Shown here: piece after piece, positions 1 to 64,000 of the stretch
Layout: every line of letters begins with the position of its first letter
Numbering within the stretch: position 1 is the stretch's first letter
Source of the DNA: Pseudomonadota bacterium
GTDB taxonomy: Bacteria > Bdellovibrionota_B > Oligoflexia > Oligoflexales > CAIYRB01
NCBI GenBank assembly: GCA_026390435.1
Contig: JAPLFY010000040.1
Span: 40,223 to 104,222 of the forward strand
Length of the DNA stretch: 64,000 bases
Direction: 5' to 3'
The notes under the pieces: model-generated
What the model saw: the letters and a program-made list of their open reading frames with translations, nothing else
The model's database searches: none
Told to the model about the DNA's origin: nothing
Made by a program: the position numbers and the translations under genes

Positions 1-1
1 C

Positions 2-286
2 GAATACTACCTACGCGCCACCTCCAAGATGGTGATCATGCAGCCCCTAGAGCTGACAGGCAGCGTAGGGCAGTTTGACATCCGGGTGAACGTTATAGGT
101 GGCGGCTTATCAGGCCAAGCTGGAGCAATCCGCCACGCCATTTCTAGAGCCTTAGCTAACTCAGATTTGGAAGCCCGCAAGGTGCTGAAGAAGGCTGGGC
201 TGATTACACGCGATTCCAGGAAGAAAGAGCGGAAGCTCCCTGGTCAGCCTGGCGCTCGTAAGCGCTTCCAGTACAGCAAGCGCTAA
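2..286 (+). CDS. rpsI: 30S ribosomal protein S9, 3' part (5' end lies outside the window)
   Basis: The frame is open to the window edge. The translation [19 protein letters not shown]...[22 protein letters not shown] is the conserved S9 C-terminus. Confidence 0.95.
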
Positions 287-300
287 TATCAAAAAACAAA

Positions 301-330
301 AACCGCTCCTTTCGAGGGGCGGTTTTTATT
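301..330 (+). terminator. Rho-independent terminator after rpsI
   Basis: AACCGCTCC/GGGGCGGTT forms a 9-bp stem (one G-U pair) with a 6-nt loop, followed by TTTTTATTT. Confidence 0.8.
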
Positions 331-345
331 TAAGGGTACTTACCG

Positions 346-759
346 ATGTCTGAGAATATCGATGATCTGACTATTTCGTTTTACCAGGACGACCGCAACG
401 TCCTGAAAGAACTAAATAAAATAGTGCTGACCCGCGGAAACTGGACGACTATCATGTTCCTCTTTCAGGAACTGAATAAAAAAACCAACGAATACGAGGC
501 TCCAAAGGTCTCTATACGGCGCTACCAAAAGCGTGGTGGTATTTACAAGCAACAAAGTAAATTCAACATCTCAAGCGCCAAACAAGCTCGCGAAATTTCA
601 GAGATTTTACTGAATTGGTTCCCCGAGGGCAGTGACGAGCCCAAGCCAAGAAAACCGCGCGCTCCCAAGTCAGCTACGTCTGCTAAACCCGCAATCGAAG
701 TTGACCAAAGTGACGATCAAGGCGACGACGACGAAGTAACTCAGCAGTCCGATATCTAA
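346..759 (+). CDS. hypothetical protein with an acidic C-terminal tail
   Basis: 137-aa ORF with no recognised motif. The C-terminus is K/P-rich, then D/E-rich (DQSDDQGDDDEV). Confidence 0.5.
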   Translation: MSENIDDLTISFYQDDRNVLKELNKIVLTRGNWTTIMFLFQELNKKTNEYEAPKVSIRRYQKRGGIYKQQSKFNISSAKQAREISEILLNWFPEGSDEPKPRKPRAPKSATSAKPAIEVDQSDDQGDDDEVTQQSDI

Positions 760-771
760 TTGCCGCCAGCC

Positions 772-1341
772 TTAACCCCAAGGGCGCAGCCAGCTACGTT
801 TGCGCTTTGGGGTAGGACAAGGGGATTTTTCCGCAGCAGACATCACCCGACGCTCCAAATAGCTGAGCTTATCGCGTAATTTTGCCGCAAATGGCTCCTG
901 CCACCAGTCTATCGGATCGATGATCAATGCGGTCATTTTGACGGCATCGTCGCTACCAGCCAATCTAGCCATACTTTCATACGGGGTCCAGAGCTGCCGC
1001 TCCGTCACACACGACAGCTGTGATAACGAGCCATTGGCCTTACCTGACCACGACAATACTTTCAATTGATCCGCTTGGGTCATCAGAAAGAGCGATGAAA
1101 TCAGAAAAGTCAGCGCATCATCTAAAATAGGCTGCTCACAAGCCCCCTCCTCTGGAGCAGAAACAAACAAACAAAGACATTTAAATTTGGTTTCTATCAA
1201 CTGGACCTCAGCTGCTAGCAGCTCCGGACCACCCGTCAAGTTGAGCAACCATCTTCCATATACTGTCAACCGGCTGTGTTGGCGCTTGCCCCGGATCGCA
1301 ACTGGAGCCGCAAAAAGCCCAACCGGCCGCACGTTGCTCAT
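772..1341 (-). CDS. hypothetical protein
   Basis: 189-aa ORF with no clear RBS and no recognised motif. The only competing ORF is the spurious 5' extension of the bactofilin ORF on the opposite strand. Confidence 0.4.
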   Translation of the reverse strand: MSNVRPVGLFAAPVAIRGKRQHSRLTVYGRWLLNLTGGPELLAAEVQLIETKFKCLCLFVSAPEEGACEQPILDDALTFLISSLFLMTQADQLKVLSWSGKANGSLSQLSCVTERQLWTPYESMARLAGSDDAVKMTALIIDPIDWWQEPFAAKLRDKLSYLERRVMSAAEKSPCPTPKRKRSWLRPWG

Positions 1342-1600
1342 GCGTTCAAAAGCGCATTTTTGCTCCCATTCCCAGCCTTCCTCGTGTAACCAGCGAAAGG
1401 TCGAAGTGGTGAGTGAGCTTGCTGAGAGTGAACCACGTGCTATGATAAGACTCTACCCCCGTAATCGAAAGACCCACCGTCGGACACAAAGTGCACCTCT
1501 TCTGGTCACACTTGGATTGGCACGGCGCTGCCTTCGTATTACCATCTATTCAATAGCCCATGGTCCACGAGATCTTGCTGCTTGTCAAAAGGAGGCTCTC

Positions 1601-2131
1601 TTGTTCAAGGTAGACAAATCTGCGATCGGTAAGTCCGGGAAGAAGTTGGCCCACGGCCGGGACTCCGGCGCGGTGACTATTCTAACGAGTGGCTGCCATT
1701 TCTCGGGCAAACTTTATTGCCGGGGCGCAAGCCGCGTTGGTGGTCGTATCGAAGGCCAAGTCGTTTCCGAAGGCCTTCTAATTATCGAAGAAGAAGCGAT
1801 CATCACCGCCGAGATCAAGGCGGAGGAAGTCATCATACAGGGACGGGTAGAAGGTAAGCTTCAGGCGTCCGGTCGAGTTGAATTGGCAGCGACTAGCTTC
1901 TTTACCGGCGACATTTGCACACCGGTACTCGTAGTCCGTGAGGGAGCTCAGTTCAACGGCCAATCGACTATGATGCGGAAAGATGGCGCCACTGCTGGCC
2001 AGGGCAAATCACAGCGCCCTGTAGCAAACGGCAAGCTCAAGAAAGAAGGCGCGCTACCAGAGGTAGGCAACGACACCCGCATGGATGTAACTGTGCACTC
2101 GACTCCGGAAGTTAATGTCCGAGCACTTTAG
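1601..2131 (+). CDS. bactofilin-family cytoskeletal protein
   Basis: The repetitive beta-helix core (GKLYCRGASRVGGRIEGQVVSEGLLIIEEEAIITAEIKAEEVIIQGRVEGKLQASGRVEL) is typical of the bactofilin/DUF583 family. The TTG at 1601 is preceded by AAGGAGG (1589-1595). The ORF-track start at 1187 is an unsupported extension. Confidence 0.75.
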   Translation: MFKVDKSAIGKSGKKLAHGRDSGAVTILTSGCHFSGKLYCRGASRVGGRIEGQVVSEGLLIIEEEAIITAEIKAEEVIIQGRVEGKLQASGRVELAATSFFTGDICTPVLVVREGAQFNGQSTMMRKDGATAGQGKSQRPVANGKLKKEGALPEVGNDTRMDVTVHSTPEVNVRAL

Positions 2132-2744
2132 TAAGTTAGCCCGCTCTGTGGCGGGCGTGAACCCACTCTCGCTCCCCAGGAACATGGCTCTGCTTGCTCC
2201 TGCCGAGCAACCTTGGGAACAACTTGTATTTAATGAACCAGACATAGGCAAGCACCAGCCCAGCGCAGTGCTCGTGCTTTTCATCCCTGGTGCAACGCCT
2301 AATGACCCAGCCGAATTGCTGCTCACTCGCCGAAGTACCAAAGTTCGCTCACACAAGGGCCAGGTCAGTCTCGCTGGTGGTCGACGAGATCCAGAAGACT
2401 CGTCACCAGCCGCTACGGCTTTACGCGAGCTGGAGGAAGAGGTTGGGGCCGAGAAAGACTCCGTAAGCGTCATGGGCATGCTTCCTGCCATCCGCGCGCT
2501 CGATGGAACCCCCATTTACCCCGTAGTTGGTGTGGCGCCTTTCAAAAAGGATAGCCTTAGCCCCTCCGCGGAAGAAGTCGCCGGAATTCTGACAGCACCC
2601 TGGCCATACTGCGCCCGTAGCCAAGCGCAATTATTCAATTTCAATATCTTTGGCAATTGGCGTCAATCTTGGATATTCAGCACTCCACAAGGAAATATCT
2701 GGGGCCTAACAGCGATGATTCTTTACAGTGCTAGTCTGGCCTGA
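2115..2744 (+). CDS. Nudix hydrolase, CoA pyrophosphatase-like
   Basis: Nudix box GQVSLAGGRRDPEDSSPAATALRELEEEVG. The overall pattern matches the NudL/CoA pyrophosphatase type. It overlaps the bactofilin stop by 17 nt. Confidence 0.75.
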   Translation: MSEHFSKLARSVAGVNPLSLPRNMALLAPAEQPWEQLVFNEPDIGKHQPSAVLVLFIPGATPNDPAELLLTRRSTKVRSHKGQVSLAGGRRDPEDSSPAATALRELEEEVGAEKDSVSVMGMLPAIRALDGTPIYPVVGVAPFKKDSLSPSAEEVAGILTAPWPYCARSQAQLFNFNIFGNWRQSWIFSTPQGNIWGLTAMILYSASLA

Positions 2745-2823
2745 ACTGAAATCTTCGGTTATAACCATAGTCTTAACTGCAACCAGAGATACCGTCCAAC
2801 GTCTAGGCTCGAGGCTACTTTCT

Positions 2824-3174
2824 ATGAATTGGCAGAATAGTAAATCCTTTCTCTTCTGTGCTCTTTTAACGCTAAGCTGCACCAAAGAGACTCAAAACCG
2901 CATCTCCCAAAGCTTCCAAAATTGGACCGGAACGAACGGTGTCCTCGATGTCGTCAGCGAGGGCAAGGTGATGTATCGCTTTATTAAAATCGACAAGCTC
3001 ACGACAGCAACCGCAACTAACGACCCGGCAAGTAGCAGGCCTTACCGCTTTGGCTACGGAGTATTCGATAAGAACTTCAACTACAAGCAAGACGAAGACG
3101 AAAAGAAGCTTTATTTTGAGATCAGCGACTACTCGACCAATTACGTCTTTTACGAAAATCCATACGAGGACTGA
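2824..3174 (+). CDS. small lipoprotein, unknown function
   Basis: The ATG at 2824 gives MNWQNSKSFLFCALLTLSC, a signal peptide with a lipobox Cys. Confidence 0.5.
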   Translation: MNWQNSKSFLFCALLTLSCTKETQNRISQSFQNWTGTNGVLDVVSEGKVMYRFIKIDKLTTATATNDPASSRPYRFGYGVFDKNFNYKQDEDEKKLYFEISDYSTNYVFYENPYED

Positions 3175-3212
3175 GTCGAGTATCGCCGTCTTTGGTTTCC
3201 AAGCTGATCTTC

Positions 3213-4082
3213 TTATGTGGGATTAGCTTGCTTAAGCAAAGCTTCGAGTAAGTGCCTATGGTAGACCCAAGGTAAGTCATGCCCCTGAGCTACCACAATC
3301 TGGTAGGTGACTTTAAAGCGACCATTACTTGCCAGCGAGTCATTGAATGATTTTGCTTGGGATATGGGCACAGCTTTATCATTGGCGGCGTGGTAAATGA
3401 TAACATTTGGTGGCAGTCCATTTAAGTCGTAGGCCACCGATCTATCTTCGAAGGCTTTTTCGCCCCCGGTCCTTTTGATAGCTGCGAGATCAGCGCGCAA
3501 GTACTCATCTCCCGTAGTTCGCAAGGCATCGTCGTAATCATAAATGCCGCCACCGAGAACGATGGTGGTGACACCCTTCAAATGCTTAGCAGCCAAAGCT
3601 GCGGCTGCGGCCCCTGTGTCATATCCCCAGATAGTGGTCAATGGATGCGGCAAGTGAGCTGCCGCCTCCGGCACCACAACAGTCATCTCAACTAAGGATG
3701 CTCCGCCGCTAAAATCAGGCGCGCCATCTGATCCACCATAACCCGGACGGTTTACGGCTACTACGTCGTACCCTGAGGCCAAAAAAGCCTGAGCGATCCA
3801 TCCGGAACAAAACTTAGCTTTATCGTATCCTGCCCGGTCACTGTGCATGATTAGAGCCGTAGCCTTAGTACCACGGCTCTGGCAGGTCATCCACTCCCCA
3901 TGGCCGATAGTCTTATTGTAGGAAAAAGGAATGATTCCCTGAGCCGCGGTAAAAGCCTGCCGCGCAAACTCCGCCTTTACGGACTGAGACACTTCTAACT
4001 GCTTACTCGGCTCTGCCGGCAAACTAGCGCAAGCGCTAAGCAACAGAAAACCGGTGACGGCTAACACGGGTGACCATGACAT
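3213..4082 (-). CDS. alpha/beta-fold hydrolase lipoprotein (prolyl oligopeptidase / dienelactone hydrolase-like)
   Basis: Lipobox LLLSAC. The motifs VAVNRPGYGGSDG ... WGYDTGAAAAALAA ... HAANDKAVP ... GHD are consistent with a Ser/Asp/His hydrolase scaffold. The ATG at 4082 has GGAGG 9 nt upstream. Confidence 0.6.
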   Translation of the reverse strand: MSWSPVLAVTGFLLLSACASLPAEPSKQLEVSQSVKAEFARQAFTAAQGIIPFSYNKTIGHGEWMTCQSRGTKATALIMHSDRAGYDKAKFCSGWIAQAFLASGYDVVAVNRPGYGGSDGAPDFSGGASLVEMTVVVPEAAAHLPHPLTTIWGYDTGAAAAALAAKHLKGVTTIVLGGGIYDYDDALRTTGDEYLRADLAAIKRTGGEKAFEDRSVAYDLNGLPPNVIIYHAANDKAVPISQAKSFNDSLASNGRFKVTYQIVVAQGHDLPWVYHRHLLEALLKQANPT

Positions 4083-4108
4083 GCGTAAGTACCTCCAAAT
4101 CAAGACCC

Positions 4109-5260
4109 TCAAGTGGGCATAAATACAATTGGCATGTTCGAATCGAAACGCATGGTCACACCCTTGGCGGCGAAGGCTTCCATGATGGCAAAGTAAATCG
4201 CCTGACGAGAATCTGCGTAATCATTAAACGCCGGACTCTTGGTGTTGTAGGCCACATCAAAAATCAAACCGCAGCCGCTGATATGAGCAAGCTTTGCATA
4301 ATCCAGGGTAACGTTAGGCTGTTTGCTAATGATATCAGCTATGAGAGATGGAATCTCCTTCAGTATAGCAAGGGGCGTCAGCGGGTGCACATGAAGCTTA
4401 AGCTCGACGTAGCGCTGTTGCATCTTCTTGAAGTTACGAATCCGCGATTTCGTCAGATCAGAGTTGGCGAATACCAGCAGCTCCCCGCCGACACTCCGCA
4501 CGCGCGTCGTCTTCAGACCAATGTGTTCCACCGTCCCCCGCAACGTATCAACCGTGATGAAATCCCCTACCTCAAAAGGCTTGTCTAAGGAGATCGCGAA
4601 GGAGCTAAACGTATCACCCAGAATAGCCTGTGCCGCCAAAGCAATCGCAACGCCACCAATCCCTAAACCCGCGACAAAGGTCGAAACATTAAAGCCCGCG
4701 TTATCGAGAAAGAAAAGAATCCCAGCCACCCAGATCGAGATCCTCACCAAGGTAGTCAGATTATTATTCGTATTGCGAATGACTGGATCGACAGCACTAA
4801 ATCCGCCACGGTAAAAATCGATCAGAATCCGCGCTAATTCACCGGCCAACTGCACGAGCTGCAGGGTAACCGCTGCAACGGTTAGCAGCGAGATGCCGTG
4901 ATTCAACTTGGCACTCAGCTCTAGCGGTTGAGTGGCAAAATAAAATGCGATCAACGGCAGAATATGAGGTTTTACTTGATGCGCCAGCGACAGCCCTTGC
5001 TGCCAAATACTGCCGGGATGCTCGATAGACAGACGCTCCCAGCGCTTCAGTAAGTGATGCCAAGCAAAATACAAGAGTGCTGCATAGAGCACAAATGTTA
5101 AGCACGCCACTAGGTAGGCGCCCAGAGCGTTACCAAACACTTCGGCGCCGAACCACGGGAGCTGATGCGTCACATCGTAACCAAACAGCTCGGCCAGAGT
5201 GTCCGACAGTGTCTTGATCTCAGCGAGTTTCTGCGGCATACCTACGGCCATTGATGGCAT
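4109..5260 (-). CDS. mechanosensitive ion channel, MscS family
   Basis: Several N-terminal TM helices are followed by the MscS signature region GGVAIALAAQAILGDTFSSFAISLDKPFEVGDFITV...GTVEHIGLKTTRVRS. Confidence 0.85.
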   Translation of the reverse strand: MPSMAVGMPQKLAEIKTLSDTLAELFGYDVTHQLPWFGAEVFGNALGAYLVACLTFVLYAALLYFAWHHLLKRWERLSIEHPGSIWQQGLSLAHQVKPHILPLIAFYFATQPLELSAKLNHGISLLTVAAVTLQLVQLAGELARILIDFYRGGFSAVDPVIRNTNNNLTTLVRISIWVAGILFFLDNAGFNVSTFVAGLGIGGVAIALAAQAILGDTFSSFAISLDKPFEVGDFITVDTLRGTVEHIGLKTTRVRSVGGELLVFANSDLTKSRIRNFKKMQQRYVELKLHVHPLTPLAILKEIPSLIADIISKQPNVTLDYAKLAHISGCGLIFDVAYNTKSPAFNDYADSRQAIYFAIMEAFAAKGVTMRFDSNMPIVFMPT

Positions 5261-5408
5261 CCCTGTGAGCGGTTCGTGCCGGATACAAGACTTTCCAATA
5301 TAGCTAACACAGCAGCCTTTGCAATGCGCATGTACTTCGGTACACTTCTTAAAAGTGGTGAAGGCTGTGGGGCAATCATAGCCTAGATTTTATCGCGGAG
5401 CAGACAAA

Positions 5409-6650
5409 ATGGCAGTTGATGTAAAAGTGCCGGCAGTTGGCGAATCCGTCCAAGAAGCAATGATCCATAAATGGCACAAAGCCACCGGCGAAGCTGTCAA
5501 ACGCGACGATGTGCTGATGGAACTGGAAACCGACAAAGCTACCGTCGAAATAACGGCGGAAACGGACGGCGTACTTGAGATCCTCAATAAGGAGGGCGAA
5601 ACCGTCTCCATAGGCCAAGTTGTGGCCCGCATCGATACAACAGGAACAGCAAGCAAAGGCGCACCTGTCAGTAAGGTAGCTGGTGCAACTCCCCCTGCTC
5701 CCGTGAAGTCCGCGAGCGCTGGCTCTGAACCGATCATGATGCCGGCCGCCCGCCGCCTTGTTGAAGAAAACCGACTCGATGCAGCCGCTGTCGCAGCAAC
5801 AGGCAAAGGTGGCCGCCTAACCAAGGGTGACGTACTCCAACACCTTGAGACAGGCACTAGCGCTGCAGCCAAACCAGCTGCTCCCGTAGCCAAGGGCCCG
5901 CCCCCAGCACCCGCAGTCAAATTGCCGCAACCAAAAGCAGCAAGCGGCACTCGCAGTGAACGGCGCGAGCCGATGTCGATGCTCAGGCGCCGAGTCGCTG
6001 AGCGCTTGATTCAGGCACAAAGTACAGCAGCGATCCTGACTACCTTCAACGAAGTTGACATGAAGGCTGTCATGGATCTGCGCAAGCAATACAAAGACTC
6101 CTTCAAAGACAAGTACGGTATCGGCTTAGGCTTTATGAGCTTTTTTGTCCGTGCTGCGCTTGAATCTCTGAAATCTTTTCCAGCCATCAACGGCTGGATT
6201 GAGGGCAATGAGATCGTCTACCACGACTATTACGATATCGGCGTCGCTGTGTCTGGTGACCGCGGCCTAGTCGTACCAGTGGTTCGTGATGCCGATAAGC
6301 TGAACATGGCCGAAATCGAACAGTCGATTGCTTACTATGCGGGAAAAGCTCGTGACGGCAAAATTACCGTCGATGATTTAAATGGCGGCACATTTACGAT
6401 TTCAAATGGTGGCACCTTTGGGTCTCTGCTGTCGACGCCGATCCTTAACCCACCACAAAGTGCGATTCTCGGGATGCATAAAATCGAGGAGCGCCCGATT
6501 GCCCTCAACGGGCAAGTGGTCATCAGACCAATGATGTACCTGGCACTGTCCTACGATCATCGCATTGTCGACGGCAAGGAAGCAGTGCAGTTCTTAGTCA
6601 AAATCAAAGAGATGGTTGAAGATCCGACCCGACTACTGCTGGGAGTCTAA
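5409..6650 (+). CDS. sucB: dihydrolipoyllysine-residue succinyltransferase (E2 of 2-oxoglutarate dehydrogenase)
   Basis: N-terminal lipoyl domain ([10 protein letters not shown]), an Ala/Pro linker, a peripheral subunit-binding domain and a C-terminal catalytic domain ([10 protein letters not shown]). Confidence 0.93.
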
Positions 6651-6655
6651 GAGAG

Positions 6656-8062
6656 ATGGCTGATCAAGAATTTGACGTAATCGTTATTGGCTCAGGTCCC
6701 GGTGGCTATGTGTGTGCGATCCGTGCTGCTCAGCTCGGACTCAAGACAGCTTGTGTCGAGTACGAACAATCTTTAGGTGGCACCTGCTTAAACGTTGGCT
6801 GCATCCCCAGCAAGGCGCTACTGCAGTCAAGCGAGCACTATGCACATACACTCCATGATTTGGCCAAACACGGCGTCAAAGCCGAAAAGGTTAGCCTAGA
6901 TCTCCCGACCATGCTGGGCCGGAAGGATGAGGTAGTAAAAAGCCTCACTCAGGGCATTGCTGGACTGTTCAAAAAAAACAAAGTTACTTGGCTCAAAGGG
7001 CGCGGTAGCTTTGTCGATGCCACGACCGTCAAAGTCACTGCAACGGACGGCTCCTCCACAAACTACAAGACCAAACATGCGGTGATAGCCACCGGTAGTA
7101 AGCCTATCGAAATTCCACCGGCGAAATTTGATCGCAACTTGATCATCAGTTCGACAGGTGCTCTAAAGCTGCCTGAAGTACCCAAGCATCTAATCGTCAT
7201 TGGGGGCGGAGTCATCGGCCTAGAAATGGGCAGCGTCTGGCTCCGCCTAGGGGCAAAAGTTACGGTGATCGAGGCTATGGGTACGATCCTTCCCGGCCTC
7301 GACAGCGATCTCACGAAGGGTCTGTTGAAGATCCTCCAACGAGAGGGGATGAATTTTCTCCTCGATACCAAATTAACGGCAACGTCGACGGGCAAAGATT
7401 CCGTAACTGCTACCTGCGTTAAGCCAGATGGGTCGACCTTAGAAATCAAAGGTGACCGTATGTTAGTGGCGGTAGGAAGACGCGCTAACACCGAAGGCCT
7501 GGGCCTAGAAAATCTTGGGATTAGTCTCGAAGCTGGCGGCAAAGTACCGGTAGATTCGCATCTTAGAACTCCGGTAGCAAATGTGTGGGGTATCGGAGAT
7601 GTGATTAAGGGCCCAATGCTGGCTCACAAAGCCGAAGATGAGGGAATCGCCGTTGCCGAGCGGATTGCTGGTCAGGCGGGACATGTGAATTATGAGGCAA
7701 TTCCTTGGGTTGTCTATACTTGGCCAGAACTTGCCAGCGTTGGGATCAGTGAAGACGCTGCCAAGCAGCAAGGGCTAAATGTTAAAGTTGGAAAATTTCC
7801 ATTTTCAGCGAATGGCCGGGCTAAAGCTCTTGGCAATACTGACGGATTCGTTAAGATTGTGGCCGACGCCAAGACTGATCGGATTGTCGGCGCGCACATC
7901 TTGGGGCCCAATGCCTCTGAGTTAATCGCTGAACTAGCCGTTGCTGTAGAGTTTGGAGCCAGCGCCGAGGATATTGCAAGGTCCACTCACGCCCACCCAA
8001 CTTTGGCGGAGTGCGTTAAAGAAGCGGCACTTGGTGTCGATAAACGAAGTATACATATATGA
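6656..8062 (+). CDS. lpdA: dihydrolipoyl dehydrogenase (E3)
   Basis: GSGPGGY FAD-binding site, the redox disulfide GGTCLNVGCIPSK, and the C-terminal HAHPTLAE dimerisation motif. Confidence 0.95.
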   Translation: MADQEFDVIVIGSGPGGYVCAIRAAQLGLKTACVEYEQSLGGTCLNVGCIPSKALLQSSEHYAHTLHDLAKHGVKAEKVSLDLPTMLGRKDEVVKSLTQGIAGLFKKNKVTWLKGRGSFVDATTVKVTATDGSSTNYKTKHAVIATGSKPIEIPPAKFDRNLIISSTGALKLPEVPKHLIVIGGGVIGLEMGSVWLRLGAKVTVIEAMGTILPGLDSDLTKGLLKILQREGMNFLLDTKLTATSTGKDSVTATCVKPDGSTLEIKGDRMLVAVGRRANTEGLGLENLGISLEAGGKVPVDSHLRTPVANVWGIGDVIKGPMLAHKAEDEGIAVAERIAGQAGHVNYEAIPWVVYTWPELASVGISEDAAKQQGLNVKVGKFPFSANGRAKALGNTDGFVKIVADAKTDRIVGAHILGPNASELIAELAVAVEFGASAEDIARSTHAHPTLAECVKEAALGVDKRSIHI

Positions 8063-8103
8063 CGCCTGTAGCTGGGGCGTCACCGGGTTAAAGGACCTCA
8101 GTT

Positions 8104-10908
8104 ATGACGCAACAAGACGCCTCAGGCTCACCTCGATTCAGTTTTGCCACTGGCAACAATGTCGCATATCTCGAGCAACTATATGCGGCATTTAAACAAG
8201 ATCCGGCAAGCGTCGATCCGAGCTGGCGACAGTTCTTCGAAGGCTACGAATTTGCCGCTTCAGGCGACATCCTTGGAAGCGGTGGCGGCGGCGAAAGTCC
8301 GTTCACGGCTAGGGTCGAAGCATTTATCAATGCGTACCGACGGCTCGGGCATTTATCGGCGCACCTGAGCCCACTTGCTCCAGCACCAGGTATCGCAAAG
8401 GACATGTTGCCTGAGTCACACGGCCTGAAGGACGTCGACCCACTGCAGATGTTTAATCCAGCGAACTTGCCCGAGAAGGCAATGAGCTTTAAGGACATCA
8501 ATGCGCTGCTTACTGCCACCTATTGCGGTCGAATCGGGGCTGATTATCGGGAAATCAACGATATCGGCATCGTCACATGGCTGCAGGAGCAGATGGAAAG
8601 CTGCCGCAATCAGCCGCCATTAAGCGCGGAAGTGAAACGCCGCATCCTAACCAAACTGACGCAGGCTGAGGGATTTGAACAATTCCTCGGCCGCCGCTAC
8701 ATCGGCACCAAGAGGTTCTCCTTAGAGGGCGCTGATGCGTTCATCCCACTACTCGATTTAATCACCGCCGATGGCGCCAAAGCCGGCGTGGAAGAATTTT
8801 GTTTAGGCATGTCCCACCGTGGGCGTCTAAATTGTCTCGTGAACTTCCTCGGCAAGAGCTACGAGCTCATGCTTAAAGATTTCGAGGGTACGGAGTACAA
8901 TGCTTACGACATCGATGGCGATGTGAAGTATCACATGGGCTTTGCTAGCGAAGTGGCCACGATGAATGGCGACCGGGTACGTCTATACCTGTCTCCGAAC
9001 CCGAGCCATCTAGAGATCGTCAATCCGGTCGTCGAAGGATTCGTTCGCGGCCGTCAACGCCTGCTGAACGATCACGATCGGCATAAAGTATTACCAATTT
9101 TGATGCATGGCGATGCCTCATTTATGGGACAAGGCACGGTCTCGGAGACACTAAACTTATCTGGTCTGGCTGGTTACTCGACTGGCGGCACTGTACATAT
9201 TGTGATCAATAATCAGATCGGCTTCACCACAGATCCGCAAGAAAGTCGCTCGACGACTTATAGCTCCGATATCGCCAAGATGGTGCGGGCACCCGTTCTA
9301 CACGTGAACGCTGATGACCCGGAAGCGGTGATCTGGTGCGGCCGCCTAGCACTGGCCTACCGGCAAAAATTCCACCGAGACATCATCATCGATCTCGTCG
9401 GTTACAGACGTCACGGCCACAATGAAGGTGACGAGCCTGCCTTCACACAACCGCTCATGTATAAGAAAATCGCAGCACATCCTACGGTTTTGAAAATCTA
9501 TGCGGACAAGTTGGTGGCTGAAGGCACGGTCGATGCAGCGACCGTTGAGAAAGAGGCGAGCAACTTCCGCGACCGCATGCAAGCAGCGTACGATGCCGTA
9601 CACGGCAAAAAATCGCCGCAAATCCCTGCTCCCGTGATTCCGGCGGGTCTACAAAAAACGCTAACTTATAAAAAGGCCAGCCGCGAAGAAATTGCCCAAC
9701 CCGTAGCAACCGGCGTTAAAGCTGCGACTCTTCGCGCAATCGTTTCTAAAATCACGAAGGTACCCGAAGGGTTCACACTCCATCCAAAGCTTGCGCGGCT
9801 GCTTGAAAATCGACAAAAAATGGTCGACGGACAAGGCGCTATTGATTGGGGGCTAGGCGAACTACTCGCTTTAGGATCTTTGGCACTTGAGGGACGTCAT
9901 GTTCGCTTTACAGGTCAAGATGCTCAGCGCGGTACCTTTACCAGTCGGCATGCTGTTTACACTGACTTTCAAACTAATGAACGGTACGAAGCACTAAACT
10001 ACCTAGACCCGAAGCAGGCCACCGTCCACGTCATCAACAGCCCTCTTTCAGAGCAAGGATGTCTTGGCTTTGAGTTTGGTTACTCGGTCGCGGATCCAGA
10101 AGCACTAGTAGCTTGGGAGGCACAGTTTGGCGACTTTGCAAACGGCGCCCAGATCATTATCGATCAGTTCTTATCTGCATCAGAAGCCAAGTGGAAGCAG
10201 ACCAGTAGCCTGATCATGCTATTGCCTCATGGGCATGAGGGCCAAGGTCCGGAGCATTCGAGTGCGCGCCCTGAACGATTCCTTCAACTTTGCGGTAATT
10301 TAAACATGCAGGTGGCTATCCCAACGACTCCGGCACAGCACTTTCACGCCTTGCGTCGTCAGCTTCACCGCGACTTCCGCAAGCCACTCGTGCTGATGAC
10401 TCCGAAAAGTTTGCTGCGCGAACCACTATGCGTATCGCCAGTCGCTGATTTTCAAGACGGTCGATTCCACGAAATTTTGGATGAAACTATTCCCGCGAAA
10501 GCAGATGCTGAACGCGTCATATTCTGCTCCGGCAAGATTTATTATGACCTCATCAAGGCCAGGACTGAACAGAGTCAATTTGCCACTGTGCCCGTGATCC
10601 GACTTGAACAACTCTATCCATTCCCATATGGCCAAATGGAAGCCCTACTCACCAGCTATCCAAAACTTTCAGAAATAATTTGGACGCAAGAAGAGCCACA
10701 AAATATGGGTGGCTGGAACTTCGTGCGAGGTCGTCTGCTTGAAGTCCTTAAGCCAAGCCAAAAGCTAAACTACGTGGGCCGCAAAAACAGTGGGACACCG
10801 GCTGAGGGCTCCGGCAAGGCACATGAGGCTGAGCAAAAGCGAATTATTCAAGATGCCCTAGGTCGGGCGGCCGGCACCCTCGCGCAGGTTGCCGCAACTG
10901 GCAAGTAG
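8104..10908 (+). CDS. sucA: 2-oxoglutarate dehydrogenase E1 component
   Basis: 934 aa, with typical SucA blocks (RFSLEG, MSHRGRLN, HGDASFMGQG, YRRHGHNEGDEP, LLPHGHEGQGPEHSSARPERFLQL). Confidence 0.95.
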   Translation: MTQQDASGSPRFSFATGNNVAYLEQLYAAFKQDPASVDPSWRQFFEGYEFAASGDILGSGGGGESPFTARVEAFINAYRRLGHLSAHLSPLAPAPGIAKDMLPESHGLKDVDPLQMFNPANLPEKAMSFKDINALLTATYCGRIGADYREINDIGIVTWLQEQMESCRNQPPLSAEVKRRILTKLTQAEGFEQFLGRRYIGTKRFSLEGADAFIPLLDLITADGAKAGVEEFCLGMSHRGRLNCLVNFLGKSYELMLKDFEGTEYNAYDIDGDVKYHMGFASEVATMNGDRVRLYLSPNPSHLEIVNPVVEGFVRGRQRLLNDHDRHKVLPILMHGDASFMGQGTVSETLNLSGLAGYSTGGTVHIVINNQIGFTTDPQESRSTTYSSDIAKMVRAPVLHVNADDPEAVIWCGRLALAYRQKFHRDIIIDLVGYRRHGHNEGDEPAFTQPLMYKKIAAHPTVLKIYADKLVAEGTVDAATVEKEASNFRDRMQAAYDAVHGKKSPQIPAPVIPAGLQKTLTYKKASREEIAQPVATGVKAATLRAIVSKITKVPEGFTLHPKLARLLENRQKMVDGQGAIDWGLGELLALGSLALEGRHVRFTGQDAQRGTFTSRHAVYTDFQTNERYEALNYLDPKQATVHVINSPLSEQGCLGFEFGYSVADPEALVAWEAQFGDFANGAQIIIDQFLSASEAKWKQTSSLIMLLPHGHEGQGPEHSSARPERFLQLCGNLNMQVAIPTTPAQHFHALRRQLHRDFRKPLVLMTPKSLLREPLCVSPVADFQDGRFHEILDETIPAKADAERVIFCSGKIYYDLIKARTEQSQFATVPVIRLEQLYPFPYGQMEALLTSYPKLSEIIWTQEEPQNMGGWNFVRGRLLEVLKPSQKLNYVGRKNSGTPAEGSGKAHEAEQKRIIQDALGRAAGTLAQVAATGK

Positions 10909-11040
10909 TATTGATGAAATCGCAGGGGGAACATGTTTCCAAGACTGGCTACCGGCAAGACTTGGAAAAACCCTAAAGAATAACAAAAAACCTACCGATA
11001 ACTTGCTCCGACACCTGTTGATCAGGCTAGGAGCATTATC

Positions 11041-11529
11041 ATGCCTAAAATTGACATTAAGCCCCCTGAAAGCAAGGACATCGGGGGCGTAGGAGAGGTC
11101 GAGGTCGAGGTCTATCACACGATGGAACCCACCGAGTCCCAGGCCAATAAGAACTATCTGCAACGCAACCCGTATAGCTTGGTCATGCCTTGGGAGGCAC
11201 GCTGGCCTTCGGTACCCAAGATGCCGAATTATCCTACGGCCATGATCGAAGATGCCCGCCTCACCCAAAATTCTAAAATGAACATAAAGATGATGATCAA
11301 CGATCCCAATTATTTCAAACGCCTTTGGCTGCAAGATAGCCGCACGCAATACGTGGAGAGCTACTTAGAAGATCAATTCAATCGCAGAAAACTATTTGAA
11401 AAGGCGGACCTTCTCTTCATAAAGCTCGAGCTTGATCGGACGGTCGAGGATCGACTAAAGCAACACCAGTTGATACTTGAAGGTCGTACTGCTGTCTTAA
11501 AGATCAGGAACCAAAAACGGGATAGCTAG
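11041..11529 (+). CDS. hypothetical protein
   Basis: 162-aa ORF with no recognised motif. Confidence 0.45.
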   Translation: MPKIDIKPPESKDIGGVGEVEVEVYHTMEPTESQANKNYLQRNPYSLVMPWEARWPSVPKMPNYPTAMIEDARLTQNSKMNIKMMINDPNYFKRLWLQDSRTQYVESYLEDQFNRRKLFEKADLLFIKLELDRTVEDRLKQHQLILEGRTAVLKIRNQKRDS

Positions 11530-11650
11530 GGGCCACAGCCAGGTAATCATCTCGTTATTTAATAAATTCAGATGCTTATTGGACGGCAGCTGAGCATCCA
11601 TCTAAAATAAAGCCAAGACTCAACACGTCACAGAGCCGGGGCTTCAGCAT

Positions 11651-13279
11651 ATGGGTGCGCATCTATCTCGTCTATGTTGGTTTGTATTATTCTTGGCCTC
11701 TTTGACGAGCTGCCGCTCCACTGTCAGTAGGCCCCAGGAAGTAGAACTACCTCCTGGAGAACCCATGGCTGACAGCCTACGCTATATTGGCTTTGCCCAA
11801 TCAGCTCCGGGCGCAAACAAGATAGCTACTATTTTGGATTTGGTAAAAATCAAAGCATATCCAAATTCAACTAAATACGCTGGTGTTTTGCGATTAACGC
11901 TAGGCGGATTTGCAGGTCGCGAATATACATCGCTTTATTTTTCCGAAATCTCATTCGACCACCGCACAAAGGCTCTGAAATTTTCCGGCGGTCCGGAGGG
12001 GATCAATATCGCGCCCCAGACATTTTCACCTCAGCTGCTCCAAGCTAAAATCAGCTCATCTGTCGACAAAACAAATCTAGTCTTAGAAATGAAGTCCGAA
12101 TCGGATACATCAGTAGTAACTCTAACTGCAGAAATATTCCCACAGTCTACAGTCATGAGACCTATAACAGGCAACTACAGCGCTAATTGCCCTGGTCAAA
12201 TGACTGCTCTGCAGATTGAGGCCAGCAAATGGCGCAAACCTCCCGGAGGCGGCCCATTCTCGGACATCCGATTAATTGGACGTAGCGGCAAACCAGATGA
12301 AGAACTCTGCGGTAAAAATCAAGTCTGTGTGAAAGAGTCCTTTAGCTCCGGAGCAGTCAATCCCGCCGCAAGCAAAGTAACGCTCAGCAATGCTACGTTC
12401 ACTCGGGGGTGCACCACCAACGGGCAACAGTTGATTTGCGATGGCTGCGTGACGACCTATGATCCAATCTCTCCACATTCATTGATCGATTCCGCGGTGG
12501 CTTATACTAGCCATAAGCGCCCGACCCATTTGCCGAACCCTCAATCTGACGAGGCTAATCCAGGGCTACCGCCGACGGGCGAATATTATGGATTCTTGCA
12601 TCACGAACAGACTAACTCCTTTCAATTAGTCGCCCTAGACCTGAGAACCGAACAGCAAATGCATGCAGCAACTGCGCTGGTTCCCACAGGGGCTCGAATC
12701 GAAGCGATAGGCACTGTCTATTTCGGTGAGGGGGATTCAAATGAATTCATCACCTATCATTTCAAACCAGTCCCTTGGAACTCGCAAAGTCAATTGCCGC
12801 TGGTACTAGATGGTGACTCTGAGGCCCTTGTGGTGATGGATAGTATCCGCAATGGTCGACTAAGCGGCGTCTGGTACGGCAAAACATTCGGCAGAGTTGG
12901 CACTGTGGAGCTGCAAATTAGCAATGTGCCCCCGCTACCAGCAGGCAGTCACCTCATTGAAAAAGTATCTGGGCACTATAAAGGCCAAGACAGCGAGTTT
13001 GAAGTCATCACAACAGCCAACCTCTCCGAAGAGGCCGATGATTTTTATCCATTGAAAGTTGTGGGCTGGGCACGCGACCCCGAGGAAAAATCTAGACGTC
13101 GAAATATCGTCGATGGCAGTTTTGATTTCTACACCAACTCTTACGCATTTCGTCTAGATGACGGGCGCATGTTAGTGGGCAGTAATACGCCCAACGGTCT
13201 AGCACTGCATTGGCCGACTAAGCCTCGGTACGGTGCGCCACTTACTGGCAGCGTACAGCTTTTTAAGCTTTCCCTCTAA
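11651..13279 (+). CDS. large lipoprotein of unknown function
   Basis: Signal peptide with lipobox (FLASLTSC). 542 aa with several Cys pairs and no recognised domain. Confidence 0.6.
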   Translation: MGAHLSRLCWFVLFLASLTSCRSTVSRPQEVELPPGEPMADSLRYIGFAQSAPGANKIATILDLVKIKAYPNSTKYAGVLRLTLGGFAGREYTSLYFSEISFDHRTKALKFSGGPEGINIAPQTFSPQLLQAKISSSVDKTNLVLEMKSESDTSVVTLTAEIFPQSTVMRPITGNYSANCPGQMTALQIEASKWRKPPGGGPFSDIRLIGRSGKPDEELCGKNQVCVKESFSSGAVNPAASKVTLSNATFTRGCTTNGQQLICDGCVTTYDPISPHSLIDSAVAYTSHKRPTHLPNPQSDEANPGLPPTGEYYGFLHHEQTNSFQLVALDLRTEQQMHAATALVPTGARIEAIGTVYFGEGDSNEFITYHFKPVPWNSQSQLPLVLDGDSEALVVMDSIRNGRLSGVWYGKTFGRVGTVELQISNVPPLPAGSHLIEKVSGHYKGQDSEFEVITTANLSEEADDFYPLKVVGWARDPEEKSRRRNIVDGSFDFYTNSYAFRLDDGRMLVGSNTPNGLALHWPTKPRYGAPLTGSVQLFKLSL

Positions 13280-13560
13280 TCAGTCGCCTACTAGTAAAGA
13301 CGATGACTAGATACCGCCGTGCAAGCGCGGCTTGATGGCGATCTGCCCCTCCGACGTTCGAGCGTAACTTCCTGAAGTAGCTTTCGTCGTCAGTGCGGAG
13401 GTTCACATCGCCACCAAACCACACATGCTGTGCGGCTCGAGCCCAGCTAAAAGCAAGACTCGATATATTAAGCGTAACCAAGCCTAGGCTGAGAGTCCAT
13501 ACCTAGATGAGAAAAGAAATGATCTAGAAAGAATGATCGGTAAAGACTCGCTCAAAAAAT

Positions 13561-13887
13561 CTAGGCTGACTTCTTCACTTTGCCCTTAGCTGGCGATTTT
13601 GACGCAGCTACCTTGCTCGCAGCAGGCTTCTGTGACGGAGCCATGTGAGCGCAGCATTGGATATCCCAACCCTTAGCAGATGCAGCTTTGAAGCTGGACG
13701 GGGCATTGAGACGCCATTCTTCACGGGTCGTGAAACGACGTGCAGCATGTTGGCATGTTTCAATAGTCCACCGGCTTTTTTTCTCCTCCTTCCTTAAGTG
13801 TTCGGCTGGAGTTTCGCTCACTGTTTCCGCTACGACCACAGCTGCAGCAGCGGCTTTCTTCTTATTCTCTTTCTCTTTCTCTGCCAT
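13561..13887 (-). CDS. small K/A-rich (histone H1-like tails) protein with a central W..E.C...GW...C.HM motif
   Basis: The ATG at 13887 is preceded by AAGGAGG. The tails are MAEKEKENKKKAAAAA and KPAASKVAASKSPAKGKVKKSA. The core is WTIETCQHAARRFTTREEWRLNAPSSFKAASAKGWDIQCCAHM. Confidence 0.55.
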   Translation of the reverse strand: MAEKEKENKKKAAAAAVVVAETVSETPAEHLRKEEKKSRWTIETCQHAARRFTTREEWRLNAPSSFKAASAKGWDIQCCAHMAPSQKPAASKVAASKSPAKGKVKKSA

Positions 13888-14039
13888 AGTACCTGCCTCC
13901 TTAGCTCCCACCTCAATCGAGTGGGTAGTCAGGTATCGTCGAAGCAAAGGGCGACTTGAGAAAAAAATGCCAGGTTATTCGTAAGGCCACGTAAAATCTT
14001 ATGTTTTTTCGATTCATCAAAAGAATGCAAAGACAGGCA

Positions 14040-14735
14040 CTAGGCAATTAATTCCGCGTCGATGCCAATTCTGACGGCAATAGCCCGCAGTGTGCCGTCC
14101 TTGCGAGCGGCATTAATGACCGCATCAACCTCGGCACAGAGCTGCAACCGATTACGCGGCAAAAACAGCGCGATGTCGTGACGATCTAATTCTCGCCATG
14201 CCGAGAGCGGGTGAGCCCTCAAAAGAATCTTGCCCTCAATGGCATCCGTGACGATGCAGTCAGCACCCGCACCAATTAGATTGGTTAATTGGCGATTATT
14301 ATCAGTTGTGACCACGATGTGGTGAGGAAACTCGTGGCGCACGACGCCCTCGAGATAGCCACCCTTGTTAACACCAATACGCAAACGAGGGTCGTCTATA
14401 GCTGAGCGCAAGTGACTGTCTCGTGGCCCGATCAAAATGGCGCGGTTACGTAGGTATGCCTCAGAGTACAAACCTAAACTTCTCCTGGCGCCAGTCACCG
14501 TGACACCCGAAGCAATCATGTCAAAAGCAGGATCATCCGCCAGACTACTCTGCAGTAGAGCTTCAAAATCTGTCCAAGAAAAACCCATAAACTGCACCCC
14601 GAGGCCCAATTTACCGGCGATCAATTGCGACAATTCGATATCAAATCCGTGATACCCGCTTGTACTTTCACTGCTAAACGGAGGGTAGTCACCACTAGTC
14701 GCAATTCGTAGCATGGGGCCGCGATTTTTTGACAA
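14040..14735 (-). CDS. family-3 solute-binding-protein-like protein (amino-acid-binding / cyclohexadienyl dehydratase-like fold), no signal peptide seen
   Basis: LRIATSGDYPPFS...GFDIELSQLIAGKLG...FDMIASGVTVT matches the SBP_bac_3 pattern. The TTG start has AAGGAG upstream. Confidence 0.6.
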   Translation of the reverse strand: MSKNRGPMLRIATSGDYPPFSSESTSGYHGFDIELSQLIAGKLGLGVQFMGFSWTDFEALLQSSLADDPAFDMIASGVTVTGARRSLGLYSEAYLRNRAILIGPRDSHLRSAIDDPRLRIGVNKGGYLEGVVRHEFPHHIVVTTDNNRQLTNLIGAGADCIVTDAIEGKILLRAHPLSAWRELDRHDIALFLPRNRLQLCAEVDAVINAARKDGTLRAIAVRIGIDAELIA

Positions 14736-14849
14736 AGTAATCTCCTTTGCGAGGCAAGTTTACCCTTAATGGCTGTACTTAAACTAAACTACAACATAAC
14801 AGCTGGTAAAGGACCAGATCACGTCTGAGACCAACCGAAGGACGCACAT

Positions 14850-16052
14850 ATGAATCATGAATTTGATATCACAATCTATGGAGCGACTGGGTTTACCGGC
14901 ACATTAGCCACTCGCTATTTAAGCGACGGCGCCGTGGACCACAACGAGCTGAAGCTGGCAATTGCAGGCCGTAACCAAGAAAAACTATCGGTTTTGGCAG
15001 CATCATGCGCTAAACAGCCGACGGTGATCGTAGCCGCTTCCGACGATATAGACGCAATAGAGGAGATGGTTAGACGGAGCAAAGTCGTGCTGAACTTTGC
15101 CGGCCCATTCGCTTTATATGCCGAACACATCATTGCTGCTTGCGCCCGCCAAGGTCGCACCTATCTAGACATCACTGGTGAGTCACCATTTGTGCGCAAG
15201 ATGCTTACAAAGTACCAAGATGTCGCTGAGGCGTCAGGCGCCAGAGTGATTCCATTTTCTGGCTTCGACTCAGTGCCTGCCGACCTAATGGCACAATTAG
15301 CGCTAGAATTCGCGGCCGCCACACAATTAAATTTAGATCGATTATCTGCCTACTACGAGCTTCAGGGTGGCCTCAACGGCGGCACACTCGCCTCAATACT
15401 TGAAATCTCTAAAGACACCTCGATCCCGACACTATTTGACTCAAAAATGCTCGTATTAGACCCAAGTTGGCCTCCCGTTCCGCCGCAAAAACTAACTCTG
15501 CACTATGAGCCGTACCTTAAATCGTGGAGTGTGCCTTTTGTCATGGCAGCGGTTAATCAAGCTGTGTTTCAACGCTCGCAGTGGCTCCGGCATAGGTTGG
15601 GCCAGCCTGTTACAACGACGCGATATGAGGAACACCAATGCTTTGGCCAAAAGATGAGCGCGTTGAAATGCTTAGCTGCGGCAGCTGCACTCGGCACTTT
15701 GGGCTCGTTAACTACCGGGGCTCTTGGTCGGAAAATCTTGCAAAAAATTGGCCCAAAGCCCGGCGAGGGACCCTCGGCAACAGTCCAGTCTCATGCATGG
15801 TTTCGCGCGCAAATGTTAGGGAGTTTAGATGGTAAGCCGCAAGTGCTCGTTACGATGAGTCGCAAGGGAGATCCCGGCAATGAGATCACGATCACCATGG
15901 CCTGCGAAGCGGCTAAACTAGCCGCTGAGGGTAAGTTCAGCACCAGGTTGTGCGGATTCCTCACTCCGAGTGTCGCCTTCTCCGGCGATCTCAAGAACCG
16001 CCTGGAGAAAGCTGGCTTTCAATTCAGTACTCAATCAATCGGCAAGAAGTGA
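14850..16052 (+). CDS. saccharopine dehydrogenase-like NAD(P)-binding oxidoreductase
   Basis: N-terminal Rossmann motif ITIYGATGFTGTL and an overall length typical of the saccharopine dehydrogenase / trans-acting enoyl reductase family. Confidence 0.65.
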   Translation: MNHEFDITIYGATGFTGTLATRYLSDGAVDHNELKLAIAGRNQEKLSVLAASCAKQPTVIVAASDDIDAIEEMVRRSKVVLNFAGPFALYAEHIIAACARQGRTYLDITGESPFVRKMLTKYQDVAEASGARVIPFSGFDSVPADLMAQLALEFAAATQLNLDRLSAYYELQGGLNGGTLASILEISKDTSIPTLFDSKMLVLDPSWPPVPPQKLTLHYEPYLKSWSVPFVMAAVNQAVFQRSQWLRHRLGQPVTTTRYEEHQCFGQKMSALKCLAAAAALGTLGSLTTGALGRKILQKIGPKPGEGPSATVQSHAWFRAQMLGSLDGKPQVLVTMSRKGDPGNEITITMACEAAKLAAEGKFSTRLCGFLTPSVAFSGDLKNRLEKAGFQFSTQSIGKK

Positions 16053-16699
16053 TATCCACCGGCGTTGACTGGGTACTTAAAGTACTTGGTCATAGGATGG
16101 GACGGCATCGTACACGGCACATGATTCTTCTGTACCAGCGCCAGTACCGCGACATTGCGATGATAGCCACCAATTGGCGCCACTTCTACCGGGACCACAT
16201 CGATGAGGGTCTCGGAGCATTTCTCTAAATAGGTCACGCTGACGTTCAGTTGATTTTCATTAGCGGGTTGCTGAGCGATATCGACAATTTTTGCGGGATA
16301 AAAATCGCCTTGAGCTTCATCTGGTCCGGTAATGATGTCAAAGCTATGAGCCACATCTGTCTGGGCGACATCAAGTGCAGCCTGATCAGTTGCTTCCGGG
16401 CATCGGCAGTCAGGACACTTATGACCGCTCATGATTGCACCTACCGCCACGTGACGCTTGTCCGTGGGATCGCTGGATGGAAGTTCGCGCGTGATCAAAG
16501 CCTCAAAATGCTCCGTGCAACCGACCGCATAGGTCACGTTAACCGGACCGCCGCTACTTGATACGCCTGCTGGATCAATTTTTAAAATACGGCCTAAAAA
16601 TACCTGCATCGGTTGCGACACGACTGCAACAGTCGATGGCTGCGAATCACAGGCATTAAGGGAAAGTGCTAAAAATGCCACCATCAAACTTTTCATCAT
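16031..16699 (-). CDS. lipoprotein, unknown function
   Basis: The ATG at 16699 has AGGAGAG upstream and gives MMKSLMVAFLALSLNAC (lipobox). The 3' end overlaps the convergent gene by 22 nt. Confidence 0.5.
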   Translation of the reverse strand: MMKSLMVAFLALSLNACDSQPSTVAVVSQPMQVFLGRILKIDPAGVSSSGGPVNVTYAVGCTEHFEALITRELPSSDPTDKRHVAVGAIMSGHKCPDCRCPEATDQAALDVAQTDVAHSFDIITGPDEAQGDFYPAKIVDIAQQPANENQLNVSVTYLEKCSETLIDVVPVEVAPIGGYHRNVAVLALVQKNHVPCTMPSHPMTKYFKYPVNAGGYHFLPID

Positions 16700-16750
16700 T
16701 ACTCTCCTGTATTTAAAAAAAAGGAAACGGCTGCTCAACTGTGTAACAAC

Positions 16751-17182
16751 TCATGGACATGCATCAAGAAAGCGCGACGTCACCTTGCCACTACTATCCG
16801 TGATAAAGCAATGCACAACGCCGTAGCCGCCAAATAATGCATGGCAATGGCTCGTCAACGCAGGGTCCGTTACGTTAGCCTTGCAGCTAATTTGGCGTGA
16901 AGTGCCACTACAAGTGTAGCTCGGTGTCTTGCATGGTTGCCCCGGTCCACCAGCCGTCCATTTACCAATCTCAGTATTATTTGGCGTACCGGGCGCATCA
17001 GGATTGCCAGGCACATTTGACACTAAGCAGGAATGTGAGCCATTAGGGTCAATCACTGCTGGGTCCCAACCGTAACCATTCCCGTTGTCGCTGCCATTCG
17101 TGCAGTAAGGGAAGTCGGCAGCCAGCGAGGTAACGGCAAAAAGACAAAAACTAAAGAGTAGCAAATTTTTAATCACACTCAT
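16751..17182 (-). CDS. secreted cysteine-rich small protein
   Basis: Signal peptide MSVIKNLLLFSFCLFAVTSLAA. The mature part is rich in Cys, Gly, Pro and Asn. Confidence 0.5.
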   Translation of the reverse strand: MSVIKNLLLFSFCLFAVTSLAADFPYCTNGSDNGNGYGWDPAVIDPNGSHSCLVSNVPGNPDAPGTPNNTEIGKWTAGGPGQPCKTPSYTCSGTSRQISCKANVTDPALTSHCHALFGGYGVVHCFITDSSGKVTSRFLDACP

Positions 17183-17292
17183 GATGATCATCCTCTCTCA
17201 AAGTTAGAAGAAGCAGAGCTGATGCTAAGCCAACAATAGCTGCGTCAGATCCGACTTTGACTGGGGTTTGCATGATTTGTGCCGAACAGACA

Positions 17293-17323
17293 TGAAAAAG
17301 CCCCGGCTTTATCAGCCAGGGCT
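17293..17323 (-). terminator. Rho-independent terminator downstream of tRNA-fMet
   Basis: On the minus strand, AGCCCTGGCT/AGCCGGGGCT forms a 10-bp stem (one G-U pair) with a 5-nt loop, followed by TTTTT. Confidence 0.7.
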
Positions 17324-17333
17324 TTTCCTATTT

Positions 17334-17410
17334 TGGTAGCGGGGAGCGGATTTGAACCGCTGATCTTCGGGTTATGAGCCCGACGAGATACCAGACTTCT
17401 CCACCCCGCG
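17334..17410 (-). tRNA. initiator tRNA-fMet (CAU)
   Basis: The reverse complement CGCGGGGTGGAG...TCGGGCTCATAACCCGA...GGTTCAAATCC...CCCCGCTACCA folds as a cloverleaf. It has three G-C pairs in the anticodon stem and an unpaired 1:72 position (C:U), both hallmarks of bacterial initiator tRNA. The CCA end is encoded. Confidence 0.93.
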
Positions 17411-17602
17411 GTAGTGTCGTCGTTGGAGACAGGTTATAAGCCCTCGATCCTCAGGCGTCAACAAAATAGCATCAGATTTTCATATCTTCGCTCCGATGGT
17501 CCTAAAGAGAGGCTCTGCCCCCCGATCCTACGAGGATTTTAAGGCCCAAGGGGATTTAGACTTGCGGAAATCCACCCCCTAGATTACCCATTAAGTCCGC
17601 AT

Positions 17603-17692
17603 GGAGAGATGGCCGAGTGGCTGATGGCGCACGCTTGGAAAGCGTGTTTACCCTTAAAAGTAACGTGGGTTCGAATCCCACTCTCTCCGCCA
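17603..17692 (+). tRNA. tRNA-Ser (GGA)
   Basis: GGAGAGATGGCCGAGTGG..., anticodon loop TTGGAAA, long variable arm, GGTTCGAATCC T-loop, and acceptor stem GGAGAGA/TCTCTCC followed by GCCA. Confidence 0.93.
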
Positions 17693-17747
17693 CTACCTCC
17701 CAATAAAATCAATAAATTAAGCAGCATAACCATCGTCTGATACGGAC

Positions 17748-17766
17748 GCGGTAGACGATCTACCGC
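17748..17766. promoter_or_regulatory. inverted repeat upstream of the integrase remnant
   Basis: GCGGTAGA-cga-TCTACCGC forms 8-bp arms. It is nested in a second inverted repeat, ATCGTCT...AGACGAT, 27 nt upstream of the ATG at 17793. Confidence 0.35.
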
Positions 17767-17792
17767 AGTTTCACCGTAAAAGGAGGATAGCG

Positions 17793-18654
17793 ATGGGCTA
17801 TTACATTCGTGCGCTCACGGACAAAAAGAAGTTTCCGAAATGGAAAGTGCCGTTCATCTCGTACAAGAAGGCTGACGCTGAGAACCCGGCTGCCCCCAAA
17901 CCCAAGAAGGAATAGGGACGTACCGAGAGATCGCTGGCGTGCTCTTGGCTTTCTGACACGCATGAAGGTAAACGAAGCGCGAGCTCGGGCCAAGCAACTC
18001 AATAGTCTCTAGCTCATCAAGCGCCAAGAAAAGAAGCTTCGACAACTTCGCCTGGAGGAGCGTGAGACCGGCCGCAAGTACCGGGCCTTTCTTCCCGAGG
18101 AGTTCAAAGAGGAATTTGAGCGGCGATTTCTGCGGCGGCGCGACAGCCAGACCGACGCCAAACTTCGGCGTTTCACCCGCGCCCACACGCTTTGGCGGGC
18201 TGTCCAAAAACTGATCATCCATGTGAAGATCGAACCGTCCGAATGGTTTTGCAACCAGTACCAAATTTACGATTATCTCTACGAAAGTAATTTCAGCCTG
18301 TCATACAACAACAAGTTGCTCACCGTCCTCAACCTGTGGGGATTCTTTATCTGCAAGAAGCTGGATCAGCCGTTTCTACCGGTGGCGAAGCCACGCGGCT
18401 ACGAACGTCAACGATTGGTCGACAACTACTACCAAAACCGCGGCGACAAAAAGCAGGGGTCTGGTCCACTGTCACCGGAAGCTCTGATGACCGCGCAAGG
18501 GAAGATGAAGGTGAAGCAATTCAATTGGCTATTTATCTCGGTGTGGCTTGGTCTTCGTCCGCTTGAGATCGACAACTTACAGAGCGGCGACTTTTGGCGG
18601 GTGGAAACACTGCCGATCGGAACGCAAATCCTTTGGGTATTCCAAACCAAGCTG
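17793..18654 (+). pseudogene. tyrosine recombinase (phage-type integrase) pseudogene: frameshifted, nonsense-interrupted and 3'-truncated
   Basis: AGGAGG is followed by an ATG at 17793 that reads MGYYIRALTDKKKFPKWKVPFISYKK... to a TAG at 17913. The reading continues in the +1 frame (WRALGFLTRMKVNEARARAKQLNSL). An in-frame TAG sits at 18010-18012. The frame then runs LIKRQEKK...FISVWLGLRPLEIDNL (Arg box) and ends without the HxxR/Tyr catalytic half. Confidence 0.65.
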
Positions 18655-18858
18655 ATGCGCGGAAGCCAACTCACCTGCCAGGAGGTCCGCACCGTGCTTA
18701 AGGACTTAGGCTACGAACTGGTTCGCCAGCGCGGCAGCCATGAGCAATGGGTCAAAGACGGCAGAACCTTCACTCTGGCCGCTCATGGCAAAGATGCTCC
18801 GCATTATATCTTGGACGCTCTTCGAAAACTGAGCGAGGAACACCATGAAAAAAAGTAA
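18655..18858 (+). CDS. hicA: HicA mRNA-interferase toxin
   Basis: MRGSQLTCQEVRTVLKDLGYELVRQRGSHEQWVKDGRTFTLAAHGKDAPHYILDALRKL fits the HicA pattern (GSH..., about 67 aa). The ORF-track ORF 18223-18858 runs in frame from the integrase remnant into hicA. Confidence 0.8.
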   Translation: MRGSQLTCQEVRTVLKDLGYELVRQRGSHEQWVKDGRTFTLAAHGKDAPHYILDALRKLSEEHHEKK

Positions 18859-19222
18859 AACTAAGATCACCCGACATGCTGTCGAGGTCCTCGAGTATCA
18901 AGTAAATATAGCTTTTGATGTCCGCGACAAAATTCACGTCGCCAGAATACCAGAGCTGGAGAACTGCCATAGCCACGGCACTACGCCGGAAGAGGCTTTG
19001 GCAAACGCCAAAGAGGCTATCGAGTTATGGCTCGAGACCGCCAAAGAGCAGGGCCTCAATATCCCCGAGCCGGTCAGTCGGCGTCAATTTTCGGGAAAAT
19101 TCGTCCTTAGAACATCGCCAAACCTACATGCCACGTTAGCGCAGGAGGCCGCCCATCACGGCAAGAGCCTTAACGAGATGGCTGTCGAGTTGATCCAAAA
19201 GGGGCTCAAGGGAGTCGGGTAG
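18845..19222 (+). CDS. hicB: HicB antitoxin (HicB N-domain plus C-terminal RHH-like DNA-binding tail)
   Basis: It overlaps hicA by 14 nt. IPELENCHSHGTTPEEALANAKEAIELWLE is the HicB fold motif. The C-terminal FVLRTSPNLHATLAQEAAHHGKSLNEMAVELI is RHH-like. Confidence 0.8.
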   Translation: MKKSKTKITRHAVEVLEYQVNIAFDVRDKIHVARIPELENCHSHGTTPEEALANAKEAIELWLETAKEQGLNIPEPVSRRQFSGKFVLRTSPNLHATLAQEAAHHGKSLNEMAVELIQKGLKGVG

Positions 19223-19365
19223 CGCGTTTTGCTGACGCTTCGTCCTGACGATCATTCGATTACGAGGAAGATAACTTCGAGAGTCGAAGCGACGGCCACA
19301 AGGTGGCTCTTCGCTTGAATATAAATGACTTCGAGAGCAAAGATTTCGGCCGCGAGGGGTGATAG

Positions 19366-19944
19366 GTGTCTAAGATTGACAATCTGTGGCAAAAGTTTAA
19401 GGGCAACGGGAAAGTCTATAATTACACACAGAAGTGGATCTGGGTTGTTGAGACGACGACGAATCATCCAAAGGGTCCGGCGATTGCTCATAAATTGGCA
19501 CCGCGAACCAAGGCGCCAATAAAATTTGATATCGATGGTTTCAAAAGAGTCGATGGCAAGGCCATCGAGGGCCACTCCACTTGGTGGAAAATATGGGGAC
19601 ATTGCACTGCAGATCTGTATGACCATGGAAACGGCGTTCGCGTCGATGTTGTCGTAAAGTTCAAGGTTTCAGAAAATAAGTTTGGATCTGTCGTGTATGA
19701 CGATGCAACAGATTGGGGTGATCCAATCCGTCATATTACAAGAGTAGAAAAGGGAAGGAACGGCAGGATAGCCCGATTTTTTGTCGATGACTATGGTTGG
19801 ATTTCTAGAAAATGCGCCATAGAATTGGTTGCCAAGGCCAAGATCGACAACGCTGTTCTGGTGCAACCAAAGAACGGGGAACCTTATCTCCGTGCCTTGC
19901 CCGACCCTGAGACGGGGAACAACTTTCTCTCGATGGTGACTTAG
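19366..19944 (+). CDS. two-domain protein: unknown N-terminal domain plus a C-terminal DUF3892-like domain
   Basis: The C-terminus IRHITRVEKGRNGRIARFFVDDYGWISRKCAIELVAKAKIDNAVLVQPKNGEPYLRALPDPETGNNFLS matches, from memory, the DUF3892 pattern (I..I...W.s...AI..i..g...V......YLrT..D....NNLL.LP). The start is GTG, with GAGGGG upstream. Confidence 0.55.
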   Translation: MSKIDNLWQKFKGNGKVYNYTQKWIWVVETTTNHPKGPAIAHKLAPRTKAPIKFDIDGFKRVDGKAIEGHSTWWKIWGHCTADLYDHGNGVRVDVVVKFKVSENKFGSVVYDDATDWGDPIRHITRVEKGRNGRIARFFVDDYGWISRKCAIELVAKAKIDNAVLVQPKNGEPYLRALPDPETGNNFLSMVT

Positions 19945-19945
19945 C

Positions 19946-20311
19946 ATGAGGTATTTATTTCGCGCATTGCTCCTGTCTTCATGCGTCGGGATAGGGATTT
20001 GCGGCTACAATGCCTTGCGATTCCGCTATGGAGTCAGTGATTCTGTTGCGCGCACGCTGCTGGCGATTCTTGAAGATACGAGATGGGCCTCTGATTTTTC
20101 AGAGGAAAAATTTTCTGACGTAGTTGTGGGTATGACCAAGAATCAAGTTAGCATGCTACTGGGGAAGCCGTTGCGAGAGACTTGCACGGCCGGCTGCGAG
20201 TGGGTTTACACTTGGCAAGCCGATCCAACGGCGAGCTTTGATTGGCGATCTATTCATTTTGATGACTTGGGTCGTGTCGATTTGAAGCGGCGAGAATTTT
20301 TTATTGATTAG
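19946..20311 (+). CDS. BamE/SmpA_OmlA-like small lipoprotein
   Basis: The start lies 1 nt after the upstream stop. It has the signal/lipobox ALLLSSC and the motif GMTKNQVSMLLGKP...W.Y typical of SmpA/OmlA (BamE-like) domains. Confidence 0.55.
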   Translation: MRYLFRALLLSSCVGIGICGYNALRFRYGVSDSVARTLLAILEDTRWASDFSEEKFSDVVVGMTKNQVSMLLGKPLRETCTAGCEWVYTWQADPTASFDWRSIHFDDLGRVDLKRREFFID

Positions 20312-20370
20312 AACGCGCCTACGCAGCTTTTCTCGGAAAGGTTCCTGCATGTGTTGCGGAACACTCGGGC

Positions 20371-20423
20371 TGCGAGAACATGCGAGAACGTTGTTTTTTG
20401 GTGCGAGAACGAGGGGCGAGAAC
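20371..20423 (+). repeat. four direct copies of (T/G)GCGAGAAC
   Basis: TGCGAGAAC occurs at 20371, 20381 and 20402, and GGCGAGAAC at 20415. All are non-coding and lie just inside the right island end. Confidence 0.6.
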
Positions 20424-20490
20424 AACGAGATGGCGCCATATTTCTAAATCTATTCAGATGGATAGGTCAACTTGCCCAGGCGAGACACTC

Positions 20491-20520
20491 GGTTCGCAAA
20501 ATACCGACTTCTCTCCGCCA
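20491..20520 (+). repeat. candidate attR: degenerate copy of the tRNA-Ser 3' end
   Basis: GGTTCGcAAaaTaCCgACtTCTCTCCGCCA aligns with tRNA positions GGTTCGAATCCCACTCTCTCCGCCA. The last 11 nt are identical. Confidence 0.65.
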
Positions 20521-20619
20521 TCCATATTTCGGCCCGATATCCTTCGGATATCTCCTGGGCCAGATCAAGAGCCTCAACAAATTCATCGAATATCTATGTC
20601 TGCAGGCAACCTTGGGAAG

Positions 20620-22812
20620 CTACTGCTGGCATGTGTAAATTTCGTCTCCCAGCGCTTTCGGACCGAGGTTGGTAATCGGCACATAAACGAGCACCCGATT
20701 GGCTCCAATCTGCCGGCCAGAAAACTCCAGCAAACCTGAGCCATCGGATTTGGGATGAGCAATCTCCGAAGGACTTTCCAAATTAACGAAGTCGACTTTG
20801 CGATTGTCTGCTAACAGGTCGGGAATCTGAATCGGACTGCCTGAAGTATTAACCAACACTAAAGCCTCAGCACTTGGATTTGCCGGATCAACGCGCGAAA
20901 ACGCCATCAAACCTGCTTGCTCCGTCGTCGACCACCTCCAGGAGATGCCGCCGCGGCGCAGCGCGGAACATGACTTCCTCGCCTTTAGAAAACGCCTGGC
21001 AGTCACATAGACGTCATGATCGCGCGCCAAATACGGGTCACTTTGCCAGTCCGACGGGGCTGCAGGCGCCAACGGCCCAATGTGGGCCAGCTGATTAATC
21101 TCTGAAATCGCACTACCCAGTCGGAACATGCCGCCGACAAACATATCCTGCCGGTAGTGAGCATCTGAGTTGGTACCAGGTGCTTGGCTACAAAATTGAT
21201 TCATCGCAGCTTGATCGATCGAGGAGTCGATGCTCCCGCCTACACACTGCCCATTGAATGCTTGCTCCAGACCGTAATAAATCACGGGTATTCCTGGCGC
21301 CACCGCGAGGTAAGATAAGCCCAATCTAGCCTTATCTTGCTGCTGCTCAGTAAGGCGTGCCCAGTCATGAATTTCGAGCACGGTCAAATTTAGTCGCGGA
21401 TCACCCTGGGCTACCAGATCCCGGTAGTAGGTGTCGGTAAGGAAGTAGTTCTCCAAGATACGACTAGATCTAACATTGGTCAGAACATCCCGCGAAATCC
21501 CTGAGTGCGCAAAATCAAATACACCGGACACACCGGGATAGGGTGAGTCAGGATTACTTTGTGCCGTTTCTAAAATGGATTTTCCGAGACGGCCGCTATT
21601 CTGGACTAAGTTTCTCCACGTAGCCGTATTTTGCGCCGAGTTCATCCGCCCTAAATGCTGAGAAATAGATAAAGAATCACCGGCAATTTCCGCTACGACA
21701 TAAAAGTGATTTTTTCCCAATTTGCGCGCGTAGTCTCTAATCTCCGTCGAAAAGTAAGCAGTAAAATCGCTGGTCGTGTGTTTCACCGCATCGAGTCTGA
21801 ATCCATCGACATCCGCAAATGCAATCCAGTACTCCATAATGTTGGTAAAGATTCGTTGGAAATCCGTATTGCGAGTGTCGTAGTCGAGCATCTCAGACGT
21901 AAAGTCACCGAAGACTGTCGTTGCCGCTGCTCCGGCCATTTCTGCATGCGAATTTTCTCCGCAGCGATTGAAGAAGTACTTAAGCTTTAACGGGGGGAAA
22001 AATGACTCTGAGAATGCAAGGTCGACCTGATTTGGCGAAAACGTGGGGGAACCGGATGCATCCGCTCGCGCTAGATCATCGGCACAAGCCGTGTGTTCTG
22101 CGGGCGTATGTTTCCGAACGTACTTTGTAGCGGGATCACACAGGTGATTGACAACGACATCAAGTATGACACGAATTCCCTTGGCGTGAGCCTGACGCAC
22201 TAGTTCCGCTAGATCCTCAGCACTGCCGAAGTTAGGGTCGATTTTAGTTAAATCGGAAACGCAATAGCCGTGATAACTGCCATTGGAATTCTCAAAAATC
22301 GGCGTGACCCAGATTGCTGAAATCCCAAGATCGGCCAGATAATCGAGACGCTTGGTGATTCCCTTTAAGTCGCCACCATGATGATAGGCTTCGATGCCGC
22401 GATTACGACTCAAGCCTTGGTTACGCTGCGCCTCTGAAATTAGACTAAAATTATTACTGCTATCCCCGTCATTAAACCTATCGATCATGATCTCGTAGAT
22501 CGTCTCATCACCCCAAAAATTTGGTGATGGATATCTTGGCTGTCCGTTCTGAGTGAAGGCCAATTCAGCCTCGTGATTTCTTGCCGTCGACCAAGACATC
22601 ACGCTATCGACGCCGACTCGGCTAACATCGGGTAGGGCGGCAACTGCAGAGCCAGCACCAGTCACTCGGCTATCGCGATGCCCTAGCAAAGGAACGTTGG
22701 CTCGGCAATCACATAGGACACCGACTACGCTGAACGCACCAATTATGAGGGTCAACTTACGCAAGAATAGGCAGCTGGTCATAGTCATTCCTAGGCCATT
22801 ATTGGACGTCAT
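20620..22812 (-). CDS. secreted GH13-family alpha-amylase-like glycoside hydrolase (large form)
   Basis: GH13 conserved regions are present: [22 protein letters not shown] and a later HD-type region. An N-terminal hydrophobic signal is present. The start codon is uncertain. Confidence 0.8.
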
Positions 22813-22815
22813 CGA

Positions 22816-24177
22816 TCACTTGCAAGATATCAACGAGGATTTCACGAGAAAAGCAGCTGACCTCGGGCCAACGACAAACCCACCACGCAATTGCTGCTGG
22901 CCCGCACCCCATTCGAGGACTGAAATAGCGCCGTTACTAGCCCTGCCGATCTCTACTTTGAGCTTGGTATCCATATCGACATAACACCCCGGATCAAGCC
23001 CAGGCATATAAGCAAGAGGCACATCGACACTGTTGTTCGCAGAATTTAAGATCACCAAACCAGATTTGTTGCGCTCAATAAATAACATCGTCCGCGCATC
23101 GCACTTGGATGGGCAAACCTCATCTGCATTGCGGACATAAACACCAGTACCAGCAAACTTATTATGGAACCTTACGGCGGTTTCGACAAGAGGCTCCCTG
23201 TAATCGTCACGATAAACAAAGCCAGTCCCTACGCCACGCGCCAAGACGAATGCCGAAGCCAAAAGGGAGTCGCGGAGATCGCCGAAGTTATAGAAGTTGG
23301 AGTCCATCGCCGTATCGTGGTTGCGAGCGAACACAACTTTAGACGCGCCCGGGAGCTCGCCTCGGGAGCCGACGGGATACATGAGACTACGAAGATCACC
23401 CCGGGGGGAAAAGGCAGTGATCATGGTGGAAAGCAAATTGAAATCGGTGACAGGCATATAGTCAGAGTAGAGTGCCGCCTCCTCAATAGAATTAGCAATC
23501 ACCTCTCCGTATGAGTACGTGCTTTTCGGCACAGACCCGAGTATGTCCCCAAAATATTCTGGCTCAATATGTTTAGCTGCATCAAAGCGAAAGCCATCGG
23601 CACCGAGGTCAAGAAGTTTAGCTAAGTACTTTTTCTGCTCGTTTCGTACATAAGTCGACCCAGTATCCAAATCGGGTAGCCCCGAATCCCCGGAGCCACT
23701 GCATAGCCAAAAATTTGTGACCTGGTAGCGGTTATTAAAGTCCTTAATGCAGGAGCGGGCCGCTGCAACATGAAAGTCGCACGCAGAGAACTGCGGGAAA
23801 TCGAGGTTTGGGAAGCCAGCCAAACCCGCATTCGCCATGTGATTGAAGACCACATCAACGATCACCTTCAATCCTTTGGCATGGGCTTCCTGGATCAAAT
23901 GAAGCAGGTCCCCCTCGTTTCCCAGAGGACTGTCGATCACTCTTAGGTCCAGTGGCTGATACCTGGCCCACCACTGGTTAAAATTTATACTCTTTTGCGG
24001 TGGGGACACTTGAATGTGGGAGTAGCCAATGGCAGCTAACTCATCCAACTTTGTCTCGATGTCTACGAAGTGTTCGTTGAACGCTTGGTAGATGACGTCT
24101 GCATTGGCAGAAGGCGCAAAAACTAATGATAGACTGCTCAAGAAAAAGCTTAGGTAGACCACACTTATTCGCCGCAT
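22816..24177 (-). CDS. secreted alpha-amylase (GH13)
   Basis: Signal peptide (VYLSFFLSSLSLVFAPSANA) plus GH13 regions I-IV: DVVFNHM, GFRFDAAKHI, YGEV, FARNHD. Confidence 0.85.
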   Translation of the reverse strand: MRRISVVYLSFFLSSLSLVFAPSANADVIYQAFNEHFVDIETKLDELAAIGYSHIQVSPPQKSINFNQWWARYQPLDLRVIDSPLGNEGDLLHLIQEAHAKGLKVIVDVVFNHMANAGLAGFPNLDFPQFSACDFHVAAARSCIKDFNNRYQVTNFWLCSGSGDSGLPDLDTGSTYVRNEQKKYLAKLLDLGADGFRFDAAKHIEPEYFGDILGSVPKSTYSYGEVIANSIEEAALYSDYMPVTDFNLLSTMITAFSPRGDLRSLMYPVGSRGELPGASKVVFARNHDTAMDSNFYNFGDLRDSLLASAFVLARGVGTGFVYRDDYREPLVETAVRFHNKFAGTGVYVRNADEVCPSKCDARTMLFIERNKSGLVILNSANNSVDVPLAYMPGLDPGCYVDMDTKLKVEIGRASNGAISVLEWGAGQQQLRGGFVVGPRSAAFLVKSSLISCK

Positions 24178-24218
24178 GACAGCCCCGAATAAAAGTCAAA
24201 GTTATAAAATTCGAGGCA

Positions 24219-24236
24219 ATTATTATATAATAATTT
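24219..24236. promoter_or_regulatory. perfect 18-bp AT palindrome upstream of the amylase operon
   Basis: AATTATTATATAATAATT is its own reverse complement. It lies 42-59 nt upstream of the amylase start (24177), in a very AT-rich 118-bp spacer. Confidence 0.4.
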
Positions 24237-24295
24237 ATTAAATTTCAATAACTTTTAATAATCAACAAATATCAACCACTTATATTTAATATTAA

Positions 24296-25330
24296 CTAAG
24301 CGGCCTCATCAATCAAGGCCTTAACTCGATGGTAGGTTTTGAGTCCTAGCCCCTCGTTTTCTTTGATGTCATTTACTATCATGCCCCAAAAAGAACCTGG
24401 GTTTTCCAGGCCCGAGGAAACCGCAGTCTTTGCACCGCGGAATTCATTAAGTAAATTTTCAAGATCCAAAGGCGTCATTGCAATCACATGAACCGTCTCT
24501 TGTATCAACACGATTGCCTCTTCAACGCAGTCGCCAGTTGTAACCATCAGGTCGTCTAGATGAGAGAACAAGAGGCTCTCGAATTGCTCAAGCATTTCGA
24601 TTAATTTTTCATGCTCTGAGAGATACTGCTCGTGAACAGTTGCCTTTGACGCTCCCGCTTTTGAAATATGCGCACCATTCGCAAAGTCTATTCCGATTAA
24701 ACTTGATGCTTTAGTATCCTTAAAAAATTGATCAAATAGACGCAGACAGATTTTTTGTTGAACCGCTATCACCGCCAGACTTTGTTGAACTGCAGAATCA
24801 TTTTTCCGTAACACATGATTTAACTTCTCAAGGTCGTCCAGGGACAAACTTGGCCCCAATAGGCCGCCTTGCACGCTCGGATATGCTCTTGCTATCGCTA
24901 CCGCGTAGAAGTTAATAATAGCAATCACGGCCTCGGAAAGATCTCGGTAGTAGGAGTCGGTGGCCACGGCCTGACTTGTGGGTGTGGGATCGTCCGTATA
25001 GTTTTGCCGCAGCAGCACCGATCGCTCGCCCCCCTGACTCAAGCCCTTCAAGGTATCCCATCGACCGTTCACCCGACCCAGCCAGTCATACGAAGGATGG
25101 AGATCCACCATCCTGTGAAGAGTAGCCTTCCATATCACCAACTGATCATCGAGCAACTGCAAACAAGGTCCGGGTGCTCCTGTGTGAGTCGCCTCAGCGA
25201 TAGTTTGAGTTCCTGCATTATCTTGGTGGGATAAATTTTGCTGGCGTGACCGGATTAAACGGGTAACTACCGGCACAATAAAAGTCACGATAATTGCCAA
25301 AGTGAGAGCACTAATAAAGAGGGCATTCAT
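24296..25330 (-). CDS. membrane-anchored hypothetical protein
   Basis: 344-aa ORF with a single N-terminal TM helix (ALFISALTLAIIVTFIVPVV) and no recognised domain. Confidence 0.55.
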   Translation of the reverse strand: MNALFISALTLAIIVTFIVPVVTRLIRSRQQNLSHQDNAGTQTIAEATHTGAPGPCLQLLDDQLVIWKATLHRMVDLHPSYDWLGRVNGRWDTLKGLSQGGERSVLLRQNYTDDPTPTSQAVATDSYYRDLSEAVIAIINFYAVAIARAYPSVQGGLLGPSLSLDDLEKLNHVLRKNDSAVQQSLAVIAVQQKICLRLFDQFFKDTKASSLIGIDFANGAHISKAGASKATVHEQYLSEHEKLIEMLEQFESLLFSHLDDLMVTTGDCVEEAIVLIQETVHVIAMTPLDLENLLNEFRGAKTAVSSGLENPGSFWGMIVNDIKENEGLGLKTYHRVKALIDEAA

Positions 25331-25389
25331 AAAATCCTCCCCACCTAAGTTAAACGATGCGCTTAGAAGTGAGATCGGTTTCTAAAAAA

Positions 25390-25423
25390 AAATCTTTAGA
25401 TATTTAAAAATATCTAAAGATTT
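25390..25423. promoter_or_regulatory. 34-bp palindrome (16-bp perfect arms) upstream of the 24296-25330 gene
   Basis: AAATCTTTAGATATTT-aa-AAATATCTAAAGATTT lies 60-93 nt upstream of the start codon at 25330. Confidence 0.45.
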
Positions 25424-25470
25424 ATCAATAATTACAGTATCTTTTTAGGGTCGTGCATAGCAAACCCCAG

Positions 25471-25511
25471 AAAAAATCCAGGCCGATCGCAGCACTAGCG
25501 CCGCGATCGGC
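25471..25511 (-). terminator. candidate Rho-independent terminator (minus strand)
   Basis: GCCGATCGC/GCGATCGGC forms a 9-bp stem with a 12-nt loop. On the minus strand it is followed by CTGGATTTTTTCT. Confidence 0.4.
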
Positions 25512-25638
25512 TGTAAAGTCTCTTATTCGCCTTGGAAACAGCTGGGGCCGGAAGCAAAAGGAAGGATTTGGCGACAGAAATAGCAACGATACTGAAGAAA
25601 AACACGTAAAGAGGAGTTGTCGGCGAGTACCCCATCAT
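25495..25638 (-). CDS. possible small hydrophobic protein (47 aa; below the ORF-track size cut-off)
   Basis: My own translation is MMGYSPTTPLYVFFFSIVAISVAKSFLLLPAPAVSKANKRLYSRSRR. It has one TM-like helix and a basic tail, with AAGGA 6 nt upstream of the ATG. A terminator-like hairpin spans the stop codon. Confidence 0.25.
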   Translation of the reverse strand: MMGYSPTTPLYVFFFSIVAISVAKSFLLLPAPAVSKANKRLYSRSRR

Positions 25639-25929
25639 GCTGATTCCTTTCATGACACGTCTGCATAGCCCATTGGCAATGCCTTAAGTCTAATATGGGG
25701 TCTCATTTTGATTTGTCAAAATTGAAAATGAAGAAATATGACTTCGCTTTTAGTGAACTTTGCGGCTGCGCGAAATCCTACAGAGCGGTAGATCAACGGG
25801 ACAAATTCGCTGGCACAGATGGTGCAATGAATTTTCTGTGATGTGTGATCGATCTGGTTGTGGCCTTTGGAAGGCACAACTATCACCAGCCACGTCTCCA
25901 AAACGCGTGGCCGTGATCTGGAGCCTGCC

Positions 25930-26448
25930 ATGTTAACACAACAGCAGTTGAGCGAGTTTCTTGCGGTTCTTAATTCTAAAAGAGCAGCTACCGAAGCTAC
26001 TATGAGCCTAGCAAAGCGCCATGCGTTAGCAGATCTGACACAAGAAGCCACCGGAGAGCTAAGTCACGTCAGGCTACATCCGGCAGACTTAGGTGCAGAT
26101 GCAGCAGAACAGGAGACTGAGCTCGTGATCACTGGCCTAGAAGCGGCGACACTCGCACAAGTCGATGAGGCCCTCAAGCGACTCAGAGAGGGCTGCTACG
26201 GTGTATGTGAATGCTGCGGGCAAGATATCGCTATTGAGCGCTTGAAGGCAATTCCCGAGACAGCATATTGCCTGAATTGCGAGATGGACAGGGAGGACGC
26301 GACGGCAAGTAAAAATCCGCAATTTATCGATGGTTATATCGATCATGCAGCCTACATCAGTGGCGAAGATGACACCGCCGAGCGATTCACAAAAGCAGAG
26401 TCACAAGGTCGCAACCTAGAGGAAGCGTCTAATATCCCATCTCCTTAG
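25930..26448 (+). CDS. DksA/TraR-family C4 zinc-finger protein with a C-terminal extension
   Basis: CECCGQDIAIERLKAIPETAYCLNC is the DksA/TraR four-Cys finger, preceded by a coiled-coil-like region with an acidic patch (ADLGADAAEQE). The ATG at 25930 has GGAG upstream. Confidence 0.7.
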   Translation: MLTQQQLSEFLAVLNSKRAATEATMSLAKRHALADLTQEATGELSHVRLHPADLGADAAEQETELVITGLEAATLAQVDEALKRLREGCYGVCECCGQDIAIERLKAIPETAYCLNCEMDREDATASKNPQFIDGYIDHAAYISGEDDTAERFTKAESQGRNLEEASNIPSP

Positions 26449-26478
26449 GCATTTCTTAGCACGAGCACGGGAGATCCC

Positions 26479-26886
26479 ATGACACACCGGAGTCCCCAAG
26501 AGATCCAAATCAAAAGTGACGGTCTAGAACTTCACGGCGCGCTCTTGCTAGCGGATCCCCTCGCGTCTTCGCTGGTGATATTCGCACATGGCAGCGGCAG
26601 TAGCCGTCATAGCCAACGAAATCAATTTGTCGCAAAAAAATTAGCCGACGCTGGTTTGAGCTCACTGCTTTTTGATCTGCTAACAGACGCGGAGGAGGAG
26701 ATTGATACGCGAACGCGACACTTACGCTTCGATATAGCGCTGCTTGCAAAACGGCTGATGTTAGCTACGCGCTGGGCACAATCACAGCCATCACTGAGCC
26801 AGCCTGGTTCTGCCGATATCTACGCCCAGCGCAAGAAGCTCTTGGCTGGTCTAAAACGCCAAAGGCTAGTAAAGTCGGAACTATAA
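26479..26886 (+). CDS. truncated dienelactone-hydrolase-like alpha/beta hydrolase (probable gene remnant)
   Basis: The N-terminal half VIFAHGSGSSRHSQRNQFVAKKLADAGLSSLLFDLLTDAEEE...LRFDIALLAKRL is present. The nucleophile-Ser region and C-terminal half expected in the roughly 220-aa family are absent. Confidence 0.5.
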   Translation: MTHRSPQEIQIKSDGLELHGALLLADPLASSLVIFAHGSGSSRHSQRNQFVAKKLADAGLSSLLFDLLTDAEEEIDTRTRHLRFDIALLAKRLMLATRWAQSQPSLSQPGSADIYAQRKKLLAGLKRQRLVKSEL

Positions 26887-26928
26887 ATTCGACCTCTACA
26901 TAAAATTTGAGAGCCTGGCGGAGCAAAT

Positions 26929-28350
26929 ATGCGCGTGGCAGTGGTGGGTGCCTCAGGATTTGTCGGCAAATCCTTGATTAACTATTTGCTTGATCACACG
27001 CGCCATGAAGTCGTGGCGTTAAGTCGAACGCCTTTAGTCGTGAATCACCCCGAGGCTCCGTCGCGCTACCGTGCAATTAGCTGCGATCTGCATAATCTGC
27101 TGCAGCTAGAGCAAGCTCTTGAAGAGATTGACGCGGCATTTTATCTGGTGCATTCGATGCTCCCAGGAGCCAGGTTAAATCAGGGAAGCTTCTCTGATTT
27201 TGATCTTAGTTTAGCCGACAATTTTGCTCGCACCGCACGCCTACGCGGCGTCAAACATGTCATTTATTTAAGCGGTCTAGTCCCAGCAGGAAAGACTATT
27301 TCGCAGCACTTAAAGAGTCGCCTCGAAGTAGAAACGACCTTGAGGTCCTACCTACCCAATGTGACATGCTTACGCACAGGAATGATTATTGGACCAAAGG
27401 GGTCGTCATTTACCATCTTGATACGGCTGGCACAGCGACTCCCGTTCATGGTGTGTCCAGGTTGGACGGCGAACCGCTGCCAAATCATAGTACTCGATGA
27501 CGTCGTTCGCTGCCTAAGCGCTTGCCTGGATCGCCCCGAACTCCAGGGCAAGACCTTCGACTTAGGCGCTAATCCGCCCGTCAGTTACCGCGGGATGATC
27601 GCGGACACGGCCAAACTTCTCGGCAAAAAACCGATCATGCTGAACTTCCCTTATTTCACAATCGGCTTAAGTAAACTCTGGGTACGCCTTGTGACCGGAG
27701 CACCCAAAGACCTGGTTTACCCGCTCATTAACAGCCTGAGTGAGTCGATGTTAGTGCGGCCAGACCACCAATGGCCTGACCGCGATCCACCATTTAAGGA
27801 TTTTCTTACCGCTGCCCGCGAGACATTGCCGGACGTGATCTCTTCTGGAGAAAAACCACACGCTTTTCGCGGCTTCAAGCCGGGAAAGGACGGTACCGTG
27901 CGTTCGATCCAGCGCTTACCACTGCCACAGGGAAGGCGGGCTGCATGGGTAGCACAGCAGTATTTGGCACGTCTGCCAAAAGTATTTCCACTATTGGTAA
28001 AAGTCCGAAATCAAGACGACCGAGTTTTGCTCCAACTAACTTTTTTACCCATTACCCTACTTGTACTGAAATATAGCCCCGAACGCAGCGCGCCCGATCG
28101 CCAACTATTTTATGTCCAGGGCGGATTACTATGTAGCAAAAAGAACCGACGTGGGCGACTAGAGCTGAGGGAAACATTAGGCGGTACGGCCTGCCTAGCA
28201 GCTGTCCATGACTTTCGTCCTGCATTACCTTGGATCATCTATAGATGGACACAGGCAGAAGTACATCGCTGGTTTATGTACCGACTAGCCCGCGCGATCC
28301 AAAAAGATGCCAATAAAAAAACGCTAGCTGAGCCAGCTAGCGCTTTTTAG
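26929..28350 (+). CDS. NAD(P)H-binding (NmrA/SDR-like) protein with a C-terminal DUF2867-like domain
   Basis: N-terminal Rossmann motif VAVVGASGFVGKSL. Its 473 aa include a long C-terminal extension, as in SDR-DUF2867 fusions. Confidence 0.65.
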   Translation: MRVAVVGASGFVGKSLINYLLDHTRHEVVALSRTPLVVNHPEAPSRYRAISCDLHNLLQLEQALEEIDAAFYLVHSMLPGARLNQGSFSDFDLSLADNFARTARLRGVKHVIYLSGLVPAGKTISQHLKSRLEVETTLRSYLPNVTCLRTGMIIGPKGSSFTILIRLAQRLPFMVCPGWTANRCQIIVLDDVVRCLSACLDRPELQGKTFDLGANPPVSYRGMIADTAKLLGKKPIMLNFPYFTIGLSKLWVRLVTGAPKDLVYPLINSLSESMLVRPDHQWPDRDPPFKDFLTAARETLPDVISSGEKPHAFRGFKPGKDGTVRSIQRLPLPQGRRAAWVAQQYLARLPKVFPLLVKVRNQDDRVLLQLTFLPITLLVLKYSPERSAPDRQLFYVQGGLLCSKKNRRGRLELRETLGGTACLAAVHDFRPALPWIIYRWTQAEVHRWFMYRLARAIQKDANKKTLAEPASAF

Positions 28351-28383
28351 AGTTCTCGAAGCCAGACTCAAACAGAAAGAGTA

Positions 28384-28938
28384 TTAGGTCTTCGCATCGG
28401 CTAGTGCCGTCTCAATAGCTTTGTTCAACTCAGCATCACCAGGAGCGACACCTGAGGAAAAGCGACCCACCACTTCGCCGCGGCGGTTCACGAGAAACTT
28501 CTCGAAATTCCACTTCACGTCGCCAGATTTCGCAGAGTTGGTGGTCAAGTATTTGTAGACTGGATGACGCTCGGGACCGTTAACGTGCGCCTTCTTGAAC
28601 ATAGGAAATTTGACGCCGTAATTCTTCTCACAGAACTTGGCAATCGATTCTCCCTCAAGATCTTCCTGATGAAAATCATCGCTCGGGAATCCCAGAACGA
28701 CAAGGCCGCGATCTTTGTAACTATCGTAAAGTTTTTGTAGGCCAGCGTACTGCGGTGTGTACCCGCAGCGTGAAGCTGTATTCACAACCAGCACAACTTT
28801 ACCGCTGTAACTTTTGAAAGGAACATTTTCGCCGCGAAGATTTTTAGCCTCTAATTCAGAAAATCCCTGCTTATCAGCTTTGGCCATAGCCAATGCACCG
28901 CCCAAGGAAAAAGATAGGAGGAAAGCCAGAAACCGCAT
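28384..28938 (-). CDS. glutathione peroxidase (Cys type), with signal peptide
   Basis: VNTASRCGYTPQY, LGFPSDDF and WNFEKFLV are the three GPx signature blocks. The N-terminus is hydrophobic. Confidence 0.9.
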   Translation of the reverse strand: MRFLAFLLSFSLGGALAMAKADKQGFSELEAKNLRGENVPFKSYSGKVVLVVNTASRCGYTPQYAGLQKLYDSYKDRGLVVLGFPSDDFHQEDLEGESIAKFCEKNYGVKFPMFKKAHVNGPERHPVYKYLTTNSAKSGDVKWNFEKFLVNRRGEVVGRFSSGVAPGDAELNKAIETALADAKT

Positions 28939-29072
28939 AAATTCTCCTTCAGAATCAAATCGCTATAATATCATACCATGCAATCTTATGTCGGAATCTT
29001 TAGTCGCGCCAGTCGCAAGCAACAGCTATGGTGCTCTTAAATAATTGACGGAAGCCTTTGGAGCCATCTCTC

Positions 29073-30056
29073 ATGAGTCAATCTCAACCACGCGCAGCCA
29101 TCATCGGAGCCGGGGTCTGCGGTTTGAATTGCGCACGGCATTTAAACCAGCACGGGTGGGACGTTGACGTCTATGACAAAGGTCGAGGCATCGGCGGCAG
29201 ATTAGCTGTCAAACGCATTGATGGCTTAGGTAGCGTTGATTTAGGCGCTCAGTTCATGACCGCATTGACGCCTGAATTTATCTCACTTGTGAAAGATGAG
29301 GAAAAGCTCGGGCGCGTTAGGCCCTGGGATGCCCGCATCGCATACATTCATTCAAAAGCGCAGGAGCACGCTAGCTCGCAAATCCGTTGGATCGGGACTC
29401 CCGGAATGAATGCCTGGTTGGAGTCGGTGTGGCCTCGCACGCAAATTAAATTCAATCAGCAAATTGATAAGATCACGCGGGGCTCAGATGGTCGCTGGAT
29501 CTTAGATGGGACTAATACTGCATCTTATGACTGCATCTTACTGGCTATGCCACCTAAGCAAGCGGCCGACCTCGCTCGAGACACACCTCTTGAGGAAGCG
29601 TTACGCGCGGTGCCGATGACCCCTTGCTGGGCTGCCTTGGCCCTATTTGATGAACCACTGCCTGTAGACTTTGATGCCGCGTTCATCCGAGTAGGCGGCC
29701 TCGATTGGATCGCAGCCAATCACACCAAACCTGGCCGCACCCTTCACCCTGCTGCCTGGACTCTTCATGCTGGAGCTGATCTTTCTAACGAACTACTCGA
29801 GAAGACTACTGAGCAGGTCGCTCCCCGACTGCTCAGCGCCCTAACCAAAGCACTGGGGACTAAGTTACCCAACGGCCACATCGCTCTAACGCATCGCTGG
29901 CGCTATGCGGCACCTACTACCGCCCAGCCTACCGGAGTCTTGTGGAACCCAGACTTGGGCCTTGGGGCCGGTGGCGACTGGGCTGTCGGTGGCCGAGTGG
30001 AGGGTGCATTCACGGCAGGCCGATTACTCGCAGAGGCCGTGGTGGCTACGCGCTGA
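29073..30056 (+). CDS. FAD/NAD(P)-dependent oxidoreductase (renalase/amine-oxidase-like)
   Basis: Dinucleotide-binding motif AIIGAGVCGL...DVYDKGRGIGGR. The ATG at 29073 has GGAG upstream. Confidence 0.7.
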   Translation: MSQSQPRAAIIGAGVCGLNCARHLNQHGWDVDVYDKGRGIGGRLAVKRIDGLGSVDLGAQFMTALTPEFISLVKDEEKLGRVRPWDARIAYIHSKAQEHASSQIRWIGTPGMNAWLESVWPRTQIKFNQQIDKITRGSDGRWILDGTNTASYDCILLAMPPKQAADLARDTPLEEALRAVPMTPCWAALALFDEPLPVDFDAAFIRVGGLDWIAANHTKPGRTLHPAAWTLHAGADLSNELLEKTTEQVAPRLLSALTKALGTKLPNGHIALTHRWRYAAPTTAQPTGVLWNPDLGLGAGGDWAVGGRVEGAFTAGRLLAEAVVATR

Positions 30057-30189
30057 CCTTGCACATCTGATAAATATTAATTATTTCATTTGGTTATAAA
30101 AAACCTGCAGGGGCTAGCGAAGAGTCTTAGATATTTCGATAAATTTGCGGTGAAAACTCCGTCACTTCCGGCTATAACCTGAGGCCCGT

Positions 30190-30279
<90 letters not shown>

Positions 30280-30409
30280 CCCCAAGTTTCCGAATTAATT
30301 CCAGAAATCCCCCCCTATAAATACCGCTTATGATGATGCTACGGCTGCAGAAAATCTGCTGTCCCGTAAGCTACTTAAGTTCAGCTGGCGTAAACTCCAC
30401 TAAATTGGT

Positions 30410-30476
30410 AGACATTTCCGCCAACGGAATTAATGTCTGAGAGTGGGTCTCTCTGAGAGTGAGCCTAGTGAGCCTA
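30410..30476 (+). promoter_or_regulatory. repeat-rich leader upstream of sufB (candidate operator region)
   Basis: It contains the inverted repeat AGACATTTCCG...CGGAATTAATGTCT (30410-30438), a direct repeat TCTGAGAGTG at 30436 and 30452, and a tandem GTGAGCCTA at 30459 and 30468. It ends 18 nt before the sufB ATG. Confidence 0.35.
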
Positions 30477-30493
30477 TCGACTTGGAGGTCAAC

Positions 30494-31939
30494 ATGACTT
30501 CGGACGCTGCGACGCAATCGTTCTCAAACCGCGAATATAAGTACGGCTTTGTCACCGATGTGGAAGCGGACGCTTTCCCTAAGGGACTGGATGAAGATGT
30601 CATCCGCCGACTTTCGCAAATTAAGAACGAGCCCGATTTTGTCCTCGAGTTCCGACTCAAGGCCTTTCGTTACTGGCAAAAGATGGAGGTACCGCAGTGG
30701 GCGCACGTCAACTACCCACCGATCGACTTCCAAGATATTCGCTATTATTCGGCGCCTAAAAAGAAAGCTCCTGGCCCCACGAGCCTCGACGAGGTCGACG
30801 CTGAAATTATCGACACCTTTAATCGCTTGGGCATCCCGCTCGCCGAGCAAAAACGCCTTACCGGCGTTGCTGTAGATGCTGTCTTTGATTCTGTCTCCGT
30901 AGCAACGACCCACAAAGAAGAACTATCCAAGCATGGGGTCATCTTCTGCTCTTTTTCCGAGGCCCTACGCGAACACACCGAGCTAGTGAAGCGCTGGCTC
31001 GGCAGTGTGGTCCCCTACAAAGACAACTACTACGCTGCACTTAACTCGGCAGTGTTCAGTGACGGTTCTTTTGTGTACATCCCGAAAGGCGTTAGGTGTC
31101 CGCTCGAATTATCGACGTATTTCCGTATCAACGCGGCAGAAACAGGTCAGTTTGAGCGCACCCTGATCATCGCGGAAGAAGGCAGCCACGTTAGCTACCT
31201 CGAAGGCTGCACAGCGCCGATGCGGGACGAAAATCAGTTACACGCAGCTGTCGTGGAACTGGTAGCTCTGGCCAATGCCGAGATCAAATATTCGACCGTC
31301 CAAAACTGGTACGCGGGCGACAAAGAGGGCAGAGGCGGCATCTATAATTTCGTCACCAAACGCGGCATCTGCTTAGGCGAAAGGTCGAAAATTTCCTGGA
31401 CTCAAGTTGAGACAGGCTCGGCCATCACCTGGAAATATCCCAGCGTGATCTTGCAAGGTGATTACTCAACTGGCGAATTTTATTCCGTCGCCTTAACCAA
31501 CAACAAGATGCAAGCCGACACCGGCACCAAGATGGTGCATATCGGTAAGAATACGACCAGTAAGATCATATCCAAGGGAATTTCGGCCGACGAATCGGTC
31601 AACAGCTACCGCGGCCAGGTAAAAATCCTGCCGTCAGCAACAAATGCGCGCAACTTCTCACAGTGTGATTCCATGTTGGTTGGCAATAAATGCAGTGCCA
31701 ACACTTTTCCATATATAGAAGTGAAGAACCCCACCGCACGCGTCGAGCATGAGGCTAGCACCTCCAAGATCAGTGCTGAGCAGGTCTTCTACTTAAAGTC
31801 CCGTGGTCTTGATGATGAAGCAGCGATTAGCTTGCTGCTGAATGGTTTCTGCAAAGAGGTATTCAAAGAATTGCCTCTGGAGTTTTCTGTTGAGGCAGTG
31901 CGCCTGCTCGAAATGAAGCTCGAAGGGAGCGTTGGTTAA
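30494..31939 (+). CDS. sufB: Fe-S cluster assembly scaffold SufB
   Basis: Typical SufB blocks are present ([64 protein letters not shown]). The ATG at 30494 has GGAGG 5 nt upstream. Confidence 0.93.
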
Positions 31940-31940
31940 T

Positions 31941-32693
31941 ATGTTAGAGATTCGTGATTTAAAAGTCGAAGTAGACGAGAAGAGCATTCTAAAGGGACTC
32001 AACCTAACGGTTAAAGAGGGCGAAGTACATGCCATCATGGGTCCTAATGGATCTGGCAAAAGCACCTTGTCGAAAGTCATCGCTGGCCATCCAGACTATA
32101 AAGTCAGCGGTGGTGAGCTAGCTTACGAGGTCAACTTCAAAAAGAAGAATCTTCTCGATTTAAGTCCAGACGAACGTGCTCGCGAAGGCATCTTCCTCGC
32201 CTATCAATATCCAGTGGAAGTGCCTGGCGTTAACAATGCCGAATTCCTGCGCGCCGCCTTCAATGCTGCCGTCCGCCACCAAGGCGGCGAAGAGATGGAC
32301 CCACTCGATTTTGATACATATTTACGAGAAAAAGTCCGCTATCTCGGCATGAATGAGAAGTTCATCGAGAGGCAACTCAACGTCGATTTCTCCGGTGGAG
32401 AAAAGAAACGCAACGAGATCCTCCAGATGGCGATCCTCTCCCCGCGCCTATCGATCCTCGACGAGACCGATTCTGGCCTCGACGTTGACTCGCTGCGCTT
32501 GGTGTCCGAGGGCGTCAACAAGCTACGGACTGAGAACAACGCACTCATACTCATCACTCACTATCAGCGTATCCTCAACTACATTGTGCCAGACTATGTG
32601 CACGTACTAGCCGGTGGCCGCATTATCAAGAGCGGCGATAAAAACCTGGCACTGGAGATTGAGGAACGCGGTTACGACTGGCTGCTGCAATAA
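31941..32693 (+). CDS. sufC: Fe-S cluster assembly ATPase SufC
   Basis: Walker A GPNGSGKST, the ABC signature FSGGEKKR, Walker B ILDETDSGLD, and the H-loop ITHY. Confidence 0.95.
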   Translation: MLEIRDLKVEVDEKSILKGLNLTVKEGEVHAIMGPNGSGKSTLSKVIAGHPDYKVSGGELAYEVNFKKKNLLDLSPDERAREGIFLAYQYPVEVPGVNNAEFLRAAFNAAVRHQGGEEMDPLDFDTYLREKVRYLGMNEKFIERQLNVDFSGGEKKRNEILQMAILSPRLSILDETDSGLDVDSLRLVSEGVNKLRTENNALILITHYQRILNYIVPDYVHVLAGGRIIKSGDKNLALEIEERGYDWLLQ

Positions 32694-32700
32694 GAAGGTG

Positions 32701-34011
32701 ATGTCATCGATGCAAAAGCAATCTGATCCACGCAATCCATTTGCCAATGCCTTCGCTGCCTGGCAAGCGCAGCGTCAGGATCCAACCTGGGTTTCTGAAC
32801 TGCGTCAGGACGCTTTCACAGCCTTTGACTCGTCGGGTCTACCGACTCGTCGGGATGAAGAGTGGAAATATACGAGCCTGCGCCCTGTCAGTGACATCAA
32901 CTACAGTCTTGCAGCAGTGCTCGCTGATTCCGCCACAGTTCGTGAGGCTATCTCCGACTACATCGTTAGTGACGAAACGGTGCTGGTATTCGTCAACGGA
33001 CAGCCATCTCTAAGCAACAGCAACATCGACCACAAGCAACCAGGTCTTACGTTGACGAGCTTAACCGACGCCCTTTCGAGCCATGGCGACTACTTGCGCC
33101 CTCGCTTGCAACAGAGCTTGATGGCAGCGCAGCCATTTACGCGACTTAACGCTGCTTTTCTCGGTAACGGCACCCTCCTTGAACTTGCGCCAAACACCGT
33201 TTGCGAACGTCCGCTCCACATCTTGCATGTGAGTACGTCTGAGGCGCATGATACGGCACAGGCTCCGCGACACTTTTTAGTCTTAGGCGAGGGCAGTGAG
33301 CTCAAACTCACCGAGACCTTTGTAAGCGCAGCCGGACAAACGCGCTCCTTCACAAATAGTCATACAGACATACAGATCGCTCCCGGAGCAAGACTTCAAT
33401 ACAGCCGTATAGACCTTCAGGGCGAATCGGCATTGCATGTAGGCAGAGGCCGAATTGAGCTCGGTCGAAATGCAAGTCTAGACTCATTCTGTTACAGCGC
33501 CGGCGGTCGTCTCAGTCGTTACGATCTCGATGTAGTGCTGGCAGGTGAAGGAGCCGATGCTGAACTAAACGGCCTTTATTTGACTAAGGCTGGTCAAGTG
33601 GTTGACCATCACACCACCGTCCACCACTTGGTGCCAAATGCCACGAGCCGCCAGCTGTACAAAGGAATCCTCGACGGTGATAGCAGAGCTGTATTCAACG
33701 GCAAGGTGGTCGTAACTAGAGAGGCTCAAGGCACGAACGCACAACAGCTGAACAGGAATCTTTTACTCAGCGCTGACGCTGAGATCGACACCAAGCCCGA
33801 GCTGATGATCGACGCCGATGATGTGAAGTGCTCCCACGGTGCCAGTATCGGCCAGCTAGACGAAGATCAAATTTTTTATCTCCGCAGCAGGGGATTAACC
33901 ACTCTTGAAGCTCGCAAACTGCTGACGACAGCTTTTGCTGATGATGTCTTGCTGAAAGCGCCTCACGTCAGAAAGCGACTACGCTCAAGAACGATGGGGT
34001 ACTTTACATGA
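32701..34011 (+). CDS. sufD: Fe-S cluster assembly protein SufD
   Basis: The position between sufC and sufS fits, and the C-terminal beta-helix motifs ([35 protein letters not shown]) are SufD-like. The ATG at 32701 follows the sufC stop. Confidence 0.9.
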
Positions 34012-35243
34012 CTGCAGCATCCACACAAAAACTAGCGGTTGAGGAAATCCGTAAGGATTTCCCCATTCTCTCAACCACTGCGCGTGGTCGTCCCCTGGTT
34101 TACCTAGATAACGCCGCGACCACTCTAAAGCCCAAATCTGTTGTGGAGGCGGTCCAACGCCACTTGCTACTCGGCGCATCTAATGTGCACCGCGGGGTAC
34201 ACTACCTAAGTGAAAAGGCTACCGCAGACTTTGAAGCATCGCGGGAAAAGGTGCGTAGCTTTATCAATGCCAGAGAAAAGGCGGAGATTATTTTCACAGC
34301 TGGCACCACCGCCGGTATTAATCTTGTCGCTCACAGCTACGGTTCCCTGCTGAAAGCGGGCGACGAGATCATCATCAGCGCCATGGAGCATCACTCTAAT
34401 ATTGTGCCTTGGCAGATGCTTTGTGAACGCCAAGGGCTAACACTCCGAGTAGTGCCGGTAAATGATCGCGGCGAGCTTGACCTCACCGCGCTAGAGCAAC
34501 TCATCAACCAGAAGACGCGGCTAGTTGCGATTGTTGCGGTGTCGAACGCTCTAGGTACGATCAATCCGATCAAACATATCATCGATCTGGCCCACAGCCA
34601 CGACGTGCCCGTATTGCTTGATGCTGCACAAGCAGTGGCACACATTCCGTTAGACGTTCAGACTCTGGATGTCGACTTTCTCGTATTCTCGTCGCACAAA
34701 CTCTTTGGCCCAACAGGCTTAGGCGTTCTTTACGGACGTCGCGAGTTACTGGACCGAATGCCGCCATTTTTAGGTGGCGGCGACATGATCAGGTCTGTCA
34801 CTTTTGCTAAAACTACTTATGCTGAACTGCCAGCAAAGTTTGAGGCTGGGACTCCCCATATTGCAGGTGTGATCGGTCTAGGCGCGGCGATTGACTATGT
34901 CAATCACGTCGGTCTAGCTGCTATTGCCGCGGCGGAAGACGAACTGCTACATTACGGTAAGCGCTGTTTAAGCGAGATTCCGGGCCTACGTATGATCGGC
35001 ACCGCCGAGCACAAGACCAGCATCTTCGGATTCGTACTGGATGATATCCATCCGCACGATATAGGCACTCTGCTAGATCAAGAAGGGATCGCAATCCGAG
35101 CTGGCCATCATTGCACACAGCCGCTCATGGACCGTTTCGGTGTACCTGCAACAGCTAGAGCCAGTTTGGCTTTCTATAATACAAAAAGTGAAATCGACTC
35201 TTTGGTGCAAGCAATCCTCAAAGTGCAGAGGTTATTTGCATGA
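34008..35243 (+). CDS. sufS: cysteine desulfurase SufS (group II)
   Basis: PLP-Lys motif [17 protein letters not shown] and the catalytic Cys loop [10 protein letters not shown]. It overlaps sufD by 4 nt. Confidence 0.93.
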
Positions 35244-35704
35244 CATCACAAGTAGATCTTTACCAGCAGGTCATCCTCGACCACAACAAAAAGCCTCGTA
35301 ATTTCAAAAAGTTAGAAAGCCACACCCATGCTGCCGAAGGGTTCAACCCTCTGTGTGGCGATCACCTTTGGGTTTACCTGCAGATCGCTAAAAGCCCCGA
35401 TGGTGCCGACGTGATTCACGAGGCGGCGTTCGAAGGTAGCGGCTGCGCCATTTGTAAAGCTTCGGCATCAATGATGACCATGGCGCTTAAAGGGCAATCA
35501 CCGGGCACAGCTAAAACCCTCTTTAGTGAATTTCAAAGTCTGCTCAAGGGCGAGCTAAATCCCGACACAGAAGCTCACAGCCTTGGAAAGCTCAAAATAT
35601 TCTCGGGGATCTGGCAGTACCCAGCACGGGTAAAATGCGCTGCTTTAGCCTGGCATGCTCTCAACGGAGCGCTCAGCAATCAGCAGACAGTTTCTACTGA
35701 GTGA
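35240..35704 (+). CDS. sufU: zinc-dependent sulfurtransferase SufU (IscU-like)
   Basis: [20 protein letters not shown] and RVKCAALAW carry the three Cys ligands plus the SufU-type insertion. Confidence 0.88.
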
Positions 35705-35712
35705 GGTCACAC

Positions 35713-36285
35713 ATGATAGAACTAGCAACTAATCTGCAGCTTCGTACGCAAAAAACGCCAAATCCAAATGCATGGAAGTTTATCCTTAGCGTCGATATCA
35801 AGCGCGACGGGAAGATTTCCTACACGGAAACTCGTGAATGTGAGCACGTGCCACTTGCGACCTCGCTCCTTCGACTAGCTAATGTTACGCAGGTCCATCT
35901 TTTTGAGAATGTGATCACGGTAACGCAAAATGGCGCCTCAGATTGGGCAGCGCTGAGCCAAAGCGTCGAAGACGTCATCCGCAGAACTCTACCCGAGCAC
36001 GACCCAGATTTTGCTGAGTCTATGGCTAAACCCAAACGAGTAGAGCGAACCGCGCTACCTCTCGATATTCAGCAACTAGAAGAAATACTGGACCGAACCA
36101 TCCGCCCAGGTCTGCAGGCCGACGGTGGTGATATCGAGATTTTGGAACTCGATGGCAATATCCTAACCGTGCGCTATCAAGGTGCCTGTGGTGGCTGTCC
36201 TAGCGCGATGATGGGCACTCTCCAGGGAATTGAAAGTATTTTACGCAGCGAATTTAATCCATATTTGGAGGTCGTGGCGATATGA
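35713..36285 (+). CDS. Nfu-type Fe-S carrier (Nfu_N domain plus NifU C-terminal domain)
   Basis: The C-terminal domain IRPGLQADGGDIEILELDGNILTVRYQGACGGCPSAMMGTLQGIE contains the CxxC motif. The ATG at 35713 has GAGGT upstream. Confidence 0.85.
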   Translation: MIELATNLQLRTQKTPNPNAWKFILSVDIKRDGKISYTETRECEHVPLATSLLRLANVTQVHLFENVITVTQNGASDWAALSQSVEDVIRRTLPEHDPDFAESMAKPKRVERTALPLDIQQLEEILDRTIRPGLQADGGDIEILELDGNILTVRYQGACGGCPSAMMGTLQGIESILRSEFNPYLEVVAI

Positions 36286-36701
36286 GCCAGCTACAATCAG
36301 TCGTCATCAGCACTAAAGCCGATGGCAGTTGGCAGGCAGTCCATGTTCCCTCGGGTAAAACGAGCCATGGTTTGACCAAAGTAGAGGCCGAGGACAGCAT
36401 GCGCGAGCTCCTCGGCATGACCGAAGAAGGCAGCTTTCAGGAGCCGTTAACCAGCGATCGCTTCTCGGGGCTGGCGGCAGATATTGCTCTCTTTCTCGAG
36501 GGTCAAGTGTCGGAAATGTTGGCACTCCACTCGGGTTTCGCCCGCTTGGAGGCTTTTGATAGCGGCATCGCCCACATTCGCCTCGGTGGTGGCTGCCAGG
36601 GATGTCCGTCCTCGACCATGACTCTACTCAACGGCGTGCAGCAGCAACTGCAGGAACGTTTCGGCGAGGAAAGCATCGTCGACATAGTGCCCGTGTTGTA
36701 A
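36282..36701 (+). CDS. NifU C-terminal-domain protein with an atypical about 45-aa N-terminal module
   Basis: The C-terminal IAHIRLGGGCQGCPSSTMTLLNGVQQQLQERFGE has the NifU_C CxxC motif. The N-terminal DGSWQAVHVPSGKTSHGLTKVEAEDSMRELL resembles the HicB/UPF0150 fold pattern. It overlaps the upstream gene by 4 nt. Confidence 0.7.
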   Translation: MSQLQSVVISTKADGSWQAVHVPSGKTSHGLTKVEAEDSMRELLGMTEEGSFQEPLTSDRFSGLAADIALFLEGQVSEMLALHSGFARLEAFDSGIAHIRLGGGCQGCPSSTMTLLNGVQQQLQERFGEESIVDIVPVL

Positions 36702-36725
36702 CTAACTAGAGGCAAGATCACTCTT

Positions 36726-37220
36726 ATGAATATCACCTCGAAAAGTCGCTATGCACTCAAGATCATGATGGATCTCTGTGGGCACTGGGCCGCCGACGAC
36801 AACCAGTTGATCCAGCGCGGAGATATTGCCGCGAGGCAGGGCATCCCCCTAGACTACATGGATCACATCCTTAGCCGCTTGCGTGAGGCCGGGCTGATCG
36901 CGAGTACACGCGGCCGCAGTGGGGGCTATCGCCTGGCGCAGCTCCCCATGGAGCTGACCGTGCTGGCTATTTTCACGGCTGTTGAAGACAATTTTGAGCC
37001 AGTCCAATGCCTAGAAGGCGGGACATCTTGCATGGCCGAGCATGTCTGCAGCTCAAAGGATGCCTGGGGTGTGATTTCCAGCGCGATTCGTGCCGCACTT
37101 TCTGGCATTATACTAGAAGACCTCGTTCATCAGCGGGGGATCGCCAGGGGACTTGAGTTTTTGACAATGACTCCCCAGGAATGTCGAGCGCCAAAACGCC
37201 GCGCAGGAGGCACGAACTAG
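36726..37220 (+). CDS. Rrf2-family transcriptional regulator (IscR-like, three-Cys cluster ligands)
   Basis: N-terminal wHTH ([13 protein letters not shown]...[38 protein letters not shown]) and [14 protein letters not shown] (C-x6-C-x5-C). Confidence 0.85.
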
Positions 37221-37224
37221 TACT

Positions 37225-37707
37225 ATGAAGCAAGATCAGCAAAACCAAGATCAATCGTTTTTTACTACCAAAGCACATCAATTTCTAGCTTGGGCTAGGA
37301 AAAACTCACTATGGCCCTATACATTCGGCACCGCCTGCTGCGGTATTGAGTTTATGTCTGTCGTGGGCCCTAAGTACGACATCGCCCGTTTTGGCGCGGA
37401 AGTAGTACGCTTCTCCCCCCGTCAGGCGGACTTGATGATCGTTGCTGGCACCATCACCGAGAAGATGGCACCCATCATCAAGAAAGTATGGGAGCAAATG
37501 CCAGAGCCAAAGTGGTGCATCGCTATGGGCGCATGTGCATCAAGCGGTGGCTTTTACCGCGCTTATCACGTGGTGCAAGGGGTCGACCGGATTATCCCTG
37601 TAGACATCTACATCGCTGGGTGCCCTCCCACCCCAGAGGCGGTAATTACCGGGCTTATGACTCTGCAAGACAAGATCACAGAGAAAGCCATAGGCAAGCA
37701 GGCCTAA
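37225..37707 (+). CDS. nuoB: NADH-quinone oxidoreductase subunit B (NuoB/PSST-like), stand-alone
   Basis: [34 protein letters not shown] and [10 protein letters not shown] carry the complete set of N2-cluster Cys. The gene starts 4 nt after the Rrf2 stop. No other nuo genes are in the window. Confidence 0.88.
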
Positions 37708-37725
37708 TAAACTATCGCTACTAAT

Positions 37726-37767
37726 CCCGGAGCACTCTCACACGAGAACGCTCCGGGATTTTTTTTA
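37726..37767 (+). terminator. Rho-independent terminator ending the suf-Rrf2-nuoB operon
   Basis: CCCGGAGC/GCTCCGGG forms an 8-bp stem with a 16-nt loop, followed by ATTTTTTTT. Confidence 0.8.
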
Positions 37768-37833
37768 CTCAACTAGGTAGGTTCGGTTCACGGCTCATCT
37801 TCACGATAGCCGTGCCGCACTAGACGACGCGCA

Positions 37834-39144
37834 TCAGTTTTGTTCAAGCACCGGCTTGCCATCAAATCCCAATCGGTTGAAAGCTTCACGCCAATGACAG
37901 TAAGTCACACCATCTTCAATTCGTGCAATTGGATCCTGTGAAATTACATAGGCGTCAGCCTTGGGAAAGTCAGCAAGGAATGAGCGCAAGTGTCGCCCAT
38001 CGGCGTGGGTGGCTACACTTTTAGATTTGATCTCAATTAATGCTGTCCGATGTCCCGGACGCTCAATGATCAGGTCAACTTCAGCTTGGTCCGTTGCGAT
38101 GTAGGAGAATTTCGCTTCGTCTTCCTGGTAACTCGATAGTCGATGAAACTCACATATGATCCATTGTTCAAAGGCCAAGCCAAAATCGCTAGTGCCAGCT
38201 GCCATTGGTGTGCTCAATTGCCCTTTCAATGCTCTCGCTACGCCACTATCAAATAAGAAAAATTTTGGTGCGTGACGCTGTCTTTTCCGAAGGCTTGCGT
38301 GGAATGCCTCTAAATAAAAACCGATTAAAGTATCACTCAAAATTTCGTAGTAGTTCTTTACGGTCTTATCGGCGACTCCAACATCTCGTGAAATACTAAC
38401 GTGATTTATAGCTTCACCAGACATTTGCGCCGCAATTGGTAGAAATCGTCTAAATGGCTCGAGTTTTTCTATCAGGTGCTCGGCCCAAATTTCTTCTTTC
38501 AAATAGGTTGCGGCATAACTGCGCAAAAATGCTGCGCGTTGTCGATTCGAATCCAGCGAGTAAATCTTCGGCAGCGTTCCCCAATTAAGGGCTATATCGA
38601 GGTCGAAGTCTTGACCAAGCTCGATATGAGTCAAAGGGAACATGTTATTAACGAACGCTCGCCCTGCAAGAAGGTTGACGCCGGCTCGCTTGAGCTTGCG
38701 AGCGCTGGAACCTGTCATCGCAAACCGAACACCATTTAGATTTTTGTCCTCAATCATGTCGTGTACTGAGTTGAGAAGCTGAGGCAGCTTCTGAATCTCA
38801 TCAATAACCACCCATTTAGGCTTTTTTAGCTCTACTTCACTACGCAAAAGTCCTGGATTTAGAGCTAGGCGGTTCTCCTGATTGGCTATAAGGAGATCAA
38901 AACGTAGCAATGAGTCTGCATCCAGCTCGTGAAATAGCTCCTTCAGAAACGAAGTTTTACCAGTGCCCCGAGCTCCAAATAGGAAGAAGCTATCACTCAA
39001 AATAGGCTGAACAAGTCGTCTGTATCTAGGCAAAAATCCAACCCCGGTTACGAAAAATGAGGCATAATTCGTAATATATATTGTCATATATTGTTGCAAT
39101 AGTCCAATATTATTGCAACTAGTCACCCAATGCCCCGCAATCAT
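37834..39144 (-). CDS. AAA+ ATPase of the AAA_14/DUF4143 type
   Basis: Walker A LFGARGTGKTSFL, Walker B VVIDEIQK, and a C-terminal region with restriction-endonuclease-like/DUF4143 features (EVDLIIERPGHRTALIEIKS). The start is uncertain: the ATG at 39087 or a later codon is possible, because the first about 20 codons lie in AT-rich sequence. Confidence 0.7.
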   Translation of the reverse strand: MIAGHWVTSCNNIGLLQQYMTIYITNYASFFVTGVGFLPRYRRLVQPILSDSFFLFGARGTGKTSFLKELFHELDADSLLRFDLLIANQENRLALNPGLLRSEVELKKPKWVVIDEIQKLPQLLNSVHDMIEDKNLNGVRFAMTGSSARKLKRAGVNLLAGRAFVNNMFPLTHIELGQDFDLDIALNWGTLPKIYSLDSNRQRAAFLRSYAATYLKEEIWAEHLIEKLEPFRRFLPIAAQMSGEAINHVSISRDVGVADKTVKNYYEILSDTLIGFYLEAFHASLRKRQRHAPKFFLFDSGVARALKGQLSTPMAAGTSDFGLAFEQWIICEFHRLSSYQEDEAKFSYIATDQAEVDLIIERPGHRTALIEIKSKSVATHADGRHLRSFLADFPKADAYVISQDPIARIEDGVTYCHWREAFNRLGFDGKPVLEQN

Positions 39145-39363
39145 TGACCTCGATTTACATAGGGCTGGATAAGTAGGTACTGCCGCGCGGCATCAGGTTT
39201 GGTGGCGAGAGCAGGCTGAGCTAACGCCGTCGGCAAGCATCTGTATTCACTGTAGTGCGGGCGACTTTTCGTAAATAATTATATTGGAAAGTCCGCTCAA
39301 CAACGGAGCAAGTATCCAAGCGCAGTGTGGCCTAAATGCCAAAAATTCTAGGAACTAACGCAA

Positions 39364-40416
39364 TCAGAAGCCGTGTGCCCGCAAAGATTCCACCAAGCAA
39401 GCCGCCAGCTCCGGATCATCATTCGACGGCACGACGCGACCGTAGCGCTTAAACCCGGATGCAAGTGCCAACTCTTGATAGGTATGATCCATCTCGTAGA
39501 GTGTCTCGATGTGATCGGCCGTAAAGCTAATTGGCACTAACAGAATGCTTCCCCCACGCTCCTTGCCCAAGGCCTCGATGGTCTCGTCGGTATAGGGCTT
39601 GATCCATTCGACGGGACCGACGCGGCTCTGGAACGAAAGATTCCACTGCACATCTGCATTAGGGTAGTTCGCCTTCAGCCAGGCATTGCCACGCTGTTTT
39701 AGCTCCGTAAAGTGTGCATGGGTCTCAGTCACATAGGGATCGCCACGCTGGTGATACTTAATCGGTATGCCGTGGGCCGAGAAAAGCACCGTGATTGGAC
39801 CCGGTGCCGGCTGGCTGACCAATGGCAAAAGCCCCGCCTGCAAACGCTCATAACTGTGTGCCAGGTAACGCGGAGTCTGCCACCACGAGAACACCCTGGT
39901 AGTCGGTATATGACGGTGTCCGAGGTGTGCCTCTACCGCTAAGTCAAAATCTCGTAAGGAGCTGACTGTGGTGCTGTGGCAAAGATGTGGATAAAGGGTG
40001 ATCATGAAGATCCGGCTGTGCTCAAAGTCCAGAGTCTTAACAACCTCTTCCGCGGTCGGCGCAGTATAACGATTAATCACCACAACCTTGGTATTAGGGC
40101 GTAGCTGCCGCAGAGCTGACTCTAGGTGTTGCGCCTGCGCATTCGTCATCCGATTAATTGGCGAATAGCCGATCTTCTTATACTCAGCAGAGGACTTGGG
40201 TGCACGCTTCTTGGCAATACGACGAGCCAACCAACGCCGCCATGACTGCGGGATCGGCGCGCGAATAATGAACGGATCTTCAAATAGTCGCCGCAGGAAT
40301 GGCTCTACCTCGGCGTCAGAGGTCGGACCACCAAAGTTTAATAGCAGGACTACATGCGGCACATCTTGCCATGGATTTTGAAGATCTTGCGAATTTTGCT
40401 GCTCTAACTGTGTCAA
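39364..40416 (-). CDS. hemH: ferrochelatase
   Basis: LLLNFGGPTSDAEVEPFLRRLFEDPFII, the SAHGIP block and FTADHIETLYE are typical ferrochelatase motifs. Confidence 0.92.
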   Translation of the reverse strand: MTQLEQQNSQDLQNPWQDVPHVVLLLNFGGPTSDAEVEPFLRRLFEDPFIIRAPIPQSWRRWLARRIAKKRAPKSSAEYKKIGYSPINRMTNAQAQHLESALRQLRPNTKVVVINRYTAPTAEEVVKTLDFEHSRIFMITLYPHLCHSTTVSSLRDFDLAVEAHLGHRHIPTTRVFSWWQTPRYLAHSYERLQAGLLPLVSQPAPGPITVLFSAHGIPIKYHQRGDPYVTETHAHFTELKQRGNAWLKANYPNADVQWNLSFQSRVGPVEWIKPYTDETIEALGKERGGSILLVPISFTADHIETLYEMDHTYQELALASGFKRYGRVVPSNDDPELAACLVESLRAHGF

Positions 40417-40439
40417 GATCGGGCCCTTTCGGAAGGAAA

Positions 40440-40832
40440 TTAATTAGGGCGTGTCAATTGTTCAGGACTATCCAACGAAAAGGCGGGAATAGCTACGTCG
40501 ATAGATTCGCCGTTTTCTACCAGCATCTGATACGTACCCACCATAAATCCGGAAGCCGTCGGTAAATTAGTAAAACTGCCGTAAGAGTACGTTTCACCAG
40601 GCTGAATTAGCGGCTGATTACCAATGACTCCGTCGCCCTTAACCTCTATCGTTTGCCCCAGGGCATTGGTGATGCGCCAATGACGCCTTAACAGGCGCAC
40701 AGCGACAGGGCCCCGATTGGCGATTGAGACTTCATAAGACCAAACATAAACACCTGATTCCGGTTGCGAATGATCGTCAAGAAAGGCAGGGTGTACGGTA
40801 ATTTCGATAGCATGGGTAGTTTGTCTATACAT
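40440..40832 (-). CDS. apaG: ApaG (DUF525) protein
   Basis: FLDDHSQPESGVYVWSYEVSIANRGPVAVRLLRRHWRITNALGQ...GDGVIGNQPLIQPGETYSY is the ApaG pattern. Confidence 0.9.
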   Translation of the reverse strand: MYRQTTHAIEITVHPAFLDDHSQPESGVYVWSYEVSIANRGPVAVRLLRRHWRITNALGQTIEVKGDGVIGNQPLIQPGETYSYGSFTNLPTASGFMVGTYQMLVENGESIDVAIPAFSLDSPEQLTRPN

Positions 40833-40920
40833 GGTAAACGGCCTCGCTCAGACCGAGACATAGCAATGACTCGGCGTAAAATCTTACTCTAGTCAGTTAA
40901 CGCAAAATCGCAAGGGACGC

Positions 40921-41742
40921 ATGCGCAATAACACCAAATCCAACAGCAAAAAATTACCCGAATTCGATAAATATTATCATTACGGCGAGAGCGTACAATC
41001 GCCAGGTGAAGATGCCCGTTTTCTCGAATGGATCTATCTAAAGGGCAAAGGCCGTAAACCGAGCGTATTTCGCGAGGATTTCTGCGGCACTTTTGCTAAT
41101 TGCTGTGCTTGGGTACAGCGCGACCGCAAATACGTTGCGCACGGCCTTGATCTCGATCCAGAGCCAATTGAGTACGGCAAAAAGAACTATCTGCCGTATT
41201 TAACGCCTGAACAACAAAGCCGGGTACATATCCACGAGAAAAACGTCCTCAGCCGCGGTGCCCCTAAAGCCGACATCATCTGTGCGCTGAATTTTTCCTA
41301 CAATATCTTCAAAAAACGGCAAGAGCTGAAAAAATACTTCCAGGCCTGCTTTCGCTCGTTAAATACGAACGGCGTATTCGTAGTCGATGCCTTTGGCGGC
41401 CCACGGTGCCACGAAGCAAACGAAGAGGTCTCGGAGAATGGAGATCCTTCGTTCGACTACTTTTGGGATCAAGAGTCGTTCGACCCTCTAACGCATGAGG
41501 GGATGTTTCACATCCACTTCAAAAGACCTGGGGAAAAGAAGCGTCTTAACGTCTTTACCTATGACTGGCGCGTGTGGACTCTACCTGAGCTAAAAGACTT
41601 GCTCGAAGAAGTTGGCTTCAAGCGCGTTGATTTCCTTTGGGAAGGATCAACCGATGAGGGCGAAGGCGACGGCAACTTTCAAGTGGTAACCAAAGGCGAA
41701 GAGTGCGAGGCCTGGGTGGCCTACGTCGCAGCATTTAAGTAA
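40921..41742 (+). CDS. class I SAM-dependent methyltransferase
   Basis: REDFCGTFANCCAW (motif I-like), DLDPEPI, and a post-I/II arrangement with ICALNFSY. No substrate assignment is possible. Confidence 0.6.
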   Translation: MRNNTKSNSKKLPEFDKYYHYGESVQSPGEDARFLEWIYLKGKGRKPSVFREDFCGTFANCCAWVQRDRKYVAHGLDLDPEPIEYGKKNYLPYLTPEQQSRVHIHEKNVLSRGAPKADIICALNFSYNIFKKRQELKKYFQACFRSLNTNGVFVVDAFGGPRCHEANEEVSENGDPSFDYFWDQESFDPLTHEGMFHIHFKRPGEKKRLNVFTYDWRVWTLPELKDLLEEVGFKRVDFLWEGSTDEGEGDGNFQVVTKGEECEAWVAYVAAFK

Positions 41743-41755
41743 AAATAGCGAACAA

Positions 41756-41790
41756 ATTCCCCAGACCAAGCACTGCTAGGTCTGGGGAAT
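41756..41790. terminator. bidirectional terminator hairpin between convergent genes
   Basis: ATTCCCCAGACC/GGTCTGGGGAAT forms a 12-bp perfect stem with an 11-nt loop, flanked by A/T runs. Confidence 0.65.
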
Positions 41791-41805
41791 CATTTAGCTG
41801 CGAAG

Positions 41806-42828
41806 TCAATTATGCGAGTGCAAATCCGCGTTTAACTCGATGGACTTCTTATTAGGCAGACACTCAATCGCCCCGTCCTGAGAGTTGCGACGGAACAACA
41901 GCCCACTGCGCCCAGCCAGCTCTAATGCCTTCATCGTCCGGGTGATTTGGCCATCGCGATTTAAAATTCGGACTTTACTTGCGGCTGTCAAATACAAGCC
42001 AGCCTCGATCGTACAGTCGTCCCCTAGTGGAATACCAAGCCCGGCATTAGCCCCAAGCAAGCAGTTCTTTCCTAAAGAGATAGGAATATTATTGCCGCCT
42101 GAGAGTACACCCATAGTGCTAGATCCGCCTCCCAGATCAGTGCCGGCACCAACCCACACACTTGAAGATACGCGCCCCTCAACCATATTGGGGCCTTCCA
42201 CTCCAGCGTTGAAATTGATGAAACCCTCGTGCATCACAGTCGTACCAGAGCCTAAATAAGCTCCAAGACGAACGCGCGAAGCATCCGCAATCCGCACGCC
42301 ACTCGGCACCACGTAGTCGGTCATCTGAGGGAACTTATCGATCATGCTTACGGAAAGAGGCGTACCTTGTGTGCGACAGGTTAACTGTAGCTCGGCCAAT
42401 TCAGCCACATCCACTGGCCCTTGATTCGTCCAGGCCACATTCGGCAATACCTTAAAAATCCCCGCCATATTTATGGTGCCAGGCCGAACCATACGATGCG
42501 ACAGGAGGTGTAACCTCAAATAAGCATCGGGCACATCGGTCGGCTCAACATCATCGGCCAAAAACACCGCCACAACTGGCCTGCCTGTCGCTGCGAAAGC
42601 CGCATATTCAGGCCCAACCTTAGCCAACGCGTGAAGTTGATCAGCATTTAATCGAATCGACTGCTGTCCGCCGCTGTAACCAAAAGCTTCTATGAAAGCA
42701 GACACCTCCAGGTCCACCGGCCTCAGCAGGGGACGGGGAAAATAAACTTCTAACCACTGCCCGTGCTTATTGTGCGTCCCAAGACCAAGACCAAAAGCAA
42801 ACAAGGACTCCGCTTTATTGTTCGACAT
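41806..42828 (-). CDS. dapD: 2,3,4,5-tetrahydropyridine-2,6-dicarboxylate N-succinyltransferase (long form)
   Basis: Hexapeptide-repeat core VRLGAYLGSGTTVMHEGFINFNAGVEGPNMVEGRVSSSVWVGAGTDLGGGSSTMGVLSGG..., as in the roughly 340-aa DapD. The ATG at 42828 has GGAG upstream and overlaps the tdk stop by 14 nt. Confidence 0.85.
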   Translation of the reverse strand: MSNNKAESLFAFGLGLGTHNKHGQWLEVYFPRPLLRPVDLEVSAFIEAFGYSGGQQSIRLNADQLHALAKVGPEYAAFAATGRPVVAVFLADDVEPTDVPDAYLRLHLLSHRMVRPGTINMAGIFKVLPNVAWTNQGPVDVAELAELQLTCRTQGTPLSVSMIDKFPQMTDYVVPSGVRIADASRVRLGAYLGSGTTVMHEGFINFNAGVEGPNMVEGRVSSSVWVGAGTDLGGGSSTMGVLSGGNNIPISLGKNCLLGANAGLGIPLGDDCTIEAGLYLTAASKVRILNRDGQITRTMKALELAGRSGLLFRRNSQDGAIECLPNKKSIELNADLHSHN

Positions 42829-43420
42829 CGTCGAGCTCCTCATTGAGATTCCAAGCACCAGTTAATTTTGCCTCGTAGCACTTGGCGCAGGTGGGTAAGT
42901 ACTTTTCCTCGCTGCCGAGATCCACAACGGGACCACTTTGACTTGGCTGACCACCAACCAGCTTAAGATTGAATACTGCCTTGCGGTTGCAATAAGCACA
43001 CGTCGTTTTGACCTCGCTAATTTCGTCAGCCAACTCCATAAGCCGACGACTGCCGGAAAATAGCCGTGTCCGAAAATCGCCTCGAAGGCCGTAACAAATC
43101 ACGGGAATACTTAGCTCGGTAGCCACGCTGCGGAGTTGCTCTACCAGCCTCTCACTGAGGAACTGCGCCTCGTCGACGAGAATACAGTGAGCTCCCAACA
43201 ATTTTTCACGCGGCAGATCAGAGTCGGGAGCCACCAAAATATCGGCTTCTCTGGTCAAACCGGCACGAGAGGTCACCGACTCCCGGCCAAAGCGGGTATC
43301 GAGTGCCGGCTTAATCACCACCACTACCTTATCCTGCTGGGTATAGGAGTGTGCCACGGCCAATAAATTCAGGGTCTTTGCGCTACCGACTGCGCCGTAT
43401 CGAAAATATAGCTTAGCCAT
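42815..43420 (-). CDS. tdk: thymidine kinase
   Basis: Walker A YGAVGSAKT, DEAQFL, and the zinc ribbon CAYCNRKA...CAKC. The ATG at 43420 has AGGTGG upstream. Confidence 0.92.
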   Translation of the reverse strand: MAKLYFRYGAVGSAKTLNLLAVAHSYTQQDKVVVVIKPALDTRFGRESVTSRAGLTREADILVAPDSDLPREKLLGAHCILVDEAQFLSERLVEQLRSVATELSIPVICYGLRGDFRTRLFSGSRRLMELADEISEVKTTCAYCNRKAVFNLKLVGGQPSQSGPVVDLGSEEKYLPTCAKCYEAKLTGAWNLNEELDDVEQ

Positions 43421-43461
43421 AAACGCCACCTAATTCGAAAGGTGGTCATTTAAGCACGCTG

Positions 43462-43815
43462 CTAGCGCGATTTCAACTCGTTGTACTTTTGCAGGAGTAT
43501 TCGCTGCTCGGCCATAATCTGCGCCAATGGGATGCCCCGGTCGAGACGCAAGGCACAGGTCTTTTCCATCGGATGAATCCGCAATATCCTGCCTGCGATG
43601 TCGAAGCGTTTTCCGCTCTTGAACACAACTATGCCCTTCAAAGCCTGATTCTCGACATAACTGTGTAGGCTGCCCATGGCAAAATAAATGCCTTTTTCAG
43701 ATAGATCAAAAATTTCGAAAGTCTGTTTGCCAATGATGAGCTGTGGACGCTCATTATCCGGGTATCTAATCCGGTAATACTCGCGCTGATTCTCGGCTGT
43801 CTTATCATTACTCAT
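43462..43815 (-). CDS. single-domain PilZ (c-di-GMP-binding) protein
   Basis: An RxxxR motif (REYYRIR) and D-x-S-x-x-G (DLSEKG) occur with the spacing typical of PilZ. Confidence 0.75.
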   Translation of the reverse strand: MSNDKTAENQREYYRIRYPDNERPQLIIGKQTFEIFDLSEKGIYFAMGSLHSYVENQALKGIVVFKSGKRFDIAGRILRIHPMEKTCALRLDRGIPLAQIMAEQRILLQKYNELKSR

Positions 43816-43871
43816 CGATCGATCACCCTAATGTAGTCAAGTCTATGATTAACAGCTGAATTGTTGCTGAC

Positions 43872-45209
43872 TCAATCTAACTTCACTGCTAAACCCCGAT
43901 TTAGGAATTCCATCATTTCCACCTCTGCATCTATATCCTTGAGAAGATGGAACATCCCTGCGAGCTTACGATTGAGGAAAAAGAGCTGATGTGGTGGGGC
44001 AGAAAAACGCACACTAAGTGCGAACTTAGTTGCCAACTCTCGAACTTCTCGCAGCCACTCGTCATTACGGTACCGAAAGGGCTGGCGTTCGGGCTGCATC
44101 ATCCAAGTCACCTTCTCAACCAGCGCTCGGAAGTAAGCCACTGTCTCCGCGGATTCCTGCCGCGAAAGATAGCCCTGGGAGAATGTTAACTCCATGACCT
44201 GATCAAAATCTCCGGCGACGATTCTATCGAGAATCTGACGAAGTACACGACGGAACTCCACAGAGAATGTATTGGTGGCACCAAAGTCTAATAAGACTAA
44301 CTCACCCTCTATTGGGCGGTACAAAAAATTACCAAAATTGGGATCCGTCTGCATGATGCCATTTGTCAGCAGCTCATCAATTAAAAGATTGATGATAAGT
44401 CGCGCAAATCTATCGACATCCTCACGACTCGGCTGTGCTTTTATCCAGTCACTAAGTCTACGCCCCTCCTCGAAGGACATACACAAAACACGCTGCGTCG
44501 AATAATCATGGTAAATCGAAGGGACAATGTATTTTGAGCCAGCTAAAGCCTTGCGGTAAACTTCGACGTTAGCAGCTTCGATTTGATAATCAGCCTCCCG
44601 TTTTAGACCAGATGCGATCTCAGTGAAGATTGGCTCCATATCGACGGTCTTACCGCGCATCTGGATACCCAAATTCACAATGCGGCGGATGACAGCTAAA
44701 TCTGAATCTATACTCTTTGAGACGCCCGGATACTGGATCTTAACAGCCACCGGCCGACCATTCAAAACGGCCTTGTGGACTTGCCCAATCGAAGCCGCCG
44801 CGATCGGTTCTGGCGTCAGTTCCTCAAGTGAGGAAAATTTTTCCGCTCCGAGTTCACGATTCAGAATATAACGCACCTGATCGAATGGCATGAAGGTGCT
44901 ACTATCGTGCAGCTGCCTCAGTATCGCCAAAATCTCAGGAGGCAACATATCACTGAATTCAAGACTGATGAGCTGGCCAGCTTTCATTGCCGCACCCTTG
45001 AGCTGGCTTAAAGTAGCAACGAGCTCCTCCGTCTGGCGAATCCTATTAGCGAGCTTAGAATCTTCACTTATAAGACGATTTGCAACCTCACGGGCGGCGA
45101 TCTTGGCGCCAGAAAAGAAGAGTCGGCTAGTCCGCGCGACAATACTCTTCGGGATTTTACCGCGACGATCACCCATGAATTGTCTCTTTATGCTCATATC
45201 TAATGTCAA
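43872..45209 (-). CDS. ABC1/UbiB-family atypical protein kinase
   Basis: AAASIGQVHKAVL-NGRPVAVKIQYPGV, MQTDPNFGNFLY and LLDFG are ABC1 kinase motifs. Confidence 0.85.
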   Translation of the reverse strand: MTLDMSIKRQFMGDRRGKIPKSIVARTSRLFFSGAKIAAREVANRLISEDSKLANRIRQTEELVATLSQLKGAAMKAGQLISLEFSDMLPPEILAILRQLHDSSTFMPFDQVRYILNRELGAEKFSSLEELTPEPIAAASIGQVHKAVLNGRPVAVKIQYPGVSKSIDSDLAVIRRIVNLGIQMRGKTVDMEPIFTEIASGLKREADYQIEAANVEVYRKALAGSKYIVPSIYHDYSTQRVLCMSFEEGRRLSDWIKAQPSREDVDRFARLIINLLIDELLTNGIMQTDPNFGNFLYRPIEGELVLLDFGATNTFSVEFRRVLRQILDRIVAGDFDQVMELTFSQGYLSRQESAETVAYFRALVEKVTWMMQPERQPFRYRNDEWLREVRELATKFALSVRFSAPPHQLFFLNRKLAGMFHLLKDIDAEVEMMEFLNRGLAVKLD

Positions 45210-45213
45210 AGCA

Positions 45214-45257
45214 TAATAAAAAAAGGCCGCTACAGGAAGTCACATTCCCATAGCGGC
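45214..45257 (-). terminator. Rho-independent terminator after the 45273-46859 gene
   Basis: The minus strand carries a GCCGCTA...TAGCGGC stem with an inner GGAA/TTCC pairing, followed by CTTTTTTTATT. Confidence 0.65.
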
Positions 45258-45272
45258 TGCTTTTAAGAGATC

Positions 45273-46859
45273 TTACTTAGTAATCGTGCCCTGAATCGTA
45301 GCCGAGCCGACGCCACCGGCGGCTGGATCCATAACAGTGAGGACTGGGGTGCCCGCCGCGCTGTCTTTATAATAAAGCGAGGCCTGTGACGCACCGACTG
45401 CCAAATTAAAAGCGGTCATGCTAGTTGAACAAGTAGCATCGGCATAGAAGGTACCGGTTGCCGAGCTTGAGCGGACGTTTAACAAACGGAGTTCAGAGAA
45501 CGAAGCTTGGCCGCCAACAGCGTCTTGAACGAGGATCAGCAGCGGTGCGCAGCTATTCGCTGCTGCAGGTGAGACCGACCAGGACATTTTGGTTGCCATT
45601 GCAGCAGCAGGCTCAACTACTGCGCCCATCACGATCGAAGCGGGAGCTAGACTAGCATTCGGGCTAGTCACTGAGAGGGTAGGTGCCCCAGCAGCTGAGT
45701 CTTTGTAGTACACTGTCAGGTCAGTTGCTCCTTGAGAAAGAGATGCGACCGAAACAGCGGCATCAGTACAGGCACTATCTAGGTGAAAACCACCCGTACT
45801 AGCGCTTGAAGCAAAGCTTAGAGTAGCCACAGCAGCAAGTGGCGCTGGCGCGTTGGTGTCGTCTTGGGTCTGAACTTTAACGGCGGTACAGACTCCCGGA
45901 GCTGCAATTGGCAGGCTACCGAGAAAATCTAACTTGCTGGCTCCGTTCACCACATTGATGGAAATCCCACCAGTCGTTACTGGCAGCATCACAATGTTAG
46001 CCACAGCAACCTGACTAGAAGTAATAGTCACAGTACTCGATCCCTGCTGCAATGGGACCCCATTGGCATCTTCCCATAAAACCAACAGTGTGTAAGAGCC
46101 AACCGGAATATTATTAAAGTTCAAAGTCTCCGACGTTTTATATGGCTGCTGAACATTTAGTACAACGCATGATGGGTCAGCTGGAACGTAGCCACCACCT
46201 GTCGAATTCACCGTAGATCCTGGATCAGTTGCCGGTGCTGGAGCCGGTACTGGGTCGACGGGGGGAGATACTGGAGGCACTGGCACAGGTGCAGGTAAAG
46301 GTACGGGCACCGGGGTAGGCTCTGGAGCCGGAGCAACCGGAGCAACCGGAGTATTATAATAGTTGTTGGTTGTAGAAGTGGTCGTAACGTTGTTCGTAAT
46401 GTTCACGTTCGCAGTGTAACTGCCTGAGCCGAGCGAAGCCAAACCGAAAAGCTTGCTTAAGACCTGATCCAAAATACCCGACTGACCGAACATACCGATG
46501 ATGTACCAACCACCACTTTGCCGCCCTTGGTGATGTCCACCGGTGAGCTGTAAAGCTGAACTGCTACTAGAAGTACCGGCACCGCTCCCTGTGGTCATGG
46601 TGATTTGTGTCGGCTCAAACTGTGCCGCTGGAACTGGCTTCTTGCAACGTGCTTCATCAAGAAGAACGATTTGAATCTGACTTACATTTCCTGGTGCGAC
46701 CGCTTCGCTTAGCGACAGCGTACCACCCGGACCAGACTTACGGTTACCAGTCCCTTGCCCATCTTTTCGCACTAACGGTTGACACGCAGACATCGCAGTC
46801 AGTATCGCTAGAAGTTGAGCCCGGCGAAGCTGAGAGGAAGCATTAGACTTAAATCTCAT
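45273..46859 (-). CDS. lipoprotein with a Pro-rich linker and tandem C-terminal Ig-like repeats
   Basis: The ATG at 46859 gives a signal peptide with lipobox (LAILTAMSAC). It has the linker PVAPVAPAPEPTPVPVPLPAPVPVPPVSPPVDPVPAPAP and two homologous C-terminal repeats of about 90 aa (...LTVYYKDSAAGAPTLSVTSP / ...ASLYYKDSAAGTPVLTVMDP). Confidence 0.65.
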   Translation of the reverse strand: MRFKSNASSQLRRAQLLAILTAMSACQPLVRKDGQGTGNRKSGPGGTLSLSEAVAPGNVSQIQIVLLDEARCKKPVPAAQFEPTQITMTTGSGAGTSSSSSALQLTGGHHQGRQSGGWYIIGMFGQSGILDQVLSKLFGLASLGSGSYTANVNITNNVTTTSTTNNYYNTPVAPVAPAPEPTPVPVPLPAPVPVPPVSPPVDPVPAPAPATDPGSTVNSTGGGYVPADPSCVVLNVQQPYKTSETLNFNNIPVGSYTLLVLWEDANGVPLQQGSSTVTITSSQVAVANIVMLPVTTGGISINVVNGASKLDFLGSLPIAAPGVCTAVKVQTQDDTNAPAPLAAVATLSFASSASTGGFHLDSACTDAAVSVASLSQGATDLTVYYKDSAAGAPTLSVTSPNASLAPASIVMGAVVEPAAAMATKMSWSVSPAAANSCAPLLILVQDAVGGQASFSELRLLNVRSSSATGTFYADATCSTSMTAFNLAVGASQASLYYKDSAAGTPVLTVMDPAAGGVGSATIQGTITK

Positions 46860-47075
46860 GAACAGCCCTTTCCAAGTAGAGAACAATTGGATCTCCCAGA
46901 ACAACAGGAGCGCGATTATATCGGCATTTTCAGCCTAAAACTTTAGAAAATTCCAATATAATTCTGAAATCATTGGAAATTACCGCCGATCAACAGAATG
47001 CTCGCGGGCATCAGGACGTCTAAAAATAATACAAAATGTATAATTCTCGAACAAAACTTCACATTCGCCAGGCTA

Positions 47076-48326
47076 TTACGAACGGATCGCTTTGATAGGA
47101 ACCGTAAACGCAGCTTTACATGCCGGATACAAACCAGCGACAAGACTCATAATCATCAGCCCACTCGCGACGGAAATCGCCTGCTTCACACTCAGTCGGC
47201 AACCCACCACCTGATCCATGGCAACCACAGTCTTGTCACGCTGCTCACCGATAAACGCCGATAAATCTAAGCCAACATTATGTAGATAGTAGTAGATGGG
47301 AGTAGCCGCAATAGCGCCGATCACTAAACCGATCAAGCCTAATATGAAGCCCTCCCAAGCCACCATGAAAATGATATTGCCCGGCGACATGCCCGTGGCC
47401 AGCATAATTCCGAACTCTCTGCGTCGTTCGATAATATTGAGCATCATCGCATTTAAAATGCCCGTTGATATAATGACTGCGGCAAAAATTAGAAGCATCG
47501 TGTTTAGCGTGGCATCAATATCGATAGTCTGCGCCACTTCTGGAAAACTCTCGCGCCAGAAAGCGACATGTGCCTTTGCAACTACGGAGCCAGAAATCTT
47601 CTTCTTAACAGCAGTCACGAGATCTTTAGACACTGTTTCTGGCGAGGAATAAAGAGCCAAAAAAGACGCCTCACTGGGTTCGTATCCCAGCGTCTTTTGT
47701 AGTAGCGTGATAGGTAAAATTGCTACATGCCCATCCAACTCGGGACTACCAGTATGAAAAATCCCGCCCACGTGCACGATATTCGAGACAATTTGTCCCT
47801 GCGCATCGGTAGTGGTAAACACCATCTTATGGCCTATTTTTAGGCCCAATTGATTTGCCAAGGCAGACCCGACCAGACAGTCGTCACTGACCCCTTGCTG
47901 AATTTTTACCCCACTTGAAATCGCACTGATCATCAAATTATTAGTCGCGGTTTCAAAGCGAGGGTCGACCCCCAAAAGTCTAGCCCCAGTGCTATTCTTC
48001 GCCGTATAAACTACTGCCGCCGCAGACACTCGCGGACTAACTTCCTGAATCCCTCGAATCTGCTTCAGAGATTTTAATGTCTTATCGTCGAAGTGAATGC
48101 GACTAGTTGGCGTTGGATCAGCCAGGTAACCAGGTTGACTCACATTCACGATTCCGTAACCACTCATGGCTGCGCTGGCAATTAATCGATCATAGGTGCT
48201 CTGCCGAGTCCCAATCAAAACCATTGCCACACAAGCACCCATAGCCACAGATAAGGCCGTGGTCAGAGTTCGCCTGGGGTTGCGCCGAATGTTTCGAGTG
48301 CCAATACGAATGATCTCAGCTATCAC
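47076..48326 (-). CDS. ABC transporter permease, FtsX/MacB-like
   Basis: The N-terminus has the RNIRRNPRRTL motif and a TM helix, followed by a large periplasmic domain and a C-terminal three-TM FtsX domain. The GTG at 48326 has AGGAG 7 nt upstream. Confidence 0.8.
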   Translation of the reverse strand: MIAEIIRIGTRNIRRNPRRTLTTALSVAMGACVAMVLIGTRQSTYDRLIASAAMSGYGIVNVSQPGYLADPTPTSRIHFDDKTLKSLKQIRGIQEVSPRVSAAAVVYTAKNSTGARLLGVDPRFETATNNLMISAISSGVKIQQGVSDDCLVGSALANQLGLKIGHKMVFTTTDAQGQIVSNIVHVGGIFHTGSPELDGHVAILPITLLQKTLGYEPSEASFLALYSSPETVSKDLVTAVKKKISGSVVAKAHVAFWRESFPEVAQTIDIDATLNTMLLIFAAVIISTGILNAMMLNIIERRREFGIMLATGMSPGNIIFMVAWEGFILGLIGLVIGAIAATPIYYYLHNVGLDLSAFIGEQRDKTVVAMDQVVGCRLSVKQAISVASGLMIMSLVAGLYPACKAAFTVPIKAIRS

Positions 48327-48348
48327 GGTGCAGCTCCTGCCAAGGAAT

Positions 48349-49581
48349 TCACCGCGGAGCAAGTGCCTGAGAAGGCTGCATCCGCGCGGCATCAAGTCCG
48401 GGGTATAGGCTAAATAAATTTATAGATATAAACATAACGACAACGGGTGTCAGGATCTCCCCCCAACCTAGCCGGGCATATAAAATTGGCTGCATTGTGA
48501 TCCCAGCCATGGCCCAGTGATCAAAAAACCAGCGAAGATCAAGGCCGTTACGAGACAGTAGCAAGGCTATGGGAATGCCAATGGCCCAGGCTGTTATACT
48601 GTTGAAAAGCCCTAACCAGCTAGACTCTGCAAGAATCAAAGTTAAAATCTGCCCTGGAGTCATCCCGAGCGCTGTCATCGTGCCGAACTCAGTCAGCCGA
48701 TTATAGATAGACATAAATCCAATGTTTATGATGAGTCCGCCAAGCGATAAATAAACAAAACAGAAAATAAACTTAGACGATATGGCGAGTATATCGAGCA
48801 TCTTCGCCAAAATCGGCTTAACTTGCCGCCAGGTCAACACTTCAACAGAGGGTCCCAAGGCGGGCGCTATTCTCGATAATCGTTGCCTGACTTTTTCTAG
48901 CGGATCACCAATATTAATCCGCTTAAGCGCGACCTCATGGACTCCGTGTTCCATGTGATAGTACTGTTGAAATGCTGCAATCGACATAAAAACGCCGCGC
49001 TCATCTATGTCACTACTAGCTGGCAGCAAAATACCGCGAACACGAAACAATGCATTTGCAGCCGCGCCGTCCGCAGCCTGAGTCAGTAGCACCAGATCCT
49101 GTCCAATTTTGACATGGAGCCTGCGGGCCAGGACACGCCCTATGACTACGTCCTTTGGAGAGGATTTTTCAAGCCACTTTCCTTTGCTGAGGTGCCGATC
49201 AATTTCCGTTACTTTCGGCTCCGCATCCAGATCGACCGCGCGAATCTGCACACCGGTTGATTGATTTCCTATTGCCGCAAGTCCAAAACCGTATAGCCTC
49301 GGTGCCGCAGCTAGCCCAATTGATTTCAGCTTCTGCTGCCAGGCCTCTGTATATGGCATCGTTGTATAAAGATCCGGACTATTGACATACCCGGCTGCAT
49401 GTAACTGCAGCTCACCTACATCAAGATCAGTCGCAGACCGCGTCAGCAGATCTCCCAGGCCTGTGTTAAGGCAACCCCAGACCAGCATAATCGCGGTAAT
49501 AAGCCCAACACCGCCAACTTGCAATGCCGTGCGCAATCTTGAGCGACCTAAATTTCTTAGTGCGAACAGGCCTAAATTCAT
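48349..49581 (-). CDS. ABC transporter permease, FtsX/MacB-like
   Basis: LFALRNLGRSRLRTAL at the N-terminus, a periplasmic domain, and a C-terminal FtsX domain with three TM helices. Confidence 0.8.
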   Translation of the reverse strand: MNLGLFALRNLGRSRLRTALQVGGVGLITAIMLVWGCLNTGLGDLLTRSATDLDVGELQLHAAGYVNSPDLYTTMPYTEAWQQKLKSIGLAAAPRLYGFGLAAIGNQSTGVQIRAVDLDAEPKVTEIDRHLSKGKWLEKSSPKDVVIGRVLARRLHVKIGQDLVLLTQAADGAAANALFRVRGILLPASSDIDERGVFMSIAAFQQYYHMEHGVHEVALKRINIGDPLEKVRQRLSRIAPALGPSVEVLTWRQVKPILAKMLDILAISSKFIFCFVYLSLGGLIINIGFMSIYNRLTEFGTMTALGMTPGQILTLILAESSWLGLFNSITAWAIGIPIALLLSRNGLDLRWFFDHWAMAGITMQPILYARLGWGEILTPVVVMFISINLFSLYPGLDAARMQPSQALAPR

Positions 49582-49599
49582 CTCGAGATTAGCCCCACA

Positions 49600-50433
49600 T
49601 TAAAGGGATTTAAGTTGCTCGAGGGAGAAAAAATTGCCATCGAATTTGACACCGTGTCGTATCGACTCATAGACCAGCTCTGTATGTTCGCCCGGCAAAT
49701 CTGCCGGGGTCACCATGATACGCGATGGGACCATCCGACCACCCAACTTCTTGAGATCAGTGAAGGTCAAGGTCCGCACCTTAGCCCCGCGATCGTCGTA
49801 GTAAACTTGGGACTGCGGTATCTTGCGTTCTTTCTCCACGATCATTCTGACTTTAGACCAAACCACTGCTGAATTTCGCTTCGGGACTAAATCGATGGTC
49901 CAGATGGTGGCGGATCCCTTCTTTTTCACTTCAATAATCTTGCCGTCATAATCACGCTCAAAATAGGCTGAGCGAACTAAATCATCGTTTGAGAAATGAC
50001 TACCCATCCAACTAGCGCTCCGAAGCGCAGCACTCACTTTCACCGTACGATCGACATTCGGTAAATAGTTGTACATATCCGACGCAAGACGGAGCGTGAC
50101 GGTGCCCTTCTCTGACGGTGGATAATTAATTTTGATTATCGCCTTGTCCGAACCTGAGGTCCAGTAGGTCAGTTTCAAAGTCCGTTCGTAGTGAGATGTC
50201 TTTACCGACATACTCATATCGGCAGATGACTTAACAGAGAACCAAAGCTTATCCACACCGCTAAGCACCTTGCTCAACTCTTCATTATCGGCTTTAGTTG
50301 GTTTTCCACCATCAGCCGCAATACCTATAGAGGTAGTAAACACAAAAACCAACGCGCAACAAGCCTGCGCTAGCGGAAGAAAAACTACGCCGCGGCCCGA
50401 GCCAAACCATGTGATTTTTCTTTTTATTGTCAT
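49600..50433 (-). CDS. outer-membrane lipoprotein-sorting (LolA-like) protein
   Basis: It is secreted and about 250 aa in mature form. The pattern of alternating beta-strands, and its position upstream of paired FtsX permeases, are as in LolA-like/DUF4367 loci. This call rests on context plus weak motif recognition. Confidence 0.55.
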   Translation of the reverse strand: MTIKRKITWFGSGRGVVFLPLAQACCALVFVFTTSIGIAADGGKPTKADNEELSKVLSGVDKLWFSVKSSADMSMSVKTSHYERTLKLTYWTSGSDKAIIKINYPPSEKGTVTLRLASDMYNYLPNVDRTVKVSAALRSASWMGSHFSNDDLVRSAYFERDYDGKIIEVKKKGSATIWTIDLVPKRNSAVVWSKVRMIVEKERKIPQSQVYYDDRGAKVRTLTFTDLKKLGGRMVPSRIMVTPADLPGEHTELVYESIRHGVKFDGNFFSLEQLKSL

Positions 50434-50553
50434 AAACTACCGATATAGAAGCTTTCTTAATACAATAAGGGATTCTCGGTGGAATCACAACATTTGTGGT
50501 TCAATAAACAGTCGAGAGCATTTCGCAGAAGTGTGGGAAAAGGTGGGGCAAAG

Positions 50554-51798
50554 ATGGAGCGAAAAGCTCGGATTTCTTGGGCGATAACTGCGGCATCTGC
50601 CTTTTCACCAAACATCGCTTTGGCGCGCAGCTCCGTCGACCAGCAGCTCAGTCTGAGGACTTTTTCAGCTTACTTAGAAAGTCCGAAAAACGATAAGGAT
50701 CTCTATCCCAGCGAATCAGACGTGAATCAACAGGTGATCTTCCGCGACAGTATCAAGATCAAAGCCACGAATGCTATCCGCTTTGAGTTCAATTTCTATA
50801 ACCTACTCATTGGGGCCTCATCTAAAGATTCCCTAGTTCAGACCCTATTAAACTCTGTCGATGAATCCAATCGTACCGCAGCCCTTGAGCGGCATTGGCA
50901 CAACAGCACCAACGCGGATGCTTACCTAACCGTTGATCGCCTAAACATGAGCTTAAAACTTGGTCACGCCGATCTCACAATAGGTCGATTTCCAATCAAT
51001 TTATCAACCATGTTTGTATTTGTGCCAAATGACTTCTTCGCCCCTTTTCGTGCGTTTGATTATTACCGAGAGTTCAAACCTGGGGTTGATGGATTTCGGC
51101 TAGATTATGGCATCGGTAAGCGTGGCCAAATTTCTCTCCTCGGAGTCGCTGGCTTTCAAACAACTGGTGTCACCAGTCGGACAAGCAGCGAAAATCAGCC
51201 ATCTAGAAACTACTCTCCTGAAAAGGCCTCAGCACTAGTACGAGGAGTCTACACGATCAAGCGCATCGAGATAGGCCTGCTTGGCGGCAAAGTTGGTCCT
51301 AGCTTACTGGGGGGCCTAACTATGCAGGGTGAATTAGGCAGCATCGGCATCCGAGCTGAAGGCAACCAAAGATCTAATCAACTAACCAAACAAAACATCT
51401 TCGTGGGTGGTGTCGGTGCCGATTATCGGCTGACTGGAAAAATATCGTTTCAGGCAGAGCAGTACTTCAATGGTGGTGGATTTCAACAAGCAAGCCAATT
51501 AACTGAGCAAGAAAATGCCGTCAGCACACCGACCTTACTCCTTGGGCGCAATTACACAGGCATTGTTGCCGTCTACGACATTAATGGCCTCCTGAACCTT
51601 AAAACTCTATTGATTTTAAATGACAGCGACAGATCACTGTTGGGTAATATGTATTTAACATACTCAGTAGCTTCGAACGCTCAGCTAGTCGTAGCGCTCA
51701 TGTCACCCCGCGGCAGAACACCCGACGGCGGAATTCCGCAAACTGAATTTGGACTTTATCCGAGCGTGCTGTCTGTCCAGACTGCTATTTATTTTTAA
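50554..51798 (+). CDS. outer-membrane beta-barrel protein, unknown function
   Basis: The ATG at 50554 has AAGGTGGGG upstream. It has the signal peptide ...AFSPNIALA, alternating amphipathic strands and a C-terminal aromatic residue (TAIYF) typical of OMPs. Confidence 0.6.
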   Translation: MERKARISWAITAASAFSPNIALARSSVDQQLSLRTFSAYLESPKNDKDLYPSESDVNQQVIFRDSIKIKATNAIRFEFNFYNLLIGASSKDSLVQTLLNSVDESNRTAALERHWHNSTNADAYLTVDRLNMSLKLGHADLTIGRFPINLSTMFVFVPNDFFAPFRAFDYYREFKPGVDGFRLDYGIGKRGQISLLGVAGFQTTGVTSRTSSENQPSRNYSPEKASALVRGVYTIKRIEIGLLGGKVGPSLLGGLTMQGELGSIGIRAEGNQRSNQLTKQNIFVGGVGADYRLTGKISFQAEQYFNGGGFQQASQLTEQENAVSTPTLLLGRNYTGIVAVYDINGLLNLKTLLILNDSDRSLLGNMYLTYSVASNAQLVVALMSPRGRTPDGGIPQTEFGLYPSVLSVQTAIYF

Positions 51799-51807
51799 TA
51801 GCGTCAG

Positions 51808-52743
51808 TCACTTAGTGCTCTGATTGTACATAAACTTAACAAGGCTTGATGCTATGTTTTTCACCGCATCTTTAACCTTGGCCGCTTGGCCTTTATCTTG
51901 AGCTGAAATTTTCGCAACCATAACTTGATACCCAGTCCCGTCAACATCAAGACCAGCTGTCAAGATTTGATAGTTTGTCACAGTCTCATAAGACTTCTGC
52001 AAACTCGAGGTGTACATGTATAGACCCTCGCTGAGATCATAGTGATCTTGTCGGTAAACGTAGCGAGTGTTGACCGTGACTAAACCTACTTTTGCACTCG
52101 AAGGAGAGTCGATCGTCCATCCGCGAATCCAACCTTTATCGTTATTGCTCGCAGCTGGAGTGACCGTGACATTCCCAGGCTTTCTACCCTGAGCTGTGAT
52201 TCTCTCCCTCTCCGTATTCTGTTCCCCGTCACGGGGCGCAACACTCTCAAAGTGGCTAGCAATAGTAATCGGTATTTTAATCGCAATGGCGAAAAATGCA
52301 TTGACGATGCCACCACTGTTGGTGATGTCCGAGACTTGGTACAGCTGCGGTTCAGCTGAACCAGAATAAGCATTAGGTATAAGTGTGTTTACGAAAAAAG
52401 TATTAGCTACTTTACCTGTGCAAATCGCATCGTAAAGCGCCGATAACTTTTGGCCAGCAGCCTGAGTATCGGCAGCAGCTGCACACCACGCCGAAGGTGG
52501 CGCGGCTTTGGCACTGGGTGGTGCCGCAACTGGCGTCGTCGCAGGGGCCTTGCAAAGGCCATCTTCGCAGGCATTCCCCGCGTTATCTCCTTTTGGCTGC
52601 TCGACCGCCGTTTTTTTAGTCTTTTTCGTGGCATCGGCGCCGCCTCGGTTTGACGACTGCGCCTGAGGGTCGCTGCTACAAGCAGCCACCAGCCCCGCCA
52701 GGATCAAGCTGTGGAAGTATAAATAGGCAATTCTCTTCGACAT
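51808..52743 (-). CDS. lipoprotein with an Ala/Pro-rich N-terminal linker, unknown function
   Basis: The ATG at 52743 gives MSKRIAYLYFHSLILAGLVAACSS (lipobox). Confidence 0.55.
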   Translation of the reverse strand: MSKRIAYLYFHSLILAGLVAACSSDPQAQSSNRGGADATKKTKKTAVEQPKGDNAGNACEDGLCKAPATTPVAAPPSAKAAPPSAWCAAAADTQAAGQKLSALYDAICTGKVANTFFVNTLIPNAYSGSAEPQLYQVSDITNSGGIVNAFFAIAIKIPITIASHFESVAPRDGEQNTERERITAQGRKPGNVTVTPAASNNDKGWIRGWTIDSPSSAKVGLVTVNTRYVYRQDHYDLSEGLYMYTSSLQKSYETVTNYQILTAGLDVDGTGYQVMVAKISAQDKGQAAKVKDAVKNIASSLVKFMYNQSTK

Positions 52744-52921
52744 CTCTACGTTTTCCCTTCGCCTTCGACCGGCACCGTCATGCACACATCAGGCATGTCG
52801 GACTGACTAGGGGGAAACTTGAGGAGAAAACGAATTCAACGTTAAATCGTTATTTTCCCTTGCCTTAGGGGAATCGCTCCATTATGGTTCTGGCCCTAGC
52901 CAACGGCGTTAAGTGTCGATT

Positions 52922-53008
52922 GCGAGCGTGTTGGAATTGGTAGACAAGCCGGTCTCAGAAGCCGGTGCCCGCAAGGGTGTGGAGGTTCAAGTCCTCTCGC
53001 TCGCACCA
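52922..53008 (+). tRNA. tRNA-Leu (CAG)
   Basis: GCGAGCGTGTTGGAATTGGTAGAC..., anticodon stem-loop CCGGT-CTCAGAA-GCCGG, long variable arm, GGTTCAAGTCC, and acceptor stem GCGAGCG/CGCTCGC followed by ACCA. Confidence 0.92.
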
Positions 53009-53643
53009 AGACAAGCCCCTGGAAATACTACTTTAAGCCCAGTAAGCTCAGACCTTAGATCCACGCCAGGGACAAAGTGAATAGCGGTAATCCCAAGCTT
53101 ACGCGCTGCCTCTATGTTACGAGCGGAATCATCAATAAAAATTGACGCACTAGCATTGATGCCATAGCGCTCCAGTAAACATTGGTAGATGCGAGGGTCC
53201 GGTTTGATTAGTCGCTCTTCGCCCGACACAACCACGCCATCGAACCAATTGAGAAAAGGGTACAATTTGCGCGCCGGATGGAAGGTTTCCGCCGACCAGT
53301 TTGTCAGCCCGTAAACTTTATAGCCTACGCGCTTCAGATCGGAGAGAACCTCAACGTTCTCATTAATCGCGTCCCCAAGCGTCTCAAACCAACGCTCGTG
53401 ATAGGCCCGAATTAAATCTGCATGCTCCGGAAACATTGCGGTTCTATCGCGGACAGCTTCCGCAAACGTTAGGCCCGCATCAAGCTGCTCATTCCATTCC
53501 AGCGTGCAAACATTAGCCAGGAACCACTCCATAGCGGCCACGTCTTCAGCAAAAATCTTGCGAAAAAGATTGCGCGGATCCCAACGAATCAAAACATTGC
53601 CTAAGTCGAATATAACTATGTGATGAGACGGCGCTTGTGACAC
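52987..53643 (-). CDS. HAD-superfamily hydrolase (subfamily IA)
   Basis: Motif I is IFDLGNVL, with motif III/IV-like FIDDS. The 3' end overlaps the tRNA-Leu gene on the opposite strand by 22 nt. Confidence 0.8.
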   Translation of the reverse strand: MSQAPSHHIVIFDLGNVLIRWDPRNLFRKIFAEDVAAMEWFLANVCTLEWNEQLDAGLTFAEAVRDRTAMFPEHADLIRAYHERWFETLGDAINENVEVLSDLKRVGYKVYGLTNWSAETFHPARKLYPFLNWFDGVVVSGEERLIKPDPRIYQCLLERYGINASASIFIDDSARNIEAARKLGITAIHFVPGVDLRSELTGLKVVFPGACLGASERT

Positions 53644-53674
53644 TGGAAACTCTCCAAAACATAATGGAATCGAC

Positions 53675-54523
53675 TTATGCCCGCGGTAAACGCTTCGCAG
53701 CTAATTCATACGCACTACGTACGACGGCCTGGCCATATCGGGCCTCTAAGCGCTTAAGGCCGAAAGCATAGTATGCGATGTTGCTATAGTAGTCATTAAA
53801 CATGCCATTAATTACGGCACCACCAGCTGCTCCAAGTAGCGGCAGGCTCTGCGCGAGAAACTTCTCACCGGCAATAACATTCAGCCGCACAGCAACCTTG
53901 GCCAGTAGCTCGATCAGTCTGGGAGCCCCACCACTCTCAATGGCCTTCATCACCTGGGTAGCTGACTTGCCCGCGATAAAAGCAGCACCATCTCTAATTA
54001 GAACATCGAGAGCTGCTCGTTGGATGTAGAACGAAGCATCACTATCGTTGTCCATTTTCGAGCCAGGACTACCGTAGGCAAATACAGTGAGAATCTCCAA
54101 TGCAGTCTGTGGATCACGAGGATCAAAACCCGATGCTTGGGCCATCGAAGCTATCGATCGCATGATCAGTGTGGTCGTCAATGGAAGCTCAACAGCAAGA
54201 GTCCACCCCCCAGCGAACCCACTTGCGGCCCCAAATCCCATTGCTGTAATTGTATGCGCCCACTTTTTTGCCGCAGCTGCGGATGAGGGTAACTCAACAG
54301 CATCTTCGTGACTCATGCTCTGAACGGCCAATCGAAGACCTGAAGTAAGTGCTTTATCAACTCCGCGCTGGATCAGCGCTTGTGCCCTCTGCGGAAGTTT
54401 TTCAGCAACATACACTATCGGACGGCCCAAATATCCAGACACTTTTACTAAGAAACTTGGGCGTTCGAGCAGCTTAACGGCATCTTCGATAAAGCGAAGG
54501 TCCTTGCCTTCTAAAATTTCCAT
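53675..54523 (-). CDS. EcsC-family protein
   Basis: The overall pattern (N-terminal helical region with LPQRAQALIQRGVDKAL, then Gly/Ala-rich segments) resembles EcsC. This is recognised from memory only. Confidence 0.5.
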   Translation of the reverse strand: MEILEGKDLRFIEDAVKLLERPSFLVKVSGYLGRPIVYVAEKLPQRAQALIQRGVDKALTSGLRLAVQSMSHEDAVELPSSAAAAKKWAHTITAMGFGAASGFAGGWTLAVELPLTTTLIMRSIASMAQASGFDPRDPQTALEILTVFAYGSPGSKMDNDSDASFYIQRAALDVLIRDGAAFIAGKSATQVMKAIESGGAPRLIELLAKVAVRLNVIAGEKFLAQSLPLLGAAGGAVINGMFNDYYSNIAYYAFGLKRLEARYGQAVVRSAYELAAKRLPRA

Positions 54524-54598
54524 CGGGATCTATTACCCTCTGAGCTGGTCTGTGTGAAACTCAGTCTACACCAACTTTTGTAACAAGAGGAGATCCTC

Positions 54599-55954
54599 AT
54601 GAAGCTCAAGCAGAATTTTCTATCATTTTTTCTAATATTGATTCTATCCCTCCAATTCTGCTGCGATGGCGCCTTCGCTAGCTTAGCTGAATTCGTTAAA
54701 ACACCAGATCCAAGCTACAGCTATGAAGTGATAAAAACCTGGACGAGCAAAGATGTCGATTACGTCAATTTGCGCCTCACGTCGCAAACTTTTCAGGGAA
54801 CAGCCTGGCAACACATCCTGACTCTGGCAAAACCCATTCACACCAAGCCAGCTACTGAAGCGATCTTGATTATAGAAGGAGGACGCCACGACCAATTACC
54901 ATCTGCAGACAATCCCACCGGACAGGCAAATTCGGCGACTTTAAAGGTCCTTCACGACCTAGCGGTAAGTAGCGGGCTCATCTCTGCTTCGGTCGAGCAG
55001 ATACCTTATCAACCAATTTTTGGTGGAAAAATAGAGGACGAAATTGTCGCTCATACTCTGACTCAATTTTTTCAATCAAAAGACGACCGATGGCCGTTGT
55101 TACTCCCCATGACTAAAGCCACAATCAGAGCCATGGACACCATCCAGAAATATGCGAAAGAGAATTGGCATCTTTCCATTTCAGGCTTCACTCTAAGCGG
55201 TGAATCAAAACGCGGCTGGACAAGTTGGTTAACGGCTGCAGCTGATGAGCGCGTCAACGGCATAGTGCCAATGGTCTTCAATATGCTGAACATGTCCAAA
55301 CAACTCGATCATCAGTTAGAGACCTGGGGCAAATATTCGGAAGAACTTGGGGACTATGCCTCCCAGGGCCTACCTCAGATGTTAAAGACCGACCAGGGAC
55401 GCCACCTACTGGAACTGATCGACCCCTTTTCCTACCTGAGCCGACTTACTGCAGCAAAACTAATTCTACTGGGCACAAACGATCAATACTGGCCCCTTGA
55501 TGCTGCGAGCCTCTATTTTTCTTCTTTACCTGAGCCCAAATACCTATTGTATGTACCAAATTCTGGGCATGACACCAAAGAACGCAACTTGGTCAACCAA
55601 GCTCGACTTGTCGTCGCCCTGGCCGCAGCAGGAAACCTCAAACTGCCCAGCATACAAAGTCAAATCACAGCCGCTAACAACACGGACCCGGGATCGCTAA
55701 TTTTTGATAGCCAACCAGCTCCAAGACGACTGATTTTATGGCAAACAACATCACAGTCTAAGGACTTCCGTAACGCTAAATGGCAGTCCAAGCTAGTATC
55801 CGCAATGCCTAACGTGTCAAATAAGACCATCGTCAAATTGGAGCCTAAAACAGGCGTATTTTCAGCCGCATTTTTGTCGGCTGAATATCTCGTCAGTGGC
55901 CAGAATTTTACCCTTAGCAGCGAGGTAGCAATGATTCCACCCAAACCATTTTAA
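54599..55954 (+). CDS. PhoPQ-activated pathogenicity-related (PqaA-type) secreted protein
   Basis: It has a signal peptide, plus LRLTSQTFQGTAWQHILTLAKP and SGESKRGWTSWLTAAADERV, which match the PqaA-family motifs. Confidence 0.65.
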   Translation: MKLKQNFLSFFLILILSLQFCCDGAFASLAEFVKTPDPSYSYEVIKTWTSKDVDYVNLRLTSQTFQGTAWQHILTLAKPIHTKPATEAILIIEGGRHDQLPSADNPTGQANSATLKVLHDLAVSSGLISASVEQIPYQPIFGGKIEDEIVAHTLTQFFQSKDDRWPLLLPMTKATIRAMDTIQKYAKENWHLSISGFTLSGESKRGWTSWLTAAADERVNGIVPMVFNMLNMSKQLDHQLETWGKYSEELGDYASQGLPQMLKTDQGRHLLELIDPFSYLSRLTAAKLILLGTNDQYWPLDAASLYFSSLPEPKYLLYVPNSGHDTKERNLVNQARLVVALAAAGNLKLPSIQSQITAANNTDPGSLIFDSQPAPRRLILWQTTSQSKDFRNAKWQSKLVSAMPNVSNKTIVKLEPKTGVFSAAFLSAEYLVSGQNFTLSSEVAMIPPKPF

Positions 55955-56017
55955 AAGTATAATAACTTACTACTAATCATATAGATTTATCTAACTCCCG
56001 TTAGCGACAGGCATACC

Positions 56018-56992
56018 TTGTTCGAACTTAAAGCACATCGCACGTCAGAAAAAATAGCATTATTCTTGATGCCAGTATTGGCATTGGCCTCCCTATTACC
56101 AGACGTTTCGTCGGCGACTGCGCTCATGGCCGGGCTCATTGTCTCTGCAATCTTCGGCAATCCCTATATTCGAGTCACACGACGCTACGTATCCCCACTG
56201 CTGCAAATTTCTATAATCGGCTTGGGCGCTGGGATGAATTTAGGCGTGATTGGCCGCGTCGGCGCGCAAGGGGTCGTTTACACTATGGTTGGGATAAGCT
56301 CCACCATGGCTTTAGGATGGGTATTATCTAGATGGCTACGGATAGGTAGCCACACTGGCACGCTAATCAGTGTCGGAACCGCGATTTGTGGAGGTAGCGC
56401 CATTGCTGCCGTAGCACCTGTGCTTCGAGCCAATGAACAGGAAGTTACCGTCTCTCTGGGCACGATATTTATTCTAAATGCCATAGCACTTTGTGTATTT
56501 CCCTGGATTGGGACTCAGTTAAATCTATCGCAGCAAGCTTTTGGCTTGTGGAGCGCCCTCGCTATTCATGACACCAGCTCAGTGGTCGGCGCTACTATGC
56601 AATATGGGGCTGAAGCACTAACCGTGGGCACTACTTTAAAGCTAGCCAGAGCACTATGGATAGCCCCCGTCGCACTCATAATCAGCGTAATTCACGCAAG
56701 ATCGCAGGGCAGCGCCGGCAAGCGTGCCGCAATTAAAATTCCGTGGTTTATTTGTGGATTTCTCGCTGCCGCAGCTTTAGTCACGGTATTGCCTGCATTG
56801 CAGCCCACTGGCCAGCTAATGTCCATGGTAGCTAAGCGCAGTCTCGTCCTGACACTTTTTCTAATCGGCGCTAACCTAACCCCTTCGGCACTCAAGAAGG
56901 TAGGATGGAGGCCTCTGATTCACGGTATTTTACTTTGGATCAGCGTGGGTGGGGCCACCTTAGCAGCAGTGAAAATGGGTGTGATCCACTAA
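56018..56992 (+). CDS. YeiH/UPF0324-family putative sulfate-exporter-type membrane protein
   Basis: It is polytopic, with CGGSAIAAVAPVL and HDTSSVVGA motifs. The start is TTG and uncertain. Confidence 0.7.
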   Translation: MFELKAHRTSEKIALFLMPVLALASLLPDVSSATALMAGLIVSAIFGNPYIRVTRRYVSPLLQISIIGLGAGMNLGVIGRVGAQGVVYTMVGISSTMALGWVLSRWLRIGSHTGTLISVGTAICGGSAIAAVAPVLRANEQEVTVSLGTIFILNAIALCVFPWIGTQLNLSQQAFGLWSALAIHDTSSVVGATMQYGAEALTVGTTLKLARALWIAPVALIISVIHARSQGSAGKRAAIKIPWFICGFLAAAALVTVLPALQPTGQLMSMVAKRSLVLTLFLIGANLTPSALKKVGWRPLIHGILLWISVGGATLAAVKMGVIH

Positions 56993-57012
56993 CACTCACT
57001 TATGACACTCAC

Positions 57013-58335
57013 TTACACTGCATCGCGCACATTGTGCGGATCCGAAGGACTGTCACAAGACATAAACTGCGTGCTAGACGTTAAGTCCGCTGCAGGTTCA
57101 GCCGCACACTCGTTTGACGTTATCAGACTAGCTACACGTAAAATCGACTCATCTGCATAATACGCGACCTGCCGCATTGGACTTATAGCATTGTCGATAG
57201 CTAGCCTAAATTGGTCAGGAAATTTGAAGCTCGCTGCGATTTGATCAATAATCAGAGCAATGCTATCTGCAGTCGAAATTGATTCTGAAACAAGCTTCGC
57301 CAGTACGGACGAAGTCACTTTCGCAGGCCCAATTAGACGCTGAACCTCAGCATCCAATAGCTCCATTTTTGCCAGGTTCGCCCTCACTATGGTCTCGAGC
57401 AACTCAGAAATCTTTGCCAATGAATCGGGAAATGTCCCCACCATTTGGCTAGCTTCGAGAGACGTGAAACTCACTCGATCAGAAATTTTAATCAACTCTT
57501 CCGCAACAGCACGGAAGACACGTTCCTCGCCCCCGCCACGAGCGAGGCCAATCGTCGTATTGAGTAGTAATAAATTTGCTTGATCTGAAATCGCTTGAAT
57601 ATCCTCAGCTACTTTACTCATCATCGCCTTGTCGCCATTAAGACGGCGAACCAACACAGTGAGCTCCTCGCTCGATTGCCGATGAATCTTAAAAGTTTCA
57701 GCAACCTCGCTCAGAACCTGGAATGCTCCAGATAAAACAGCTGCCAATGATGATAGATCACGCACACCAGATGCATAAATATTTTTACCCGAGAATTGGG
57801 TGCTGATCTCTTCTGTAGCCGCAAGATGCTCGCGAGATTTTTTATAAACATCAGCCACTTGCGCAACTATCACCGCTGATTGATTCTCAACTTGATCAAC
57901 CACGGCCTTTACTCGCAATTCGACTTCTGGCACTAATGCAGTGACCCGCTGCATAGCTATAATCTGTTCCGCAAGAAGTTCATCGCGATCGCTAATTTTC
58001 TTTTTCAAATTTTCCATTTCGTCTTTTAAAACTGAGTCATCTTGTGTGGGTGGCACTGAAGCTGCGGCAACAGGCTGAGAAAAACGTAACAACTCTGCCT
58101 CTAATTTAGCTAATTGCAGGCGAGCCTCCCGCAACTCCTGCCGTTCCTCCGCTGCTAGCGAATCAAATCGAGATGCGCCCCCAGCGATTATTAAACAAAA
58201 TAGCCAGAGTGACATGGCCGAAACCAGCATAAAAAAATTAGGCAGGCTTATTAACGAATTCAGAGCAATCATACCTACTGGAATAGCCGCAATCCAGCCC
58301 ACCAACCATACGTTCCTCAAGACCCGATTGGACAT
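57013..58335 (-). CDS. membrane protein with a degenerate methyl-accepting-chemotaxis (MCP) signalling-like domain
   Basis: Two N-terminal TM helices, a coiled coil, then ISDQANLLLLNTTIGLARGGGEERVFRAVAEELIKIS. That segment aligns with the canonical IAxQTNLLALNAAIEAARAGExGRGFAVVAxEVRxLA, but with a diverged hairpin tip. Confidence 0.55.
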   Translation of the reverse strand: MSNRVLRNVWLVGWIAAIPVGMIALNSLISLPNFFMLVSAMSLWLFCLIIAGGASRFDSLAAEERQELREARLQLAKLEAELLRFSQPVAAASVPPTQDDSVLKDEMENLKKKISDRDELLAEQIIAMQRVTALVPEVELRVKAVVDQVENQSAVIVAQVADVYKKSREHLAATEEISTQFSGKNIYASGVRDLSSLAAVLSGAFQVLSEVAETFKIHRQSSEELTVLVRRLNGDKAMMSKVAEDIQAISDQANLLLLNTTIGLARGGGEERVFRAVAEELIKISDRVSFTSLEASQMVGTFPDSLAKISELLETIVRANLAKMELLDAEVQRLIGPAKVTSSVLAKLVSESISTADSIALIIDQIAASFKFPDQFRLAIDNAISPMRQVAYYADESILRVASLITSNECAAEPAADLTSSTQFMSCDSPSDPHNVRDAV

Positions 58336-58347
58336 GAATATGCCTCA

Positions 58348-60651
58348 CTAATTCCATAAATTTTCGAATTCTGTACGGGTCGGATCTAAACGCGCCTTGG
58401 CAAAGGCTACTTCTGGAGCACTAGGTCCGCCCTTGTCCCTAATAGCCTCCCAAAGTTTACGCGCTTCCTCGGTTGCACCGGCATCGTAAACATACTCGGA
58501 AACGGTCCAATATTGATGCAGATATGCACCATTCAATGGCCAACTTTGCCGCTGGAGATACCTGTCTGCAATTACCTTAGGTTTCATTTTTTTGAGATGT
58601 TCGGCTTCTAGATCAAGTAACGACTGTGCACACGATTCGTCAGTCTGAAATAAATCTGGCATAAACTTATTAATTAAACGATCAGCCCCCTTTTGAACAA
58701 TCTCAGCATACAAAGGGCCAGCCGCGTTCAAACGTGACAACAATGGATATTCGACATCACAAGCATAATCTGAATTTTTCTCACCAAAGTGTCGCGCCAA
58801 GTTAAGCAACCAGATTAGGTGTCCGGGGTCTGAGGTGATTTCGCGCATACGCGTGACATAGGAATCGACCAAGTCGTCACTTTTGATTGTCCACTTTCGA
58901 TTTTTTAGCTCGGCTTGATTGTGATGATCTCTGTCTTTCCAGATCTTCGCCTTAGACTGACTCAGCATTTCTGCCGTTACCACCGCTAAGCGAAGTCGTT
59001 TCAAATCGGAATCCGCAGTTTTTGCGTAAGCATCCCAAAATTCAGTCGCCGACTTAGCACGGTTAATATCCGCATAGGCAACAAACAAGCGCTTAGCCAA
59101 GTCCGGTGTAACTTTAGGAAACAACGTCTTGCGATTTTTCTCGAAAAAACTCAGCGCCCTATAAATATCACCATCTTTAAAATATTTTTCTATGTGAGTA
59201 GCTTGATAAGCCCGCACCGGCTCGGAAAATGATTTCAAAAAATCTGAACTCGGATAGGCATCTGAGAACTGCGCAACACGCTGGAGCATACCAGCTGTTC
59301 GCTCGCGTTGCGTATAAGACCCCACCTGACATGCCCAAGCCAACTCTTTCATCTGACCAGGCATGTCACCGCCCAGCTTTGCTTGCTCTAGAAGTTCCCG
59401 AGCATGCTTAACGTTATTGCCTTGATAGAAGGGCAGCTCGAGACAAGCCTCACGCACAAGTGCTAAGCGACCTGGCAAACTCGATTTAAAATCATGCGCC
59501 ACCTTAAAATACTCGAGTTTTGCCTCTTCAATTTTATTCTGAGCCAAGTAGGCATCGGCCAAGCGCAGAGACGCCCAGGACAGATATTCAGCTGTCAGGG
59601 GCTCGTTCACCTTATTTTGATTGTCAGTCCCATGAATGGCGAAATGAAGCATTTTCTGTGCTTCAGAAAAGCGCCCTAACCAAAAGAGAGACTCTGCCCT
59701 TAAAACCAATTGCGAGGGGTTTATTTGCTGCAAGTGAACGTCAAGGCTAGCCGCAAGACCGTAAGCATCCTCAGCTAGCTCATAATTGTTCAGATCGTAA
59801 TAGATATCTCCAACCCTAGCGAATGCTATGGCTGCTTTTTCTGGCAATCGGTCCTGCCGAATGGCTGTGTCCAGTTCCTGAACAGCCTCTAAATAAGATC
59901 TATTCTTAATAAAAGATTCAGCAATAAGCCTGTGAAATTCAGAGCGGAGGTCAGTACGACCAGTCTTCCGCAGATAATTTAATCCCGTCGTTGCGGCACC
60001 AAAAGCGCCATCAAATCGATTATAGCGCCAATAGATTGCCGCCAGATTATAGAGACCCTTGGGGGTAACGGCCTCAACAAGTGCATCGGGCTGATCAGCC
60101 TTTACGATGAATGCCCAACTAAAAAAAGTACCAGCGTTAGACATGCTCTTACGCACATCTGGAGCTTCATAGTCTAGATGCCCAGTACTCATTAACTGAT
60201 CAGCAATATTCAGAAAGGAGAGTCCGACAAAGTAATCATTGCGACGGTGAAATGGATACTTGTTACCGTAACGAGCGCGACCACTAAGCCAGGTGGCCTT
60301 AGCCTCTTTAATATTACCCTCAAGGAAAAGTAGTCGACCTCGATTGAGATGATCGATAGCGCGCCCATCTCCCTTAGTCGCCGGCATCTCTATCTTGGCG
60401 TCATCTAATGAAGCGTGGATAGGAAATTCCACTTTCGGCAAAACGAATGGGTAATGCCAGAATATTTCTCGCGAAATGTCCCGGGTTTCCTCTTTCTGAT
60501 TGAAGTCCGCAACGAAGCTATAGCGATCAAGAATTTGATCAACCGATTGCTTACTACCAGATGCCCAGGAAGAGCTCCCGGCAATAAGCAGTATCAACCC
60601 AATCAGCCATTTACTCCGGAGCACTGGAAGTCTCGCGATTGTAATCCACAT
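58348..60651 (-). CDS. secreted TPR-repeat protein encoded in the stator operon
   Basis: Signal peptide (LIGLILLIAGSSSWA) and many TPR-like helical repeats (..AEDAYGLAA.., ..ADAYLAQNKIEEAKLEYFKV..). The start is ambiguous (TTG 60660, ATG 60651 or GVG 60624). All three choices overlap motB. Confidence 0.7.
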   Translation of the reverse strand: MWITIARLPVLRSKWLIGLILLIAGSSSWASGSKQSVDQILDRYSFVADFNQKEETRDISREIFWHYPFVLPKVEFPIHASLDDAKIEMPATKGDGRAIDHLNRGRLLFLEGNIKEAKATWLSGRARYGNKYPFHRRNDYFVGLSFLNIADQLMSTGHLDYEAPDVRKSMSNAGTFFSWAFIVKADQPDALVEAVTPKGLYNLAAIYWRYNRFDGAFGAATTGLNYLRKTGRTDLRSEFHRLIAESFIKNRSYLEAVQELDTAIRQDRLPEKAAIAFARVGDIYYDLNNYELAEDAYGLAASLDVHLQQINPSQLVLRAESLFWLGRFSEAQKMLHFAIHGTDNQNKVNEPLTAEYLSWASLRLADAYLAQNKIEEAKLEYFKVAHDFKSSLPGRLALVREACLELPFYQGNNVKHARELLEQAKLGGDMPGQMKELAWACQVGSYTQRERTAGMLQRVAQFSDAYPSSDFLKSFSEPVRAYQATHIEKYFKDGDIYRALSFFEKNRKTLFPKVTPDLAKRLFVAYADINRAKSATEFWDAYAKTADSDLKRLRLAVVTAEMLSQSKAKIWKDRDHHNQAELKNRKWTIKSDDLVDSYVTRMREITSDPGHLIWLLNLARHFGEKNSDYACDVEYPLLSRLNAAGPLYAEIVQKGADRLINKFMPDLFQTDESCAQSLLDLEAEHLKKMKPKVIADRYLQRQSWPLNGAYLHQYWTVSEYVYDAGATEEARKLWEAIRDKGGPSAPEVAFAKARLDPTRTEFENLWN

Positions 60652-61417
60652 GAATTTCAATGCGGCGGTTTAGCATCCTGCCCGATTCAGTACCATTACC
60701 AGCAATTGGCTGCGTGTCAGCATAGCCTGAGGCAGACAACATGGTAGCTGGAAAATTATGTTTGCGAATGAAATACTTTAATACGTTCGTGGCTCTAAGC
60801 GCTGAAATCTCCCAATTACTTCGGTCACCCGGAGCTGGCACGGAATCCGTGTGGCCCTGAATATTGACTGGGCGACCGAGTTCTTTAAGAATCTCTGCAA
60901 CTTGATCGAGTTCACGCAAGGCGCCGCGATTTACCTCGACTGACCCTACTTCAAAAAAGTGCCTGGCCAAGAGTTGCAGCTTGAATCCGTTTGACGTCCG
61001 CTGGATATCGATCACACGCTCTTGGCCCGGCTTTTTATTGTCTCTAAATTTTTCCTGCCCGTAGAGTCGCTCTTCAAGCTTCAACTTGATGCGGTTCATT
61101 TCACTATTTATCGCCTTGATCTTGATCGAGGATGACGGATACTTCTCGATCAGCGGCGGCCGGATAGACTGGCCTTTAAAGAATTCAAAAATTCCCATAC
61201 CCTGCTCTTTAGGCCCGGTCCGACGATCAACCGGGATGTCAGGTAACGGGGTACTGAAGCTCTCTTGGATCGATGCCGCAACTTTGGCTTCCTGTTTGGC
61301 GCCTTCCTTCTTGAGCGCAAAGAGCACCACGAACACGGCGAACAATAATGTCACCATGTCGGCGTAGCTAACAAGCCACCGCTCGTGGTTCTCGAATTCA
61401 GGGCACTTTTGCTTCAC
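60611..61417 (-). CDS. motB: flagellar motor stator protein MotB (OmpA-like C-terminal domain)
   Basis: WLVSYADMVTLLFAVFVVLFAL contains the conserved Asp plug/TM. The C-terminal GHTDSVP...NWEISALRATNV...NRRIEI is the OmpA/MotB peptidoglycan-binding domain. Confidence 0.88.
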   Translation of the reverse strand: MKQKCPEFENHERWLVSYADMVTLLFAVFVVLFALKKEGAKQEAKVAASIQESFSTPLPDIPVDRRTGPKEQGMGIFEFFKGQSIRPPLIEKYPSSSIKIKAINSEMNRIKLKLEERLYGQEKFRDNKKPGQERVIDIQRTSNGFKLQLLARHFFEVGSVEVNRGALRELDQVAEILKELGRPVNIQGHTDSVPAPGDRSNWEISALRATNVLKYFIRKHNFPATMLSASGYADTQPIAGNGTESGRMLNRRIEIHVDYNRETSSAPE

Positions 61418-61422
61418 CCCGT

Positions 61423-62181
61423 TTACTCCTCGCCGACGTGTCCGTGGCAGAAGACTGCCAGTTTCTCTTCGATTACTTTCGGGTTCAGACCAGAAAGTAT
61501 GCCATCCATACCGATGATGACCATAGCTCTTGCATGGCCATCAAGTATGGCTTTACGCTTAATTTTCTTGCCGATCGGAATGAAGAAAATGTTCGCCGAA
61601 CCCACGCCGTACAGCGTAGCCACGAATGCAACGGCGATACCAGGGCCAATCGCTTCAGGGTGATCTAAGTTTTCCATCACGTGAATGAGACCAAGTACGG
61701 CACCCAAAATACCTACCGTCGGCGCAATAGCACCAAAGTCTTCCCAGAAATGAACGGCTACTTCGAGCTCTTCCAAAGTAACGTGTGCCTCGGTTTCCAG
61801 CGTCTCACGAATCACGTTCGGGTCCGTGCCGTCCACGGCTAGCTTTACAGCCTTGGATAGTGGCTCAAACTTTATAGCATCACGTTTCTTCTCCAGGGCA
61901 AGGATGGACTCCTTGCGGGCAGTCTGCGCTAGATCGAGGATGTCTTTGAGAATCTCATCTGGATGGGCACCTGGATTTTTTAGCCACAATCCTAGTGACT
62001 TAAAGGCGAAGATCACATCCGGAAGAGGATATGCCACCATAAGGGCGCCCAACGCGCCCCCGAGCACGATCATTGCAGCTGTACCCTGCAAAATCGAGGC
62101 AAGGTGCCCCCCCTCTAGAAATAGGGCGCCGATGATACAGCCCAATGAAAGAATTGGGCCGATAATACTGGTCAGATCCAT
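61423..62181 (-). CDS. motA: flagellar motor stator protein MotA/PomA
   Basis: 252 aa with four TM helices. It has a MotA/TolQ/ExbB C-terminal motif (PTVGILGAVLGLIHVM...GPGIAVAFVATLYGVGSANIFFIPI). Confidence 0.88.
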   Translation of the reverse strand: MDLTSIIGPILSLGCIIGALFLEGGHLASILQGTAAMIVLGGALGALMVAYPLPDVIFAFKSLGLWLKNPGAHPDEILKDILDLAQTARKESILALEKKRDAIKFEPLSKAVKLAVDGTDPNVIRETLETEAHVTLEELEVAVHFWEDFGAIAPTVGILGAVLGLIHVMENLDHPEAIGPGIAVAFVATLYGVGSANIFFIPIGKKIKRKAILDGHARAMVIIGMDGILSGLNPKVIEEKLAVFCHGHVGEE

Positions 62182-62206
62182 AATTAATGGCTCCGCTTAG
62201 CGCGGT

Positions 62207-62416
62207 TTATTTGGGCGAGGATGCTGCTTTGGCTTGAACTAGGAGGTTCACTCTGTATTGTAGCACGCGGCTATCGATTTCTTCTAGCGACTCGCGCACA
62301 ATGAGACTATCGCCGTTCAGGAACGAGATTACACTGTCAGGCGTCGCCTCGATGTACTTGATGGCATCGAGACTGACAAGAAGCAGGGAATTATCCAGTC
62401 GAGTCACGCGGATCAC
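62207..62416 (-). CDS. flbD: flagellar protein FlbD
   Basis: MIRVTRLDNSLLLVSLDAIKYIEATPDSVISFLNGDSLIVRESLEEI matches the FlbD consensus (MI.LTRLNG...N..LIE.IEATPDTVI.L.NG.K..V.ES.EE). Confidence 0.85.
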   Translation of the reverse strand: MIRVTRLDNSLLLVSLDAIKYIEATPDSVISFLNGDSLIVRESLEEIDSRVLQYRVNLLVQAKAASSPK

Positions 62417-62454
62417 TGTTTAGTTTTCCTTGTCTCAGCAGAGCTATTCGTTTT

Positions 62455-62497
62455 ATGGTACGGCCGCTCCATAACAACTGTCAAATGACTGTCAAAT
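62455..62497 (-). promoter_or_regulatory. candidate sigma70-type promoter of flbD-motAB, with duplicated TTGACA boxes
   Basis: The minus strand reads TTGACAgtcatTTGACA-18 nt-TACCAT. On the plus strand the two boxes appear as CTGTCAAAT repeats at 62478 and 62489, with an 11-bp period. Confidence 0.4.
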
Positions 62498-62510
62498 TTA
62501 GGGATTGAGC

Positions 62511-63618
62511 ATGGATTATACCCAACTTGCTAACGAAACTAAGAGAGCTCAAGAGATCTTCACCCGCGTTTGGGGGTTTCTTTGACATCCCTGGCAAACG
62601 GGAAAAGTTAAAGCAACTAGACGACAAGGTAAACGCTGACCCTAATTTCTGGAACACCCCAGAGAAGTCGGCCCCCGTACTCAAAGAAAAGAAAGTCCTC
62701 GAAATGGCTATCCAGCGAGCAACCAAGCTCGCCGGAACTCGCGACGATCTTAACGCCGCGCTGGAGTTAGCTGCCGAAGGTGACGATGACTACCTGGGCG
62801 AGGCTAATAACCTGTACAGCCAATTAGTACAGGAACTGCAATCATTAGAGGTGCAGAGCCTACTAGGTGGCGAAGTGGACCTCAACGACGCCGTGGTCAC
62901 GATTAACTCTGGTGCGGGTGGTACGGAATCTCAGGACTGGGTGTCCATCATGTTCCGTATGTACCTGCGCTTTGCTGAGCGCAAGGGCTGGCCCACAGAA
63001 ATCTACGATATGCTTTCTGGCGAAGAAGCTGGCATAAAGAATGTCACATTCACCGTTTCCGGACCCTATGCCTTCGGCCTACTTAAGTCAGAGTCCGGTG
63101 TCCACCGACTGGTCCGTATTAGCCCATTTGATTCCAACGCCAGACGCCACACGAGCTTTGCCTCAGTCTTTGTCACGCCCGTAGTTGATGACAATATTGA
63201 AATCGACATCAACCCCTCCGACCTCCGTGTAGACACCTACCGGGCCAGTGGGGCGGGCGGTCAGCACGTTAACAAAACGGAATCGGCCGTGAGGATCACT
63301 CACATCCCGACCGGTGTGGTCGTCGCCAGTCAAACGCAACGGTCTCAGCACCAAAACCGCGACAATTGTATGAAGCTGTTGCGATCGGCGCTCTACGAGC
63401 GCGAAATGGAGAAGCGCCGGAAGGCCCAGGGTGAACTGGAGGCAACCAAGAGTGATATCTCCTTTGGTAGCCAGATTCGTAACTACGTCTTGCACCCTTA
63501 CCAGCTGGTGAAGGATGTTCGCACGGATCATGAGACGTCAGATAGCGCCGGTGTCCTGGACGGGGATTTGGAACCATTCATTAATGCCTATTTAGTGGCG
63601 ACCCGTAAGCCAAGTTAG
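62511..63618 (+). CDS. prfB: peptide chain release factor 2, with a programmed +1 ribosomal frameshift at 62580-62586
   Basis: Frame 0 reads ATG(62511) MDYTQLANETKRAQEIFTRVWGFL and stops at TGA (62583), within the classic TGG GGG TTT CTT TGA C site. The +1 frame continues DIPGKREKL... and includes the SPF and GGQ motifs (RISPFDS, GAGGQHVN). Confidence 0.93.
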
Positions 63619-63633
63619 ATAAGCCTGCTCCTA

Positions 63634-63670
63634 AGCCGGTCGCGGTCGCGCACCGGCTCATCTTTTTCTC
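63634..63670 (+). terminator. candidate Rho-independent terminator after prfB
   Basis: AGCCGGT/ACCGGCT forms a 7-bp stem with an 11-nt loop, followed by CATCTTTTTCTC. Confidence 0.5.
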
Positions 63671-63854
63671 ACCAGAATTAGCTATGCTACCTCCAGCCAT
63701 GGTGTTATCGAGAAAAATGCTCTACCTTAATAGAAACAGTTCTACTTTTTGAAGCCACTCAAAAAATTTGTGTGCCTCACACCGGACACCGGTGGGTATA
63801 CTAAATAAATAGAATCTGTTGCCTGTGATTGTCGCTTTGGAAATGGAGTTCCGA

Positions 63855-64000
63855 ATGGACGCGCAAAAACTCTTGGACCTTGTCAACAGTCGTGAATTCG
63901 GTAAGGAATTCGCGGACCTAAATTGGTCCGGCTCGTTTCGCGACTACCTAGACATCGTCGTCGAGAGGCCTGAAGTAGCCCGTACCGCATTCCAGCGGTG
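63855..64000 (+). CDS. prkA: PrkA-family serine protein kinase, N-terminal fragment (continues beyond the window)
   Basis: GGAG lies 6 nt upstream of the ATG. NWSGSFRDYLDIVVERPEVARTAFQR parallels the PrkA/YeaG N-terminus (W.GTF.DYLEI....PEVA.SAH.R). Confidence 0.7.
   Translation, partial: MDAQKLLDLVNSREFGKEFADLNWSGSFRDYLDIVVERPEVARTAFQR

What the first reader, a model, noticed from the sequence alone, without database searches (positions are those of the whole stretch)
17682..20520. Decayed 2.8-kb integrative islet at tRNA-Ser(GGA) with identifiable attL/attR
The last 11 nt of the tRNA (TCTCTCCGCCA, 17682-17692) recur exactly at 20510-20520. That second copy is embedded in a degenerate copy of the T-arm/acceptor (GGTTCGcAAaaTaCCgACtTCTCTCCGCCA). 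An exact 11-mer is not expected by chance within a 3-kb span, since 4^11 is about 4 million. The interval starts with an integrase-like gene next to the tRNA and carries a TA module plus two uncharacterised genes. It ends just before the amylase genes. This is the classic footprint of tRNA-targeted site-specific integration. With its integrase dead, the element is probably fixed in place.
Basis: partly seen in the sequence, partly recalled or inferred. Interest (0 to 1): 0.7.

Follow-up and report, generated by a model that had tools for sequence, protein, structure and literature searches.

The report
Decayed integrative islet at tRNA-Ser
A 2.8-kb remnant of a small mobile element sits at the end of a serine tRNA gene with both attachment sites still readable and its integrase gene broken; this is an ordinary kind of genome scar, but its integrase family is missed by the Pfam and NCBIfam protein-family libraries.

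Summary
tRNA-Ser(GGA) ends at 17692. Its last 11 nt recur exactly at 20510-20520.

- **Integrase remnant:** the gene next to the tRNA (17793-~18654) is the N-terminal 288 of ~383 residues of a compact protein family from Bdellovibrionota/Oligoflexia-type bacteria. The family has no Pfam, NCBIfam or PDB-sequence match. A confident structure model matches only tyrosine recombinases. The window copy carries a +1 frameshift and a TAG stop, and it lacks the C-terminal catalytic Arg, His and Tyr. It runs in frame into hicA.
- **Context of homologues:** all nine other copies examined have a tRNA-Ser-type or tmRNA-type 3' terminus about 100 nt upstream of the start codon, followed by a conserved arm.
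- **Distal site:** the "degenerate T-arm" at the far repeat is not decay. The same motif, CTCRGTTCG + 14 nt + CTCTCCGCCA, closes other elements of the family. It is preceded by arrays of YGAGAAC repeats, four copies of GCGAGAAC here.
- **Boundaries:** a relative at 93.5% identity is collinear exactly up to the tRNA end. It then carries an unrelated 7-kb block and rejoins 34-58 nt past the repeat.

No empty site was found, and composition is unremarkable. This is an ordinary phenomenon, correctly read.

The parts
17603..17692 (+). tRNA-Ser(GGA), the integration target (attB-derived). It is intact.
   Evidence: ARAGORN. Synteny with relative L002 ends exactly at 17692.
17682..17692 (+). attL core, TCTCTCCGCCA. 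The family-wide core is CTCTCCGCCA, 17683-17692.
   Evidence: Exact repeat. The same 10-mer lies about 100 nt upstream of the integrase homologues in L006 and L007.
17693..17792 (+). P' arm between core and int start. It contains the family-conserved box CATCGTCTGATACGGACGCGGTAGACGAT (17731-17759) and a 7-bp inverted repeat GCGGTAG/CTACCGC.
   Evidence: Aligned with 8 other family loci. CGTC.GA...GAC..GGT..ACG is invariant in all 9. Fold z = -2.9.
17793..18654 (+). Integrase pseudogene, residues 1-288 of ~383. It has a +1 frameshift (extra base in the TGGGA run at ~17914) and GAG>TAG at 18010-18012. Homology stops after QTK(L).
   Evidence: tblastn of P0002 residues 1-40 and 37-288 gives 73% identity, with nothing beyond residue 288. 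One search aligns the frameshift and stop region against L001, L014 and L006.
18655..18858 (+). hicA toxin gene (67 codons from ATG 18655), in frame with the integrase remnant. The mechanical ORF is 18223-18858.
   Evidence: PF07927, E = 5.3e-10. The junction was read. The same fusion occurs as a 298-aa ORF in strain L001/P0001, where the Met is Leu.
18845..19222 (+). hicB antitoxin gene, overlapping hicA by 14 nt.
   Evidence: PF05534, E = 2.1e-13, and PF15919, E = 2.6e-9.
19366..19944 (+). Cargo gene: DUF3892 protein, 192 aa.
   Evidence: PF13031, E = 2.7e-6. A homologue at 49% aa identity is in the related element L014, in inverted orientation.
19946..20311 (+). Cargo gene: small BamE/SmpA-like protein, 121 aa, with a hydrophobic N-terminus.
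   Evidence: PF04355, E = 5.6e-7. A homologue at 40-48% is adjacent to the DUF3892 gene in L014.
20372..20423 (+). Four direct GCGAGAAC repeats in the P arm, inferred to be arm-type protein-binding sites.
   Evidence: These are the only four copies in the 64-kb window, all within 52 nt on one strand. L014 has 5-6 YGAGAAC repeats at the equivalent position.
20482..20520 (+). attR: P-side core region GAGACACTCGGTTCG + 14 nt, then the 11-nt core (20510-20520).
   Evidence: CTCRGTTCG-N14-CTCTCCGCCA, with identical spacing, closes the elements in L006, L014 and L003.
20521..20578 (.). Host flank (B') with hairpin GATATCC-TTC-GGATATC. Homology with relative L002 resumes within this stretch, at about 20554-20578.

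Best explanation
The interval 17693-20520 is the decayed remnant of a small integrative element. The element inserted by tyrosine-recombinase site-specific recombination into the 3' end of tRNA-Ser(GGA).

The element's attP had this layout: a P arm with YGAGAAC repeats, then CTCRGTTCG-N14, then the core CTCTCCGCCA, then a P' arm, then int. Recombination within the 10-11-nt core gave two products. attL is the intact tRNA followed by the P' arm and int. attR is the P arm and core followed by the old tRNA flank.

The integrase was then inactivated. Two lesions are shared with a 99.2%-identical strain: a +1 frameshift, and loss of the C-terminal 95 residues at a junction with hicA. One lesion is specific to this genome: a nonsense codon. 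What survives is a HicAB toxin-antitoxin pair, a DUF3892 gene, a small BamE-like gene, and both att sites.

- **Shown:** the repeat, the gene content, the pseudogene lesions, the conserved att architecture across independent elements, the tyrosine-recombinase fold of the family, its association with tRNA-Ser and tmRNA, and the strain-variable content of the locus with a left boundary at the tRNA end.
- **Inferred:** the recombination event itself, the role of the GCGAGAAC repeats as arm-type sites, that hicAB lay inside the original element and the junction arose by internal deletion, and that the element can no longer move by itself.
For: - **Repeat:** exact 11-mer at the tRNA end and 2.8 kb downstream. 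Only 2 of 1000 shuffles reach the alignment score.
- **Integrase remnant:** 72% identical to the full-length 383-aa P0002; tblastn over residues 37-288 gives 73%.
- **Family fold:** the top 50 Foldseek-PDB hits are all tyrosine recombinases, best E = 4.8e-6. R255, K286, R340 and Y373 are invariant and H363 is nearly invariant. The RII-to-H and H-to-Y spacings (23 and 10) match those of Cre as I recall them (Arg292, Trp315, Tyr324; not computed here).
- **Context:** all nine other loci have a tRNA-Ser-type or tmRNA-type 3' end about 95-115 nt before the int start, followed by a conserved P' box. Real genes are called in three of them: tRNA-Ser(TGA) in L007, tRNA-Ser(CGA) in L013 and tmRNA in L011.
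- **Model element:** L006 shows an 8.5-kb element bounded by the same core at both ends. Its attR P-side is almost the same as the window's.
- **Closest analogue:** L014 (integrase 76% identical) has the same attR motif, the YGAGAAC array, and homologues of the DUF3892/BamE-like cargo pair.
- **Boundaries:** relative L002 is collinear to exactly 17692 and again from about 20554-20578, with an unrelated 7-kb block between.
- **Shared lesions:** strain L001 shares the frameshift and the hicA junction but not the TAG.
Against: - No empty site (tRNA directly followed by 20521 onward) was found. The metagenome pattern scan returned 0 hits, and the single related genome has a different occupant rather than nothing.
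- L002 homology resumes 34-58 nt to the right of the repeat, not at it.
- Relative L003 shares attR and 69 nt of the P arm and then diverges. attR and the present cargo therefore need not derive from one insertion.
- GC (0.509 against 0.503) and tetranucleotide distance (90th percentile) are not atypical.
- The integrase family has no significant sequence match to Pfam PF00589 or to PDB recombinases. Recombinase identity rests on the predicted fold, motif inspection and weak PHROG hits.
Confidence: 0.88

Rival explanations
1. Mosaic hot-spot model. The distal repeat (20452-20520) is a relic attR of an older insertion that predates the present strains. The content to its left is what remains after several successive integrations at the same tRNA and internal deletions. 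The 2.8 kb would then not be one element.
For: - L003 (96-99% identical flanks) shares 20452-20520 and then diverges, with different arm repeats.
- L007, L006 and L011 show tandem arrays at one tRNA or tmRNA, including an int-less 1-kb TA islet.
- The int-hicA junction is abrupt.
- The DUF3892/BamE-like pair is inverted in L014 relative to the window.
- L002 has a remnant of a different, classical integrase next to the same tRNA.
Against: - The window's P arm (GCGAGAAC x4), attR motif, cargo pair and integrase all have their closest counterparts together in a single element, L014. This fits one element with an internal rearrangement.
- No additional core copy lies between 17693 and 20509.
Confidence: 0.3
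2. The islet is not fixed. It is an integrase-less cis-mobilisable element (CIME-like) that can still be excised and reintegrated by an intact integrase of the same family encoded elsewhere in the genome.
For: - Core, P-side motif, four arm repeats and the P' box are all intact.
- Genomes often carry several family members. L011 has two within 10 kb.
- Int-less modules bracketed by core copies exist, as in L007.
Against: - No second family member exists in the 64-kb window.
- All six near-identical contigs recovered show the islet at the same place (L001, L016-L019).
- Family members differ in arm repeats, so cross-recognition is uncertain.
- The rest of the genome could not be searched.
Confidence: 0.15
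3. The 11-mer is a coincidence, and the region is simply strain-variable DNA next to a tRNA with an unrelated pseudogene.
For: - The alignment score of 26 is nearly matched by a chance hit of 25 elsewhere in the window.
- Many 10-22-nt chance repeats exist in the 4.5 kb.
- Composition is not atypical.
Against: - The sequence around the distal copy matches the attR of independent elements with the same 14-nt spacing.
- The arm repeats are conserved.
- The sequence after the tRNA matches the P' arm of eight other family loci.
Confidence: 0.02

Closest known systems
tRNA/tmRNA-targeted genomic islands with tyrosine integrases (P4-type integrase islands, lambda-like attP with arm-type sites)
   Same: Insertion is at the 3' end of a tRNA, and the tRNA is reconstituted at attL. 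A short direct repeat of the tRNA 3' end lies at the far boundary, and int lies next to attL. Repeated arm-type motifs sit in the P arm. Tandem accretion at one tRNA occurs, and the cargo is toxin-antitoxin, defence or resistance genes.
   Different: The integrase belongs to a compact clade: 597 clusters at 50% identity among 1.84 billion representatives. Pfam PF00589, NCBIfam and PDB-sequence profiles do not recognise it. It has Y-G-G-R where the HxxR motif normally sits, a short catalytic domain of about 130 aa, and no hits in the phage or plasmid collections. The identity segment is only 10-11 nt.
Cis-mobilisable elements (CIMEs) and decayed integrative-element remnants
   Same: att sites flank cargo without a working integrase. 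Related elements sit in tandem at the same target (L007, L011).
   Different: No evidence of mobilisation exists here, and an integrase pseudogene is still recognisable.
HicAB type II toxin-antitoxin modules on mobile elements
   Same: hicA is followed by an overlapping hicB with an RHH C-terminus. It sits on an island, where such modules are thought to favour retention.
   Different: hicA is joined in frame to the integrase remnant. In the sister strain its Met start is Leu, so it may be translated only as a fusion. It has no upstream region of its own.

Membership tests
tRNA-integrated genomic island (tyrosine-integrase type) | Lies immediately 3' of an intact tRNA gene. | tested here: met
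   The tRNA-Ser(GGA) ends at 17692 and the element sequence starts at 17693.
tRNA-integrated genomic island (tyrosine-integrase type) | A direct repeat of the tRNA 3' end marks the distal boundary. | tested here: met
   There is an exact 11-mer at 20510-20520. Its flank matches the attR of other family elements.
tRNA-integrated genomic island (tyrosine-integrase type) | An integrase gene is adjacent to an att site. | tested here: met
   A pseudogene at 17793-18654 lies 100 nt from the core.
tRNA-integrated genomic island (tyrosine-integrase type) | Presence/absence polymorphism in relatives, with break-points at the repeats (empty site). | tested here: inconclusive
   The left break-point is exact in L002. 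The right one is 34-58 nt beyond the repeat. L002 has another occupant, not an empty site. The empty-site pattern scan of metagenomes returned 0 hits.
tRNA-integrated genomic island (tyrosine-integrase type) | Excision to a circular form with attP, and restoration of attB. | not testable with these tools
   This needs PCR or read-level data.
Tyrosine recombinase superfamily (for the integrase family) | Significant match to the catalytic-domain sequence model (Pfam PF00589). | tested here: not met
   Five full-length members gave no Pfam hit above noise. A profile search of PDB sequences gave none either. There are only weak PHROG integrase hits, phrog_1 at E = 1.7e-4.
Tyrosine recombinase superfamily (for the integrase family) | Two-domain tyrosine-recombinase fold. 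| tested here: met
   The AF2 model has pLDDT 84.5. The top 50 Foldseek-PDB hits are all Cre, XerH, Tn1549 Int, IntI, XerA or lambda Int, at probability 0.98-1.00. TM-scores are low (~0.3), which I attribute to the relative orientation of the two domains (not measured).
Tyrosine recombinase superfamily (for the integrase family) | Catalytic R...K...HxxR...H/W...Y residues. | tested here: inconclusive
   R255, K286, R340 and Y373 are invariant and H363 is nearly invariant. RII-H-Y spacing is 23 and 10. Tyr337 replaces the His of HxxR. Assignment is by inspection only. The window copy retains only RI and K.
HicAB type II toxin-antitoxin | HicA domain followed by HicB with a DNA-binding C-terminus, as an operon. 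| tested here: met
   PF07927 at E = 5.3e-10. PF05534 at E = 2.1e-13, PF15919 at E = 2.6e-9, and weak RHH hits. The genes overlap by 14 nt.
Cis-mobilisable element (CIME) | Mobilisation in trans by an integrase of a related element. | not testable with these tools
   The att sites look intact, but the rest of the genome and any excision products are unavailable.

The most novel reading that the evidence does not exclude
The integrase belongs to a so-far undescribed, lineage-restricted clade of tyrosine recombinases in Bdellovibrionota/Oligoflexia-type bacteria. Its features are:
- length of about 383 aa;
- YGGR in place of HxxR;
- invisible to Pfam and NCBIfam.

The clade targets the 3' ends of tRNA-Ser and tmRNA with a stereotyped attP. 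That attP consists of a YGAGAAC arm array, CTCRGTTCG-N14-core, and the P' box CGTCYGAT...GGACG.GGTRGACGA.

The clade builds tandem arrays of small islands carrying toxin-antitoxin, defence (SIR2-HerA, TIR, DarTG, NTase-HEPN) and mercury or arsenic resistance cargo. The window holds a decayed member whose att architecture allows the attP to be reconstructed.
Probability: 0.45. Interest if true: 0.45.

Novelty: new member of a known kind. Interest (0 to 1): 0.3.

Why it matters
For this genome the result is modest. It explains a strain-variable 2.8-kb patch, a pseudogene and a retained HicAB module. It also marks tRNA-Ser(GGA) as an integration hot spot occupied differently in at least three close relatives.

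The wider value lies in the integrase family. The Pfam and NCBIfam models do not detect it, so islands it builds may be missed by island-finding methods that depend on recognising an integrase gene. Those islands carry defence and resistance cargo at tRNA-Ser and tmRNA in predatory-bacteria-type lineages. The conserved att architecture recovered here gives a DNA signature for delimiting them.

Tried and rejected
- **Empty-site search.** The pattern CCCACTCTCTCCGCCA-N{30,60}-CAAATTCATCGA gave 0 hits in metagenome contigs. The genome scan with the upstream 400-aa protein returned only one relative, and that one has another occupant.
- **Exact-protein look-up of the amylase.** It is not on record.
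- **Sequence-level recombinase tests.** Pfam, NCBIfam and a profile search of PDB sequences found no recombinase. The only hits above threshold were noise, to complex I NUCM.
- **Mobile-element collections.** IMG/VR scan with the family alignment gave no relatives. tblastn against phage and plasmid collections gave no match.
- **Composition.** GC and tetranucleotide distance do not set the islet apart. This neither supports nor refutes the reading.
- **attR-like repeat for the 7-kb block in L002.** Nothing above chance was found.
- **Second family integrase or island at tRNA-Ser(CGA), 30190-30279.** There is none; the suf operon follows that tRNA.
- **Intact version of this element.** Exact look-ups of HicB and the DUF3892 protein returned only near-identical copies of the same decayed islet.
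- **Literature.** One search found no description of this integrase family. One search is not exhaustive.
Full report
**Observation.** ARAGORN finds tRNA-Ser(GGA) at 17603-17692. Its last 11 nt, TCTCTCCGCCA, occur exactly twice in the window, at 17682-17692 and 20510-20520 on the same strand. A one-mismatch copy is the end of the other tRNA-Ser, the CGA isoacceptor at 30190-30279. The second copy is preceded by GGTTCGCAAAATACCGACT, which aligns with three gaps to the T-arm.

On its own this is only moderately significant. The local alignment scores 26, and 2 of 1000 shuffles of the 3-kb interval reach that. An unrelated site elsewhere in the window scores 25. The 4.5 kb also contains dozens of chance repeats of 10-22 nt. 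The case therefore had to be made from other evidence.

**Gene content**.
- A broken integrase-like reading frame runs from 17793 to about 18654.
- hicA is at 18655-18858 (PF07927, E = 5.3e-10).
- hicB is at 18845-19222 (PF05534, E = 2.1e-13).
- A DUF3892 protein is at 19366-19944.
- A small BamE-like protein is at 19946-20311.
- Two alpha-amylase genes follow on the minus strand from 20620.

**The integrase-like gene.** A reconstruction of its 290 residues finds a family of proteins of about 383 aa. The best full-length hit, P0002, is 72% identical and comes from an Oligoflexia MAG. Others are labelled Bdellovibrionales, Bdellovibrionaceae or Deltaproteobacteria, and one is named "site-specific integrase" by its source.

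The family has no Pfam or NCBIfam match and no match to PDB sequences with a 34-member profile. A profile search of 1.84 billion representatives returns only 597 clusters. It is therefore a compact clade that does not run into the canonical integrases.

An AlphaFold model of P0002 built from the family alignment has mean pLDDT 84.5. Its top 50 Foldseek hits in the PDB are all tyrosine recombinases: Cre, XerH, Tn1549 Int, IntI, XerA and lambda Int. The best E-value is 4.8e-6 and probability is 0.98-1.00. TM-scores are low, about 0.3. I attribute that to the relative orientation of the two domains, but it was not measured. PHROGs gives weak integrase hits.

R255, K286, R340 and Y373 are invariant and H363 is nearly invariant. 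The RII-to-H and H-to-Y spacings of 23 and 10 match those of Cre as I recall its numbering (Arg292, Trp315, Tyr324). That comparison is from memory, not computed here. Tyr337 stands where the His of HxxR normally sits. These assignments are by inspection.

**How the window copy is broken.**
- It has an extra base in a TGGGA run. Intact homologues read GARTGGGAT, the sister strain reads GAATGGGGAC, and the window reads GAATAGGGAC.
- It has a GAG>TAG change at 18010-18012 that is absent from the sister strain.
- Its homology stops at residue 288, after QTK. It therefore lacks RII, His and the Tyr nucleophile.
- It continues in frame into hicA.

A contig from another sample, L001, is 99.2% identical without gaps. 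It shares the frameshift and the hicA junction. Those lesions are therefore older than the nonsense codon.

**Context of homologues.**
- In L007 (P0007, 64% identity), tRNA-Ser(TGA) is followed by a 1-kb toxin-antitoxin islet without an integrase. A second copy of CTCTCCGCCA follows, and the integrase starts 95 nt later.
- In L013 (P0009), tRNA-Ser(CGA) ends about 100 nt before the integrase.
- In L011 (P0070), a tmRNA gene ends 115 nt before one family integrase. tmRNA 3'-end repeats recur downstream, and a second family integrase lies 8 kb further on.
- L015 and L008 have tmRNA-type termini (…CCTCCACCA) at the same place.
- In L006 (P0002), CTCTCCGCCA lies 100 nt upstream of the integrase and again 8.5 kb downstream. 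These two copies bracket an element with a 1255-aa protein and an M78-peptidase/HTH pair.
- All nine loci share a conserved box between core and start codon, CGTC.GA...GAC..GGT..ACG. In the window it is at 17731-17759.

**The distal site.**
- The window's attR reads GAGACACTCGGTTCG-CAAAATACCGACTT-CTCTCCGCCA.
- L014's element has an integrase 76% identical, itself frameshifted. It ends with GAGACACTCAGTTCG-AAGAATCGACACCT-CTCTCCGCCA.
- L006's element ends with CTCGGTTCG-AAGAAGGACGGCTT-CTCTCCGCCA.
- L003 has the window's version with two substitutions.

The spacing is 14 nt in every case. The "degenerate T-arm" is therefore a conserved part of the element family's own attachment site, not a decayed host tRNA.

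Upstream of it the window has four GCGAGAAC repeats at 20372-20423. These are the only four copies in 64 kb. L014 has five or six YGAGAAC repeats at the equivalent place. I interpret them as arm-type binding sites. This is an inference.

L014 also carries homologues of the window's DUF3892 and BamE-like genes (40-49% aa identity), in inverted orientation.

**Comparison with relatives.**

*L002.* The only related genome in the species-representative collection is MAG Loclat_bin-10810. It is 93.5% identical over window 4838-17692. That alignment ends on the last base of the tRNA. It aligns again from 20578, and by eye from about 20554.

Between those points it has 7 kb of unrelated genes: an oxidoreductase, an AMP-dependent ligase, an epimerase and an FAD oxidase. 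No tRNA-end repeat is detectable there. Next to the tRNA it does have a ~45-aa remnant of the C-terminus of a classical integrase. This is not an empty site but a differently occupied one.

*L003.* This metagenome contig is collinear from the amylase side through attR to 20452. It then diverges for its last 96 nt.

*Other evidence.* A pattern scan for the predicted empty junction found nothing. Six further near-identical contigs all show the same islet. GC content (0.509 against 0.503) and tetranucleotide distance (90th percentile) are unremarkable.

**Interpretation.** An integrative element inserted in the 3' end of tRNA-Ser(GGA) and has since decayed. Its attL is 17682-17692 plus the P' arm, and its attR is the P arm plus 20510-20520. 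I put this at about 0.88.

What remains open is whether the 2.8 kb derives from one element with an internal deletion joining int to hicA, or from successive elements at a hot spot. L003 and the tandem arrays elsewhere keep the second option alive, at about 0.3 as a modification of the main model.

"Fixed in place" is also not proven. The att sites look intact, and a paralogous integrase elsewhere in the genome could act in trans (about 0.15).

In both the window and L007, a toxin-antitoxin pair is what survives in the decayed islets. This fits the established idea that such modules favour retention of the DNA that carries them. That idea was not tested here.

**Novelty.** tRNA-targeted islands and their decayed remnants are textbook, so the finding itself is ordinary. 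The mildly new element is the integrase clade: absent from Pfam and NCBIfam, absent from the phage, plasmid and IMG/VR collections, and restricted to Bdellovibrionota-type genomes. It targets tRNA-Ser and tmRNA and has a stereotyped attP. Elsewhere it carries defence and resistance cargo: SIR2-HerA, TIR, DarT-Macro, NTase-HEPN and mer genes. One literature search found no description of it, which is not exhaustive.

Noticed in passing
L002:12930-13066 (minus strand): In the 93.5%-identical relative, a ~45-aa remnant lies directly next to the same tRNA-Ser(GGA). It reads ...YNPRGYSHLSPDHLTEATELM... and looks like the C-terminus of a classical tyrosine integrase. A different element has used the same hot spot.
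   Followed up: partly
window 17647-17665 vs L002:12822-12840: The variable-arm loop of tRNA-Ser(GGA) differs (CCTTAAAA against TGTAACAG), and one D-loop base also differs. The rest of the tRNA is identical. This divergence is unusually concentrated for a tRNA between genomes 93.5% identical.
   Followed up: no
window 24119-25489: This is a low-GC stretch (0.40-0.46) holding a 344-aa ORF (24296-25330, minus strand) with no Pfam match. In relative L003 it is replaced by about 315 nt. L003 also has a ~307-nt insertion at window ~26804. Both are further strain-variable spots.
   Followed up: partly
window 20452-32417 vs L003: Identity to L003 is 99.4% at 26803-32417 but only 95.8% at 20452-24119, next to the islet. 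This suggests a recombination tract or a different history near the hot spot.
   Followed up: no
window 20474-20480 and 20554-20560: A 7-nt inverted repeat GCCCAGG/CCTGGGC brackets attR and the 33-nt hairpin-containing flank. Homology with L002 resumes at the right arm.
   Followed up: no
window 20431-20445: GGCGCCATATTTC resembles the core plus flank CCGCCATCCATATTTC (20515-20530) apart from a 4-nt gap. It may be a second relic att site or chance.
   Followed up: no
L007:8748-10001: A 1-kb toxin-antitoxin islet without an integrase (100-aa and 116-aa CopG-like genes) lies between tRNA-Ser(TGA) and a second core copy that precedes an intact family integrase. It looks like a further-decayed element in a tandem array.
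   Followed up: partly
L011:886-19100; L008:10001-12737; L013:7184-9243: Islands with this integrase family carry varied cargo. One has a mer operon. Another has RmuC, SIR2-HerA, TIR and an M41 peptidase, in tandem at a tmRNA gene. Others have DarT-Macro or NTase-HEPN.
   Followed up: partly
window 18643-18660 vs P0001: The only in-frame ATG that could start hicA on its own (18655) is Leu in the 99.2%-identical strain (…FLTKLLRGSQ…). There, a 298-aa integrase-N::HicA fusion ORF is open. HicA may therefore be made as a fusion protein.
   Followed up: partly
window 30190-37707: The second tRNA-Ser (CGA), whose 3' end differs from the core by one base, is followed directly by the suf/nifU iron-sulfur cluster operon and has no island.
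   Followed up: yes

Follow-up and report, generated by a model that had tools for sequence, protein, structure and literature searches.

Islands that target tRNA or tmRNA genes and carry a tyrosine integrase next to attL (P4/lambda-type, Islander/TIGER; PMC4383910) are among the closest described systems to the element analysed here, which lies within a window of 64,000 nt (the whole stretch of DNA that was analysed). The element shares with them an integrase gene immediately downstream of the target tRNA, a tRNA regenerated at one end with a displaced 3′ fragment at the other, a small cargo, and an integrase predicted to combine an N-terminal beta-sheet arm-type domain with core-binding and catalytic domains. 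Unlike these islands, it has an integrase of a family that is missed by PF00589 and NCBIfam and was found here only in Bdellovibrionota; the islet is also unusually small (∼3 kb), and its integrase copy is dead.

The cargo includes a HicAB type II toxin–antitoxin module (PF07927 / PF05534, PF15919). As in other such modules, hicA comes first and its stop overlaps the start of hicB, Gly-Ser-His is conserved in the HicA core, and HicB joins an N-terminal HicB-like fold to a DNA-binding C-terminal part of RHH-like type. It departs from them in that hicA has lost codons 1–9 along with the native upstream region, which in intact relatives holds the palindrome CATAGTACTATG, and is fused to a pseudogene. 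Chromosomal toxin–antitoxin systems are reported to decay usually toxin-first, via truncations (PMC13617665). The present case is similar in that the truncation strikes the toxin gene and the antitoxin is intact, but what has been lost is a subfamily-specific N-terminal extension together with expression signals, whilst the catalytic core is untouched.

The integrase remnant and its family

The integrase pseudogene (17793–18654, + strand) corresponds to residues 1–287 of a tyrosine-recombinase family of ∼383 aa. Its ATG at 17793 lies 100 nt 3′ of the end of tRNA-Ser(GGA) and is preceded by AAGGAGG, and the frame from there aligns with family residues 1–40. A first-pass annotation of this DNA, made from the letters alone, had placed a frameshift near 17913 and an in-frame TAG at 18010, and both lesions are there. 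At 17913–17917 the sequence is GAA TAG GGA C instead of the GAA TGG GAC (KKEWDVP) required in intact homologues; i.e. there is one extra base, which shifts the frame, and a TAG replacing Trp41. The metagenome contig L001, 99% identical to the window, reads TGG GGA C at this point, so the extra base is common to both whilst the TAG is found in the window only. The second in-frame TAG (18010–18012) is GAG in L001, and Glu occupies this variable position in P0002 and P0003, the closest relatives.

Family similarity ends at ...VFQTKL (18654), residue 287/288 of 383. The 96 missing C-terminal residues were sought by tblastn over the whole 64-kb window and were not found, which bears out the earlier claim that everything after the region of the first Arg box is gone. 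The remnant retains an arm-binding-like N-terminus, the core-binding domain and the start of the catalytic domain, the last still with Arg-I (GLRP) and the hairpin Lys (QTK). The window copy has no uninterrupted frame with the second Arg, the His and the Tyr nucleophile and, to judge from its sequence, is catalytically dead. Since an integrase unable to catalyse recombination leaves the islet unable to excise itself, it is reasonable to call the islet immobilised with respect to self-excision; it may still move in trans through a paralogous integrase.

Amongst the methods tried, the link to recombinases came from a structure-based search alone. No such link was obtained with Pfam and NCBIfam run on the remnant and on intact homologues (PF00589, Phage_integrase, matched 0 of 51 family members at E ≤ 0.01, and the NCBIfam integrase models matched none), with a profile search of PDB sequences, or with hhalign of the family against a PF00589-positive neighbour. 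However, when an AF2 model of the intact homologue P0002 (pLDDT 87.6) was compared with the PDB using Foldseek, the best 50 matches were all tyrosine recombinases, including Cre, XerH, Tn1549 Int, XerA, IntI and lambda Int (E 5e-6 to 1e-3, probability 0.99–1.00, ∼260–350 aligned columns); the TM scores were just 0.3–0.4, owing to the inter-domain pose. The predicted fold thus has two domains, core-binding and catalytic, like those of solved tyrosine recombinases. Across the 51 members, R255 (GLRP), K286 (QTK), R340 (YGGRKGF), H363 (WMGHS) and Y373 are invariant or near-invariant, and Tyr337 occupies the first-His position beside R340. These are candidate catalytic residues, with a spacing that we take to resemble that of lambda Int.

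The genomic context points the same way. For 25 of the 50 relatives, the gene is preceded on its own strand by a tRNA or tmRNA gene that ends ∼100–220 nt upstream. The window shows this geometry too, with the gene at one end of an element inserted into a tRNA gene. As the structure matches only tyrosine recombinases and half of the relatives adjoin tRNA or tmRNA genes, the predicted structure and the context together indicate that the remnant is integrase-derived, as the first-pass annotation had supposed. The family was encountered here only in Bdellovibrionota genomes and MAGs.

Ends, cargo and non-coding elements of the islet

The integration target is tRNA-Ser(GGA) (17603–17692, +; ARAGORN; Rfam tRNA 59.5 bits), and its last 11 nt, TCTCTCCGCCA (17682–17692; direct repeat D15), form the attL-side repeat. 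At the far boundary, local alignment and the direct repeat revealed an attR-like displaced tRNA-Ser 3′ end, GGTTCGCAAAATACCGACTTCTCTCCGCCA (20491–20520, +). The final 11 nt of this copy (20510–20520) are identical to 17682–17692, and the similarity spans ∼26 nt; hence the 3′ end of the target is directly repeated, with a short exact repeat of 11 nt. The local alignment score was 26, against a null with mean 13.6, sd 2.2 and a maximum of 25 over ∼3000 windows. Rfam found nothing at the attR-like site. On the strength of the repeat, we take the copy to mark the right end of an islet of ∼2.83 kb.

An empty-site search via relatives of the neighbouring amylase gene gave a single match, L090 (96–99% identical), which shares the window sequence only rightwards from 20452. 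This divergence point is 20452, not 20491, and L090 ends 96 nt past it. Of 20 relatives whose 6-kb downstream flank was searched for att repeats, most lacked any of ≥10 nt, and L027 alone had an 11-nt terminal repeat; the relatives' islands are probably longer than the downstream flank searched.

Between the tRNA gene and the remnant lies a conserved non-coding block, AACCATCGTCTGATACGGACGCGGTAGACGAT (17728–17759, +), with inverted repeats inside it, which may act in regulation or as a binding site for the recombinase. Its counterpart in L093 matches at 31 of 32 positions while the flanks diverge, and the L093 integrase protein is only ∼69–76% identical. Near the right end there are four direct copies of GCGAGAAC (20372–20423, +), the only ones within the window and candidate arm-type or regulator binding sites. 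The cargo beyond hicAB consists of a DUF3892 gene (19366–19944, +; 192 aa; Pfam PF13031), which recurs beside the integrase family in L041, L056 and L093, and a BamE-like gene (p121; 19946–20311, +; 121 aa; Pfam PF04355, 29.7 bits), which always pairs with the DUF3892 gene.

The junction of int and hicA

As first annotated, the remnant frame runs on directly into hicA at 18655, with hicB next, and the mechanical ORF (18223–18858) is 211 aa long. The HicA domain in it scores 40.2 bits with PF07927 (cut-off 27). The description of this HicA as full-length holds for the Pfam core, which is complete (profile positions 2–54 of 58), but not for the gene: alignment of the 18 closest homologues, which are 72–84 aa long and start MxxxEKLKxKLLRGS..., and comparison with L005 show a 5′-truncated hicA (18655–18858, +) that lacks their first 9 codons. 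The upstream region of the L005 hicA is also absent from the window; i.e. the native 5′ control region is gone, along with the own start that the nearest homologues have. The HicA core and its GSH motif are intact (G-S-H-E-Q-W is invariant in the homologue alignment), and the core starts where a solved 63-aa HicA starts. The antitoxin gene hicB (18845–19222, +; 125 aa) is intact, its start overlapping the end of hicA by 14 nt. HicB scores 50.4 bits with PF05534 (cut-off 21) and 37.7 with PF15919 (cut-off 27), and is 92% identical over its full length to the L005 HicB, also of 125 aa.

Codon-level comparison of the window, L001 and L005–L008 placed the fusion junction at 18644–18657 (+). Mapping against intact homologues, a check that the first-pass annotation had proposed, gave overlapping limits: int similarity ends at 18654, whilst blastn similarity to intact hicA begins at 18644, which is hicA codon 6, so that 18644–18654 resembles codons 6–9. 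The two sequences involved, AAACCAAGCTG (int QTKL, in the fusion) and AAATCAAGCTG (hicA KIKL, intact), are identical at 10 of 11 nt, with an exact shared run of CAAGCTG, and the crossover cannot be placed more exactly because of this identity. The ancestral int DNA at the junction is itself inferred, from the sequence kept in the fusion and the conservation of QTK(L/I) in the family. With that proviso, the identity suggests that neighbouring genes were joined by a small deletion at a microhomology rather than by the arrival of a cassette. The first codon after the int sequence, 18655–18657, reads ATG in the window, whereas L001 and 4/4 intact copies (L005–L008) have TTG (Leu10), which marks the ATG as a derived TTG→ATG change on this comparison.

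The junction is not an assembly artefact, since it is also present in L001 (ENA, 99%) and in the Logan contigs L091 and L092 (100%). The same left junction, which the first-pass annotation had proposed to look for in other genomes, thus exists elsewhere, albeit only in the window's own lineage. When the 298-aa chimera was run by phmmer against 1.84 billion representatives, 409 matches reached E ≤ 0.001. None of the best 150 of these contained both halves; each had one matched stretch, covering either query residues 1 to ∼245 (mostly ending at ∼232) or 227–298. The only chimeras found are those of the window's own lineage. The chimera is thus not one of a conserved family of long HicA proteins, the case that the first-pass annotation had named as a refutation of its reading.

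Origin and fate of the fusion

The locus is probably a decayed tRNA-Ser islet in which a single microhomology deletion fused int to the downstream hicAB, with neutral drift thereafter. The deletion is favoured by the microhomology at the junction, the arrangement in L041 and a comparable deletion in L056. L041 carries an intact int, two small genes, a DUF3892-like gene and a p119 gene, in one orientation throughout. (The window counterpart of the p119 gene is BamE-like.) In L056, a locus of the same type, int is joined in frame to the next gene by a ∼0.33-kb deletion that sits at the microhomology GGxCTCA; we regard this as analogous to, and parallel with, the in-frame int-3′ deletion in the window.

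In this scheme a very small islet (∼3.3 kb originally, ∼2.8 kb now) would have been integrated in the 3′ end of tRNA-Ser(GGA) by a divergent, Bdellovibrionota-specific tyrosine integrase. The ancestral order would have been int, hicA, hicB, the DUF3892 gene, the BamE-like gene and attR, the adjacency of int and hicAB being presumed. One illegitimate deletion, of presumably ∼0.4–0.5 kb, at the 7–11-nt microhomology AA[AC/AT]CAAGCTG would then have removed the final 96 codons of int, including those for the second Arg, the His and the Tyr nucleophile, together with the intergenic region, the native 5′ region of hicAB and hicA codons 1–9. As the microhomology lies in the same codon phase in int and hicA, the product would be an in-frame chimera. 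Drift of the remnant would have followed, with the extra base common to the window and L001 and the two nonsense codons confined to the window. Transcription of hicB, and of any residual hicA, would come only from upstream, the presumed sources being the int promoter region and read-through from the tRNA, and translation of HicA would need internal initiation, e.g. at the derived ATG 18655. In and around the fusion, L001 departs from the window by only ∼0.3–0.8%; in the remnant, 6/6 differences change an amino acid or create a stop, and in hicA plus hicB there are 2 differences in 582 nt. We read the int–hicA fusion as ordinary mobile-element decay, not a new kind of protein.

The first-pass annotation had instead suggested that hicAB replaced the catalytic half of the integrase. 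The catalytic C-terminus is indeed gone, but replacement, by which a foreign hicAB (or hicAB–DUF3892–p121) recombined illegitimately into int and displaced its 3′ half and whatever lay downstream, is unlikely. The block has moved between contexts: the same four genes occur at ∼91% DNA identity in the unrelated surroundings of L005–L010 (beside a fragment of an IS21 transposase and an amylase of 50% identity), the identity to L005 is mosaic (hicAB ∼85%, DUF3892–p121 ∼97%), so that recombination has acted on the block, and in L093 the DUF3892–p12x block is inverted relative to int. An intact int followed directly by hicAB was sought in the closest integrase relatives (P0002, P0003, P0007 and P0010) and not found, hicAB lay within 6 kb of the integrase at 0 of 79 genome loci, and the nearest full-length integrase, 72% identical, has other neighbours. 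However, replacement requires two breakpoints where deletion requires one, simple deletion is a route documented in this islet family by L041 and L056, and DUF3892–p12x is a recurrent native neighbour of the integrase family. We also considered, and rejected, an inversion that would have carried the C-terminal part of int and the 5′ end of hicA into the stretch separating p121 from the amylase gene; there is no int C-terminal similarity in the window, and the ORFs in 20313–20620 are unrelated.

The fusion could alternatively have been selected, with the int/tRNA unit supplying HicB and tolerable amounts of HicA once the native promoter was lost, and with the TTG→ATG change restoring a start to a core-only HicA so that a live addiction or defence module guards the islet. 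This would fit the intact HicA core and GSH motif, the appearance of the derived ATG exactly at the first kept hicA codon, the synonymous nature of the lone difference between the window and L001 within the hicA core, and the preservation of the frame in both of the int-3′ deletions known, those of the window and L056, although these number only two. The dN/dS values relative to L005 are also low (0.09 for hicA, 0.06 for hicB), but the fusion is much younger than the L005 divergence (hicA dS 0.67, compared with the ∼0.3–0.8% above), so they say almost nothing about selection since the fusion and we dropped them as a test of it. Two stops close the upstream frame, no Shine–Dalgarno can be read before 18655, and the toxin-first decay usual for chromosomal systems (PMC13617665) also speaks against a live module. 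A promoter scan found no sigma-70-like + strand site in 17400–20700; it found none upstream of the intact L005 hicA either, and is thus uninformative for this organism. On balance, selection for the fusion is decidedly unlikely. That hicAB moved under int/tRNA transcription, that the window-specific TTG→ATG change re-made a core-only HicA start, and that an active pair now holds the islet is, taken together, very improbable.

Finally, the idea that the N-terminal 287 residues are not integrase-derived but the DNA-binding extension of a bona fide long HicA, which the lack of a Pfam, NCBIfam or PDB sequence match for the family might encourage, is essentially refuted by structure matches to tyrosine recombinases only, by the tRNA or tmRNA genes that adjoin the relatives' genes, by the absence of joined halves from the best 150 of 409 matches, and by the frameshift and two stops that break the frame.

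The fusion itself is of little importance. The locus is a clear, well-resolved example of the death of a small integrative element, in which one deletion would have taken both the recombinase active site and the toxin control region. Were the rewired hicAB active after all, repeated in-frame int-3′ deletions would represent a selected route of domestication for Bdellovibrionota islets. More generally, the integrase family has a recurrent cargo layout, with a variable two-gene module followed by the DUF3892 gene and then the BamE-like gene. This Bdellovibrionota-restricted, tRNA/tmRNA-targeting family is invisible to Pfam and NCBIfam, and island-finding pipelines built on such models may therefore miss its islands.

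The integrase remnant and its family

The integrase remnant begins with an ATG at 17793, preceded by an AAGGAGG motif and lying 100 nt downstream of a tRNA-Ser(GGA) gene (17603-17692). Translated as MGYYIRALTDKKKFPKWKV..., the frame aligns with the N-termini of a conserved family of ~381-390-aa proteins. After the first 40 codons the window reads GAA TAG GGA CGT, and L001, a metagenome contig 99 % identical to the window, reads GAA TGG GGA CGT; the KKEWDVPR of intact homologues requires GAA TGG GAC GTA. Because L001 keeps TGG, the extra base is common to both copies and the change of Trp41 to TAG is an additional lesion in the window. Homologous reading resumes in the next frame after the 17913 region and then meets a second TAG at 18010, a variable site in the family that is GAG in L001 and Glu in the closest relatives, P0002 and P0003. 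The frame ends ...ILWVFQTKL at 18654, corresponding to family residue 287/288. The window copy retains Arg-I and the hairpin Lys; missing are the 96 C-terminal residues, among them the second Arg, His and the nucleophilic Tyr, and tblastn with two intact homologues as queries found no trace of them in the whole 64 kb. The frameshift near 17913, the stop at 18010, the loss of everything after the first Arg box region and the single mechanical ORF of 211 aa (18223-18858), all described in the first-pass annotation, are thus present.

Sequence methods were silent on the nature of the family. Neither the remnant nor any of 51 intact members matched Pfam, PF00589 in particular; NCBIfam gave no match for the family; a profile search of PDB sequences returned nothing significant; and nor did hhalign against the PF00589-positive integrase of a neighbouring element return anything. 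An AlphaFold2 model of P0002, the closest intact homologue, is confident (pLDDT 87.6), and the 50 best Foldseek matches to it in the PDB are without exception tyrosine recombinases, including Cre, XerH, Tn1549 integrase, XerA, IntI and lambda Int (E 5e-6 upward; probability 0.99-1.00; ~260-350 columns). The invariant or near-invariant residues of the family are R255 (GLRP), K286 (QTK), R340 (YGGRKGF), H363 (WMGHS) and Y373, in an order and spacing that resemble those of the recombinase active site. The predicted N-terminus, a three-stranded sheet and a helix, resembles arm-binding domains, and single members alone gave weak matches to Arm-DNA-bind_3.

Relatives among the genome contigs (L011-L089) come nearly all from Bdellovibrionota-lineage MAGs; the titles of a few give no more than Pseudomonadota or Proteobacteria, and two carry candidate-phylum names. 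At 25 of 50 loci scanned, a tRNA or tmRNA gene of the same strand precedes the integrase gene by ~100-220 nt; among the targets are tRNAs for Ser, His, Asp, Met, Gln, Glu, Ala and Val, along with many tmRNA genes. Such siting is the signature of island integrases (for the principle, PMC4383910). From the predicted structure and this genomic context, the family is assigned to the tyrosine recombinases, and the residues preceding HicA are therefore recombinase-derived.

The junction with hicA and its origin

In the frame of the chimera, hicA runs to 18858 (MRGSQLTCQEVR...EEHHEKK*; Pfam HicA, 40.2 bits against a cut-off of 27) and is overlapped by hicB (18845-19222; PF05534, 50.4 bits; PF15919, 37.7 bits). 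The junction occurs in L001 (from ENA) and in two Logan contigs identical to the window, and is therefore real. HicA had been read as full-length. However, its closest homologues (up to 90 % identical) are proteins of 72-84 aa that start MxxxEKLKxKLLRGS(R/Q)L(S/T)CQEVR. Intact hicA genes (contigs L005-L008) read AAA ATC AAG CTG TTG CGG GGC AGC (K I K L L R G S), the window at the junction CAA ACC AAG CTG ATG CGC GGA AGC (Q T K L M R G S) and L001 CTA ACC AAG CTG TTG CGC GGA AGC (L T K L L R G S). The window gene therefore lacks the first 9 codons of hicA, and its apparent start, ATG 18655, is a window-specific change of hicA Leu10 (TTG). The Pfam core is whole, covering profile positions 2-54 of 58, and starts at about the same point as a solved 63-aa HicA; the part lost is a subfamily-specific extension. 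Just before the start codon of the L005 gene is a palindrome, CATAGTACTATG; none of that upstream region is found in the window.

When the 298-aa L001 chimera was used as a phmmer query on 1.84 billion representatives, 409 matches had E <= 0.001. In each of the best 150 a single stretch matches: in proteins of ~360-390 aa it is the integrase part (query 1-~245, most ending at ~232), in proteins of ~84-91 aa the HicA part (query 227-298). With no protein spanning both parts among these 150, the chimera is not a protein family, let alone a conserved family of long HicA proteins.

Alignment to intact homologues confines the crossover to 18644-18654, where the retained sequence is 10/11 identical to hicA (CAAGCTG exact) and also encodes the family-conserved QTKL. 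With hicA intact, the block of hicA, hicB, a DUF3892 gene and BamE-like p121 occurs in L005-L010, flanked on the left by a putative IS21 transposase fragment and an amylase gene 50 % identical to the window's. A 72-aa ORF just left of hicAB in L005 (6694-6912, minus strand) resembles the N-terminus of an IS21-family transposase, which suggests that the block there borders an IS remnant. At L041, an integrase-family locus, an intact integrase heads a co-oriented row of genes: two small ones, then one that is DUF3892-like and one that is p121-like (40-42 % identity). In its close relative L056, the integrase after GGRKAFT is fused in frame to residue ~25 of the first small gene, a 126-aa partner, by a ~0.33-kb deletion at ~7039-7045 (cf. 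L041 7012-7370) with microhomology GGxCTCA. That integrase loses His and Tyr, in a fusion independent of the window's. At L093, a frameshifted integrase 69-76 % identical to the window's has nearby, in opposite orientation, two small genes, a DUF3892 gene and p126.

The microhomology and the L041/L056 parallel make a deletion between adjacent genes the simplest reading, and a likelier one than the insertion of a hicAB cassette in place of the catalytic half, as first proposed. The ancestral islet would have had the order int, hicA, hicB, DUF3892 gene, p121, and one microhomology-mediated deletion would have taken out the end of int (~288 bp), everything between int and hicA, and 27 bp at the start of hicA. 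The losses from int (96 codons, 288 bp) and hicA (27 bp) come from alignments; we infer the intergenic length and hence the total deletion size. The arrangement before deletion was found in no database, the nearest intact integrase being 72 % identical. Replacement by recombination into the integrase is retained as a minority possibility because the block is mosaic relative to L005 (window 18644-20313, L005 7322-8991): hicAB is ~85 % identical in DNA (dS ~0.7) and DUF3892-p121 ~97 % (dS 0.05-0.10), with a switch near 19390 that suggests recombination within the block. Overall, the anatomy reported in the first-pass annotation is real, with HicA length and cassette insertion corrected.

Islet boundaries and recurrent cargo

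The last 11 nt of the tRNA-Ser gene (TCTCTCCGCCA, 17682-17692) recur once, at 20510-20520, in the 300 bp that separate p121 from the convergent amylase gene; the islet is therefore ~2.83 kb. Some 26-30 nt around this repeat resemble a degenerate T-arm and acceptor strand, and the attR-like site has a local alignment score of 26 (null of ~3000 random windows: mean 13.6, sd 2.2, maximum 25). A related strain (L090; 96-99 % identical) has common sequence from 20452 rightwards and differs leftwards, its contig ending 96 nt further on, so that it shows neither an empty site nor another island.

The sequence GCGAGAAC occurs four times in the 64 kb, every time within one stretch of 52 nt (20372-20423), 70-150 nt inside the attR-like site; these copies may serve as arm-type sites or bind a regulator. 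Ahead of the integrase start, a non-coding block of 32 nt containing inverted repeats (17728-17759) is 31/32 identical in L093 (~67-100), where its flanks have diverged and the integrase is just ~69-76 % identical. The tRNA-Ser(CGA) gene (30190-30279) has 22/23 nt in common with tRNA-Ser(GGA) at the 3' end, and a cognate integrase might target either; Logan contig L091 starts within this common segment, at window 17664. A strain-variable insertion occupies 24119-25489 (1370 nt, against 316 nt in L090 at 5366-5682) and carries a low-GC (0.43-0.46) 344-aa ORF on the minus strand (24296-25330).

A four-gene architecture recurs near family integrases, in either orientation relative to int: a variable small-gene pair, then genes for a DUF3892 protein and for one of ~120 aa that is BamE-like in the window (L041 7298-9215; L056 7355-8883; L093 2446-4033; window 18655-20311; L005 7306-8989). 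The pair is hicAB in the window and unrelated elsewhere.

Decay and function of the islet

In the remnant (862 nt), the window and L001 copies show 6 differences, each an amino-acid replacement or a new stop, and family-invariant residues are struck in both (Q20P, W41* and T to I in the window; Q284L in L001). This pattern is consistent with neutral drift. Across hicA and hicB (582 nt) there are 2 differences, one synonymous and one His to Tyr. Relative to L005, the hicA core has a dN/dS of 0.09 and hicB one of 0.06, values that are no sign of present selection on HicA because most of this divergence is undatable relative to the fusion: the two fused copies differ by just ~0.3-0.8 % across the region, against a hicA dS of 0.67 to L005.

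With its nucleophile absent and its frame broken, the integrase is catalytically dead, so self-excision would be lost. Rescue in trans is conceivable, since several MAGs have two or three family members and the attR-like site persists. As the native upstream region is gone, any transcription of hicAB must come from the int side; a consensus promoter scan of the + strand (17400-20700) found none, and carries little weight as it fails at the intact L005 locus too. For HicA to be translated, ribosomes would have to initiate internally at the derived ATG 18655, which has no Shine-Dalgarno ahead of it; nor does the native hicA start. Stabilisation of the islet by hicAB is possible but unsupported. 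In published work, chromosomal toxin-antitoxin decay typically starts with truncation of the toxin, and addiction is no bar to gradual loss (PMC13617665).

Overall, this is the ordinary decay of a small tRNA-integrated islet. The more reusable observations are a putative tyrosine-recombinase family, mostly of Bdellovibrionota lineage, that is missed by PF00589 and NCBIfam (0/51 members), and its recurrent cargo of a two-gene module, DUF3892 and a BamE-like protein.

Follow-up and report, generated by a model that had tools for sequence, protein, structure and literature searches.

Two small genes that follow one another almost without a gap, in the company of a toxin–antitoxin (TA) system, raise the question of whether they constitute an effector and its immunity protein, a small defense module of another design, or an ordinary pair of co-expressed envelope genes. 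Such a pair, referred to here as A and B, lies in a stretch of DNA of 64,000 nucleotides that was analyzed as a whole (the window). The reading favored below, tentatively and with confidence that falls slightly short of an even balance, is that A is an effector and B the corresponding immunity protein. Both genes are on the forward strand and were taken from the list of open reading frames (ORFs): A at positions 19366 to 19944 (192 aa, GTG start, with GAGGGG about 6 nt upstream) and B at 19946 to 20311 (121 aa, ATG start). Their junction reads TAG-C-ATG, so that 1 nt separates the stop codon of A from the start codon of B, and both the ORF placement and the translational coupling that had been proposed in the sequence-only reading are borne out. 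The 143-nt spacer before A (19223 to 19365, forward strand) contains a 13-nt direct repeat at 19271 and 19325, found by repeat search, as well as the short palindrome CTTCGAGAGTCGAAG; no consensus promoter was found upstream of A, and promoter and terminator scans gave no score exceeding shuffled background. Since homologues exist for both and their dN/dS ratios are low (0.20 for A relative to locus L001 and 0.15 for B relative to L017), A and B are judged to be genuine genes rather than chance ORFs, and these comparisons indicate that purifying selection acts on both. B is the faster-evolving of the two, with a dN relative to L017 of 0.173 compared with 0.065 for A.

The surroundings of the pair bear on whether it was acquired as cargo. 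The islet starts directly 3' of a tRNA-Ser(gga) gene (17603 to 17692, forward strand), which was detected by ARAGORN and Rfam. Between this gene and hicA, the ORF list contains broken ORFs of unassigned origin (17693 to 18654, forward strand), the last of which runs in frame into hicA; this segment matches nothing in Pfam or the PDB and resembles none of the compared loci. An integrase remnant was considered for it because of a stretch resembling the Arg box of tyrosine recombinases, noticed by eye only, and was abandoned after Pfam at E values of up to 10, phmmer against the PDB, and tblastx against all loci returned nothing. The hicA toxin gene (18655 to 18858, forward strand; Pfam HicA_toxin, E = 3.8e-10) is likely to begin at the ATG codon of position 18655 rather than at 18223, where the mechanical ORF starts; similarity to L001 begins at 18644, and the HicA protein of L001 has 72 aa. 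The hicB antitoxin gene follows (18845 to 19222, forward strand; Pfam HicB, E = 2.1e-13, and HicB_lk_antitox, E = 2.6e-9), and the matches of HicA and HicB profiles to adjacent, co-oriented genes directly upstream of A identify a HicAB module. In other loci, A and B are usually found directly downstream of varied type II TA modules (HicAB, AbiE, DUF4160/DUF2442, and others), in agreement with the TA context noted at first, and the loci lie amid debris of mobile elements; IS elements and genes of group II introns are found nearby, as is a tRNA gene. The earlier idea of a mobile islet has indirect support only: the adjacency to the tRNA gene and the occurrence of the same block in a different context in L001 favor it, whereas no profile confirms an integrase in 17693 to 18654. 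An integron cassette was also considered and rejected; homology between the window and L017 ends at the gene ends, and there are no conserved flanking repeats.

The C-terminal part of A (residues 123 to 192; 19732 to 19944, forward strand) consists of a DUF3892 domain and a conserved tail, followed by the stop codon. As the sequence-only reading had held, residues 123 to 188 match DUF3892 (PF13031) with an E value of 2.7e-6 and 28.2 bits, above the gathering cutoff of 22.3, and PF13031 is also present in the precomputed annotation of A homologues. In the AF2 model, this part is composed of three strands, a helix, and two strands, with DSSP assigning strands to residues 124 to 129, 135 to 140, and 144 to 147 and then a helix to 148 to 156, an arrangement that fits the published description of the fold. 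Since A has neither a signal peptide nor a hydrophobic segment, it should be cytoplasmic; a known trafficking domain is likewise lacking. In 2020, Burroughs and Aravind reportedly described fusions of Min-Wnt with DUF3892 as predicted antiviral effectors. The lipocone paper (eLife 2025, PMC12419801) likewise discusses predicted antiviral proteins that join a Min-Wnt effector to DUF3892. A resembles these fusions as a small cytoplasmic protein that has no secretion signal and joins an N-terminal effector-type domain of about 110 to 120 aa to a C-terminal DUF3892 domain, and the family includes an example from Bacteriovorax, in the same broad predatory lineage. It differs from them in two respects: the N-terminal domain has the five-helix Min-Wnt/lipocone fold there and is an all-beta sandwich in A, and no conserved gene lies downstream of the published fusions, whereas a membrane partner always accompanies A.

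The N-terminal domain of A (residues 1 to 120; 19366 to 19725, forward strand) is modeled by AF2 as an all-beta sandwich with a pLDDT of 92.5. The initial remark that the first 120 or so residues carry no recognizable motif agrees with the searches, as no sequence match was found in Pfam, NCBIfam, or the PDB, and Foldseek with the model against the PDB gave a best E value of only 0.13. The best structural neighbors, all of them weak, are IglE (TM 0.41 to 0.47), transthyretin, and the membrane-binding domain 4 of the cholesterol-dependent cytolysins (CDCs). To judge from the model and these searches, the domain appears to be an undescribed one, with no representative in Pfam or among the solved structures that were searched. 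Its conserved residues are N19, S21, W26, E29, H42, D55, D57, H70, W73, W74, K75, F106, G107, W117, and G118, of which N19, E29, H42, D55, D57, H70, and K75 form a conserved polar set. A colicin-M-like or lipocone identity was considered and discarded, there being no Pfam or PDB sequence match and neither fold occurring among the 50 best Foldseek matches in the PDB; the motif DxYDx5HR is absent from the domain. The likeness to CDC domain 4 was also set aside, as the matches recur but are weak (E 0.1 to 1, TM about 0.3, rmsd 7 to 10 Å) and amount to a generic resemblance among beta-sandwiches. The fold itself is not diagnostic, and such folds are more often binding modules than enzymes.

The family of this domain comprises 108 cluster representatives in 1.84 billion proteins, and a word-indexed search with a broad profile of the domain retrieved 15 proteins. 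It is a mobile, modular unit that is reused in other proteins: it is found on its own as well as after a signal peptide or lipobox, it stands at the extreme C-terminus of an LRR protein of 885 aa (P0054), and in P0075 it is located near the C-terminus (residues 222 to 321 of 375), downstream of a DUF4157/eCIS_core domain (E = 4.8e-31). A guess that the N-terminus of P0054 is a MACPF domain found no support in Pfam or the PDB. These occurrences in secreted proteins, in lipoproteins, and with DUF4157 are among the reasons for considering A an antibacterial or predation effector that is exported independently of a signal peptide and targets the envelope of prey or competing cells, with B guarding the periplasm of the producer. 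The A–B family is largely confined to Bdellovibrionota/Oligoflexia-type MAGs, a periplasmic B would be in the right compartment, and partner genes left beside broken copies of A resemble orphan immunity genes, all of which fit such a role. Export is nevertheless unlikely for A, which has none of the signals or trafficking domains named above; no secretion-system genes were found near any locus examined, DUF3892 fusions are described as intracellular, and the Cys pair seen in exported copies of the N-terminal domain does not occur in the copies fused to DUF3892.

B consists of an N-terminal transmembrane (TM) helix (residues 4 to 24), a juxtamembrane helix, and a BamE/BLIP-like domain at about residues 47 to 121. 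Pfam places BamE (PF04355) at residues 53 to 95 with an E value of 5.6e-7 and 29.7 bits, above the gathering cutoff of 23.2, in keeping with the SmpA/OmlA (BamE-like) domain suggested at the outset, and gives an additional weak match to BLIP. When the B profile was compared with the PDB, BLIP was matched at E = 4e-5 and BamE chains at about 6e-4 to 7e-4; because BLIP is a protein inhibitor of enzymes, this match makes B look like a binder. Against the NCBIfam BamE equivalog NF008585, B reached 17.3 bits and failed the cutoff of 93, so that by this measure B is not a BamE orthologue. The proposal that B is a lipoprotein did not survive comparison. A lipobox-like LSSC is present at residues 10 to 13, midway in the sole hydrophobic segment (4 to 24), and only 3 of 14 homologues have a lipobox-like motif; for these two reasons, B is probably not a lipoprotein, and a signal-anchored membrane protein fits better. 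Its domain is most likely periplasmic, as suggested by a loop with four K/R residues before the last helix of the partner in L009, by the Cys80/Cys84 pair (a Cys pair is found in 11 of 14 homologues), and by family precedent, and hydropathy leaves a cytoplasmic tail of only about 3 to 6 residues. The C-terminus of B is FFID. While sharing its core domain with BLIP and BamE, B differs from them in being tied to gene A, in residing on an islet rather than at a core-genome position, and in the missing conserved lipobox and BamE orthology.

These features also separate the pair from type II TA systems such as HicAB, which it resembles in that both comprise two small genes that are translationally coupled, mobile, and patchily distributed, with a putative toxin that is sometimes decayed. 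Type II systems have a cytoplasmic proteic antitoxin that binds the toxin and usually carries a DNA-binding domain, whereas the putative protector B combines a TM helix with a BamE/BLIP-like domain, contains no HTH or RHH domain or other DNA-binding domain, and shows no evident autoregulation.

The pair is rare and its distribution extremely patchy, with nine close homologues of A and four of B among 5.8 billion proteins; the metagenome scan used a narrower alignment, A5, as query. Down to 34% identity, A and B are kept together in at least 15 loci, most of which belong to Bdellovibrionota/Oligoflexia-type MAGs. Either B or a membrane partner resembling it comes after A in L001, L002-4, L010, L012, L013, L014, L015 (twice), L017, L018, L028, L030, L031, and the ERZ27296333 contig, and since A adjoins such a partner in every informative locus, the concern that the pair might not be conserved together does not apply. 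Across 10 loci, the junction ranges from a 4-nt overlap to a gap of 1 to 23 nt, the divergence of A correlates with that of B (r = 0.81), and the pair is duplicated in tandem in L015. No relatives were found in phage, plasmid, or IMG/VR collections. PADLOC-DB v2, searched at E values of up to 1, gave no match for A, B, the TM-only partners, or the stand-alone N-terminal domain, and PHROGs provided no defense link for A or B, only weak matches of unknown function for B.

A non-antagonistic role was weighed against this distribution. Such a role would make A an RNA- or ribosome-associated factor of the cytoplasm and B a BamE-like factor for assembly or binding in the periplasm, the two being co-expressed as an accessory pair for the envelope or stress. 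BamE-family proteins are normally envelope assembly factors, and the pair matches no defense model in PADLOC-DB v2. Yet the extreme patchiness, the tandem duplication, the repeated inactivation of A described below, the setting among TA genes and mobile-element debris, and the large distance of B from the true BamE equivalog make this role very unlikely.

The identity of the partner varies among loci. In L005 and L009, A is accompanied by a multi-TM protein whose C-terminal end is formed by a BamE-like domain, in L012 by a protein with three BamE-like repeats, and in L011 and L032/33 by TM-only proteins of three to five helices; a C-terminus of the form aromatic-aromatic-aliphatic-Asp is common to all partner types. 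In some loci, B is replaced by non-homologous membrane proteins, a pattern typical of immunity genes. Furthermore, in five independent loci A is broken and the partner intact: an IS605 TnpB insertion disrupts A in L018, frameshifts do so in L030 and in copy 2 of L011, A is truncated in L032/33, and the gene is split in the ERZ27296333 contig. There was no clear case of an intact A with a broken partner among the loci compared, although two reverse cases are ambiguous (B of pair L015a has no C-terminus, and the L005 partner is split), and the asymmetry is statistically weak, the chance of all five breaks falling in A being about 0.09 by our calculation if breaks are proportional to gene length.

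The same observations could be arranged the other way round, with A as a sensor, through DUF3892 and/or the beta-sandwich, that activates B or the multi-TM partners to damage the membrane or block the envelope in the manner of abortive infection. Small TM effectors are used by many defense systems, a sensor role has been put forward for DUF3892, all partner types are membrane proteins sharing the C-terminal motif, and the loss of A with B retained would also be tolerated. This arrangement is given a low probability, as the short tail of B leaves a cytoplasmic A little to contact, one helix joined to a BamE/BLIP-like domain is no recognized toxic architecture, the triple repeat in L012 resembles a binder such as BLIP, and in the DUF4157 protein the beta-sandwich occupies the position of the toxin tip.

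For the assignment of A as effector and B as immunity protein, indirect support is thus provided by the swap of non-homologous partners, the five loci with a broken A and an intact partner, the toxin-tip position of the N-terminal domain in the DUF4157 fusion, and published predictions concerning DUF3892 effectors and BamE-like immunity proteins. The latter include Imm-BamE, a membrane-anchored BamE-like type (444 loci), and Imm-4TM, a type with four TM segments (11 loci), both predicted to confer immunity to Min-Wnt and further toxins directed at lipid head groups, such as CapCone and Colicin-M-like polymorphic toxins (PMC12419801). Compared by description, the BamE-like and multi-TM partners of A correspond to these two types, in that a fast-evolving, membrane-anchored BamE-like protein directly follows the effector and is replaced in some loci by a small multi-TM protein. 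The toxins differ: those associated with Imm-BamE and Imm-4TM are lipocone domains that carry trafficking modules and are secreted or delivered, and A has a different fold and no such modules, nor is it the lipocone or Colicin-M-like partner that characterizes Imm-BamE. As in polymorphic toxin systems, the putative immunity gene comes directly after the region encoding the presumed toxin tip. The toxins of those systems have an N-terminal secretion or trafficking module (signal peptide, RHS, PAAR, LXG, DUF4157, and the like); A begins directly with the beta-sandwich, without such a module, and DUF4157 is found only in the distant relative P0075.

Taken in this way, A and B seem to represent a new variety of toxin–immunity or small defense module. 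The two genes would form a conflict module of toxin–immunity character, carried as cargo on small decaying islets of Bdellovibrionota-like bacteria along with ordinary type II TA pairs. The beta-sandwich of A would serve as a portable tip domain that binds or acts on a target in the envelope or at the inner membrane, and B as the protector, anchored in the inner membrane by its single helix, presenting a BamE/BLIP-like binding domain to the periplasm, and made in a fixed ratio to A through translational coupling. We infer the toxicity of A, its neutralization by B, and an envelope target from the comparisons above; A might act inside its own cell, in abortive-infection style, or be delivered to other cells. 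Several points count against this assignment, namely the mismatch of compartments, the weak decay statistics, the ambiguous reverse cases, the undiagnostic fold, the lack of a defense-database match, and the existence of partnerless stand-alone genes for the N-terminal domain (those in L024, L025, and L026 have no BamE-like neighbor). Of these, the compartments matter mechanistically: with A cytoplasmic and the domain of B periplasmic, it is difficult to see how the two could bind directly, short of export of A or an action of A across the membrane.

A more specific version of the effector–immunity assignment, which is speculative and rather improbable as a whole, would make the beta-sandwich a new effector domain, catalytic or ligand-binding through its polar set, that acts on a lipid-linked intermediate of the envelope or a membrane component and is gated by an RNA- or ribosome-sensing DUF3892 domain. 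Together with B, it would form a new abortive-infection or addiction module, perhaps switched on via the upstream TA operon, and it would function as a toxin tip in secreted or contractile-injection (eCIS) proteins of other phyla.

If the effector–immunity assignment is correct, a new domain family (108 clusters among 1.84 billion representatives) would be added to those known from bacterial conflict systems, and two published predictions, of DUF3892 as a marker of intracellular effectors and of membrane-anchored BamE-like proteins as immunity factors, would reach beyond lipocone toxins. Partners of the BamE-like and multi-TM types, as predicted for toxins of lipid-linked cell-wall precursors, would then point to a target in the envelope. 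The recurrence of the pair right after unrelated TA operons may reflect a shared insertion niche only, or it could represent a functional link. In L015, a tRNA-Ser gene with 88% identity lies about 1.6 kb from the tandem A–B pairs.

The two genes lie exactly where the sequence-only reading had placed them: the ORF list and the sequence give A at 19366-19944 (+ strand, GTG start, 192 aa) and B at 19946-20311 (+ strand, ATG start, 121 aa), coupled through a TAG-C-ATG junction, with a Shine-Dalgarno-like GAGGGG about 6 nt 5' of the A start. The domains and the neighbouring toxin–antitoxin (TA) system named in that reading were recovered by Pfam, namely DUF3892 at residues 123-188 of A (28.2 bits; cutoff 22.3), BamE at residues 53-95 of B (29.7 bits; cutoff 23.2), accompanied by a weak BLIP match, and HicA and HicB in the two ORFs directly 5' of A. 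Among 5.8 billion clustered proteins, nine close homologues of A and four of B were found. Purifying selection acts on both genes, with dN/dS values of 0.20 for A against locus L001 and 0.15 for B against locus L017; for A against L017, pN is 0.06 and synonymous sites are saturated. Of the two, B is the faster-changing gene (dN 0.173 versus 0.065 for A, both against L017).

The concern that the pair might not be kept together elsewhere is not borne out, as A is followed by an adjoining B or B-like partner in every informative locus. Identities to A and B, respectively, are 96% and 94% in L001, 87% and 73% in L017, 49% and 42% in L010, 47% and 38% in L012 (where the partner consists of three BamE-like repeats), 42% and 42% in L013, 41% and 40% in L002-4, 41% and 46% in L031, 39% and 41% in L028, 37% and 44% in L014, and 34% and 37% in L015, and the pairing also occurs in L018, L030 and one ERZ27296333 contig. 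L015 contains two tandem pairs and a lone B; at 7835-11010 the lone B-like gene is followed by the two pairs head to tail, a tandem duplication. A and B overlap by 4 nt in six loci and are separated by 1-23 nt in the remaining ones, and their pairwise divergences are correlated (r = 0.81 from 45 comparisons that are not independent). The pair is rare and lineage-restricted, with genome matches in Bdellovibrionales, Bdellovibrionota, Oligoflexales and unclassified 'Deltaproteobacteria' MAGs; the organism behind the window probably belongs among them.

Full-length A was modelled with AlphaFold from 10 sequences (pLDDT 81.5), and its residues 1-120, the N-domain, from 47 diverse sequences (pLDDT 92.5, pTM 0.84; all five models above 91). 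The C-terminal part is modelled with a helix between three strands and two further ones, which fits the DUF3892 fold of the eLife 2025 lipocone paper (PMC12419801), described there as a meander of three strands with a helix that resembles the dsRNA-binding domain and ribosome hibernation factors. The N-terminal region of about 120 aa, earlier noted as lacking a recognised motif, matches no Pfam or NCBIfam family, stand-alone members included, and is now modelled as an all-beta sandwich of nine strands. Its profile found no relative among PDB sequences, and the best Foldseek match in the PDB reached only E 0.13 and TM 0.47. The top matches, IglE, domain 4 of cholesterol-dependent cytolysins and transthyretin, were set aside as generic sandwiches (E at least 0.13). 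The only near-significant structural neighbours of the N-domain model m3b9af24e2f44 are uncharacterised small Pandoravirus proteins (BFVD, E ~1e-3, TM 0.4-0.47). The positions best conserved across all copies (A numbering) are G15, N19, S21, W26, V27, E29, A41, H42, L44, P51, D55, D57, G58, H70, W73, W74, K75, F106, G107, W117 and G118, a compact set of polar residues and tryptophans that would suit either a catalytic or a ligand-binding site.

An exhaustive search with the N-domain profile over 1.84 billion representatives (E up to 0.001) returned 108 proteins, and the 71 full-length copies among them were sorted by architecture: 23 are fused to DUF3892 like A, 14 stand alone (about 105-125 aa), 8 come after a signal peptide, a lipobox or a TM helix, 8 occupy the extreme C-terminus of a longer protein, 13 precede other C-terminal regions, one of which matches CHAP weakly and under the Pfam cutoff, and 4 carry extensions at both ends. 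Judged by these architectures, the N-domain is a portable module. In P0054, an 885-aa LRR protein of the C-terminal class encoded outside the window, the sandwich forms the last 105 residues; its first 400 residues look MACPF-like (pore-forming) by eye, with no profile support. In P0075, which has both extensions, the domain lies near the C-terminus (residues 222-321 of 375) and is accompanied by DUF4157/eCIS_core (E 4.8e-31), DUF4157 being, in the lipocone data (PMC12419801), one of the modules at the N-terminus of toxin tips. Beside these architectures stands the proposal that A is itself exported as an effector in predation or competition, with self-immunity. It varies the main model in how the module is deployed and is improbable, as A has no hydrophobic segment by hydropathy and lacks the trafficking module of a classical polymorphic toxin. 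A Cys pair (e.g. IDCLTC) is usual in exported or stand-alone copies, and DUF3892-fused copies have Val or Lys at these positions, with which a cytoplasmic location of A fits. Two stand-alone N-domain genes without a signal peptide that retain the Cys pair (L022, 1385-1885; L023, 3374-3913) each adjoin a small protein with a Tat-like N-terminus (TRRDAVK / TRREAV), an arrangement that raises the idea of hitchhiking co-export.

B had been described as a lipoprotein. Its LSSC 'lipobox' is present inside the single hydrophobic segment (residues 4-24, hydropathy), and a lipobox-like motif occurs in only 3 of 14 homologues, several having no cysteine there at all; on these two grounds the lipoprotein reading was set aside and a signal anchor is favoured. 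In the PDB, a profile of B and its relatives matched the enzyme-inhibiting protein BLIP (E 4e-5) and chains of BamE (E about 7e-4). B scores 17.3 bits against the NCBIfam BamE equivalog, far under the cutoff of 93, and is thus a protein with a BamE-like domain, not BamE itself. In the partner at L009, the loop before the helix aligning with that of B contains four Lys/Arg and no acidic residue, which argues indirectly for a BamE-like domain placed outside the cytoplasm. A Cys pair spaced by 1-5 residues within the domain (11 of 14 homologues) and family precedent agree with this; the flanking charges of B itself are ambiguous. The C-terminus is aromatic-aromatic-aliphatic-Asp (e.g. FFID, FYID) in nearly all B homologues.

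This ending outlasts replacement of the partner. At L005 and L009, the partner is a 202-aa multi-TM protein with a C-terminal BamE-like domain; in the two copies at L011 and in L032/33, it has 3 to 5 TM helices and no BamE-like domain, and the B-type C-terminus is kept (WFLD, WFYD). A has been inactivated beside an intact partner in five independent places: by an IS200/IS605-type TnpB (OrfB_IS605, Cas12f-like TNB; L018, 561-1706) that splits it at about residue 125, by frameshifts in L030 and L011 copy 2, by reduction to about 88 residues in L032/33, and by a split into 97-aa and 85-aa ORFs beside a 121-aa B in ERZ27296333. Among the loci compared, none clearly combines an intact A and a dead partner; in two ambiguous cases, the first-pair B of L015 lacks about 28 C-terminal residues within an array holding other B copies, and the L005 partner is split with its B-like half intact. 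As five of five disruptions in A have a probability of about 0.09 under a length-proportional model, the asymmetric decay of A is suggestive, not significant.

DUF3892 has been tied to defence by Burroughs and Aravind and is found in operons under CapH/CapP-type regulators. The lipocone paper treats fusions of DUF3892 to the effector domain Min-Wnt as predicted intracellular antiviral proteins (17 loci, without a conserved downstream gene), proposes DUF3892 as an RNA or ribosome sensor, and predicts immunity partners of Min-Wnt and other lipid-head-group toxins, among them a membrane-anchored BamE-like protein at 444 loci and a 4-TM protein at 11 loci (PMC12419801). A–B combines both themes, a DUF3892-fused effector and a membrane immunity partner, whereas A carries a different, undescribed domain in the effector position. 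The description that suits the pair best is a conflict module of a kind already known from computational prediction, here with a new beta-sandwich domain. Tentatively, and at somewhat under even probability, A–B is a candidate toxin–immunity type module, in which A would be the effector, the sandwich its working or targeting part and DUF3892 a regulatory handle, and B a protector, co-translated with A and placed at the inner membrane and periplasm. Partners of either type are membrane or periplasmic proteins and match predictions for toxins of lipid-linked precursors, so the target is probably in the envelope. The weakest point of the toxin–immunity reading is that A is placed in the cytoplasm but the B domain in the periplasm; A might be exported, might act across or within the membrane, or B might shield the target instead of binding A. 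That A is the sensor, in line with the proposal for DUF3892, and B a membrane effector is unlikely. The earlier speculation on effector/immunity gains indirect support from partner swapping, from the decay of A, from the N-domain in the toxin-tip position of P0075 and from the published predictions. A–B matches no PADLOC defence system. A non-conflict envelope or stress pair is the least probable of these readings.

Immediately upstream of the pair, and in its orientation, stand type II TA genes that belong to unrelated families; A–B itself does not qualify as a classical type II TA pair. The upstream genes are HicAB in the window and L001, HicB in L032/33 (preceded by a 57-aa ORF without a Pfam match), AbiEi-like plus AbiEii in L002, DUF4160 plus DUF2442 in L017, a 113-aa ORF plus an HVO_A0114 HTH protein gene with a 4-nt overlap into A in L013, an MNT-like nucleotidyltransferase in L028, and a Gp49/HigB-like gene in ERZ27296333, with two uncharacterised ORFs before A; BrnT/BrnA and Gp49-antidote pairs (L011) and a BrnA-like gene (L015) lie within 2 kb. 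Group II intron reverse transcriptases, IS elements and an integrase fragment also occur near the loci. Group II intron-type RT genes or fragments lie less than 2 kb upstream of A–B in three unrelated loci (L012, 1791-3122; L031, 218-1459; L017, 570-1346).

From position 18644, about the hicA start, the hicA-hicB-A-B segment of the window shows 91% DNA identity with L001; 5' of hicA the two differ, and the amylases next to the block share only 51% identity. A–B alone is 77.5% identical in DNA to L017, which has another TA pair in front. A shared block with differing flanks and TA pairs supports movement of hicA-hicB-A-B. The mobile islet proposed earlier has indirect support, from this shared block and the adjacent tRNA. 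The 960 nt from tRNA to hicA hold broken ORFs with no integrase profile match, and no relatives were found in phage, plasmid and IMG/VR collections. At the left edge of the islet, tRNA-Ser(gga) (17603-17692, +) and tRNA-Met (17334-17410, -) are divergent, about 190 nt apart; the tRNA-Ser is 88% identical to that of an Oligoflexales MAG, and the L015 copy, likewise 88% identical, is 1.6 kb from the pairs. A 211-aa mechanical ORF (18223-18858) places 144 residues of unknown origin in frame with HicA; the true hicA start is probably the ATG at 18655, about where similarity to L001 begins, which suggests that an older gene was fused to the block or interrupted by it. The hicB-A spacer (19271-19337) contains a 13-nt direct repeat, AT[AG]ACTTCGAGAG, with copies 54 nt apart, the first forming part of the palindrome CTTCGAGAGTCGAAG, which may be an operator or a hairpin. 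Directly after the islet, two back-to-back alpha-amylase-family genes (730 aa and 453 aa) occupy 20620-24177 (-), and in L001 the amylase flanks the block at its opposite end, with the relative orientation reversed. Beside the block in L001, a 72-aa ORF (5335-5553, -) resembles an IS21-type transposase N-terminal HTH by eye only.

Follow-up and report, generated by a model that had tools for sequence, protein, structure and literature searches.

A nuoB gene for the cluster N2 subunit of complex I at the 3′ end of a suf-rrf2 gene unit in a freshwater Bdellovibrionota bacterium

The 64-kb stretch of DNA analysed here, which will be denoted as the window, belongs to a freshwater Bdellovibrionota bacterium. 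Between 30.4 and 37.8 kb it harbors the co-directional unit sufB-C-D-S-U-nfu-nifU-rrf2-nuoB, of which nuoB is the closing gene. The genes and features of this region are listed below together with the evidence for their assignment.

30190..30279, + strand: tRNA-Ser(CGA), found with ARAGORN; bounds the suf transcription unit on its 5′ side
30382..30422, + strand: conserved non-coding element of 41 nt located 5′ of sufB (…AAATTGGTAGACATT…); candidate promoter or Rrf2 operator
30494..31939, + strand: sufB; called as a gene on the identical contig L001, with Pfam SufBD_N/SUFBD_core
31941..32693, + strand: sufC, ABC ATPase; ABC_tran
32710..34011, + strand: sufD; SUFBD_core
34008..35243, + strand: sufS, cysteine desulfurase; Aminotran_5
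35240..35704, + strand: sufU; NCBIfam TIGR01994 (SufU) with 137 bits against a cut-off of 92.5, and Pfam NifU_N
35713..36285, + strand: nfu-type Fe-S carrier with Nfu_N and NifU C-terminal domains; Pfam
36282..36701, + strand: second protein with a NifU C-terminal domain, carrier-like; Pfam NifU, 4.6e-15
36726..37220, + strand: rrf2-family regulator; Pfam Rrf2 (PF02082), 2.9e-32
37225..37707, + strand: nuoB, ORF of 160 aa for the 20-kDa/PSST subunit of complex I carrying cluster N2; Pfam, NCBIfam, Nqo6 alignment, tree and dN/dS
37723..37766, + strand: intrinsic terminator; interrupted hairpin of 15 pairs (37723-37760) and T8 (37759-37766)

The tRNA-Ser(CGA) gene lies directly 5′ of the suf control region and thereby confines the suf promoter to the approximately 210 nt that separate this gene from sufB; the same tRNA is found upstream of sufB in the related loci L011, L149 and L122. 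The 41-nt element is kept in the window, L011, L149 and L154 despite diverged flanking sequence, and an inverted repeat (AGACATT-N15-AATGTCT, 30410-30438) overlaps this putative promoter or operator. From sufB to nuoB all genes are on the same strand, with neighbors either overlapping or separated by gaps of at most 24 nt, and no internal terminator is found between them. The single terminator follows nuoB and is as strong as had been supposed from the sequence at the outset, with a folding energy of -25.2 kcal/mol and z = -7.8 relative to shuffled sequences; a consensus terminator scan with a loop limit of 8 nt is blind to this hairpin. In strand, gaps, terminator position and gene order in relatives, nuoB shows the layout of a member of the suf operon, and sufB to nuoB would be transcribed together, starting from a promoter near 30.4 kb.

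Beyond the terminator an AAA_14/DUF4143 ATPase gene (37834-39144, - strand) is positioned convergently to nuoB and is polymorphic, being present on some contigs and absent from others. In contigs L003 and L006, which encode the identical NuoB, hemH comes directly after nuoB without this gene, and it is missing in L011 and L117 as well.

The ORF at 37225-37707 matches the Pfam domain Oxidored_q6 (PF01058) with an E-value of 2.7e-29 and clearly passes the cut-offs of the NCBIfam NuoB subfamily model NF005012 (241.6 bits versus 116) and of TIGR01957 (232.6 bits versus 142.7). By contrast, the NCBIfam hydrogenase small-subunit models yield at most 30 bits with cut-offs of 179-500, as exemplified by FrhG (30 versus 245.5 bits). 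The closest solved structure is Nqo6 from T. thermophilus (phmmer E 1e-59, residues 10-156), followed by the E. coli, mycobacterial, mitochondrial and plastid homologues, while the Hyc/Mbh-type proteins HycG and MbhJ score about half as high (approximately 104 bits versus 204 bits for Nqo6). A small subunit of a group 4 [NiFe]-hydrogenase of the Mbh/Hyc type was ruled out by these model and PDB scores, as well as by the lack of a large subunit nearby. Cys38, Cys39, Cys104 and Cys133 of the window protein, including the tandem Cys-Cys, align with a constant offset of +7 with Cys45, Cys46, Cys111 and Cys140 of Nqo6, which we take to be the ligands of the [4Fe-4S] cluster N2. The loop of the quinone site (R-x-SPRQ-A/S-D) is intact, with VRFSPRQAD of the window protein in register with FRASPRQAD of Nqo6, and is kept across the clade. 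The original prediction of a complete NuoB/PSST homologue with all four N2 cysteines is thus borne out by family models and alignment, and the protein is, as judged from its sequence, a canonical complex I NuoB and not a new kind of protein. It shares domain, family scores above cut-off, tandem-Cys N2 ligands and the SPRQAD loop with the NuoB/Nqo6/PSST (NDUFS7) family, whereas it differs from the usual members in that its gene adjoins no other nuo gene and closes, as last cistron, an operon for Fe-S biogenesis.

This isolation extends throughout the window, in which 37.2 kb of sequence upstream and 26.3 kb downstream of nuoB are covered. Searches of the 64 kb with NuoCD, NuoE, NuoF, NuoG and NuoI from Bdellovibrio gave no match at all (tblastn), and in a comparison of all ORFs of 80 reference nuo loci with all ORFs of the window only nuoB was matched (blastp). 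These reference loci are among the matches listed in a NuoB search of genome contigs and stem mostly from other phyla, with three Bdellovibrio loci among them. The early observation that nuoA, nuoC and nuoD are missing for more than 25 kb on either side is in line with these searches. The other genes scanned in the window, namely sucB-lpdA-sucA, amylases, motAB and prfA-like genes, bear no relation to nuo. The 2-oxoglutarate dehydrogenase genes (5409-10908, + strand) are arranged as sucB (E2), lpdA (E3) and sucA (E1), the common order being sucA-sucB-lpd.

The regulator encoded immediately upstream of nuoB passes the NCBIfam rrf2_super cut-off and fails those of the IscR equivalog TIGR02010 (94.8 bits versus 207.55) and of NF008110 (82.2 bits versus 275); it is therefore denoted as an Rrf2-family regulator and not as IscR. 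Its cluster cysteines C-x6/7-C-x5-C are conserved in an alignment of 21 Rrf2 homologues. A fourth invariant cysteine of window-type Rrf2 proteins is located in the conserved C-terminal motif ECRAP(K/R), which reads ECRAPKRR in the window. As in the IscR/Rrf2-controlled Fe-S operons (iscRSUA, sufABCDSE, and RisR in Myxococcus), an Rrf2 protein with cluster cysteines is encoded within the operon and is its presumed controller. Contrary to those systems, rrf2 is positioned near the 3′ end instead of being the first gene, its product falls below the IscR equivalog cut-off and has the additional conserved cysteine, and the gene appears to be translationally coupled to that of an Fe-S client.

The latter point is inferred from the junction. 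The rrf2 stop codon TAG ends at 37220 and the nuoB ATG begins at 37225, i.e. nuoB starts 4 nt past the stop, as initially noted. An AGGAGG (37205-37210) is located inside the last rrf2 codons 5′ of the nuoB ATG, and it is encoded by the conserved Rrf2 tail, the codons of which (RAGG) form the Shine-Dalgarno sequence of nuoB. Twenty rrf2-nuoB junctions were compared; 17 come from metagenome loci and the others from the window, L011 and L013, with some of them sharing a species or even a contig. In eight junctions (seven ATGA and one TTGA) the stop codon of rrf2 overlaps the start codon of nuoB, and a gap of 1-4 nt is present in another eight (L149, L155, L011 and its duplicate L121, as well as the window together with three contigs of its species), while two junctions overlap by 17-23 nt and only two have wider gaps of 22-56 nt. 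With an overlap or a gap of at most 4 nt in 18 of 20 cases there is no space for an intergenic promoter, and the stop/start geometry indicates translational coupling of nuoB to rrf2. A consensus scan of the + strand detects no sigma-70-like promoter site within the window rrf2. The pair is kept in L013 despite other downstream genes and an inserted nadA, and in L155 although the adjoining nifU is on the opposite strand. Among the sequences compared, the rrf2-nuoB junction is the most conserved feature of the suf-nuoB arrangement.

In order to see how general the linkage to suf is, metagenomes were surveyed with the pattern FGTACCGIE-32 aa-GTITEKM, which had matched all detached nuoB loci collected beforehand and none of the 80 reference loci. 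The resulting 69 matches count loci and not independent lineages. Linkage to suf is found in 18 of them, 17 with an rrf2-nuoB pair (NuoB identity to the window 74-99%) and one with nifU-nuoB without rrf2 (81%). Two other conserved contexts account for 19 further detached loci, namely nine with nuoB-X-icd next to exbB (77-83%) and ten with surA-NAD-kinase-like-nuoB (68-77%). The operonic order nuoB-nuoCD-E-F-G-I is present in 17 loci (66-72%), and the remaining 15 have other contexts or contigs that are too short (64-79%). Relatives retrieved one by one show further contexts, with nuoB standing alone in L097 and paired with an AAA-ATPase gene in L098. As judged from these gene orders, the detachment of nuoB is clade-wide and the suf-rrf2 site is its commonest destination.

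Over the suf-linked loci the identity to the window ranges from 100% down to 52% for Rrf2, with three further loci harboring a more distant Rrf2 type, and from 100% to 50% for SufD, a spread which corresponds to suf-nuoB linkage in at least seven distinct lineages. The synteny in relatives, proposed for comparison along with the original prediction, is thus conserved in at least seven lineages with saturated synonymous sites; L011 and L013 share the suf-rrf2-nuoB arrangement as well. Conserved synteny also includes hemH and apaG downstream in close relatives, and a part of the linkage conservation may therefore reflect low rearrangement. Outside the clade, suf genes are found within 10 kb of nuoB in only two of 77 non-Bdellovibrio loci among the matches listed, which is about chance level, and a general suf-nuoB enrichment across phyla was dropped for this reason. 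One locus of Sulfobacillus harzensis (L037, 4283-7594), a member of an unrelated phylum, has a sufB-like gene, immediately after it nuoB without nuoC or nuoD, then a convergent gene for an Fe-S-transfer P-loop NTPase of the NUBPL/Mrp type; this adjacency may represent an independent pairing of nuoB with Fe-S biogenesis or chance.

The contexts of the other detached copies are conserved in themselves. In the nuoB-X-icd lineage a conserved protein X of 315-320 aa is encoded 0-11 nt after nuoB (L014, 10480-11439; L096, 10600-11547; L100, 10521-11483; also L112, L137, L140, L141, L153 and L173), followed by an isocitrate-dehydrogenase-like gene, with exbB-exbD divergent upstream. Protein X has no Pfam match and no homologue in the window. 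In L100 an operon rrf2-sufS-sufU-sufC-sufB-sufD-Rieske (13491-19158, - strand) converges on the nuoB unit and ends about 0.75 kb beyond icd, some 3 kb from nuoB; it is headed by rrf2 and so differs in order from the window, where rrf2 is near the end. The order surA-like, NAD-kinase-like, nuoB is present in L099 (5639-8706), L119, L123, L135, L139, L142, L143, L147, L168, L174 and L178 and often continues with a response-regulator-like gene. In L013 (3833-10501; GCA_041391425.1) the suf operon lacks sufS, and nadA, which codes for the [4Fe-4S] enzyme quinolinate synthase, directly precedes rrf2-nuoB, so that two Fe-S client genes are found on this biogenesis operon.

The remaining subunits of the peripheral arm were located in relatives. 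In the three Bdellovibrio loci among the matches listed (L016-L018) nuoB heads an operon nuoB-nuoCD-E-F-G-I without nuoA upstream, and the same holds for the more distant relative L101. In GCA_041391425.1 the situation is different. Its contig JAWKNZ010000002.1 (455,933 bp) contains sufB-C-D-sufU-nfu-nadA-rrf2-nuoB at about 107 kb (L013) and, at 368-374 kb and thus 261 kb away, a nuoCD-E-F-G-I operon without nuoB (L102, 358-380 kb). The gene upstream of nuoCD is divergent there, and no remnant of nuoB was detected at this locus by tblastn. The NuoCD of this relative was found via a representative library at 50% identity, a cluster look-up and a search seeded with P0242 that led to P0522; a direct search with the Bdellovibrio NuoCD returned only Bdellovibrionia with at least 78% identity. 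A second lineage (P0481; L103-L110), a species other than that of the window, likewise has nuoCD-E-F-G-I without nuoB, here behind a TMEM260-like gene. These operons point to a removal of nuoB from the head of the peripheral-arm operon to its present position elsewhere. The original prediction had considered a split complex I locus and suggested looking for a nuo operon with or without its own nuoB: in the relative with suf-rrf2-nuoB this operon exists on the same contig, with all of nuoCD, nuoE, nuoF, nuoG and nuoI, and lacks nuoB, which supports the split. Two operonic loci (L126 and L144) have a further Oxidored_q6 gene at their end, after nuoI; its product of about 161 aa (L126, 1594-2079, - strand; Pfam E 3.8e-21) shares only 33% identity with NuoB.

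A separation of the complex I genes is not without precedent in the phylum. A nuoAHJKLMN cluster has been reported for all Bdellovibrionota studied and a "split arrangement" for BALOs in a comparative genomics study of 2026 (PMC13147790), in which nuoB in a suf operon is not described. The window shares with the Bdellovibrio-like split (nuoB-CD-E-F-G-I plus nuoAHJKLMN), in which the genes of the two arms are already separated, the phylum and an orthologous NuoB. The difference is that nuoB, too, no longer belongs to the peripheral-arm operon, which in relatives begins at nuoCD. The split organisation of nuo is already published for the phylum, whereas a nuoB gene within a suf-rrf2 operon is not described in the literature searched and appears to be what is new. 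Genes of a complex I-type enzyme are also spread over several loci in the ndh system of cyanobacteria and plastids, where nevertheless a single enzyme is assembled. There, however, ndhK, the counterpart of nuoB, has remained together with ndhC and ndhJ, whereas the window nuoB has no nuo neighbor and adjoins suf-rrf2.

Taken together, the window nuoB most probably encodes the complex I NuoB of this genome, relocated and expressed from the SUF/Rrf2 transcript, a reading to which we assign a probability of roughly 0.75. According to it, nuoB would have headed the peripheral-arm operon nuoB-nuoCD-nuoE-nuoF-nuoG-nuoI in the ancestor, as it still does in Bdellovibrio, would have left this operon in a large sister clade within the Bdellovibrionota and, in the lineage of the window, would have become the last cistron of sufBCDSU-nfu-nifU-rrf2-nuoB. 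It would then depend on the suf promoter for its transcription and be translated in tandem with the presumably Fe-S-sensing Rrf2 regulator, which in its cluster-dependent form may control the suf promoter via the upstream element in the manner of IscR-type regulators. NuoB synthesis should consequently track that of SUF and Rrf2, with the protein made beside two Nfu-type carriers, while the other subunits of the peripheral arm would be supplied by a separate nuoCD-E-F-G-I operon elsewhere. The earlier suggestion that NuoB supply is tied to cluster-assembly capacity agrees with the layout, i.e. the 4-nt gap, the ATGA overlap in relatives, and the lack of an internal terminator combined with the one after nuoB. 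The coupling as such, including co-transcription, control by Rrf2 via the upstream element and a benefit of matching NuoB supply to Fe-S assembly, is a presumption drawn from gene arrangement.

Different explanations of the arrangement have to be weighed against this reading. Since the window derives from a metagenome scaffold, an error of assembly or binning might have fused the suf operon to an unrelated nuoB. The identical NuoB protein with the same neighbors is, however, present on 23 contigs of differing samples and assemblers from independent ENA and Logan assemblies. The JGI contigs L122, L138 and L175 carry 99%-identical copies from the same species in the same arrangement, and the junction recurs in NCBI MAGs and in diverged sequences, so that an artefact is excluded for practical purposes. 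Another explanation, put forward in the original prediction, is a paralogue with a different role, neo-functionalised outside complex I, e.g. as a sensor of Fe-S status or a partner of Rrf2 or SUF. Translational coupling of a respiratory subunit to a regulator is indeed unusual, and no other nuo gene is found within 26-37 kb of the window nuoB. On the other hand, a neighbor-joining tree (89 NuoBs, core of 142 residues) unites the detached copies with those of Bdellovibrio in a single clade, the named nearest relatives of the window protein being Bdellovibrionota and Oligoflexales MAGs. With 77 outgroup NuoBs the detached copies share on average 59.0% identity and the operon-encoded Bdellovibrio copies 57.7%, i.e. 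there is no acceleration of rate. In comparisons of the window with 13 other suf-linked lineages, synonymous changes have reached saturation (pS 0.71-0.89) with dN at 0.07-0.11, and where computable dN/dS to the suf-linked NuoBs is about 0.03 and never above 0.04, which corresponds to strong purifying selection. These values characterize a vertically inherited, constrained protein and not a drifting paralogue, as far as sequences can tell. The conserved N2 ligands and SPRQAD loop, the need for the detached copy in the relative with a partner operon devoid of its own nuoB, and the occurrence of the same orthologue in unrelated contexts in sister lineages likewise speak against this idea, and we consider it highly improbable.

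A more serious competitor is a neutral relocation, in which nuoB encodes a normal complex I subunit, came to lie after rrf2 by rearrangement and is adjacent to it without regulatory meaning, its expression being secured by an internal promoter or by post-transcriptional buffering. At least three other conserved contexts are in favor of it, namely surA-NAD-kinase-like-nuoB with its ten loci, nuoB-X-icd with its nine, and the stand-alone or other contexts of L097 and L098; detached copies next to such unrelated genes imply that the suf site is not required for function. The synteny of hemH and apaG, kept in close relatives just as the linkage to suf, points in the same direction. Against it, 18 of 20 junctions leave no space for an intergenic promoter and no sigma-70-like site was found inside rrf2, although a promoter within rrf2 may still exist. 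Moreover, the overlapping rrf2-nuoB pair persists through saturating divergence and outlasts changes on both flanks (L013, L155, L156), which argues for a linkage that is maintained. A purely neutral origin of the adjacency therefore appears rather unlikely. The stronger version of the preferred reading, in which the rrf2-nuoB coupling is a selected regulatory design, such that the signal that sets SUF also gates assembly of the complex I Q-module and the Rrf2 tail codons serve as ribosome-binding site of nuoB, is put forward only tentatively and seems more doubtful than the relocation itself. The adaptive value of making more of an Fe-S client when SUF is derepressed, i.e. under Fe-S scarcity, is not obvious.

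Because the protein itself is ordinary, the interest of the suf-rrf2-nuoB unit is organisational and regulatory and not mechanistic; for specialists in complex I or Fe-S proteins the linkage will be a mild surprise that opens no long-standing question. It has a practical side for annotation, since the genes of complex I are commonly regarded as a single operon and surveys often score the complex by clustered nuo genes: with a peripheral-arm operon that lacks nuoB, members of this clade would be mis-scored as having an incomplete complex I. At the same time the clade provides a natural experiment on complex I assembly, in which the subunit of the terminal cluster N2 is placed behind a presumably Fe-S-sensing regulator and two Nfu-type carriers. 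If the arrangement is a selected design, it would represent a previously undescribed matching of the biogenesis of a respiratory complex to cofactor supply, and if nuoB expression follows SUF, it would offer a testable case of cofactor supply controlling the assembly of such a complex.
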